Of a stretch of 24,000 nucleotides of DNA, positions 1 to 24,000 are shown piece by piece. The position numbers and the translations under genes were made by a program. Positions within the stretch are counted from its first letter, which is position 1, and every line of letters starts with the position of its first letter. Origin of the DNA: Bacillota bacterium (lineage in GTDB: Bacteria; Bacillota; GCA-003054495; Carboxydocellales; JAJZSN01); the NCBI GenBank assembly GCA_021849745.1, contig JAJZSN010000001.1, forward strand, positions 14,727 through 38,726. Direction: 5' to 3'. The notes under the pieces are model-generated. The model was not told the DNA's origin, ran no database searches, and saw nothing but the letters and a program-made list of their open reading frames with translations.

Positions 1-347
1 AGTATTGTCAGTTAGGGTTATTTTTGGACAAATGCAGTGCAGGGTTAATTCCGTATACTCCAAATCCTTATGTTGCTGAAATGCGTCCGGCTAAGATTAA
101 CGAATATTTAGTGATGGGATTGCCGATAGTTGCGACAAAATTGCCTGAAATAGAACGTTTTGCTAACGAAAATGGACCCGGGATTATTTACCTGGCTGAA
201 ACGGCTGATGATTTCCCAACTGCTTTAGAAAAAGCCTTGGATGAGGATTGCGAGGAATACCGAAATAAACGCTGGGAGATTGCCAGAAGCCGTTCCTGGG
301 AAACTATATGTAAGGGTCTCGAACTCCATTTACAAGGACTGATGTGA
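1..347 (+). CDS. Glycosyltransferase, C-terminal part only (5' end outside window)
   Basis: The frame is open from the window edge (codons from nt 3: YCQLGLFLDKCSAGLIPY...) and stops at TGA 345-347. '...MRPAKINEYLVMGLPIVATKLPEIERF...' resembles the C-terminal nucleotide-sugar-binding half of GT-B (GT1/GT4-type) enzymes. It is the first gene of a co-directional GT cluster. Confidence 0.55.
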   Translation, partial: YCQLGLFLDKCSAGLIPYTPNPYVAEMRPAKINEYLVMGLPIVATKLPEIERFANENGPGIIYLAETADDFPTALEKALDEDCEEYRNKRWEIARSRSWETICKGLELHLQGLM

Positions 348-368
348 GGGGAGAATACTGAACCTAAA

Positions 369-1655
369 ATGTACAATTTTTTAAGGCGTTCTTTTTTTAG
401 GATATTATATAATACTGGTCAAACACTCAGACCTTTGTTAGCCAAAATTATGCCTAACTCAGTGAAAGAAATCCTTAAAAGGTTTGAGTATAAGATAATT
501 AAAGTAAGCACCTCAACGCAAAACATTTCTAGGTGTTTAAGCAACAACTTCGAAGCGGGAATTAATTTAATAGGTTATGCACATGCCGAAATGGGTATTG
601 GTGAATCCTGCCGATTAGCAGCAAATGCAATCCAAACTACTAAGATACCTTTTGGCATTATAAACGTTTCCGTTGGTAATCCGGCTAGAATGAATGATTT
701 TTCTTGGAAACATAAAGAAATAAATAAAGCTTTTTATAGTACTAATATATTTCATATTAATGCAGAGCAAATGCCATTAGTACATATACATCTGGGTGAA
801 GGTTTTTTTACAGGGCATTATAATATAGGTTATTGGCATTGGGAGTTGCCGGACTTTCCTGACGAATGGATTGATAGTTTTAATTTGCTTCATGAGATAT
901 GGGTTCCATCTAACTTTGTCTTGGAATCAATTTCTAGAAAATCAAGAATACCAGTTGTTCGAATTCCCCATGCGATTGAAATAAAGCCTTCTCAGGAAGT
1001 TAATCGTACTTTTTTTAATCTTCCAAATAAGTCATTTTTGTTCATGGCTATGTATGATACTCATAGTGTACAACAGCGTAAAAATCCTCAAGCAGTAGTT
1101 GAAGCATTTAAGCTTGCATTCAATAAAGATGATACCTCAGTTGGCCTTGTATTAAAAGTACTCAATGGTAAGAGTAACCCTTTAGAGATAGATAATCTAA
1201 AGAATACTATTCAAAACAATAAAAACATTTATCTATTGGAAGAATTTTTTAACCGGCAACAAGTTAACTCTTTGATAAATATCACAGATTGTTTTGTGTC
1301 CCTGCACAGGTCAGAAGGCTTTGGACTTGGCTTAGCAGAAGCGATGTATTTGGGCAAACCTGTAATAGGAACTAACTGGTCGGGCAATACGGACTTTATG
1401 AACAACAGGAACTCTTGTGTGGTTGACTATGAGTTGATTCAAGTTGGAGCCGACTATGGCCCATATAAAGCTTATCAAGTTTGGGCTGATCCAGATGTTG
1501 AGCAAGCAGCGTATTTTATGCGCAAACTTGTCGATGACCATGAATGGTACAGAAAAATTGCCGCAAAAGGACAAGAAACAATGTACAAGTATTTTTCTCC
1601 AAAAACTGTAGGCGAGTTGGTTAAGCAACGCTTGGGCAGGATAGGTTTAATATAA
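369..1655 (+). CDS. Glycosyltransferase (GT4-like C-terminal domain; N-terminal ~200 aa unassigned)
   Basis: 428-aa ORF. 'HRSEGFGLGLAEAMYLGKPVIGTNWSGNTDF' is the E-x7-E type motif of retaining GT-B transferases. The start is uncertain because there is no clear SD close to ATG 369. Confidence 0.7.
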   Translation: MYNFLRRSFFRILYNTGQTLRPLLAKIMPNSVKEILKRFEYKIIKVSTSTQNISRCLSNNFEAGINLIGYAHAEMGIGESCRLAANAIQTTKIPFGIINVSVGNPARMNDFSWKHKEINKAFYSTNIFHINAEQMPLVHIHLGEGFFTGHYNIGYWHWELPDFPDEWIDSFNLLHEIWVPSNFVLESISRKSRIPVVRIPHAIEIKPSQEVNRTFFNLPNKSFLFMAMYDTHSVQQRKNPQAVVEAFKLAFNKDDTSVGLVLKVLNGKSNPLEIDNLKNTIQNNKNIYLLEEFFNRQQVNSLINITDCFVSLHRSEGFGLGLAEAMYLGKPVIGTNWSGNTDFMNNRNSCVVDYELIQVGADYGPYKAYQVWADPDVEQAAYFMRKLVDDHEWYRKIAAKGQETMYKYFSPKTVGELVKQRLGRIGLI

Positions 1656-1768
1656 CATGGACGAGAATAGATGGATTAAGTTTATTTTGGGATGATTGCA
1701 GGTGGATAGTATTCAGGGCTTCTATTGGTGGAATGTTACTAAGTCTTATTAGTTAAGAAGGAATAACT

Positions 1769-2545
1769 ATGTTAAAAACATTATGCGAACTATATAAATA
1801 CAGGGAAATGCTTAAAAATATGGTGACAAAGGAATTGCGTCAGAGGTATAAAGGTTCGGTTTTGGGTTTTCTTTGGACTTTCCTGAATCCTCTTTTGATG
1901 TTGGTTATATATAGTATTGTGTTTTCCACAATAATGAGGATTGACATCGAGAATTATTCCATGTTTTTGTTTGTTGGTCTATTACCATGGATGTTTTTTT
2001 CTACATCTGTTTTAATCAGCACCGGCTCTATTGTGAATAATGGAAACCTAATTAAAAAAATATACTTCCCCAGGGAAATTCTACCGATATCAGTTGCTAT
2101 AACCGGATTGGTTAATTTTCTTCTGAGTTTAATAATTTTAGTGCCTGCGTTACTTTTTTTTAAAATGGAGATCACTGTCGCTATTTTTACGCTTCCGGTT
2201 ATCATAGTTTTACAGTTGATTATGGTATTGGGTTTCACCTTATTTGTTTCCAGCCTGAATGTTTATTTCAGGGATTTGGAGCATATTTTAGGGGTTTTGA
2301 TGACGGCATGGTTCTATGTTACTCCGATAATTTTTCCCTTGCAAATGGTACCCACAAAATTCCTGTGGCTGGTAAAGCTAAACCCCGTCGCGCCTTTAAT
2401 GTTTGCTTATCAAGATATTTTTTATTACGGCGTAGTTCCAAAGTGGGAGTCTCTAGGAAATGTCTTTATATTTTCCGTTGCTTCGTTAATGATAGGCATG
2501 TTAACTTTTGGATACTTAAAGCGAAATTTTGCCGAAGAACTTTAA
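1769..2545 (+). CDS. wzm: ABC-2 type polysaccharide export permease (Wzm/TagG/KpsM-like)
   Basis: 258 aa with about 6 hydrophobic segments. The N-terminal 'LYKYREMLKNMVTKELRQRYKGSVLGFLWTFLNPLLMLVIYSIVF' is the characteristic ABC-2 glycan exporter motif. SD AAGAAGGA lies upstream of the ATG, and the ATPase gene follows directly. Confidence 0.85.
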   Translation: MLKTLCELYKYREMLKNMVTKELRQRYKGSVLGFLWTFLNPLLMLVIYSIVFSTIMRIDIENYSMFLFVGLLPWMFFSTSVLISTGSIVNNGNLIKKIYFPREILPISVAITGLVNFLLSLIILVPALLFFKMEITVAIFTLPVIIVLQLIMVLGFTLFVSSLNVYFRDLEHILGVLMTAWFYVTPIIFPLQMVPTKFLWLVKLNPVAPLMFAYQDIFYYGVVPKWESLGNVFIFSVASLMIGMLTFGYLKRNFAEEL

Positions 2546-2564
2546 TCGGAACAGTGGAGGCCTT

Positions 2565-3848
2565 ATGACTGTTATAGAAGTGAAAAATGTATGGAAAAAG
2601 TTCCGTTTATATCATGAAAAGAGGCCGTCTTTGAAAGAAATAATTCTTTTCAAAGGAAGAGGCAAGTGGGAAGATTTTTGGGTCTTAAAAGATATTAACC
2701 TAAAAATAGAAAAAGGGACTACTGTAGGTTTGATTGGCCAGAACGGATCAGGGAAAAGCACTCTGCTTAAGCTTCTAACCAACATTATTTACCCTGATAA
2801 AGGACAATTGAATATTAAAGGACGAGTATCAAGCCTCTTAGAACTCGGGGCCGGATTTCACCCAGATTTTACCGGCAGGGAGAATATTTATTATAATTCT
2901 TCAGTTTTTGGCCTTACGAAAAAAGAGATTGATAAAAGGGTTGATGAAATAATAGAGTTTTCTGAGTTAGAAGAGTTTATTGACAATCCAGTACGCAGTT
3001 ATTCTTCAGGGATGTATATGAGATTGGCTTTTGCTACGGCCATTAATGTTGATCCGGATATTCTTCTAATCGACGAAGTATTGGCGGTGGGGGATGCAAA
3101 CTTTCAAAAAAAATGTTTAAGGAAAATCAATGAATTCAGAAAACAGGGTAAAACTATTGTTTTTGTCTCCCATGATCATAATGTTGTAGCAAAACTATGT
3201 AATTATGCAGTATGGTTGGACCAAGGTGAAATAAAAGCCTCTGGGGGTTCAAAAGGTGTTATAGATTCGTATTTAGCGCACATGGCTGAACAGGAAGAAA
3301 TACGACTAGCTGGTGAACATAAGCAAAGAGAAGAGAATGATGTTATAGGTGAAGTTGTAGATAACGAGCGAGTTGCCCGTACAAAGGAAGAAGTAAACTC
3401 CGAACAAGAATCTCAAGGACAATCACCGAATCGGTGGGGCACTCGCGAAATAGAAATAACAGACGTTAAACTTCTTGACGGGAAAAGCATAGAACGTCAT
3501 GTTTTTGACTCAGGCGAACATGTTACTATACAAATTAGATATAAAGTTAATAAGGGTTTTGGTAATCCCGTATTTGGTATTGGAATTTTCCGAGATGACG
3601 GTATTTGTTGTTATGGCACGAATACAGAAATTGATAATTTATTGATAAAAGATTTAAAAGACCAAGGTGCTGTCTTGTTCAAAGTTGACTTAAATTTAAC
3701 AGAGGGACATTTTTTACTAAACGTAGCAGTGCATGATGAGGACGGGTACATGTATGATTACCAATCTTCCAGGTATTCTTTTGTTGTAAACTCCAAGCTA
3801 AGTGAAGTGGGAATTTGTAAGTTACCTCATCAATGGATAATTAGCTAA
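2565..3848 (+). CDS. wzt: Polysaccharide ABC exporter ATP-binding protein with extra C-terminal domain (Wzt/TagH-like)
   Basis: Walker A GQNGSGKST, signature YSSGMYMRLAFA, Walker B ILLIDEVLAVGD, H-loop VSHD. An acidic linker is followed by a ~140-aa C-terminal domain (GTREIEITDVKLLDG...HVTIQIRYKV...FGIGIFRDDG...) of the kind seen in Wzt carbohydrate-binding domains. The preferred start is ATG 2565 (MTVIEVKNV..., GGAGG 4 nt upstream) rather than the track start at 2529. Confidence 0.85.
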   Translation: MTVIEVKNVWKKFRLYHEKRPSLKEIILFKGRGKWEDFWVLKDINLKIEKGTTVGLIGQNGSGKSTLLKLLTNIIYPDKGQLNIKGRVSSLLELGAGFHPDFTGRENIYYNSSVFGLTKKEIDKRVDEIIEFSELEEFIDNPVRSYSSGMYMRLAFATAINVDPDILLIDEVLAVGDANFQKKCLRKINEFRKQGKTIVFVSHDHNVVAKLCNYAVWLDQGEIKASGGSKGVIDSYLAHMAEQEEIRLAGEHKQREENDVIGEVVDNERVARTKEEVNSEQESQGQSPNRWGTREIEITDVKLLDGKSIERHVFDSGEHVTIQIRYKVNKGFGNPVFGIGIFRDDGICCYGTNTEIDNLLIKDLKDQGAVLFKVDLNLTEGHFLLNVAVHDEDGYMYDYQSSRYSFVVNSKLSEVGICKLPHQWIIS

Positions 3849-3859
3849 TAGAGGGGAAG

Positions 3860-5011
3860 TTGCAGGACATGAGAGAAGATAACAGATACGGTATTGATCC
3901 CAGTAAATTGATGCTTAACATCATAAACAATGTAAAAGGTTTGAATAATGTGTCCAGCAATTTACCCGTTTCCGAAGAAGACAATCCGGATTTATTGGCA
4001 AATCAATGGGACAAATATTCTCAGCTCAAATCAATTATACCAATTACTGCAAGTGCGTATTTAACTGAACCACCACTTAGTTCTAGGTTTAAAATTTTGG
4101 GCCGTTTTATAGTTACTTTAAGAAAGTTTGGAGCTCGATTGTTTGCAAAGTGGTATACAGGTCCTGTTTTTGACCAGCAATCAAGGTTAAATATTTCCCT
4201 GATTAAAAGCATTGAAATGATAAATTCTGTTTTGGAAGACCAAATGAAAATCAATTCGGCACTCGTTATGACAAAAAACAATTATCAAACGGAGCTTCAA
4301 TGTTTAAAAAATAACATTCAAAGTGAACTTAACGAAACTAAATACACTATAGAGTTAGTCAACTTCCCTGTATTTCCCTATCAAAAATTTAACGAGAAAT
4401 TTGGTGGTCTCGCAGAAAAACATAAAGAAATATATAATTCATATTTTCAGTATCTTAGAGGATGTAGCAATGTTTTAGATATTGGGTGCGGGAGGGGCGT
4501 GTTTTTAGAGCATTTGAAAGAGAGTGGTATAAATGGTTACGGAATTGATTCTGATAAGAAATTGGTAGAATGGTGTAAGGGAAAAGAACTACAGGTTATT
4601 CAAGATGATGCGATAAACCATTTGAAAAGTTTAAATATAGGAGAAATCGATGGGATTTATGCTGGACATATTATAGAACATTTACCGTTAGGTTTAAAAC
4701 AGTTACTCCTTGAACTTTGTTATGAGAAACTGGCGAGCGGAGGGCATTTAATTATTCAAACGCCTAATACTATATCTCCTTATGTTCTTCACAATTTATA
4801 TTATCTTGACCCCACACATCAAGCACCGCTACATCCGGAAACATATAAATTATTGGCTGAAAATGCCGGTTTCACGGTGATTGATTCCTATCTAAGTGAA
4901 AAGATAACGGATGATTTATTGAAAATTTGGAATCCAGGTTATATCGAACCTGAGGGGCAAGAGATAGACCAAGCCTCTTTTTACAACTTTACATTGATAG
5001 TAAAAAAATAA
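3860..5011 (+). CDS. Class I SAM-dependent methyltransferase with ~190-aa non-catalytic N-terminal region
   Basis: C-terminal half: motif I VLDIGCGRGVFLEHL, then IDGIYAGHIIEHL and GGHLIIQTPN. The N-terminal half has no motif I recognise and contains a helical, heptad-like stretch (LEDQMKINSALVMTKNNYQTELQCLKNNIQSELNETK). The start is ambiguous: TTG 3860 or ATG 3869, both downstream of GAGGGGAAG. Confidence 0.75.
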   Translation: MQDMREDNRYGIDPSKLMLNIINNVKGLNNVSSNLPVSEEDNPDLLANQWDKYSQLKSIIPITASAYLTEPPLSSRFKILGRFIVTLRKFGARLFAKWYTGPVFDQQSRLNISLIKSIEMINSVLEDQMKINSALVMTKNNYQTELQCLKNNIQSELNETKYTIELVNFPVFPYQKFNEKFGGLAEKHKEIYNSYFQYLRGCSNVLDIGCGRGVFLEHLKESGINGYGIDSDKKLVEWCKGKELQVIQDDAINHLKSLNIGEIDGIYAGHIIEHLPLGLKQLLLELCYEKLASGGHLIIQTPNTISPYVLHNLYYLDPTHQAPLHPETYKLLAENAGFTVIDSYLSEKITDDLLKIWNPGYIEPEGQEIDQASFYNFTLIVKK

Positions 5012-5028
5012 ATTTTTAAGGTGATCAG

Positions 5029-6213
5029 ATGAAAATAGGTATCGTAACTCCATGGTTTGGTGAAAAGGTTGCAGGTGGTGCGGAAAGATATGCCGGTGGT
5101 TTAGCAAGGGCCTTTAGTAATTTAAATTTGCAAGTAGAAGTTATTACCACTTGCGGTGAAGATTCTTTTAGTGGATGGGATCATAATTACTATAAAGAAG
5201 GTGTTTGCGAAGAAAGCGGTATTATTGTAAGGCGTTTTGGATTAAGAAAAAGGAATAGGGCTGTATATGATAAATGTTTCGGTAGTTTAATTCAACATAA
5301 AAATATATCTTATGTCGAAGAGTTGCAATTGCAACATGAAACAATAAACAGTGATTCCATGTATAAGTTTATTCAAGAAAATTGCTCGGACTATGTCTTT
5401 TTGTTTATTCCTTATTATTACGGTACCTTTGTTTGGGGTGCTCAAATTGTACCTAAAAGAAGTTTCTTAATTCCATGCCTGCATGATGAAGAAATCGCTT
5501 ATTTTAAATTGATGCGGGATGTTTTTACACAATCTTGTGGATGCATTTTTAATACCGAAGAAGAAAGGGAACTAGCGAAAAAAATTTATGATTTGGATGA
5601 GGAGTTTGGAGTAGTTACTGGAGTAGGGGTCGAGCTTGATTATGTAGGCGAAGCCGAAGCGTTTAGGAGAAAATATGGGATTAAAGATACGTATATACTT
5701 TATGTAGGACGCAAGGTGGATGGTAAGAATGTCCCAATGTTAATTAGTTTGTTTAAGACTTTGAAACATAATGATCCAGATAATTCTATTAAACTGGTTT
5801 TAATAGGAAAAGGAGAAATTTCAGACAATTTAAAACATCCTGATGTTATTGACTTGGGCGAACTCGACGAAAAGGAAAAGTTGGATGGAATTGCGGGAGC
5901 TTTAGTTTTATGTCAACCATCTGTGATGGAGAGTTTTTCTTTAGTGATAATGGAAGCGTGGTTGTCAGGCGTTCCCGTGTTAGTAAATAGTGAAAGCAAT
6001 ATAACAGTGAGTCATGTTAAAAAAAGTCAGGGTGGGCTGACTTTTAACTGTTACCAAACCTTTGTAGATGCAATTACACAATTTATTAATAGCCCCGAAA
6101 GCAGAACAAAAATGGCTGAAAAAGGGCACCAATATGTAACACAAAACTATAACTGGCAAACTGTGACTAGTAAAATATTGAAACTAATCCGTAGTAGAGG
6201 GTTCAATATTTAG
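5029..6213 (+). CDS. Glycosyltransferase family 4-like
   Basis: The N-terminus MKIGIVTPWFGEKVAGGAERYAGGLARAF is typical of GT4. The C-terminal 'MESFSLVIMEAWLSGVPVLVN' is an E-x7-E motif. SD AAGGTGA lies 4 nt upstream of the ATG. Confidence 0.8.
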   Translation: MKIGIVTPWFGEKVAGGAERYAGGLARAFSNLNLQVEVITTCGEDSFSGWDHNYYKEGVCEESGIIVRRFGLRKRNRAVYDKCFGSLIQHKNISYVEELQLQHETINSDSMYKFIQENCSDYVFLFIPYYYGTFVWGAQIVPKRSFLIPCLHDEEIAYFKLMRDVFTQSCGCIFNTEEERELAKKIYDLDEEFGVVTGVGVELDYVGEAEAFRRKYGIKDTYILYVGRKVDGKNVPMLISLFKTLKHNDPDNSIKLVLIGKGEISDNLKHPDVIDLGELDEKEKLDGIAGALVLCQPSVMESFSLVIMEAWLSGVPVLVNSESNITVSHVKKSQGGLTFNCYQTFVDAITQFINSPESRTKMAEKGHQYVTQNYNWQTVTSKILKLIRSRGFNI

Positions 6214-6222
6214 GAGGAAATC

Positions 6223-8604
6223 ATGAATATTATAATAGATGTGCAAACCCTTTATACTGACGAAAAAGCAAGAGGAATTGGAATATTTACCGCAAATTGG
6301 CTGAACGGCATTAGGGATAATAATGATTACAACATTCATTTCATGAGGATTAATAATAATAAATGGGAATTTATTGCAAATGATAGTGCTGAATCATTGC
6401 AAAATATTTTATACGGCAGCCTAGGCAAATGGAAAATTGTTGACACCATTACACAATTCTGCTTTGATAATGACATAGATCTTATGATTTTTACTAGCCC
6501 TCTTATGCCAAATATACAATTGCCCTTAGAGGAATTACCGTGTAAAAAGGGTTATATTGTTTACGATTTAATACCCCTTGTATTACCGGATAAATATGTT
6601 AATAATTGGCCGATTCAAATTAAAGAAGATTACTATACCAAATTAAATATTATAAATAAGGGCGATTTAATATTAACAATATCCAATGCAACCAAAAACG
6701 ACTTAATGAATCATTTATCAATACCTAGTGAGAAGATTTTTGTTATATATTTATCAATAAAAGATTTTTTCAGACCTATTGATAAAAAGAAAGCAAAAGG
6801 AGAGTTAGAAAAAAGCAGAGGGCTAACATCACCCTTTATTTTTTCCATAACAGGTTATGACCCTAGAAAAAATAACAAAGGTCTAATTAAAGCCTTAAGT
6901 TTGCTATCAAAAGAATTTCAAGATTTAAAACTGGTCATTTTGGGAATAAAGAAGCCAAACGATGAAGAGTTTATGCAATATGCAAGGAGCCTTAATGTAA
7001 ATGACAAAATAGTCTTTTTAGACTATGTGTCAGATGAAATGCTCGTAACTATCTATAATGCATGTGATATTTTCGTTTTTCCTTCGGAATATGAAGGATT
7101 TGGTATTCCTATTTTAGAAGCATTTAAGACCGGTGCACCAGTTATAACCTCAAATGTATCGTCTATGCCTGAAATTGCAGCTGATGGGGCGGCATTGCTG
7201 GTGGACCCCAGCAAAACTGAACAAATTGCAGAAGCCATCCAAAAAATCTTGACCGATGACTCTTTAAGAAATAGTTTAATTGAAAGAGGTTTTAAACGAA
7301 GTAATAATTTTTCGTGGAGAAATGTGAAAAAGGAGACATTAATCGCCTTTGATTTTATAAAAAATAAAAATTGTTTGTTAGAAATATGTGAAAAGCCCAA
7401 ACTTGCTTTTTTCAGTCCATTAAACCCTCAACAATCGGGGATTTCTGATTACAGTGAAGAACTCCTGCCTTACTTATCAAAGTATTTTGAAATTCATTTA
7501 TTTGTAAGTGGTTTTGTACCTTCGAACACCTTTATTAAAAACAACTATCCAATTCATGATTTTTCCGATAAGACAACTTTGAAAATCTTAGATGATTTCC
7601 CTTTACGTTTATATCAAATAGGGAATAATGAATTACATTATCCTATCTATGAAGCATTAAAGCAATATCCAGGAATAATTGTATTACATGATTACAATTT
7701 GTTCGGTTTTTTTCTTCATTTAACCCATCTACGTAATAAATCAAGTGAATTTATCGAAGAAATGGAATATGCTCACGATAAAGAAGGGAGGATAGCAGCT
7801 GAAAAAATTATACATGAAGGTATTTTTCCAGATGTTATGTCGTTTCCAATAAATAAGAGAATGGTTGATTGCAGTAAAGGCGTAATAGTTCACAGTGAAT
7901 GGTCAAAAAAAGAATTATTGAAAAACATTAATTGTAAAATGCCTATTATAAAAATACCGCAGGCTGTTCCTTTACAAAAACTTCCTACAATATCAGATAA
8001 GAAAAGAATTAAATCCAGTTTAAATCTTTCTGAAGTAGATTTTATTATAGGCGTGTTTGGAAATGTAACCTGGAACAAAAGGCTACATGCTATAATTAAT
8101 AGCTTTTGTAGGTTATTACAAACGCATCCAAATTCAAAATTAATTATTATTGGTAATTGTTCGAAAGATATGCATACGGAGTTAAATATTCTAATTAAAC
8201 AAAATAAAGTTGATAATAATGTTAGGGTAACGGGTGGAATTGATTTTGATACGTTTAATGATTACATTAAAATATCTGATATTTGTATAAATCTGAGGTG
8301 GCCAACTATGGGTGAAACATCTGCCACTCTTCTACGTGCAATATCTTTCGGAATTCCCTCAATTGTATCAAATGTCGGTTCATATAAAGAATATCCGGAT
8401 GACTTTTGTTGGAAAGTCGATCCGGATGAATATGAAGAAGATATTCTGCTAGCATATCTTTTTCATATGGCTAGTAACCAAGCTTTACGTGAAGTGATGG
8501 GACAATATGCTCATAGCTATGCAAAACGAGAACTTAGTCTTGCTGAAGCTGCAGAAAAGTATGCTAGGGCTTTGTATTACAGCTATAAAAATTTTGCGAG
8601 GTGA
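6223..8604 (+). CDS. Bi-modular glycosyltransferase (two GT-B/GT4-like modules fused)
   Basis: 793 aa. Module 1 (aa 1 to ~380) has 'FPSEYEGFGIPILEAFKTGAPVITSNVSSMPEI'. Module 2 (aa ~395-793) has 'RWPTMGETSATLLRAISFGIPSIVSNVGSYKEY'. AGGAGG lies 6 nt upstream of the ATG. Confidence 0.75.
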   Translation: MNIIIDVQTLYTDEKARGIGIFTANWLNGIRDNNDYNIHFMRINNNKWEFIANDSAESLQNILYGSLGKWKIVDTITQFCFDNDIDLMIFTSPLMPNIQLPLEELPCKKGYIVYDLIPLVLPDKYVNNWPIQIKEDYYTKLNIINKGDLILTISNATKNDLMNHLSIPSEKIFVIYLSIKDFFRPIDKKKAKGELEKSRGLTSPFIFSITGYDPRKNNKGLIKALSLLSKEFQDLKLVILGIKKPNDEEFMQYARSLNVNDKIVFLDYVSDEMLVTIYNACDIFVFPSEYEGFGIPILEAFKTGAPVITSNVSSMPEIAADGAALLVDPSKTEQIAEAIQKILTDDSLRNSLIERGFKRSNNFSWRNVKKETLIAFDFIKNKNCLLEICEKPKLAFFSPLNPQQSGISDYSEELLPYLSKYFEIHLFVSGFVPSNTFIKNNYPIHDFSDKTTLKILDDFPLRLYQIGNNELHYPIYEALKQYPGIIVLHDYNLFGFFLHLTHLRNKSSEFIEEMEYAHDKEGRIAAEKIIHEGIFPDVMSFPINKRMVDCSKGVIVHSEWSKKELLKNINCKMPIIKIPQAVPLQKLPTISDKKRIKSSLNLSEVDFIIGVFGNVTWNKRLHAIINSFCRLLQTHPNSKLIIIGNCSKDMHTELNILIKQNKVDNNVRVTGGIDFDTFNDYIKISDICINLRWPTMGETSATLLRAISFGIPSIVSNVGSYKEYPDDFCWKVDPDEYEEDILLAYLFHMASNQALREVMGQYAHSYAKRELSLAEAAEKYARALYYSYKNFAR

Positions 8605-8610
8605 AATGTA

Positions 8611-9519
8611 ATGAGTGAATTAGAAAGAAACTATAAAAATGAATTTAATATTGATTTAATTGAACCTTCGGAGTTATCACAGGAAGATTATCTGAAATTA
8701 ACTTATATTACATTGCTCCAGAGAAAAATAGATAAAGTAGGTTTTGAGTTTTGGAACCAAAAAATAAAAGATGGACATTATAACCATAAAGAATTAATTG
8801 ATAATTTATCTAGCAGTCCTGAGTTTATAATGCACTATAGGATTCCTTTTAGCACAGTACTCCATAAGGGAAGGCAACAATGGGTTAGTTCGCTAGAAAG
8901 GTTTGAAAATATATTTGATATTGGCGGGAGCAGCCCAAATATTGCAGAAGGGGCTCTTATAGAAATGGGTTACCCATATAGACCCAAAGAATTAATTATA
9001 TTTGATTTACCCGAGGAAAAACAGTATTGGGGTAAACCAAAATATCCACAAGATAGAGATTATTCTTACACATGGGGATTTGTAAAATTCGAACACGGAT
9101 TTATTGAAGATATTAACGAATATAATTCCTTAAGTGAAAAAACGTTTGACTTGATTTTTATGGGACAAGTTATTGAGCATATACAAAGAAACAAAATTGA
9201 TATAGTGTTGAATTGGATAAAAAAGCATTTAAAATCAGGAGGAAAATTTATATTCGATACTCCAAATAGAAATATTACTAAGATTCAATCTTCTAACGAA
9301 TTTATTGACAGAGATCATAAATACGAATATACACCTGAAGAACTGGAAGAAATACTCGTAAAATGTGGATTCAGAGTAACCCAAAAAACGGGAATATTAA
9401 ATATGCCGAACACTTTTTTGTCTAAACAATTTAATCCTTTGGAAGTATATGAATCAGAAATTATTAATAATACACCTGAGACAAGTTATGTTTTTGCATT
9501 TGAATGTATACCAATATGA
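8611..9519 (+). CDS. DUF4214-like N-terminal domain fused to class I methyltransferase
   Basis: The N-terminal 'YITLLQRKIDKVGFEFWNQKIKDGHYNHKELIDNLSSSPEF' resembles the DUF4214 repeat. The C-terminal 'IFDIGGSS', 'FDLIFMGQVIEHI' and 'GGKFIFDTPN' are methyltransferase motifs. SD GAGGTGA overlaps the stop of the preceding gene. Confidence 0.7.
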   Translation: MSELERNYKNEFNIDLIEPSELSQEDYLKLTYITLLQRKIDKVGFEFWNQKIKDGHYNHKELIDNLSSSPEFIMHYRIPFSTVLHKGRQQWVSSLERFENIFDIGGSSPNIAEGALIEMGYPYRPKELIIFDLPEEKQYWGKPKYPQDRDYSYTWGFVKFEHGFIEDINEYNSLSEKTFDLIFMGQVIEHIQRNKIDIVLNWIKKHLKSGGKFIFDTPNRNITKIQSSNEFIDRDHKYEYTPEELEEILVKCGFRVTQKTGILNMPNTFLSKQFNPLEVYESEIINNTPETSYVFAFECIPI

Positions 9520-9557
9520 AATCAAAATGACCTATACCTGGTTATAGCCGGTTATTG

Positions 9558-9873
9558 CTACCATATACATAAACCATGTGGCATCCTGCAATAGGTCATA
9601 TCGATTGAACAGACCTGATTTGGGTGGTCAATTTTCAAGCCTCTAAGTAGGTAAGGATACAAGTGTTTCTGATGTAGTCGCTTACTAAGGTTGGGGCCTG
9701 GGCAGAAGCCATGTATCCCCATTTCTCGCATATAGCGACGAGTTCTCTTGCGGTTTATTAAAATATCATAATCATTGTTCAGAATGACTGTCATCCGGCG
9801 ATATCCGTACTCTGGAGGAGCTGTGTAAAGTGTAAATCTCATCAATGATACCTTTGATTCGATATTCGGCATC
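9558..9873 (-). pseudogene. IS3-family transposase (OrfB) fragment, frameshifted and 3'-truncated
   Basis: '...PEYGYRRMTVILNNDYDILINRKRTRRYMREMGIHG...HPNQVCSIDMTY...' matches the N-terminal part of IS3 OrfB up to the start of the DDE (rve) core. The preceding 'DAEYRIKGIIDEIYTLH' lies in a different frame (shift near 9815-9825). The ORF stops at 9558, so most of the catalytic core is absent. No OrfA and no terminal repeats were identified. Confidence 0.7.
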
Positions 9874-9874
9874 A

Positions 9875-10476
9875 CTTCCATTCCGATAGTTCCAGTCGAA
9901 GCTCGCTGATGGAAGGGATTCTCCGGCCTAAGCATTGTCTGGTCATAGCACTTAACTCTATTTCAGCAATGTTGAACCAACTTCCGTGTTTAGGGGATAC
10001 TACGAAGATGGGGCTTGAGTTCGTTTTTTTAAAAGGCGTCCTACCGCCTCGTGGGATATACTGTCAACATACTGCAGTTCAACTGACTTATCTGCCAATA
10101 GCCTAAGAGACCATCTGGATCGTCCTGCGGGAGGGGGACTACAACTAAGAGCAATGATTTTTGCTTCGACTTCTCCTGTAATCTTAGGTTCCACTGGTGG
10201 CGTTTCACGCTTTTTCCTTGAGAGAGCAGCGTCAAGTCCTTTTTCTGAATACTCTTTTCGAATAGTGTGAACGGTCTGTTGGTGGACATTAAAAAGCTCT
10301 GCAATTTCGAGTTCGCTCTTTTTACCATTCGGATTATTTTCGTCGGCAGCTAACAATACATTGGCTCGCATGATGGATCTAGCAGATGCAGAACCTTTTG
10401 ATACAATGTCTAGCAAAGCGGTTCGTTCTTTCTTCGAAAGATGAACATGATATTTAATCTTTGGCATGGTATACAC
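9875..10476 (-). pseudogene. IS630-family transposase remnant (frameshift at A7 run plus internal deletion of DDE core)
   Basis: The N-terminal HTH region (MPKIKYHVHLSKKERTALLDIV...ISHEAVGRLLKK) is intact. At the homopolymer at 10024-10030 the expected continuation 'NELKPHLRSIP' is in another frame. A third frame then reads 'SPKHGSWFNIAEIELSAMTRQCLGRRIPSISELRLELSEWK' (9875-9997), the conserved C-terminal IS630 motif. Sequence between the W-IPP and TPKHGSW motifs appears deleted, with the junction around 9991-9997. Confidence 0.75.
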
Positions 10477-10503
10477 CCCCCATTCTTAAGGATAGTATAC
10501 CAT
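10466..10503 (-). promoter_or_regulatory. 9-bp inverted repeat able to sequester the SD and start codon of the IS630 transposase remnant
   Basis: ATGGTATAC (10466-10474) and GTATACCAT (10495-10503) are perfect reverse complements. They flank GGGGGGTG and overlap the ATG at 10474-10476. Confidence 0.3.
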
Positions 10504-10780
10504 AACAGTAATTTATATTATAGTTTTAGAGTTGACAAAATACTAGCTATGGTATTTAAAATCAACAATAATATTTAAATAATATTGTTCTTCTGTTATT
10601 ATGGCAATATAAGCAGCAATTAGAGCACAACATACGATTGGTGAACCTAATCCAATTCTGGGGATAAACCCAAAGCCTAACCTTGCTTTATATTGGGCTT
10701 ATTTTTTATTGTCTTTTTTAGCATTTTATGCTTTTTTCATAAGTTTATAAATTTTCATACTACGTCCCGGCGATAAGCGA

Positions 10781-10853
10781 ACTTGACGGTTGGCACAACT
10801 TTTGCCACTCATGACTCCTGCCCTCCCAGCAAAAGTTGTGCCAACCGTCAAGT
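10781..10853. repeat. 25-bp perfect inverted repeat (23-nt loop); each arm contains TGGCAC-N5-TTGC
   Basis: 10781-10805 (ACTTGACGGTTGGCACAACTTTTGC) is the exact reverse complement of 10829-10853. The loop, 10806-10828, is C-rich. Further out there is weaker symmetry: GGCGATAAG at 10769-10777 against CTTATCGGC at 10879-10887. Confidence 0.85.
10791..10805 (+). promoter_or_regulatory. Sigma-54 type -24/-12 consensus match (TGGCAC-N5-TTGC); function unproven
   Basis: TGGCACaacttTTGC, with GG at 10792-10793, GC at 10804-10805 and the canonical GG-N10-GC spacing. A mirror copy lies on the - strand at 10829-10843 (TGGCACaacttTTGCt). The two point towards each other. Confidence 0.2.
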
Positions 10854-11013
10854 CGGGTCGTAGGCGTAGCCGAAGCCACTTATCGGCTTGTTAACCGAAG
10901 TGTCGACCCCAATAAATGTTATGAATATTACTGGTATCTTTTTAATTAATTTGCAGGAATTTCCTCCTTTGTGACGAAATTGAAAAATACAGAGCGAGGA
11001 TGGAGGAAACTTC

Positions 11014-11265
11014 TTGACTATAAACAAAATTATTATTGTTGGAGTATATAACGATAAGTTCAATTCTCTGTTGGAATTATCATTACCAATAGCAGATATT
11101 CATGTTTATCCTGGTTTAGAAAAACATATAAAAAAGAAGCATGCAGATTACTTGCCATATGTCGAAAGAATTCCTGAAATCATTTCTAAACCAGATTACA
11201 TAGGAAAGCATCCAACGATTGAAAATAGTATTGAGTTGAATAATGCAAGGTTATGTTTGACTTAA
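11014..11265 (+). CDS. Truncated PBECR-like (phage Barnase/EndoU/ColicinE5-D/RelE-like nuclease family) N-terminal fragment
   Basis: TTG start 6 nt after GGAGGA. 'IHVYPGLEKHIKKKHADYLPYVERIPEIISKPDYIGKHPTIENSIEL' fits the H-x3-H ... PDYI pattern I associate with this phage or plasmid family. The 83-aa ORF ends abruptly, whereas family members are normally about twice as long. Confidence 0.4.
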   Translation: MTINKIIIVGVYNDKFNSLLELSLPIADIHVYPGLEKHIKKKHADYLPYVERIPEIISKPDYIGKHPTIENSIELNNARLCLT

Positions 11266-11411
11266 TTCCAATAGAAAAGTATAATTAAATTGAAGATAAC
11301 ATAGTTTAGAAAAGGATTGTTGAGGATCGGAAATGGTTCCCGACACGCTATCGAAAGATAGTTAACAGGTATGCTGGATACACCGCCCAGCCAACAATCC
11401 AACCTTATTTG

Positions 11412-11446
11412 AAAGACCTCGTTAATTACGGGGTCTTTTCTCTTTT
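11412..11446. terminator. Rho-independent terminator, probably bidirectional (+ strand transcript; also 3' of the GNAT gene)
   Basis: The stem AAAGACCTCG (11412-11421) pairs with CGGGGTCTTT (11429-11438), with one G-U pair, around the loop TTAATTA. It is followed by TTCTCTTTT on the + strand. It lies ~60 nt downstream of the GNAT stop on the - strand. Confidence 0.6.
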
Positions 11447-11499
11447 ACATTCCAGCCGGTTAGTTGGGCGAAGCGGAACCGCATATCCTCCTAATTGAA

Positions 11500-11973
11500 T
11501 TAAGTTATATGTTTTATAAACACAACCCGATCCTGATCTGGGCCATCATAATCCTTAAAAACATGTTCCCCGTTAACAATTAAATTACCTGGAACCGTGA
11601 CAAACTCCATCTTCTTATGAAAGGCAATTGATCCCTTATAAACAGGTGAGGTAACACAATGAACAGTAAGGCAATTTCTGACCTTAACCGCTTCAAAAAA
11701 CCTCTCATACATGTCCCTTCCCAAGCTTTTTCCTCTGTAATCGGGGTTCACACCGACAAAATGAATATAAGCTTCTGTAGGATAGGTCTGAGAAACAAAA
11801 CCACTTAGAAAGGCAATAATCCTTCCCTGGTCTTCATACACAAAGCTGGTTTCCTTAAAGTGCTTAAAAAACAGTCTGGGTAACATGTCCGCCATTTGGC
11901 GGCCACCCCACCAGTCGTTAAGAACACCAATAATCTTTTCATAATCGGCTTCTTCCAGATGCCGTATTACCAT
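11500..11973 (-). CDS. GNAT family N-acetyltransferase
   Basis: 157 aa. 'IAFLSGFVSQTYPTEAYIHFVGVNPDYRGKSLGRDMYERFF' is the acetyl-CoA-binding motif A region (R/Q-x-x-G-x-G/A-like RGKSLG). SD GGTGGAGG overlaps the ispG stop codon. Confidence 0.8.
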   Translation of the reverse strand: MVIRHLEEADYEKIIGVLNDWWGGRQMADMLPRLFFKHFKETSFVYEDQGRIIAFLSGFVSQTYPTEAYIHFVGVNPDYRGKSLGRDMYERFFEAVKVRNCLTVHCVTSPVYKGSIAFHKKMEFVTVPGNLIVNGEHVFKDYDGPDQDRVVFIKHIT

Positions 11974-11987
11974 AACACTACCTCCAC

Positions 11988-13052
11988 CTATACGCCACCG
12001 GCCAGCTTCTCTATCTCCTCCAGCAAGGTTTCCACCAACTGCTCCTCCGGAACCTTGCGGACGACCTCGCCTTTCTTAAACAGCAAGCCTACGCCTTTGC
12101 CGCCGGCGATGCCGATATCGGCTTCCCGGGCCTCGCCGGGGCCGTTGACCACGCAGCCCATGATGGCTACTTTGAGGGGTTTGTCCAGGTGTTGGATGCG
12201 TTGCTCCACTTCTTCGGCCACCTGGATGAGGTTGATTTGGCAGCGGCCGCAGGTGGGGCAGGAGATTAAGACGGGGCCTCGTTCTCGGAGACCCAAGGAC
12301 TTTAGAATCTCATAGCCTACCCTGATTTCATGGACGGGGTGGCCGGTGAGGGACACCCTGATGGTGTCGCCAATGCCTTGGGCAAGCAAGGCGCCGATGC
12401 CTACCGCCGATTTGATGGTGCCTGACTGGACGGTGCCGGCTTCGGTTACCCCGATATGGAGGGGATAATCTACTTTTTCTGCAAGCAAACGGTAAGCTTC
12501 CAACATCAAGGGGACATGAGAGGCCTTGAGGGATATCTTGATATCTTGGAAATTCAGTTTTTCCAGGATCTTCACATGGCCTAAAGCGCTTTCTACCATG
12601 GCCTCGGGAGTGGCATGTCCATAGCGCTCCAACAGTGTTTTTTCCAGGGAACCGGCGTTGACGCCGATTCTGATGGGGATGCCCTTATCCCTGGCGGCAT
12701 CCACCACTGCCCGTACTTTTTCCTCGGCGCCAATATTGCCGGGATTGATTCTTAAGCCGTCCACCCCATTGGCCATGGCCTCCAGGGCCAGCTTGTAATC
12801 AAAATGGATATCGGCGATTAAAGGAATGGTGATGCGGCTTTTAATCGCTTTAATGGCTGCGGCTGCTTCGGCATCCAGCACGGCTACCCGGACGATTTCA
12901 CAACCGGCGGCAGCCAGTTGGCTGATCTGTTCAACGGTAGCGGCCACATCCCTGGTATCTGTATTGGTCATGGACTGGACAGATATAGGGGCCTCTCCCC
13001 CTACTGCCACCGGGCCAACCTTAATCTGACGACTTTTTCTCCGCTGGTACAA
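11988..13052 (-). CDS. ispG: 4-hydroxy-3-methylbut-2-en-1-yl diphosphate synthase (flavodoxin/ferredoxin-dependent)
   Basis: 354 aa. '[24 protein letters not shown]' and the C-terminal cluster cysteines 'ISCPTCGRC ... [10 protein letters not shown]' are diagnostic of GcpE/IspG. TTG start 5 nt after AGGAGGA. Confidence 0.95.
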
Positions 13053-13066
13053 GATGATCCTCCTAT

Positions 13067-14179
13067 TTAAAAAATCTGGGTCCGTATATCGTTATAAGTA
13101 ATAACCACCATCAGCAGCAGCAGCAACCCGAAACCCACCAAATGGATCATGTTTTCCCTGGTGGGGTCCACCGGGCGGCCGCGGAGGACTTCCCATAAGA
13201 GGAAAAGCAGTCTGCTGCCATCCAAGGCAGGGATGGGGAAAAGATTGAACAGCCCCAGGTTGATACTCAAAACAGCGGTCATCTGGGCCAACATGAGGAT
13301 ACCGTGCTGGGCGGCCTTGCCTATCTCCATGGTAATCCTGACCGGACCACCGATTCCTTCACTGGGGGCCTTGGCGGTAATAATCTGACCCACCTGGTCA
13401 ACGATGAAACCGGTCACCTTAGCGGTGTATAACACACCGAGTACCGCTCCCCTGAAGAACCCAGGCTTGGTGGGTTCGATGCCAATGATACTCCGCTTGG
13501 TTTCAGGCTCCGTCACAGGAGTTACTTTAATATTTTTAACCTCTTCATCCCGCTTCACAGTCAAGGTTAATTCCTTTTTACCATGGGCCTCAATTAATTT
13601 AACCAATTCACCCCAACGGTCTATTTTCTCGCCATTAATGGCCACCACTAAATCACCGGGCTGTAAACCTACCTGGGCCGCCGGTTTATGGGGAAGAACA
13701 TTGCCAATCCTGGTAGTGGCTTCGGGATCACCCATGGACATGGCTACACCGGCGAAAAGCACGGCAGCCAGGACGAAATTCATCAAAGGACCGGCGAAAA
13801 TAACCGCCATTCTCTGCCACACTGTTTTCTTGTTAAAGCCCCGATCGCTGTCAAAATAGGGGTTGCTTTCAATACCTTCCTCGGCATGAACCTTGGCCCC
13901 ATCTTCCCCTAAGGCTTCAAGGGCTTCTTTTTTGGCCATTTCCTCATCCTCAACATCATCCATGCCGGCCATTTTCACAAAACCGCCTAAAGGGAACAGC
14001 CGCAGGTTATATGCGGTTTCCCCCCGTTTGATGCCAAAAACCTTAGGGCCAAAGCCCAGGCTGAATTCATAGACTTTGATATTCACCATTTTAGCCACTG
14101 CAAAATGGCCCAATTCATGGAAAAATATCAAAAGACCCAGGACGACTATAACCGAAATCGCAGTTAACACATTAATCAC
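13067..14179 (-). CDS. rseP: RIP (site-2) zinc metalloprotease RseP/RasP
   Basis: HELGH zinc motif at the N-terminus, a central PDZ-like segment ([16 protein letters not shown]), and the C-terminal [11 protein letters not shown] motif. GTG start abutting the dxr stop. Confidence 0.9.
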
Positions 14180-15355
14180 CTACCATCCTTGAAATTGGCA
14201 AAGCCTGTTGACCTCGGCCCTGGACCATTTGTCTGCTGACAGTATCTCCTCCAGGGACGGGTTATGTACAACTTGGTGGGTATTCATCACCTGTTCTACC
14301 AACCTGGTGATACCGGTAAAACTAATTGCCCCTTTAAGGAAAAGTCCTACGGCAGCCTCATTGGCGCCGTTCATCACCGCCGGCATGGTACCTCCTGTTC
14401 GGCCTGCAGCAAAGGCATAGGCCAAACAAGGAAAAGCCTCCAGGTCAGGCCGGTCAAAGGTAAGCTCCCGCCAGACGGCAAAGTCCAAAGAAGGTATGTT
14501 ATTGGGCCAGCGCTGGGGGTAGGACAGGGCATACTGGATAGGTATACGCATATCAGTAATACCCATCTGAGCGATGATGGAACCATCCCGGTATTCCACC
14601 ATGGAGTGAATGATACTTTGGGGATGAATTATCACTTCAATCTGTTCAAAGGGTATATCAAAAAGCCAGTGGGCTTCAATAACCTCTAAACCTTTATTCA
14701 TCAAAGTAGCGGAATCAATGGTAATCTTCTGCCCCATTTCCCAACGGGGATGGCGTAAGGCCATCTCCAGGGTAACCTCCTGCAGCTGGGCCCAGGATTT
14801 ACCCCGGAAAGGCCCTCCGGAAGCGGTTAGGATAAGCTTACGTACTTCTTCCCTCCGGTTTCCTTCCAAGGCCTGAAAGATAGCTGAGTGTTCACTGTCC
14901 ACCGGATAAATGCTGATCTGCTTTTTCCGGGCCAGCTGGGAAACCAGGGAACCCGCTACTACCAAAGTCTCTTTATTGGCCAGGGCAATATTTTTCCCTG
15001 CTTCAATAGCTTTAATGGTAGGAATTAGGCCTACCGCACCGCTTACAGCGGTAACTACCATCTCTATTTCCGCCATGGTGGCGATTTGCACCAAACCATC
15101 CAGACCACAATAGATTTCTGTCCGGTAACCGGGTACCTCTACCGCCAGCGCTTCCCGCAACTGAGGAAGCAAAGATTCCTCCATAACGGAGATGGCCAGG
15201 GGACGAAACCGTTTAACTTGCTGAATTAATAAATCCAGATTATTGCCGGCCGCCAACCCCACCACTTCCAATTGATGGGGAAACTGTTCAACCACTTCCA
15301 AGGTTTGACGGCCAATGGAACCGGTGCTGCCTAATATGCTTATTTTTTTCTGCAT
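14180..15355 (-). CDS. dxr: 1-deoxy-D-xylulose-5-phosphate reductoisomerase
   Basis: 391 aa. N-terminal NADPH motif ILGSTGSIGRQTL, plus 'LANKETLV', 'PVDSEHSAIFQ' and 'ITIDSATLMNKGLEVIEA'. Confidence 0.95.
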   Translation of the reverse strand: MQKKISILGSTGSIGRQTLEVVEQFPHQLEVVGLAAGNNLDLLIQQVKRFRPLAISVMEESLLPQLREALAVEVPGYRTEIYCGLDGLVQIATMAEIEMVVTAVSGAVGLIPTIKAIEAGKNIALANKETLVVAGSLVSQLARKKQISIYPVDSEHSAIFQALEGNRREEVRKLILTASGGPFRGKSWAQLQEVTLEMALRHPRWEMGQKITIDSATLMNKGLEVIEAHWLFDIPFEQIEVIIHPQSIIHSMVEYRDGSIIAQMGITDMRIPIQYALSYPQRWPNNIPSLDFAVWRELTFDRPDLEAFPCLAYAFAAGRTGGTMPAVMNGANEAAVGLFLKGAISFTGITRLVEQVMNTHQVVHNPSLEEILSADKWSRAEVNRLCQFQGW

Positions 15356-15395
15356 CGGTGAAATCTCCTATGTGGTATAAAAATATCGTATTTAA

Positions 15396-16508
15396 TTAAT
15401 ATTTTAACTTAATTACCCCTGCCTTGACAACAGCCTGGAAGGCTATAACCACAATTGGTCCCATAATCATACCAAGAACCCCTAAGGATTTGAGGCCGAT
15501 ATACATGGCCATTAAGGTAGCCAAAGGATGTAACCCTAAGGTGTCGGCCACTACCTTGCTTTCCAGAAGCTGACGAACCCCCATGATAACCAACCATAAC
15601 ACCGTTAATTTAAGGGCAAAAGCGCCCTCACCGAAAAGCACCGCCCAAATAATCCAGGGTACGAAAACGCTACTTGGACCCAAAACGGGAATTAAATCAA
15701 AAATACCGATAACCAAACCCATCACCAGAGCATATTTGGCCCCGATAAGGTATAGCCCCAAAATACTGATACCGGTGCTGATACTAATTAGAATCAACTG
15801 AGCCTTAAGGTAACCGGCGAAGGCCCGAAAGACCTGGGTGAGCACATCAAGCAACTGGTGATTATAAGGGGCAGGAACCCATCTTAACCATATTTTGACC
15901 AGCCCCGGCCGATCTTTGCTGATAAAAAAGGTAGCCAATAAACTCACTAATAATATAGTAATAAAAGTTGTTATCCCACCGGGAATCAAGGAAGCAAAAT
16001 TTATCAAACTGTTGACGGTACTACTGGCCAACTCTCCGATGGCCCGGTACAAGGTATCCAGGTTTCCCCTAATGGCTTCAGTAAGCTCTTCGGGTACGTA
16101 TCTGGCCTCCAAGTCGGTACCTTGCTGCCAGTACCTTTTACCCTGTTCCACCAATTGATTGGCTAAGACCCCTAGGTCCTGCTGATAGGCTGGAATAGCA
16201 TTGATTAAATGACTCAATTCATAGATCAACCTTACCACCAGAAAACCCAACACCGCCCCAACACCGCTGAAAACCGCCAACATAGCGGCCACCACCGATA
16301 AGGTACGACTGAAGCCAAGGCGCAGATGAAGAAACCGGATGATAGGTTCCAGGAATAAACTTAAGATAATCGCCAAAATAAAGGGTGTAAAAAAAGAAAG
16401 AACTGTTCCTATTAAGGGCAGGAAAAAGGGTAGTACATACTTAGCCAGAAAATACAAAACGGTTATTACTGCAATTCCCGTTACAACTTTCAGGTAGATT
16501 GGACGCAT
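15396..16508 (-). CDS. AI-2E family (UPF0118/PerM) integral membrane protein, YtvI-like
   Basis: Polytopic membrane protein with a central soluble insert (QQDLGVLANQLVEQGKRYWQ...) and a C-terminal 'LGLHPLATLMAMYIGLKSLGVLGMIMGP' typical of the family. The preferred start is ATG 16508 (GAGGTGA 5 nt upstream) rather than TTG 16532. Confidence 0.65.
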   Translation of the reverse strand: MRPIYLKVVTGIAVITVLYFLAKYVLPFFLPLIGTVLSFFTPFILAIILSLFLEPIIRFLHLRLGFSRTLSVVAAMLAVFSGVGAVLGFLVVRLIYELSHLINAIPAYQQDLGVLANQLVEQGKRYWQQGTDLEARYVPEELTEAIRGNLDTLYRAIGELASSTVNSLINFASLIPGGITTFITILLVSLLATFFISKDRPGLVKIWLRWVPAPYNHQLLDVLTQVFRAFAGYLKAQLILISISTGISILGLYLIGAKYALVMGLVIGIFDLIPVLGPSSVFVPWIIWAVLFGEGAFALKLTVLWLVIMGVRQLLESKVVADTLGLHPLATLMAMYIGLKSLGVLGMIMGPIVVIAFQAVVKAGVIKLKY

Positions 16509-16535
16509 CCGGGTCACCTCATTCAAAGGCAATAT

Positions 16536-17321
16536 TTATAGTATAAACACCTTAATATAGTAGTATGCCAGAGGAGCTGTTAAAAGAATACTGTCAAACC
16601 TGTCCAGAACACCACCATGACCAGGAATGATGTTCCCGGAATCCTTAACCCCGGCCTGTCTTTTAAGGGCTGATTCGGCCAGGTCTCCCAATTGACCGAA
16701 AATAGCGATACCGATTCCGAGGATTATATAGTGAACCAATTCAGCTTGGGGTGAAACCAGGTAAAATGCTACTGTACCAATGATACTGCCTAAGATGCCC
16801 CCCACCCCTCCTTCCACCGTTTTCTTAGGGCTGACAAGGGGGGCCAGTTTATGTTTACCCAGGGATCGGCCGGTAACATAAGCTAGGGTATCACTGGACC
16901 AATTGGCCACAAATACTAAAAGTAAAAAATGAAACCCCTCCTGAGGTAATTGTCGAATTAAATATAGGTGGGCCAGCATCCAACCCACATAAAATACCCC
17001 GAATAAAGTTCCGGCTGCTCCGGCCGGAGTAAATTCCGGGTATCTGACTACCATCCGTAATAAGATTAAAACAACTAATAAGGCCACTATTTGGCCCACA
17101 TCCCATTGAAAATAAAGAGCCAATAAAAGTAAAACCGAACCAAGGATACTTATCCCCTTTGAAATATGGATTTCAAGGACACGAAAAATATTGCCTAACT
17201 CCAGTTGTCCCACAATAGCTAAAACTGCCATCATAAACAAGAGTGGCCATTGACCATACCATAAAAAAGCTAATACAAGGGGAATCCCCACTATAGCACT
17301 TAAGATGCGATAACGCAGCAT
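16536..17321 (-). CDS. cdsA: Phosphatidate cytidylyltransferase
   Basis: The C-terminal signature 'SALKRQAGVKDSGNIIPGHGGVLDRFDS' is present. The protein is a multi-span membrane protein, in the conserved uppS-cdsA order. Confidence 0.9.
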   Translation of the reverse strand: MLRYRILSAIVGIPLVLAFLWYGQWPLLFMMAVLAIVGQLELGNIFRVLEIHISKGISILGSVLLLLALYFQWDVGQIVALLVVLILLRMVVRYPEFTPAGAAGTLFGVFYVGWMLAHLYLIRQLPQEGFHFLLLVFVANWSSDTLAYVTGRSLGKHKLAPLVSPKKTVEGGVGGILGSIIGTVAFYLVSPQAELVHYIILGIGIAIFGQLGDLAESALKRQAGVKDSGNIIPGHGGVLDRFDSILLTAPLAYYYIKVFIL

Positions 17322-17349
17322 TTAATCACCGTCACTAGTAAATTTTCAA

Positions 17350-18141
17350 TCATATCCCGCCAAAACGACGATTGCGCCGTTGCCAATCAATAACAGCCTT
17401 TAACAGGTGCTGTCGCCTGAAATCCGGCCACATCATGGTAGTTAACCAGAATTCGGTATATGCCAATTGCCATAACAAAAAATTGCTGACCCTTAGTTCT
17501 CCTGCCGGTCTGATTAACAGGTCGGGATCTGGGATACTTGATGTGTAAAGGTGTTCACTGATAAGGTTTTCATTGATATCATTAATCTTTATTTGGCCTT
17601 CCAATAATTTTACACTAATCGCTCTGAAGGCTTCCGTGATCTCAGTACGCCCTCCATAATTAAGGCATATGTTCAGAGTAAGTCCGTTATTGCCGGCGGT
17701 TATTCTCCGGGCCATATTTAAAGCCTCCTGGGCTTTGACAGGTAAGTCCTCAAGTCGCCCCAAGGCGTTTACAAAAACATTTTTACGATGCAGTTCATCA
17801 ATTTCCTTGTGCAAATATTCCACCAAAAGATCCATTAGAATATTGACTTCTTCCTGGGGGCGTTTCCAGTTTTCGGTGGAAAAAGCATAAACGGTAAGAT
17901 AATTCACTCCCAACCGGGAATAAGTATTAACAGCTTCCCGTAAGGATTCCACCCCGGCTCGGTGGCCGACACCCCTGGGAAGGCCCCGTTTGGTAGCCCA
18001 CCGCCCGTTACCGTCCATAATAATGGCAATATGCACAGGAATCTTATTCATGTCTACCTGTTTCATTAATTCTTGTTCCTGGAGAGTGGGTTCTTTATCG
18101 CCCGCCGCTCCTCTCAAGAACTGCACCAAATTCTTCAGCAT
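17350..18141 (-). CDS. uppS: Isoprenyl (undecaprenyl) diphosphate synthase
   Basis: 'HIAIIMDGNGRWA', 'YAFSTENWKRP' and 'LIRPAGELRVSNFLLWQLAYTEF' are cis-prenyltransferase signatures. Confidence 0.95.
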   Translation of the reverse strand: MLKNLVQFLRGAAGDKEPTLQEQELMKQVDMNKIPVHIAIIMDGNGRWATKRGLPRGVGHRAGVESLREAVNTYSRLGVNYLTVYAFSTENWKRPQEEVNILMDLLVEYLHKEIDELHRKNVFVNALGRLEDLPVKAQEALNMARRITAGNNGLTLNICLNYGGRTEITEAFRAISVKLLEGQIKINDINENLISEHLYTSSIPDPDLLIRPAGELRVSNFLLWQLAYTEFWLTTMMWPDFRRQHLLKAVIDWQRRNRRFGGI

Positions 18142-18170
18142 GGCCTCAAAGCCTCCTTGCGAAAGTTAAC

Positions 18171-18196
18171 AAACCCCCTCTGGCACGAGGGGGTTT
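18171..18196 (-). terminator. GC-rich stem-loop between the ferredoxin gene and uppS (weak terminator, attenuator or RNA stabiliser)
   Basis: AAACCCCCTC (18171-18180) pairs with GAGGGGGTTT (18187-18196) around the loop TGGCAC. On the - strand it is followed only by a short TTTGTT tract. Confidence 0.35.
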
Positions 18197-18201
18197 ATTA
18201 A

Positions 18202-18363
18202 TTACCCTTGAGAAATTGCACCTACAGGACAAGCCTCTGCACATGAACCGCAATCGCTACATGCATCGCTGATTACATAAACGTCACCCTCTTTGATAGC
18301 TTCAACAGGGCAAGCATCAAGACAAGTGCCACATGCTACACATTCTTCGCTTATTTTGTACAT
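18202..18363 (-). CDS. fdx: Clostridial-type 2x[4Fe-4S] ferredoxin (53 aa), not in the supplied ORF track
   Basis: The reverse-strand translation is MYKISEECVACGTCLDACPVEAIKEGDVYVISDACSDCGSCAEACPVGAISQG*. It has two CxxCxxCxxxCP motifs. SD AAAGGAGGTG lies 7 nt upstream of the ATG (18361-18363), and the stop TAA is at 18202-18204. Confidence 0.85.
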   Translation of the reverse strand: MYKISEECVACGTCLDACPVEAIKEGDVYVISDACSDCGSCAEACPVGAISQG

Positions 18364-18401
18364 TTAGTTACACCTCCTTTCAAAGGAAGGTTATATTGGC
18401 A

Positions 18402-18959
18402 TTAAACTTCCATAATCTCTTTTTCTTTATTCTCAGCCACATGATCAATTTCCTTGATCATTTTGTCGGTAAGCTTTTGAACCTCTTCTTGTCCGCGGCG
18501 ATTATCATCTTCTGAAATATCGCCACTTTTCTCGAAGTCTTTTAACTGATCATTGGCATCCCGGCGGATGTTACGCACTACCACTCTGGATTCTTCCGCC
18601 TTTTTCCTAACAACTTTTACTAATTCATTCCTGCGTTCCTGGGTAAGCTGCGGAATAGCAATCCTAATTACAGTACCATCACTGGAAGGGGTTAAGCCCA
18701 AATCAGACTTCATAATGGCTCTCTCCACATCGGCAATTACGCTCTTATCCCAGGGCTGTATTACCAGCAAGCGAGGTTCCGGTGCGGAAATATTGGCAAC
18801 TTGGTTTACGGGGGTTGGTACACCGTAGTATTCCACTTGAACCTTGTCCAGCAGGGCCGGGGTTGCCCGTCCTGCCCGAAGGGTACCGTACTCCTTACTT
18901 AAAGCAGCCAAGGCCTTCTGCATACGATCATCAGCTTCTTGCAGAACTTCCTTGATCAC
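18402..18959 (-). CDS. frr: Ribosome recycling factor
   Basis: 185 aa. '[20 protein letters not shown]' and '[10 protein letters not shown]' are present. The GTG start overlaps the pyrH stop by 1 nt (TAGTG). Confidence 0.95.
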
Positions 18960-19681
18960 TATTGAACACCTCCAACATATGTTCCGATTCTTTCTCCCAT
19001 AACCACTTTTTTAATATTACCTTCTTCATTTAGATTAAACACTATTAACGGGATTTTATTATCCATACATAAGGATGCAGCCGTGGAATCCATGACCTTT
19101 AACCCCTGGTTTAAAACCTGGATGTAGTTTAGTTCCGTAAACTTCTTAGCACCAGGGTTTTTTAGGGGATCCGAGTCATAAACACCGTCCACTTGCTTTG
19201 CCATCAGAATAACCTCAGCTTCAATTTCAGCAGCCCGTAAGGCAGCGGTAGTATCAGTGGAGAAATAAGGATTACCCGTTCCGGCTGCAAAAATAACTAC
19301 TCTACCTTTTTCCAGGTGTCTAATGGCCCGCCTTCTTATGTAAGGTTCAGCTACCTGCCTCATCTCGATGGCGCTTTGCACTCGGGTATCCACCCCATGC
19401 TTTTCCAAACCGTCTTGGAGGGCCAAGGAGTTCATCACTGTAGCCAACATACCCATGTAGTCGGCGGTAGCCCGGTCCATCCCCTTAGCACTTCCTGCTA
19501 CGCCGCGCCAAATATTGCCTCCGCCTACGACAATGGCTACTTCGACGCCTTTACGGACAATTTCCCTGACTTGGCTGGAGATGATATTAACTATCTCCTG
19601 ATTAATACCATAACTTAGGGAACCCGCTAAAGCTTCTCCACTTAACTTAAGAATGATTCTTTTATACTTGGGCTGATCCAT
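18959..19681 (-). CDS. pyrH: UMP kinase
   Basis: '[13 protein letters not shown]', '[10 protein letters not shown]' and '[16 protein letters not shown]' are present. The preferred start is ATG 19679-19681 (MDQPKYKR...); the 14-codon extension in the track is probably spurious. Confidence 0.9.
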
Positions 19682-19760
19682 GAAATTAGAGTAACCCCCC
19701 GTCTTCATAATTGTTCTACACATTAATAGGAAATCCTTTTGAAAATAGCGGTTTTTTTAA

Positions 19761-19790
19761 AAAAAGAGAACACCTAAGTGTTCTCTTTTT
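19761..19790 (-). terminator. Rho-independent terminator after tsf
   Basis: AAAAAGAGAACAC (19761-19773) pairs with GTGTTCTCTTTTT (19778-19790) around the loop CTAA. Both sides are A/T-flanked, so T-tracts are available on either strand. It touches the tsf stop codon. Confidence 0.75.
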
Positions 19791-20437
19791 TATTTTTTCG
19801 CTTCCGCCATAACCTCGCTGGCAAAGTCATCCTGACGCTTCTGGAGACCTTCACCCATTTCATAACGGACAAATCGCCGAATAGAAATATTCTCACCAAT
19901 TTTAGCAATTTTCTCGTTTAAATATTCTTGAATGGTTTGATCAGGGTTTTTAACATATGGCTGCTCTAATAAACAGTTTTCTTTATAGAATTTTTCAATC
20001 CGTCCCTCTACCATCTTTTCGGCGATATTGGCGGGTTTCCCTTCGTTGATGGCCTGGGCCTTGAGAATCTCTCTCTCTTTAGCAATAATTTCTTCAGACA
20101 CATCCTCGCGTTTAACGTATTCAGGACGGGCGGCAGCGATATGCATGGCTATATCTTTGGTAAAAGCCAGGAATTCTTCAGTCTTGGCCACAAAATCGGT
20201 TTCGCAGTTAACTTCCAAAAGTACGCCAACCCGCCCGGTTCCATGAATATAGGCAGTAACGATACCTTCAGCAGCAATCCGCCCTGCTTTCTTGGCAGCA
20301 GCAGCCAAACCTTTTTCCCTCAAGTATTCAACAGCTTTCTCCAAATCACCATTGGTTTCATTTAGGGCTTTCTTACAGTCCATCATCCCGGCCCCGGTTC
20401 TTTCCCGCAATTCTTTTACCATTGCAGCTGATACCAC
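19790..20437 (-). CDS. tsf: Translation elongation factor Ts
   Basis: The N-terminal '[20 protein letters not shown]' is present. It is a short (215-aa) form located directly after rpsB. Confidence 0.95.
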
Positions 20438-20486
20438 GATTCTTTCCCTCCTAAGTATATGTATTCTTATGGAATCTTAATAGTAT

Positions 20487-20526
20487 GGGGTGCCGTAAGG
20501 GTACCTGATACCCCTACGGTCACCCC
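20487..20526 (-). other. Strong imperfect stem-loop in the rpsB-tsf spacer
   Basis: GGGGTGCCGTAAGGGTA (20487-20503) pairs with TACCCCTACGGTCACCCC (20509-20526), with one bulge and one mismatch. No T-tract follows on the - strand. Confidence 0.5.
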
Positions 20527-20532
20527 AAGTAA

Positions 20533-21231
20533 TTACTCAGTCGTCTGTTGACCTTGATTGCCTTCAATCACGGCATCAGCCATTTTGTTGGTCAGCAATT
20601 TAACGGCTCTGATAGCGTCGTCATTGCCGGGAATTACATAATCAATTTCATCAGGGTCACAGTTGGTATCAACAATAGCCACCACAGGAATCCCCAAACG
20701 TCTAGCTTCAGCAACAGCAATCCGCTCTTTACGGGGATCAATGACAAAAACGGCTCCAGGAAGCTTTTTCATATCTTTAATACCGCCCAGGAATTTCTGC
20801 AGTTTCTCTTTTTCACCCAAAAGCTGTGCTACTTCCTTTTTGGGTAGAACATCCATGGTACCTTGAGCTTCCATTTTCTCCAACTCATGGAGACGGTCAA
20901 TACGTCTGCGGATGGTATTGAAGTTGGTTAACATCCCACCCAACCAACGCTGGTTTACAAAAAACTGACCACAACGGATTGCCTCTTCTTTAACGGCATC
21001 CTGGGCCTGCTTTTTGGTACCTACAAAAAGGATAGTTTGACCGGATTCAGATAAATCCCGTACAAAGTTGTACGCTTCCTCTACCTTTTTAACGGTTTTC
21101 TGTAGGTCAATAATGTAGATACCATTACGGTCGGTAAAAATGTACCGAGCCATCTTGGGATTCCATCTTCTGGTTTGGTGACCGAAGTGAACCCCTGCTT
21201 CTAACAGTTGTTTCATGGAAATGACTGCCAT
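20533..21231 (-). CDS. rpsB: 30S ribosomal protein S2
   Basis: '[22 protein letters not shown]' is present. The preferred start is ATG 21229-21231 (MAVISMKQ..., AAAGGAGG upstream) rather than the track start at 21267. Confidence 0.95.
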
Positions 21232-21345
21232 TCGAACTATACCTCCTTTAGTTTTGTGCCTCCGCACGTGTCATTTTTCGGTAAGACCTGTTGCCAGGCA
21301 CTCTCACAGAAATCCACGGCGTGTGTATTTTTCACACCAAGTGAC

Positions 21346-21374
21346 ATTATAGCATAAGAGGAAAGGATATGCAA
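21346..21374 (-). promoter_or_regulatory. SigA-type promoter of rpsB (TTGCAT-17-TGcTATAAT)
   Basis: On the - strand, TTGCAT lies at 21374-21369 and TATAAT at 21351-21346, separated by a 17-nt spacer. TGC precedes the -10 box (extended -10). It sits ~110 nt upstream of the rpsB ATG. Confidence 0.6.
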
Positions 21375-21380
21375 GGGGGA

Positions 21381-21553
21381 ATTAGCTGGTAGCTGGTAGT
21401 TCTTAGTTCGTAGTTCATAGTTCATAGTTGTTAATTTATGTCCGTCTTGAGGGTCTGTATTAGCTAAGTCATTTAGCTAAAAAGTTAGCATACCTAAAAA
21501 ACTATGAACTACGAACTATGAACTATGAACTAAAACATGAACTATGAACTATG
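21381..21553. repeat. Tandem-heptamer inverted array I: (NNTAGYT)x8, a 63-nt spacer, then (AACTAYG-type)x5+2
   Basis: Left block 21381-21436: attagct ggtagct ggtagtt cttagtt cgtagtt catagtt catagtt gttaatt. Right block 21500-21534: aactatg aactacg aactatg aactatg aactaaa. A 5-nt phase break (acatg) follows, then aactatg aactatg at 21540-21553. The two blocks are reverse complements. The spacer holds two copies of the palindrome TTAGCTAA (21460-21467 and 21473-21480). Confidence 0.9.
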
Positions 21554-22079
21554 AACCATTGCCCCTTCGGGTCAATACCCTGATCAACTCCTCTAAGGGC
21601 ATTTCTTTTTGTAATTGGTATGTTCCTATGCGGAACTTGGAGGCGGCTTTTTTCTTGTCCACAAGGGCCAAGAATTCTTCTTTGTTGGTGATAACCCCGG
21701 CTTTTAGTAAAATTTCGGCTATCTCGATGGATGCTGAGCCGGAGGGGATGGTGATGGTAACCGGTGCAGCTTGGGGTGGAGTTACAGGTTTGGTTTCTCC
21801 GGTTGCCAGTGTCTTTGGCGGTTGAGGTGATTGAAGGTTAGGTTGAGGATCTTGATTTTCTTTTTTTTCTTTGACCAGAGCTTGATAAACGGCTTTCTCA
21901 ACCTGTTGGGCAGCTTCTTCCTTGGTTATCATACCCAATTGTGCGGCTTGGGTTAGGATTTCTTGTTGGGTTAATCCGGGGCGGCCCGGAGGCCAACCGA
22001 TAATAAGCAAGCTGGCAATAATTAATCCTACGCCCAATCCCCTTAAAAAGCTAGTATTGAGAATAAATCGCCATTCCAC
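21549..22079 (-). CDS. Membrane-anchored protein with Pro-rich linker and YceG/MltG-N-terminal-like (LysM-like) domain; no catalytic domain
   Basis: N-terminal TM segment (GLGVGLIIASLLIIGW), a PQP-rich linker, and the C-terminal 'VTITIPSGSASIEIAEILLKAGVITNKEEFLALV...FRIGTYQLQKEMPLEELIRVL', which resembles the N-terminal domain of MltG/YceG. GTG start 6 nt after AGAGGTGA. The stop TAG lies inside the heptamer array. Confidence 0.6.
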   Translation of the reverse strand: MEWRFILNTSFLRGLGVGLIIASLLIIGWPPGRPGLTQQEILTQAAQLGMITKEEAAQQVEKAVYQALVKEKKENQDPQPNLQSPQPPKTLATGETKPVTPPQAAPVTITIPSGSASIEIAEILLKAGVITNKEEFLALVDKKKAASKFRIGTYQLQKEMPLEELIRVLTRRGNGS

Positions 22080-22081
22080 TT

Positions 22082-22687
22082 TTAATCACCTCTACTCCGT
22101 AAGCCCAAGATTAATTCTACCTCGCCCTGGCCCATTTGCAGGAGACGGGCAATCTCATTGACGGAACGGCCCTCTCGGGCCAAGCTGTGAATTGTTGCCT
22201 GACGCCCTGTGGACTCTTTTTCTTCAAGGCTAAACCCCTCATCCGTGGCAGTTGACTGGACTTTTCTTGGCCGGTTAATGTTCTTCGAACCGTTGGGTTT
22301 CTTGGCCCTGGAGCTTTGTTTGATAATAGAAAGTTCTTCTTTAACCTTTTCTGGTTTAATGTTGGACAGCCCTTGATAAGACTCTTGTTTAGAAACACTG
22401 CTTCCTGAACTAACATTACTTGTTAAATTGAGGGCTTGTAGTTCTTTAATCTTTGCCTCCATAGACTGAACCACCGTTTCCGATGCCCGTTCCAACTCCA
22501 CCAATAAAGAAGCTACATCTTCTCTGGCGGTTATAACAGATCGCTTCAACTCAGTGATGCGCTGTTCTTCTATGGCCCACCCCCGCTCAACCATGGGGTT
22601 GGTTACTTTTTCTTTAAACCTCGGATGTTCCATAAGAAAACCCAGGGCAACCAAAATCACCCCGGCGAAGAAGAGAAAGTACTCCAT
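22082..22687 (-). CDS. Membrane-anchored coiled-coil protein with C-terminal helix-turn-helix
   Basis: N-terminal TM segment (YFLFFAGVILVALGFLM), a helical region (ELKRSVITAREDVASLLVELERASETVVQSMEAKIKELQAL), and a C-terminal 'SLAREGRSVNEIARLLQMGQGEVELILGL' HTH-like motif. The preferred start is ATG 22685-22687 (AAGGGA 8 nt upstream); the track start is 22696. Confidence 0.55.
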   Translation of the reverse strand: MEYFLFFAGVILVALGFLMEHPRFKEKVTNPMVERGWAIEEQRITELKRSVITAREDVASLLVELERASETVVQSMEAKIKELQALNLTSNVSSGSSVSKQESYQGLSNIKPEKVKEELSIIKQSSRAKKPNGSKNINRPRKVQSTATDEGFSLEEKESTGRQATIHSLAREGRSVNEIARLLQMGQGEVELILGLRSRGD

Positions 22688-22702
22688 GCAGGTCATCCCT
22701 TT

Positions 22703-22816
22703 CGTAGCTTGTAGCTTGTAGCTAGTAGCTTATAGCTTAATAGTATTTCTATAAGGTTAATTTCTCTTAAGAATTTCTTTCAAGCTACAAGCTATCAGCT
22801 ATCAGCTACAAGCTTC
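22703..22816. repeat. Tandem-heptamer inverted array II: (NGTAGCT)x5, a 37-nt spacer, then (AAGCTAY/CAGCTAY)x5
   Basis: Left block 22703-22744: cgtagct tgtagct tgtagct agtagct tatagct taatagt. Right block 22782-22816: aagctac aagctat cagctat cagctac aagcttc. By my alignment, 28 of 35 positions are complementary between 22704-22738 and 22782-22816. The spacer contains the palindrome TCTTAAGA. Confidence 0.9.
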
Positions 22817-23138
22817 ACACCTTAATATCCAAAATCTTCCCCAGCTTGGGGTCTTTTAATTCCTTAGCCTGTTCATTTTCCTGGTCTTTGGATTGCCGTT
22901 GTTCGGGAGTTCGGTCACCTTGGTCGTTGGGTTGTTTGGATTGGTCTTTGGTAATCCGGGTACCTACAGATTTGGGACTGTTCTGAACCTGTTGCTGTAT
23001 TTGCTGGGATTCTTTTTGCAGTTGGGTGGCGAACTGTTGCTGTTGATTATGCTCTCCCTGGTTTTTGGCCTGTTGTATTTTACTGACTTCCTGAACCTTA
23101 GGCATTAAGACCTGCAAGTCTACAGGGCGAATGGTCAC
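22815..23138 (-). CDS. Hypothetical Gln/Lys/Asp-rich low-complexity protein
   Basis: 107 aa. GTG start preceded by GGTGGTGAAGGA. There is a short ordered N-terminus (MTIRPVDLQVLMPKVQEVSKIQQ) followed by Q-rich repeats. It is positionally coupled to the upstream FapA-like gene (19-nt gap). Confidence 0.5.
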   Translation of the reverse strand: MTIRPVDLQVLMPKVQEVSKIQQAKNQGEHNQQQQFATQLQKESQQIQQQVQNSPKSVGTRITKDQSKQPNDQGDRTPEQRQSKDQENEQAKELKDPKLGKILDIKV

Positions 23139-23157
23139 AATCCTTCACCACCTTTAT

Positions 23158-24000
23158 TTAGCGAAAAGACCCAACCTTAACCTCTTGGTCTTCTCTGGTT
23201 AAACAGGCATATTGAATATTATCGCGAACATGGAGAATGGAGGTGCCAATTGTTACTTTTACCCCCGGATGGATAATACCTTCCACCATAACCCGGCCTC
23301 TTTCACTTTCTTGTAATTGATTTTCTAATTCTTGAACCTTTTCGCGAAGCTCTTGGGCATTGGCCGTTAGTTGATGATAGGAGCGGGTTACCTTAACCAA
23401 CATTACCTTTTTATCCTCAGCTAAACCTTGGGCTTGCTCTAAATGCTTTAGAAGAGTCAGGGCCTTTTGAGCTTTATCCAAGCTAATTTCTGTACCCTTT
23501 AGCTGAGCCGTGGTCTCTTCATACTGTTTACGGAGTTCAGGGTTAACCCCTGCTTCCAGTTCAGTGGCGGTAGCATAATTGGACCCGATTATTTTGGCAC
23601 TGATTTCATCCCCGGCTCGAACTAGGCCTCCCACAATAAGACCTTTGCGACCCCCAACCCTGACCGAACCTTTAGCGATGATCCTACTGTGCATAATAGC
23701 TTCACCTACAGTGATGTCGCCATTGGATTCCACTTCGGCATTTTCAATGAACTTAGCAAAAATATTTCCTTGAGCGGTCACAGGGGTCTTGTCTTTGTTG
23801 CTAAAAATGCCGTCTTTGACCTTTAAATGCCCCCCTGCAATAACCGAACCTCCGCCAATACTGCCATTTACTTCCACATCCCCAGCAGCTTTGACGGAAA
23901 ATCCTTGGCGTACAGAACCCTTGATGATTACACTACCCACAAAATCTATATTCCCTGAAGTAAAATCCACGTCCCCATTGACTTCAAAAACCGGGTATAC
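23158..24000 (-). CDS. FapA/DUF342 family protein (flagellar-assembly-associated), C-terminal part; 5' end outside window
   Basis: The frame stays open to the window edge (VYPVFEVNGDVDFTSGNIDFVGSVIIKGSV...). It has a repetitive G-x-V/I beta-helix-like segment, then a coiled coil (LTANAQELREKVQELENQLQESE) and a C-terminal 'VMVEGIIHPGVKVTIG', as in DUF342 proteins. Confidence 0.7.
   Translation of the reverse strand, partial: VYPVFEVNGDVDFTSGNIDFVGSVIIKGSVRQGFSVKAAGDVEVNGSIGGGSVIAGGHLKVKDGIFSNKDKTPVTAQGNIFAKFIENAEVESNGDITVGEAIMHSRIIAKGSVRVGGRKGLIVGGLVRAGDEISAKIIGSNYATATELEAGVNPELRKQYEETTAQLKGTEISLDKAQKALTLLKHLEQAQGLAEDKKVMLVKVTRSYHQLTANAQELREKVQELENQLQESERGRVMVEGIIHPGVKVTIGTSILHVRDNIQYACLTREDQEVKVGSFR

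What the first reader, a model, noticed from the sequence alone, without database searches (positions are those of the whole stretch)
21381..21553. Tandem-heptamer inverted array I between the flagellar-tail genes and the rpsB promoter
Seen directly: 8 consecutive 7-nt units with a TAG(C/T)T core lie on one side, and 5+2 reverse-complementary units lie on the other, so a ~35-bp helix is possible. The spacer between them itself contains two TTAGCTAA palindromes.

Because 7 is not a multiple of 3, the TAG in each unit falls in all three reading frames within 21 nt, on both strands. The array is therefore a frame-independent translational stop. The stop codon of the upstream 176-aa gene is one of these TAGs.

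The left block ends 9 nt upstream of the rpsB -35 box. No U-tract follows, so this is not a canonical terminator.

Heptameric tandem repeats (STRR) are a known oddity of heterocystous cyanobacteria. I know of no described equivalent in Firmicutes.
Basis: seen in the sequence. Interest (0 to 1): 0.7.

Follow-up and report, generated by a model that had tools for sequence, protein, structure and literature searches.

The report
Heptamer-repeat hairpin between flagellar genes and rpsB
Two facing runs of a 7-base repeat form a long hairpin-capable spacer after the last flagellar-operon gene; it is real, but it belongs to a known and poorly understood class of bacterial 7-base repeats, not a new kind of element.

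Summary
Window 21383-21556 holds seven TAG(C/T)T heptamers plus one degenerate unit. They face 5+2 reverse-complementary units across a 68-nt spacer. The predicted RNA hairpin has dG -63.9 kcal/mol (z -7.9). A second array lies at 22704-22817, and two more lie just outside the window in the same genome.

Two sister lineages carry heptamer arrays in the same intergenic slots, with different unit numbers and partly different units. Thermincola potens, Carboxydocella and three other sampled relatives have none, so this is a clade-specific gain.

One third have an inverted partner, oriented TAG-first in 33 of 36 pairs. Period 7 dominates all tandem repeats around them.

Published work already describes excess heptameric repeats in bacteria, convergent inverted pairs in Xanthomonas, and hairpin-forming STRR arrays in cyanobacteria. 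Function is unknown in all of them.

My best reading is a slippage-born, dispersed heptamer family that fills stop-codon-to-RBS or promoter spacers. Once transcribed it gives a hairpin without a U-tract, acting as an RNA 3'-end or processing structure. It is tolerated rather than required. I rate it a new member of a known kind, of moderate interest.

The parts
21500..21556 (-). Array I, 5' arm in the sense of the genes: (GTTCATA)-type units, 2 + 5, split by a 5-nt irregular unit. It carries UAG every 7 nt in the mRNA.
   Evidence: TRF period 7, 8.4 copies, score 86; sequence
21549..21551 (-). TAG stop codon of the 176-aa YceG-like gene. It is the first TAG of array I. The last two codons (GGT TCA) also lie in the first repeat unit.
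   Evidence: ORF table; sequence; C-terminus three residues longer than in L002
21432..21499 (.). 68-nt spacer or loop of array I, with two self-complementary TTAGCTAA (21460-21467, 21473-21480) that pair with each other in the predicted fold.
   Evidence: unrelated to the spacers of the other arrays
21383..21431 (-). Array I, 3' arm in gene sense: on the + strand TAGCTGG x2, then TAGTTCT, TAGTTCG, TAGTTCA x2, TAGTTGT.
   Evidence: TRF; inverted repeats
21346..21374 (-). Putative rpsB promoter: TTGCAT, 17 nt, TGcTATAAT. It starts 8 nt after the array.
   Evidence: Nearly invariant in 4 related sequences and recognisable in Carboxydocella. It is below the threshold of the consensus scan. Inferred, not shown.
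21232..21339 (-). Highly conserved rpsB 5' leader of about 108 nt. It is not part of the repeat and marks where sequence conservation resumes.
   Evidence: alignment A2; similar in L124 and L128
20533..21231 (-). rpsB (ribosomal protein S2, 232 aa)
   Evidence: Pfam PF00318, 4.6e-105; TIGR01011
21549..22079 (-). 176-aa gene with a YceG/MltG-like C-terminal part; the last gene of the fla/che tail.
   Evidence: PF02618, 8.2e-09
22082..22696 (-). DUF6115 gene (called as 201 aa in public records)
   Evidence: PF19610
22781..22817 (-). Array II, 5' arm in gene sense (GTAGCTK/ATAGCTG units). It begins at the TGA stop of the 107-aa ORF.
   Evidence: TRF; sequence
22740..22780 (.). Array II spacer or loop, 41 nt
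22704..22739 (-). Array II, 3' arm in gene sense (AAGCTAC-type units). It ends 8 nt before the start codon of the DUF6115 gene; the Shine-Dalgarno-like GAAAGGGA follows it directly.
   Evidence: TRF; fold dG -52.3, z -8.2
22815..23138 (-). 107-aa ORF with no family match, conserved in position in relatives.

Best explanation
WHAT IT IS. Array I is one copy of a clade-specific, dispersed family of heptanucleotide tandem repeats. It is the same kind of thing as cyanobacterial STRR and the Xanthomonas GGGAATC arrays.

ORIGIN (inferred). The arrays grow and shrink by replication slippage in 7-nt steps. They occupy the only free DNA in these compact operons: the few bases between a stop codon and the next ribosome-binding site or promoter. 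They therefore start on, and here supply, the stop codon. Two unit families (TAGCTNN and TAGTTCN) recur at different slots and in different species, so units spread between loci or are favoured. They are not invented independently at each site. Most arrays acquire a facing copy, which gives a quasi-palindrome.

STRUCTURE (shown for the sequence). Both arms are runs of one unit, so they can zip together in several registers 7 nt apart. Gain or loss of a unit does not destroy the helix.

HOW IT WORKS (inferred, not shown). Array I is transcribed as the 3' tail of the fla/che operon and folds into a hairpin of about 35-45 bp without a U-tract. Physically, such a helix should do three things:
- block 3'-to-5' exonucleases;
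- be a substrate for RNase III;
- pause or partly stop RNA polymerase. That would define or process the transcript end just before the independent rpsB promoter.
Array II and the flhG-pilZ array would do the same between cistrons.

The element is tolerated and modulatory, not required.
For: Structure.

Family within the genome. There are four arrays in about 54 kb of this genome, all intergenic in the fla/che tail. Each begins at the upstream stop codon: flhG TAG, sigD TAG, 107-aa TGA, YceG-like TAG.

Same slots in sister lineages, with turnover:
- L002 slot II is a TAGCTNN inverted pair (z -5.1).
- L002/L126 slot I has a long ACTACGA arm and a short partner.
- L131 has GTTCATA x5.3 alone at flhG-pilZ, and 3 units starting at the sigD stop.
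- L004 has 5 slots, including a full pair at sigD-fapA and one between rpsB and tsf.

Clade-specific gain. There are no period-7 arrays in the fla/che-tail loci of Carboxydocella and Thermincola potens, where these spacers are 10-26 nt. The codY-rpsB loci L124, L125 and L129 have none either.

General kind:
- 35 of 105 arrays have an inverted partner.
- Among tandem repeats more than 500 nt from the seeds, there are 68 of period 7 and 39 of period 14, against 2 of period 6 and 15 of period 8.

Literature: heptamer excess with a slippage hypothesis, 70-75 convergent pairs, 89-93% intergenic and on average 28 nt from the upstream ORF in Xanthomonas (PMC4692102). STRR hairpins between cistrons have been proposed to stabilise transcripts or terminate them (PMC2670836).

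Hairpins recur at slot I in all three lineages. In L004 the hairpin is followed by UUUUUU.
Against: - No expression data exist, so every RNA-level consequence is inferred.
- The sense transcript is not consistently more stable than the antisense one (5 of 9 cases). Nothing therefore points to selection on the transcribed strand.
- The order of unit variants is not mirrored between arms beyond what a shared consensus gives (P 0.10-1.0). There is no compensatory-change signal.
- Carboxydocella has no structure at all between the stop codon and the rpsB -35 box, so the slot does not need one.
- Only 9 of 35 downstream sides of such pairs have a T-tract, against a 13% background.
- Plain slippage explains neither the shared unit families nor the strong orientation rule (33 TAG-first: 3; G-rich arm first 25:8).
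- Only about 54 kb of this genome could be examined.
Confidence: 0.5

Rival explanations
1. A purely neutral mutational by-product. In this reading the clade has a slippage-prone replication or repair background. Heptamer arrays and their inverted copies (made by template switching) accumulate wherever they do no harm, and they have no measurable effect on expression.
For: - Absent from the nearest outgroups with identical gene order.
- Gains, losses and unit turnover between sister lineages.
- No strand asymmetry and no mirrored covariation.
- Period 7 with arbitrary unit sequence is generic across phyla.
- A published polymerase-footprint slippage hypothesis exists (PMC4692102).
Against: - A helix of -52 to -64 kcal/mol and 35-45 bp inside an mRNA is physically unlikely to be without effect.
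- The same two unit families recur at unrelated slots.
- The orientation of inverted pairs is strongly non-random (33:3 and 25:8).
- Hairpin-capable elements recur at slot I in all three lineages.
Confidence: 0.27
2. Here the arrays are selected as frame-independent stop signals, with UAG in all three frames on both outward-facing sides. They would keep ribosomes, including frameshifted or read-through ones, out of the spacer and the hairpin.
For: - Sense-oriented TAGYT arrays lie a median 0-1 nt from the upstream ORF end, many at -3 (the stop is the first TAG). Antisense ones lie about 45 nt away.
- All four arrays in this genome begin at the stop codon.
- 33 of 36 pairs face TAG outward.
- 92 of 111 other heptamer units carry a stop triplet on at least one strand, against roughly half expected by my estimate.
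Against: - Abutment is forced by ancestral spacers of 10-26 nt.
- Outgroups manage with single stops.
- In non-TAGYT pairs, stop-first is only 18:10 while G-rich-first is 25:8.
- Per PMC4692102, the Xanthomonas convergent pairs are built from GGGAATC; by my own reading that unit carries no stop triplet on either strand.
- Gene calls are naive long ORFs.
Confidence: 0.08
3. A protein-read heptamer code. In this reading UAG every 7 nt on the first-transcribed arm is bound by a ring-shaped or multimeric RNA-binding protein of the HutP, TRAP or cold-shock-protein type. Binding would prevent the hairpin from closing, giving regulated read-through of the fla/che operon.
For: - HutP binds three 7-mer repeats, (UUUAGUU)3, with UAG 7 nt apart and spacer bases unread. 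By binding the 5' side first it opens a terminator hairpin (PMC2425495).
- Array I offers 8 UAGs, 5 of them in strict 7-nt register, on the 5' arm.
- The TAG-first rule is what such a mechanism predicts.
- Lineage-wide preferred units suggest a reader.
Against: - No HutP (PF09021) or comparable protein appears among the genes of the window or of L001, L004, L127 and L131.
- Arrays with the same architecture occur in several other phyla, where, from my own knowledge and untested here, HutP is not expected. The same genomes also carry many units without UAG.
- Array lengths are far beyond one binding site.
- There are no binding data.
Confidence: 0.06
4. A small non-autonomous mobile element (MITE- or REPIN-like) whose terminal inverted repeats are built of heptamers, inserted after stop codons by a transposase encoded elsewhere.
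For: - Inverted doublets sit in intergenic DNA and share arm families at several loci.
- The GTAG at the start of many units resembles the conserved 5' GTAG of REP sequences (my own recollection, not tested).
- The gain is clade-specific.
Against: - The spacers of the three pairs are no more alike than shuffles, and there are no target-site duplications.
- Arm lengths and units differ at every locus.
- Single direct arrays and 3-unit arrays exist.
- Arrays start at exactly the native stop position.
- No transposase is associated in the DNA seen. The IS-like ORFs at 9558-10476 are 11 kb away and unrelated.
Confidence: 0.05
5. A canonical intrinsic (Rho-independent) terminator of the fla/che operon.
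For: It lies at the end of the operon. L004 has a hairpin plus UUUUUU at the same slot.
Against: - No U-tract follows array I; the sequence after it is AAUUCCCCCUUGCAU.
- The consensus scan finds nothing there.
- The stem is AU-rich and the loop is 68 nt.
- Sister arrays sit between cistrons directly upstream of ribosome-binding sites.
- Carboxydocella has no terminator at this slot.
Confidence: 0.04

Closest known systems
STRR (short tandemly repeated repetitive) heptanucleotide arrays of heterocystous cyanobacteria
   Same: Tandem 7-nt units in intergenic DNA, present as lineage-wide unit families. They are often able to form hairpins between cistrons (for example hupS-hupL), are transcribed, and have no known function. 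Transcript stabilisation, translational coupling and termination have all been proposed (PMC2670836).
   Different: Different phylum and different units: TAGCTNN/TAGTTCN here, against CCCCAGT, TTGGTCA and CAACAGT (units recalled from my own knowledge of Mazel et al. 1990). Here nearly every array starts on a stop codon, and most are facing pairs.
GGGAATC heptameric repeats of Xanthomonas (Rehm et al. 2015, PMC4692102)
   Same: - Heptamer arrays of 2-26 units.
- 89-93% intergenic, on average 28 nt from the upstream ORF.
- 70-75 of about 185 occur as convergent inverted pairs.
[quoted passage not shown]
- Function unresolved.
   Different: Those units are G-rich, can form quadruplexes, and carry no stop triplet. 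These units are AT-rich, carry TAG, and have no G-runs.
TAACTGA direct repeats of Beggiatoaceae, cyanobacteria and Bacteroidetes (MacGregor 2015, PMC4679880)
   Same: Intergenic heptamer arrays whose unit carries stop triplets, scattered across phyla. Some lie in ribosomal-protein operons. An RNA-binding reader (S1, Csp or CsrA) has been proposed.
   Different: Those are almost all direct repeats placed just upstream of start codons (1 inverted case in 170). These are mostly inverted pairs anchored on the upstream stop codon.
REP/BIME/REPIN intergenic palindromes of proteobacteria
   Same: This is what it most likely works like: transcribed intergenic hairpins after stop codons, often as inverted doublets. 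They shape mRNA 3' ends and differential stability within operons (established knowledge; not tested here).
   Different: REP units are 20-40-nt imperfect palindromes mobilised by RAYT transposases. Here the building block is a non-palindromic 7-mer in tandem, the cores are not conserved, and no transposase was seen.
HutP binding site on the Bacillus subtilis hut terminator (PMC2425495)
   Same: UAG triplets exactly 7 nt apart on the 5' side of a hairpin.
   Different: HutP uses 3+3 triplets flanking a GC-rich stem and is encoded just upstream. Here there are 8 UAGs on one arm only, a complementary CUA arm, and no hutP nearby.

Membership tests
Heptanucleotide SSR / STRR-type arrays | Head-to-tail repeats of a 7-nt unit, three or more copies | tested here: met
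   TRF period 7, 2.4-8.4 copies per block; 9 pattern matches against 0 expected
Heptanucleotide SSR / STRR-type arrays | Intergenic, close to the 3' end of the upstream ORF | tested here: met
   All four arrays of this genome begin at the upstream stop codon. In the cross-phylum sample the median distance is 0-1 nt for sense arrays.
Heptanucleotide SSR / STRR-type arrays | Many loci per genome sharing unit families | tested here: inconclusive
   4 loci with 2 unit families in about 54 kb. The rest of the genome could not be read. 54 of 119 cross-phylum loci have another heptamer array within 8 kb.
Heptanucleotide SSR / STRR-type arrays | Same intergenic slots in relatives, but with length and sequence turnover | tested here: met
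   Window against L002/L126/L131 and L004; absent in outgroups
Heptanucleotide SSR / STRR-type arrays | Frequent convergent inverted pairs (Xanthomonas type) | tested here: met
STRR in the strict original sense | Heterocystous cyanobacteria; units CCCCAGT, TTGGTCA, CAACAGT | tested here: not met
   The source is a Clostridia/Thermincolia-type MAG. The units here are TAGCTNN/TAGTTCN.
Intrinsic terminator | Run of U directly after the 3' arm | tested here: not met
   AAUUCCCCCUUGCAU follows; no terminator-like site in the scan
Intrinsic terminator | Short GC-rich stem with a small loop | tested here: not met
   AU-rich stem of 35-45 bp and a 68-nt loop
MITE / REPIN-type mobile element | Copies share a conserved core and are flanked by target-site duplications | tested here: not met
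   Spacers are no more similar than shuffles, and no duplicated flanks were found
MITE / REPIN-type mobile element | Cognate transposase (for example RAYT) in the genome | not testable with these tools
   Only about 54 kb of the genome was available, and none was seen there
HutP-type antiterminator site | Three or more UAG separated by 4-nt spacers | tested here: met
   Sequence of the 5' arm, compared with (UUUAGUU)3 in PMC2425495
HutP-type antiterminator site | Second UAG cluster 12-17 nt downstream across a GC-rich stem, and a hutP gene adjacent | tested here: not met
   The 3' arm is CUA-type, and no PF09021 appears among neighbouring genes
Any Rfam family | Score at or above the family's gathering threshold | tested here: not met
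   Only weak hits to long-hairpin models (MIR2606 at 32 bits against 140; SSRC30 at 31 against 100)

The most novel reading that the evidence does not exclude
The heptamer arrays are a code that a protein reads. UAG (more generally a G-rich motif) every 7 nt on the first-transcribed arm would be bound by a multimeric RNA-binding protein with HutP/TRAP-like geometry. The protein would decide whether the hairpin closes. Read-through along the long fla/che operon, and into the rpsB promoter region, would then be regulated, and unit number would tune it. The cross-phylum 'TAG/G-rich arm first' rule would be the signature of this mechanism.
Probability: 0.06. Interest if true: 0.85.

Novelty: new member of a known kind. 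Interest (0 to 1): 0.4.

Why it matters
Heptanucleotide arrays have been known since about 1990, from my own recollection of the STRR literature. In the papers I could read they are reported in excess in many bacteria, yet nobody knows why the period is 7, why each lineage has favoured units, or what the arrays do.

This locus adds a clean comparative case. A small clade has filled three to five stop-to-RBS spacers of a conserved operon with such arrays, while Thermincola potens and Carboxydocella keep the same gene order with 10-26-nt spacers.

The survey done here also gives two regularities that I did not find stated in the papers I could read:
- Facing arrays are oriented TAG-first or G-rich-first on both strands (33:3 and 25:8).
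- Sense arrays sit on the upstream stop codon.

If these hold genome-wide, they constrain any model, because slippage alone does not predict them. They also make the question testable by phylogenetic profiling and transcript-end mapping.

For annotation the practical points are three. Such arrays break short-read assemblies (contigs L126, L002 and L131 end at or near them). They create spurious ORFs. They can also supply a gene's true stop codon.

Tried and rejected
- Rfam, at gathering and permissive thresholds: only chance hits to long-hairpin microRNA and sRNA models.
- Exact look-up of the 204-aa ORF failed because the public gene call starts 3 codons later. This was solved through the homologue search.
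- Both metagenome scans found nothing. One was protein-anchored. The other used the conserved rpsB-leader pattern, even though L004 comes from a JGI metagenome. No large comparative series could therefore be built.
- Sense against antisense RNA stability, as a test for selection on the transcript: no asymmetry.
- Shuffling unit order, as a test for mirrored arms or compensatory change: not significant.
- Test for a conserved MITE core and target-site duplications: negative.
- U-tract enrichment after cross-phylum pairs: weak, 9 of 35 against 13%.
- Search for HutP or another RNA-binding candidate among neighbouring genes: none (and the gene tables).
- The Mrazek 2007 PNAS paper could not be read, so its content is cited only through PMC4692102.
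- Assembly artefact was rejected. Three independent assemblies (ENA, NCBI, JGI) show arrays in the same slots with conserved flanks, and the repeats are shorter than a read.
- The 62-aa ORF at 21237-21425 and the 93-aa ORF at 21544-21825 were rejected as by-products of ATG and TAG in the units.
Full report
**1. What is there.** All genes in this part of the window are on the minus strand. In gene order they are:
- FapA;
- a 107-aa ORF (23138-22815);
- array II;
- a DUF6115 gene (22696-22082);
- a YceG-like gene of 176 aa (22079-21549);
- array I;
- a promoter-like site;
- rpsB (21231-20533), then tsf, pyrH and frr.

Tandem Repeats Finder gives period-7 arrays at 21383-21429 and 21500-21556, and again at 22704-22738 and 22781-22814. 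The two blocks of each locus are reverse complements of each other: 44 nt at 84% for array I and 45 nt at 80% for array II. Many alternative pairings are offset by multiples of 7.

As RNA in the sense of the genes, array I folds to -63.9 kcal/mol (z -7.9) and array II to -52.3 kcal/mol (z -8.2). As DNA, array I gives -31.5 kcal/mol (z -6.6). The pattern TAGYTNN x4 occurs 9 times in the window against none in shuffles.

- There are seven exact-core units plus one degenerate unit, not eight.
- The gap to the -35 hexamer is 8 nt, not 9.
- The stop codon of the 176-aa gene is the first TAG of the array. The two codons before it also lie in the first unit, which makes the protein three residues longer than its L002 orthologue.

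**2. Source and relatives.** The DUF6115 protein is 100% identical to a protein of a 'Clostridia bacterium' MAG. Its nearest relatives are a 'Thermincolia bacterium' MAG and two metagenome contigs.

I fetched the orthologous regions. The same genome has two further arrays just beyond the window end:
- a TAGCTTG-type pair between the flhG-like and PilZ genes (dG -58.9 kcal/mol, z -8.6);
- three direct units, TAGCTGG TAGCTCG TAGCTTA, that begin with the stop codon of the sigD-like gene.

Another 9.6 kb of the genome beyond the window start, plus the 21 kb downstream of rpsB, have none.

The sister species (L002, L126, L131) carries:
- a TAGCTNN pair at slot II;
- a five-unit ACTACGA arm with a two-unit partner at slot I;
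- a lone GTTCATA x5.3 array at flhG-pilZ;
- three units starting at the sigD stop.

L004 has arrays in five slots. They include a full pair at sigD-fapA that starts at the same stop codon, and a TAGTTCA/TAGTTCG pair between rpsB and tsf, where the window has none.

In the alignment of slot I, the promoter and the 5' leader of about 108 nt are almost invariant. Everything upstream differs in unit number and type.

**3. Outgroups.** Carboxydocella keeps the whole gene order, from cheA through sigD, fapA, a small ORF, DUF6115 and YceG to rpsB. It has no period-7 array. Its spacers are 10-17 nt, and only 4 nt separate the YceG stop from the conserved rpsB -35 box. Thermincola potens has the same fla/che tail with spacers of 19-26 nt and no array in 20.8 kb. 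Three other relatives, with codY upstream of rpsB, have none either.

The arrays are therefore a gain of one small clade. The hairpin before the rpsB promoter is not an ancestral requirement.

The sigD protein ends at the same position in T. potens (KKIL*) as in the array-bearing genomes (KKLF*). The array thus starts exactly at the native stop position. With ancestral spacers this short, anything inserted must touch the stop codon.

**4. How general it is.** I spent the single scan of one genome per species on TAGYTNN x4. The loci come from Bacteroidota, Cyanobacteria, Acidobacteriota, Planctomycetota, Patescibacteria, Proteobacteria, Nitrospirota, Actinomycetota, Spirochaetota and Firmicutes. 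The Firmicutes examples are Desulfosporosinus, Selenomonadaceae, Clostridiales and Clostridium disporicum.

Findings from these loci:
- Of 105 arrays away from contig ends, 35 have a reverse-complementary partner (at least 17 of 21) within 300 nt.
- In the 840 kb around them, and more than 500 nt from the seed, TRF finds 68 arrays of period 7 and 39 of period 14, against 2 of period 6 and 15 of period 8. Their units are very diverse. The invariant is the period, not the sequence.
- Of 36 TAGYT pairs, 33 are arranged 5'-(TAGYTNN)n...(NNARCTA)n-3', which reads the same on both strands. Every pair in the window's clade is also like this.
- In 36 further pairs built from other heptamers, the 5' arm is G-richer than C in 25 cases against 8. 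It is richer in stop triplets in only 18 against 10.
- With naive ORF calls, sense-oriented arrays lie a median 0-1 nt from the upstream ORF end, often supplying the stop. Antisense ones lie about 45 nt away.
- A T-tract follows only 9 of 35 downstream sides, against a 13% background.

**5. What is already known.**
- Rehm et al. [quoted passage not shown] They attribute this to a proposed link with the polymerase footprint and slippage.
- For Xanthomonas they describe about 185 GGGAATC arrays per genome. These are 89-93% intergenic and on average 28 nt from the upstream ORF. 70-75 of them form convergent inverted pairs. They are conserved in position but not in length or sequence between species, and have no identified function.
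- Devine et al. (PMC2670836) note that hairpin-forming 7-bp STRR between cistrons are common in filamentous cyanobacteria. They suggest that these may stabilise transcripts, couple translation or terminate.
- MacGregor (PMC4679880) describes TAACTGA direct repeats in three phyla.

I found no paper describing such arrays in Thermincolia, Peptococcaceae or other Firmicutes. The kind is known; this lineage and these units are new.

**6. Mechanism.** Shown:
- the anatomy;
- the clade-specific gain;
- anchoring on stop codons;
- two unit families (TAGCTNN, TAGTTCN) shared across slots and species, while each slot turns over;
- register-tolerant pairing.

Inferred: growth by 7-nt slippage, spread or favouring of particular units, and formation of the facing copy.

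Also inferred are the consequences once transcribed. The helix is 35-45 bp without a U-tract. It lies at the end of the fla/che transcript (array I), or between cistrons directly upstream of ribosome-binding sites (array II and flhG-pilZ). It should block 3' exonucleases, attract RNase III, and pause or partly stop RNA polymerase. This is much what REP-type palindromes do in proteobacteria.

L004 carries a hairpin followed by UUUUUU at slot I, which fits an end-of-operon role. Carboxydocella, with nothing there, shows the role is dispensable.

Tests for selection on the RNA were negative: there was no sense/antisense asymmetry and no mirrored unit order.

**7. Rivals.**
- Pure neutrality is the main rival. 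It fits the turnover and the outgroups. It does not fit the shared unit families or the orientation rule.
But abutment is forced by the short spacers, and the G-rich-first rule also holds for units without stops.
- A HutP-like reader is attractive because HutP binds UAG exactly 7 nt apart on the 5' side of a hairpin (PMC2425495). However, no such gene is nearby, and from my own knowledge HutP is not expected in most of the other phyla that carry such arrays.
- A MITE/REPIN origin fails the core and duplication tests.
- A canonical terminator fails on the U-tract.

**8. Verdict.** This is a real, statistically solid element, correctly spotted. It is a new member, in a Thermincolia-type Firmicutes clade, of the known and still unexplained class of bacterial heptanucleotide arrays with convergent inverted pairs.

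Interest is moderate. The locus itself is not a new mechanism. But the clade-specific gain against clean outgroups, and the orientation rule seen across phyla, are useful handles on an old question.

Noticed in passing
window 11315-11399 (+): A full-length match to the skipping-rope RNA (RF02924; 60.9 bits against a gathering score of 36.7; E 1.5e-12). Directly upstream lies an 83-aa ORF (11014-11265, +) with a PBECR3 phage-Barnase/EndoU/colicin-like nuclease domain.
   Followed up: partly
window 9558-10476 (-): Two short ORFs with transposase-type helix-turn-helix domains (HTH_21; HTH_32/HTH_29/HTH_23), probably remnants of an insertion sequence. They sit where the two ENA contigs that cover the window stop.
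   Followed up: partly
window 1-10550 against 12082-24000: The window is covered by two different ENA contigs. L127 matches 1-10550 at 99.75% identity and L001 matches 12082-24000 at 100%. Neither covers 10551-12081. The longer NCBI contig may join two strain variants or bridge a repeat.
   Followed up: partly
window 21232-21339 (-); L002 2290-2416; L004 11180-11290; L124 9880-9990; L128 5895-6000: The rpsB 5' leader (about 108 nt, starting near TTGGTGT..AATACACACGC.GTGGATTT) is almost invariant in the clade and recognisable in more distant Firmicutes. No Rfam family matched it. It is a candidate S2 autoregulatory leader.
   Followed up: partly
L005-L123 (cross-phylum sample): Inverted heptamer pairs have a strongly preferred orientation that reads the same on both strands. 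The TAG or G-rich arm is 5' and the C-rich arm is 3' (33:3 for TAGYT pairs; 25:8 by G>C for other units). This agrees with the 'convergent' G-rich pairs reported in Xanthomonas. I have no tested explanation.
   Followed up: partly
L004 1047-1120: Two adjacent heptamer arrays in the flhG-PilZ spacer keep the convergent TAG orientation: TAGGTAC/TAGGTTT, then ACTACTT. They are not complementary and do not fold (z +1.7). This may be a decayed pair, or a sign that orientation does not depend on pairing.
   Followed up: no
L126 1-80; L002 start; L131 end: Contigs of the sister species end at or close to heptamer arrays or the genes next to them. L126 starts 48 nt before the slot I array. L002 and L131 are two contigs of one genome that both end within the FapA gene. 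The repeats may interfere with short-read assembly in this region.
   Followed up: no
window 18202-18363 (-): A conserved 53-aa ferredoxin (2x4Fe-4S) gene lies between frr and uppS. It is present in all relatives examined and is too short for the 60-aa ORF list.
   Followed up: no
NCBI taxonomy copy: The class Thermincolia (orders Thermincolales and Carboxydocellales) is filed under the phylum Actinomycetota in the local taxonomy dump. The genus Carboxydocella itself is filed under Bacillota/Clostridia, so the source is inconsistent.
   Followed up: no

What the first reader, a model, noticed from the sequence alone, without database searches (positions are those of the whole stretch)
22703..22816. 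Tandem-heptamer inverted array II inside the small-gene cluster, with the same architecture and a sister unit
A second element lies 1.2 kb away and has the same design: 5-6 units of NGTAGCT, an AT-rich spacer with an 8-bp palindrome (TCTTAAGA), then 5 inverted units. By my alignment, 28 of 35 positions are complementary.

Again it begins exactly at the stop codon of the upstream gene (TGA 22815-22817). It ends 6 nt (track start 22696) to 15 nt (ATG 22687) before the start of the next gene.

The core (TAGCT) is the same as in the first two units of array I, which suggests one evolving family rather than coincidence. Variation among units (gtagctt, gtagcta, atagctt) looks like slippage plus drift.
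Basis: seen in the sequence. Interest (0 to 1): 0.7.

Follow-up and report, generated by a model that had tools for sequence, protein, structure and literature searches.

The report
Inverted tandem-heptamer hairpin between flagellar genes
This is a real 115-base hairpin-forming element made of 7-base repeats that fills the gap between two genes of a flagellar operon; it belongs to the widespread, still unexplained class of bacterial intergenic heptamer repeats, and close relatives do without it.

Summary
Window 22704-22738 and 22781-22814 are two arrays of five 7-nt units. They are inverted, 29/35 complementary, and separated by a 42-nt AT-rich spacer. The element runs from the stop codon of a 107-aa gene to 3 nt before the ribosome-binding site of a DUF6115 gene.

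All genes here are on the minus strand: the end of a Firmicute fla/che operon, followed by rpsB-tsf. The sense RNA folds into a roughly 40-bp hairpin (-55 kcal/mol, z = -8).

It is one of at least four such arrays in this operon. Related Thermincolia-like genomes carry arrays at the same junctions, but with different unit counts, different unit families, or nothing. Two near-identical strain pairs differ by presence or absence. Relatives at 54-58% FapA or 72% FlhG identity have none.

It matches no Rfam family and lacks the U-tract of an intrinsic terminator. The spacers share no conserved core.

TAGCTNN and TAGTTCR arrays with the same inverted design occur in many phyla. They sit pressed against gene stop codons.

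Tandem heptamers are already known as the commonest intergenic periodic repeat in prokaryotes, and inverted pairs are described in Xanthomonas.

Verdict: a new member of a known kind. It is most likely a slippage-driven, dispensable repeat hairpin with at most a modulatory effect on the mRNA.

The parts
22781..22814 (-). 5' arm in the transcript sense. It has five heptamers: AGCTTGT AGCTGAT AGCTGAT AGCTTGT AGCTTGA, that is TAGCTNN units with a TAG in every unit. It starts directly after the stop codon.
   Evidence: Tandem Repeats Finder, inverted-repeat search, sequence.
22739..22780 (-). AT-rich spacer, which forms the hairpin loop region. It is 42 nt and 19% G+C, with the 8-bp palindrome TCTTAAGA at 22765-22772. 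It has no conserved counterpart in other copies.
   Evidence: the k-mer comparison of spacers found only scattered 9-mers shared between copies.
22704..22738 (-). 3' arm in the transcript sense. It has five complementary heptamers: AAGCTAT AAGCTAC TAGCTAC AAGCTAC AAGCTAC. The paired stem ends at about 22706, leaving AC before the Shine-Dalgarno-like GAAAGGG.
22815..22817 (-). TGA stop codon of the upstream 107-aa gene (22815-23138; no Pfam match). The first paired base of the hairpin is the next nucleotide.
22685..22703 (-). Translation start region of the downstream DUF6115 gene (22082-22687). GAAAGGG lies at 22697-22703, followed by 9 nt and then ATG at 22687. This region is left unpaired by the large hairpin.
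   Evidence: The conserved counterpart GAAAGGAAGAC..ATG is present in L122, L124 and L125.
21383..21556 (-). Array I, the sister element. It is an inverted pair of TAGTTCR heptamers, with two outer TAGCTGG units, around a spacer of about 70 nt. It lies between the stop of the YceG-like gene (TAG at 21549-21551, inside the array) and the rpsB promoter.
   Evidence: (fold -71.9 kcal/mol, z = -7.6).

Best explanation
Array II is one copy of a lineage-specific family of intergenic tandem-heptamer repeats arranged as an inverted pair. The units are TAGCTNN here and TAGTTCR in array I.

Shown:
- It lies in the untranslated gap between two co-directional cistrons at the distal end of a Firmicute fla/che operon.
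- It spans exactly from the upstream stop codon to 3 nt before the downstream ribosome-binding site.
- On either strand it can fold into an imperfect stem of about 40 bp.
- Copies at orthologous junctions gain and lose units, switch unit family, or are missing altogether in very close relatives.
- The same architecture, with unrelated spacers, occurs in many phyla, pressed against gene stop codons.

Inferred:
- The arrays grow and shrink by replication slippage of the 7-nt unit.
- The arms stay complementary either through template switching within the quasi-palindrome or because only self-pairing insertions are tolerated.
- When the operon is transcribed, the element folds on itself and loops out about 109 nt. 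The stop codon then sits about 18 nt from the next AUG, compared with 23 nt in the array-free relative, so expression of the downstream gene is hardly disturbed.
- Any effect is therefore modulatory rather than required. The stem could block 3'-5' exonucleases, serve as an RNase III substrate, or slow RNA polymerase. That would tune the relative amounts of the mRNA segments on either side.

The TAG in every unit gives a stop in all three frames. This lets such an array sit directly on a gene end without extending the protein.
For: Anatomy and folding:
- Anatomy.
- Stable fold with a single dominant register, retained at 55-65 C.

Family and operon context:
- Four arrays in 13 kb of the same operon.
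- Gene context is flhF-flhG-pilZ-cheBAWCD-fliA-fapA-107aa-DUF6115-YceG-like-rpsB-tsf.

Orthologous junctions:
- L122 has a TAGCT inverted pair at the same junction.
- L124 has different heptamers at the same junction, and a full TAGCT pair at fliA/fapA where the source genome has only 3 direct units.
- L129 has further TAGTTCA and TAGCT arrays at flhB/flhA, flhG/pilZ and fliA/fapA.

Turnover:
- L125 has an empty site (TAA + 23 nt + ATG).
- L131 is empty although its FlhG protein is identical to that of L129.
- L126, L127 and L132 are empty at every orthologous junction their contigs cover.

Strand:
- No consistent sense-versus-antisense folding bias.

Cross-phylum data:
- 119 or more genome loci and 120 or more metagenome loci carry the same units.
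- 56 inverted pairs have a median spacer of 53 nt, and the spacers are unrelated.
- In 74 of 111 cases the incoming gene ends within 10 nt of the TAG-sense array.
- The 92 adjoining ORFs hit 90 different Pfam families, so they are real genes with no functional theme.

Literature:
- Heptamers are the most abundant intergenic periodic repeat and have no known function (PMC6344855).
- Xanthomonas has 70-75 convergent heptamer pairs per genome, with position conserved and length variable between species (PMC4692102).
- Slippage has been proposed as the origin (Mrazek 2007, as summarised in PMC4679880).
Against: - No transcript or structure-probing data exist for this uncultured organism. RNA-level folding and any effect on mRNA are inference.
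- Arrays are concentrated in the fla/che-rpsB region. They are absent from about 30 kb of neighbouring genes in the same genome. A purely neutral slippage model does not predict this.
- Copies of the TAGTTCA element at different junctions share nearly identical arm ends (GGTTCATAGTTC...GAACTACGAACC). Contigs break inside them. This hints at dispersal of a defined element rather than independent growth in place.
- The strong preference for the TAG arm to come first (23:2) is not fully explained. The complement of TAGTTCA also carries a stop codon (TGA).
Confidence: 0.55

Rival explanations
1. It is a selected cis-regulatory RNA hairpin of the flagellar operon. An intercistronic stem-loop would set the ratio of upstream to downstream gene products by selective RNA processing and stabilisation, by RNase III cleavage, or by partial U-tract-independent termination. 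Unit number would tune its strength.
For: - The hairpin is very stable.
- Its placement runs exactly from the stop codon to the Shine-Dalgarno sequence.
- Arrays recur at the same junctions in three related genomes while the arm sequence changes and pairing is kept.
- Arrays cluster in the fla/che operon and are absent from the neighbouring 30 kb.
- Intercistronic stem-loops control operon stoichiometry in another Clostridium-class organism (PMC10311766).
Against: - The element is absent in very close relatives whose flanking proteins are identical or nearly so (L125, L131).
- It is absent in all more distant relatives examined.
- At fliA/fapA the source genome has only a 3-unit direct array with no partner.
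- There is no sense-strand folding bias and no excess of G-U pairs on the sense strand.
- There is no U-tract.
Confidence: 0.2
2. It is a small non-autonomous mobile element, like a REPIN or MITE. A hairpin-forming doublet would be copied to new intergenic sites by a trans-acting enzyme, and the heptamer periodicity would be a property of the element's arms.
For: - The same arm sequences occur at non-orthologous junctions. TAGTTCA pairs lie at yceG/rpsB in L001 and L122, at rpsB/tsf in L124, and at flhB/flhA and flhG/pilZ in L129.
- The arm ends are defined: GGTTC...GAACC.
- The filled versus empty site in L122 versus L125 is clean, and the filled copy is flanked by TAATA on both sides.
- Short-read contigs end inside the arrays, as expected for multi-copy repeats.
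- REPINs are likewise inverted doublets around a spacer in extragenic space (PMC3116915).
Against: - The spacers share no conserved core.
- Arm lengths and unit variants differ at every copy.
- Direct-only arrays exist.
- At flhG/pilZ the difference between L129 and L131 is a replacement, not a simple insertion.
- The ancestral flhG end TTTAGCTAA already contains a proto-unit from which (TAGCTTG)n could grow in place.
- No transposase was seen in about 75 kb of the lineage.
Confidence: 0.15
3. It is a protein-binding array. The periodic UAG (or TAG) every 7 nt would be read by an oligomeric RNA- or DNA-binding protein, in the way TRAP reads spaced UAG/GAG triplets. The complementary arm would act as an anti-site that masks it.
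For: - TAG is the element common to nearly all unit families of the lineage: TAGCTNN, TAGTTCR, TAGGTNN, TAGTAAG.
- Direct-only arrays exist in the sense orientation.
- MacGregor proposed binding of heptamer repeats by S1, Csp or CsrA-like proteins for TAACTGA repeats (PMC4679880).
Against: - No candidate protein has been identified.
- Presence or absence at strain level argues against a wired regulon.
- The same units occur in very different phyla, with no shared gene context among the 92 adjoining genes tested.
- TRAP-type spacing is 2-3 nt, not 4 (from general knowledge).
Confidence: 0.05
4. It is a contingency locus. Slippage-driven changes in unit number would switch or grade the expression of motility genes between cells.
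For: - Flagella are classic targets of phase variation, and simple repeats are its usual mechanism (PMC11868660).
- Unit numbers differ between close relatives.
Against: - The arrays are intergenic, so unit changes cannot shift a reading frame.
- They do not lie between the -35 and -10 elements of a promoter.
- There is no within-sample length heterogeneity data. The two assemblies of the source genome are identical over the array.
Confidence: 0.05

Closest known systems
Xanthomonas GGGAATC intergenic heptamer repeats, including convergent (inverted) pairs (Rehm et al. 2015, PMC4692102)
   Same: - Tandem 7-nt units in intergenic regions.
- There are 70-75 cases per genome of two arrays on opposite strands close together that could form a stem-loop or cruciform.
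- The position is kept between related species while the length varies.
- Whether a site holds a single array or an inverted pair is usually preserved.
- The function is unknown.
   Different: - The Xanthomonas units are G-rich and form G-quadruplexes. TAGCTNN and TAGTTCR cannot.
- Different phylum: Gammaproteobacteria rather than a Thermincolia-like Firmicute.
- Here the pair lies between co-directional cistrons inside an operon and abuts a stop codon.
Prokaryotic long simple-sequence repeats of period 7 (Mrazek et al. 2007 as summarised in PMC4679880; Mori et al. 2019, PMC6344855); cyanobacterial STRR heptanucleotides (Mazel et al. 1990, cited in PMC4692102)
   Same: - Period 7 and intergenic location.
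- Sporadic, lineage-specific abundance.
- Rapid change in length.
- Polymerase slippage is the proposed origin.
   Different: Those surveys describe direct arrays. They do not report the inverted-pair hairpin design, the abutment to stop codons, or the rule that the TAG arm comes first.
TAACTGA direct repeats of marine Beggiatoaceae, Cyanobacteria and Bacteroidetes (MacGregor 2015, PMC4679880)
   Same: - A heptamer that carries stop codons, repeated 2-6 times in intergenic regions.
- It is found in ribosomal-protein operons among other places.
- The same unit is scattered over distant phyla.
   Different: - TAACTGA repeats lie mostly just upstream of start codons, overlapping the ribosome-binding site.
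- Nearly all are direct: one inverted set among 170.
- Here the arrays start at stop codons and are paired.
REP/BIME elements and REPINs (Bertels and Rainey 2011, PMC3116915)
   Same: - Extragenic hairpin-forming inverted doublets around a spacer.
- Across phyla the heptamer arrays favour convergent over divergent gene pairs, 49 against 13.
- Individual copies are dispensable.
   Different: - REP arms are a conserved unit of about 20-25 nt, not a tandem heptamer array.
- REPINs number in the hundreds and come with a RAYT transposase. Neither was shown here.
Intercistronic stem-loops for selective RNA processing and stabilisation, for example the cip-cel operon of Ruminiclostridium cellulolyticum (PMC10311766)
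   Same: A stable stem-loop in the gap between cistrons of a long operon in a Clostridia-class organism. This is the mechanism that array II would most plausibly work like if it has an effect.
   Different: Those stem-loops are unique sequences with demonstrated processing. They are not repeat arrays, and no processing data exist here.

Membership tests
Intergenic tandem-heptamer repeats (period-7 long simple-sequence repeats) | Head-to-tail copies of a 7-nt unit, more of them than chance allows | tested here: met
   Tandem Repeats Finder gives period 7, 5.0 and 4.9 copies. The pattern gives 13 hits against 0.00 expected.
Intergenic tandem-heptamer repeats (period-7 long simple-sequence repeats) | Non-coding location | tested here: met
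   The element lies between the stop codon at 22815-22817 and the start at 22687.
Intergenic tandem-heptamer repeats (period-7 long simple-sequence repeats) | Unit number differs between related genomes | tested here: met
   The orthologous junction has 5+5 units in L001, 4+5 in L122, 0 in L125, and other units in L124.
Xanthomonas-type convergent heptamer pairs | Two arrays of the same unit on opposite strands in close proximity | tested here: met
   Arms of 45 nt at 80% complementarity with 19-42 nt between them.
Xanthomonas-type convergent heptamer pairs | G-rich unit able to form a G-quadruplex | tested here: not met
   The units GTAGCTT and CAAGCTA have no G-tracts.
Rho-independent (intrinsic) terminator | G+C-rich stem followed by a U-tract | tested here: not met
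   The terminator scan reports no site at the element. The 3' arm is followed by ACGAAAGGG. Across phyla only 1 of 56 such pairs is followed by a T-run.
REP / REPIN | Conserved REP unit of about 20-25 nt shared by all copies | tested here: not met
   The arms are heptamer arrays that differ in unit and length at every copy.
REP / REPIN | Hundreds of copies per genome and a RAYT transposase gene | not testable with these tools
   Only about 45 kb of the source genome could be read (window, L001, L128).
MITE | Terminal inverted repeats around a conserved core, with target-site duplication | tested here: inconclusive
   There is no conserved core. One filled/empty pair shows TAATA on both sides of the filled site, which could equally be part of the palindrome.
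Any curated RNA family (Rfam 15) | Match at or above the family's gathering score | tested here: not met
   No match at the element at gathering thresholds. With E <= 1, only sub-threshold long-hairpin matches appear, on array I, and none on array II.

The most novel reading that the evidence does not exclude
TAG-bearing heptamer arrays, single or as inverted pairs with the TAG arm first, could be a general and functionally constrained 3'-end element of bacterial genes. They would be read in the sense of the incoming gene, by the terminating ribosome or by an RNA-binding factor, rather than being passive slippage products. The copies in the flagellar operon would then be working intercistronic signals. 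The evidence does not exclude this:
- Over many phyla, the incoming gene ends a median 2 nt before the array.
- Inverted partners lie 3' of the TAG arm 23:2.
- Convergent gene contexts outnumber divergent ones 49:13.
- The same units recur next to rpsB, tsf and pyrH in unrelated organisms.
Probability: 0.12. Interest if true: 0.8.

Novelty: new member of a known kind. Interest (0 to 1): 0.4.

Why it matters

This locus offers a compact test system. Several arrays sit at defined junctions of one operon. Natural filled and empty alleles exist in near-identical strains.

The cross-phylum regularities seen here turn the question of whether these repeats are passive or functional into something testable by genome census and by transcript-end mapping. 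The regularities are abutment to stop codons, the TAG arm coming first, a spacer of about 50 nt, and the lack of a U-tract.

For annotation, the practical points are these:
- Such arrays can supply the stop codon of a gene.
- They break short-read assemblies.
- They should not be called terminators or small RNAs.

Tried and rejected
- Intrinsic terminator: rejected, because there is no U-tract.
- Known RNA family: none found.
- Promoter in the spacer: the sigma-70 scan found nothing in the element. No sigma-28-like CGATA box was seen by eye.
- Strand of action from G-U pairs and sense-versus-antisense energies: no consistent bias over 10 sites, so RNA-level and DNA-level action could not be separated.
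- Conserved spacer core, as a MITE test: only scattered 9-mers were shared, and the cross-phylum spacers are unrelated.
- Classical covariation analysis or a covariance model: not attempted. Orthologous arms cannot be aligned unit by unit.
- Search of JGI metagenomes for DUF6115 relatives: 302 pattern matches, none confirmed.
- Exact-protein look-up with the 204-aa start: not on record. The 201-aa start is the recorded one.
- General link between these arrays and flagellar genes across phyla: rejected. The 92 adjoining genes hit 90 different Pfam families, and tblastn with 23 operon proteins hit only a few loci.
- Enrichment of stop-bearing units among other heptamer arrays: 83/106 against a 49% null. 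This is only a rough indication, because the null assumes uniform base composition.

Full report
**1. The observation**

On the plus strand the window reads GTAGCTT GTAGCTT GTAGCTA GTAGCTT ATAGCTT at 22704-22738. A 42-nt spacer follows at 22739-22780. Then come CAAGCTA CAAGCTA TCAGCTA TCAGCTA CAAGCT at 22781-22814.
- Tandem Repeats Finder calls both arrays with period 7 and about 5 copies each.
- The inverted-repeat search pairs them as 45-nt arms at 80% complementarity.
- The best register of the 35-nt arms is 29/35 complementary.
- The spacer is 19% G+C in a 41% G+C window and contains TCTTAAGA.
- A degenerate three-unit pattern hits 13 times in the window, only in this element and in array I, against none in 100 shuffles.
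- The sequence is identical in an independent ENA assembly.

**2. Context**

All genes of this part of the window are on the minus strand. From upstream to downstream they are:
- FapA (23158 onward)
- a 107-aa protein without a Pfam match (22815-23138)
- a DUF6115 protein (22082-22687)
- a short YceG-like protein (21549-22079)
- rpsB, tsf, pyrH, frr and further housekeeping genes

The ENA contig L001 extends the view upstream: flhF, flhG, pilZ, cheB, cheA, cheW, cheC, cheD, a small gene, fliA, fapA. This is the distal end of a Firmicute-type fla/che operon running into the rpsB cluster. The source is annotated 'Clostridia bacterium', and its nearest named relatives are 'Thermincolia bacterium' MAGs.

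In the transcript sense the element reads UGA | (AGCUUGU AGCUGAU AGCUGAU AGCUUGU AGCUUGA) spacer (AAGCUAU AAGCUAC UAGCUAC AAGCUAC AAGCUAC) GAAAGGG-9 nt-AUG.
- The stop codon is the nucleotide triplet immediately before the first paired base.
- The stem closes two nucleotides (AC) before the Shine-Dalgarno-like GAAAGGG.
- The predicted fold is -55.1 kcal/mol against -28.4 for shuffles (z = -8.1).
- It has one dominant register and persists at 55 and 65 C, at -35.5 and -24.8 kcal/mol.

**3. A family within the operon**

Array I (21383-21556) has the same design, with TAGTTCR units and two outer TAGCTGG units.

Beyond the window, L001 carries two more arrays:
- (TAGCTTG)6 ... (AAGCTAT)5 between flhG and pilZ
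- a direct TAGCTGG TAGCTCG TAGCTTA at the fliA stop codon, followed directly by the fapA ribosome-binding site

In every case the array begins at, or contains, the stop codon of the upstream gene.

No array occurs in window 1-20500 or in a further 10 kb of the same genome (L128).

**4. Related genomes**

Syntenic loci were obtained for five relatives.

*The junction of array II (107-aa gene / DUF6115 gene)*
- The Thermincolia MAG (L122; DUF6115 60% identical) has TAA TAGCTGG TAGTTTG TAGCTTA TAGCTTG, a 13-nt spacer, then CAGCTAT CAGCTAC AAGCTAT GAGCTAA CAGCTAA.
- The JGI contig L124 (FapA 77% identical) has other heptamers there: AGGGGTT-type units and (AGTAGTA)6, closed by a complementary CCCCTAACACC.
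- A close relative of L122 (L125) has only TAA + 23 nt + ATG.
- L126 and L127 (FapA 58% and 54% identical) have short array-free gaps.

*The other junctions behave in the same way*
- fliA/fapA has three direct units in L001 and L129, but a full inverted pair in L124.
- flhG/pilZ has an inverted TAGCT pair in L001, TAGGTNN/ACTACTT in L124, and a direct (TAGTTCA)5 in L129. It is empty in L131, whose FlhG protein is identical to that of L129, and empty in L132, L126 and L127.
- The TAGTTCA pair lies at yceG/rpsB in L001, L122 and L125, but at rpsB/tsf in L124. A further one lies at flhB/flhA in L129.

The ancestral flhG end is TTTAGCTAA, which already contains a TAGCTAA proto-unit.

Short-read contigs start or end inside the arrays (L123, L125, L130).

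The arrays are therefore confined to a shallow clade. They are semi-conserved in position, labile in content, and individually dispensable.

**5. What it is not**
- The Rfam scans found nothing at the element.
- The terminator scan found no site there, and no U-tract follows the stem.
- The spacers of the copies share no core.
- Folding energies of the sense and antisense strands over ten sites show no consistent bias. RNA-level and DNA-level pairing therefore cannot be told apart from sequence.

**6. The wider class**

They come from Acidobacteriota, Cyanobacteriota, Bacteroidota, Gemmatimonadota, Bacillota and others. A metagenome scan for three TAGTTCR units likewise stopped at 120 loci, with G+C from 0.32 to 0.69.

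*Design of the pairs*
- 56 inverted pairs of the same design were found.
- Their median spacer is 53 nt and the spacers are unrelated.
- Only 1 of the 56 is followed by a T-run.
- The complementary arm lies 3' of the TAG arm 23:2 in the TAGTT set and about 27:8 in the TAGCT set.

*Position relative to genes, read in the TAG sense*
- The incoming same-strand gene ends a median 2 nt before the array, and 74 of 111 end within 10 nt.
- A convergent gene on the far side ends a median 51 nt away.
- Convergent contexts outnumber divergent ones 49:13.
- The 92 ORFs that end at an array hit 90 different Pfam families. They are real genes, and no function predominates.

*Ribosomal and translation-factor clusters*
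- Similar arrays occur next to rpsB, tsf or pyrH in unrelated organisms (L232, L207, L077).
- That is about 4 of 240 loci, where I estimate roughly 0.3-0.5 by chance.

The scans were seeded with these units. Nothing can therefore be said about their frequency relative to other heptamers.

**7. Literature**
- Heptanucleotide repeats are the most abundant class of long simple-sequence repeats in prokaryotes, and slippage has been proposed as their source (Mrazek 2007, as summarised in PMC4679880).
- A survey of 7006 genomes found tandem heptamers to be the most abundant intergenic periodic repeat, with no clue to function (PMC6344855).
- Xanthomonas carries 70-75 convergent pairs of GGGAATC arrays per genome. 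Between species their position is conserved and their length varies (PMC4692102).
- TAACTGA repeats in Beggiatoaceae, Cyanobacteria and Bacteroidetes also carry stop codons, and some lie in ribosomal-protein operons (PMC4679880).
- REPINs are hairpin doublets of a different kind (PMC3116915).
- Intercistronic stem-loops control operon stoichiometry in Ruminiclostridium (PMC10311766).

**8. Interpretation**

The element is a member of the known class of intergenic heptamer repeats, in the inverted-pair form. It has new unit types and sits in a new lineage and context.

The best-supported account is a slippage-driven repeat that is tolerated where it folds back on itself. With the stem formed, the stop codon lies about 18 nt from the next AUG, against 23 nt in the array-free allele. 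A unit that carries TAG stops translation in all three frames, so such an array can sit on a gene end.

Any effect on the operon mRNA is plausible but unproven. The stem could act as an exonuclease barrier, an RNase III site or a polymerase roadblock. The natural empty alleles show that no such effect is required.

Three observations keep the rival explanations alive: a selected intercistronic signal, or a dispersed mobile hairpin.
- The arrays cluster in the fla/che-rpsB region.
- The TAGTTCA copies have near-identical arm ends.
- The TAG arm almost always comes first.

**9. Verdict**

The feature is real. Its suggestion of a regulatory role is not supported as a requirement. Novelty: a new member of a known kind. 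Interest is moderate, mainly because the locus and the cross-phylum regularities offer a handle on an old unexplained repeat class.

Noticed in passing
window 11315-11399 (+): A full-length match to the skipping-rope RNA (Rfam RF02924): 60.9 bits against a gathering score of 36.7. It lies in a roughly 1-kb gene-poor stretch.
   Followed up: no
window about 21270-21375 (minus strand); L001 11313-11460, L122 2265-2417, L124 11145-11290, L126 13238-13376: Directly after array I lies a sigma-70-type promoter for rpsB: TTGCAT, 17 nt, TATAAT (window 21369-21374 and 21346-21351). It is followed by a leader conserved in four genomes (GGTGTGAAAAATACACACGCCGTGGATTTCTGTGAGAGTGCC...). This may be a ribosomal protein S2 leader. 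It matches no Rfam family.
   Followed up: partly
window about 20488-20528 (minus strand); L001 12160-12200: A G+C-rich hairpin (GGGGTGACCGTAGGGGTATCAGGTACCCTTACGGCACCCC) lies between rpsB and tsf. It is conserved in L001, L122, L124 and L126. Its function is unknown.
   Followed up: no
L001 1073-1192 and 7824-7844 (same genome, upstream of the window): There are two more members of the family. One is a (TAGCTTG)6 / (AAGCTAT)5 inverted pair between flhG and pilZ. The other is a 3-unit direct TAGCT array whose first TAG is the fliA stop codon.
   Followed up: yes
L125 1-100 vs L122 920-1045; L131 1017-1095 vs L129 10915-11030: Natural filled and empty alleles occur in near-identical strains. 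The junction of array II is array-free in L125. The flhG/pilZ junction is array-free in L131 although its FlhG protein is identical to that of L129.
   Followed up: yes
L123 end, L125 end, L130 both ends: Short-read contigs of the Thermincolia-like organisms start or stop inside TAGTTCA arrays. This suggests that these arrays are multi-copy and break assemblies.
   Followed up: partly
L232 170-300; L207 2084-2140; L077 (reverse complement) 2790-2820, 3290-3325, 4318-4352: Unrelated organisms carry heptamer arrays in the same housekeeping cluster.
- L232 has an inverted TAGTTCA pair directly upstream of rpsB.
- L207 has a TAGTTCA mini-pair between pyrH and frr.
- An acidobacterial locus (L077) has AGCTAGN arrays before rpsI and rpsB, and (GGTCGCT)4 right after the rpsB stop.
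   Followed up: partly
L124 11074-11135: At yceG/rpsB this relative has a short hairpin with remnant GGGTTCT units followed by TTTTTT. That is a canonical-looking terminator at the place where the source genome has array I without a U-tract.
   Followed up: no
L001 1196-1206, L124 about 7786-7796, L129 about 6718-6728, L131 about 1052-1062: A motif YAAGAATAC (AAGGAATAC in L131) recurs beside or inside arrays at three different junctions. It is also present at an array-free site. Its meaning is unknown.
   Followed up: no
L063 (reverse complement) 5946-5980: An (AAGCTAA)5 array lies inside the reading frame of a trmD-like gene of an uncultured bacterium. It would encode a short repeated peptide near the C-terminus.
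   Followed up: no
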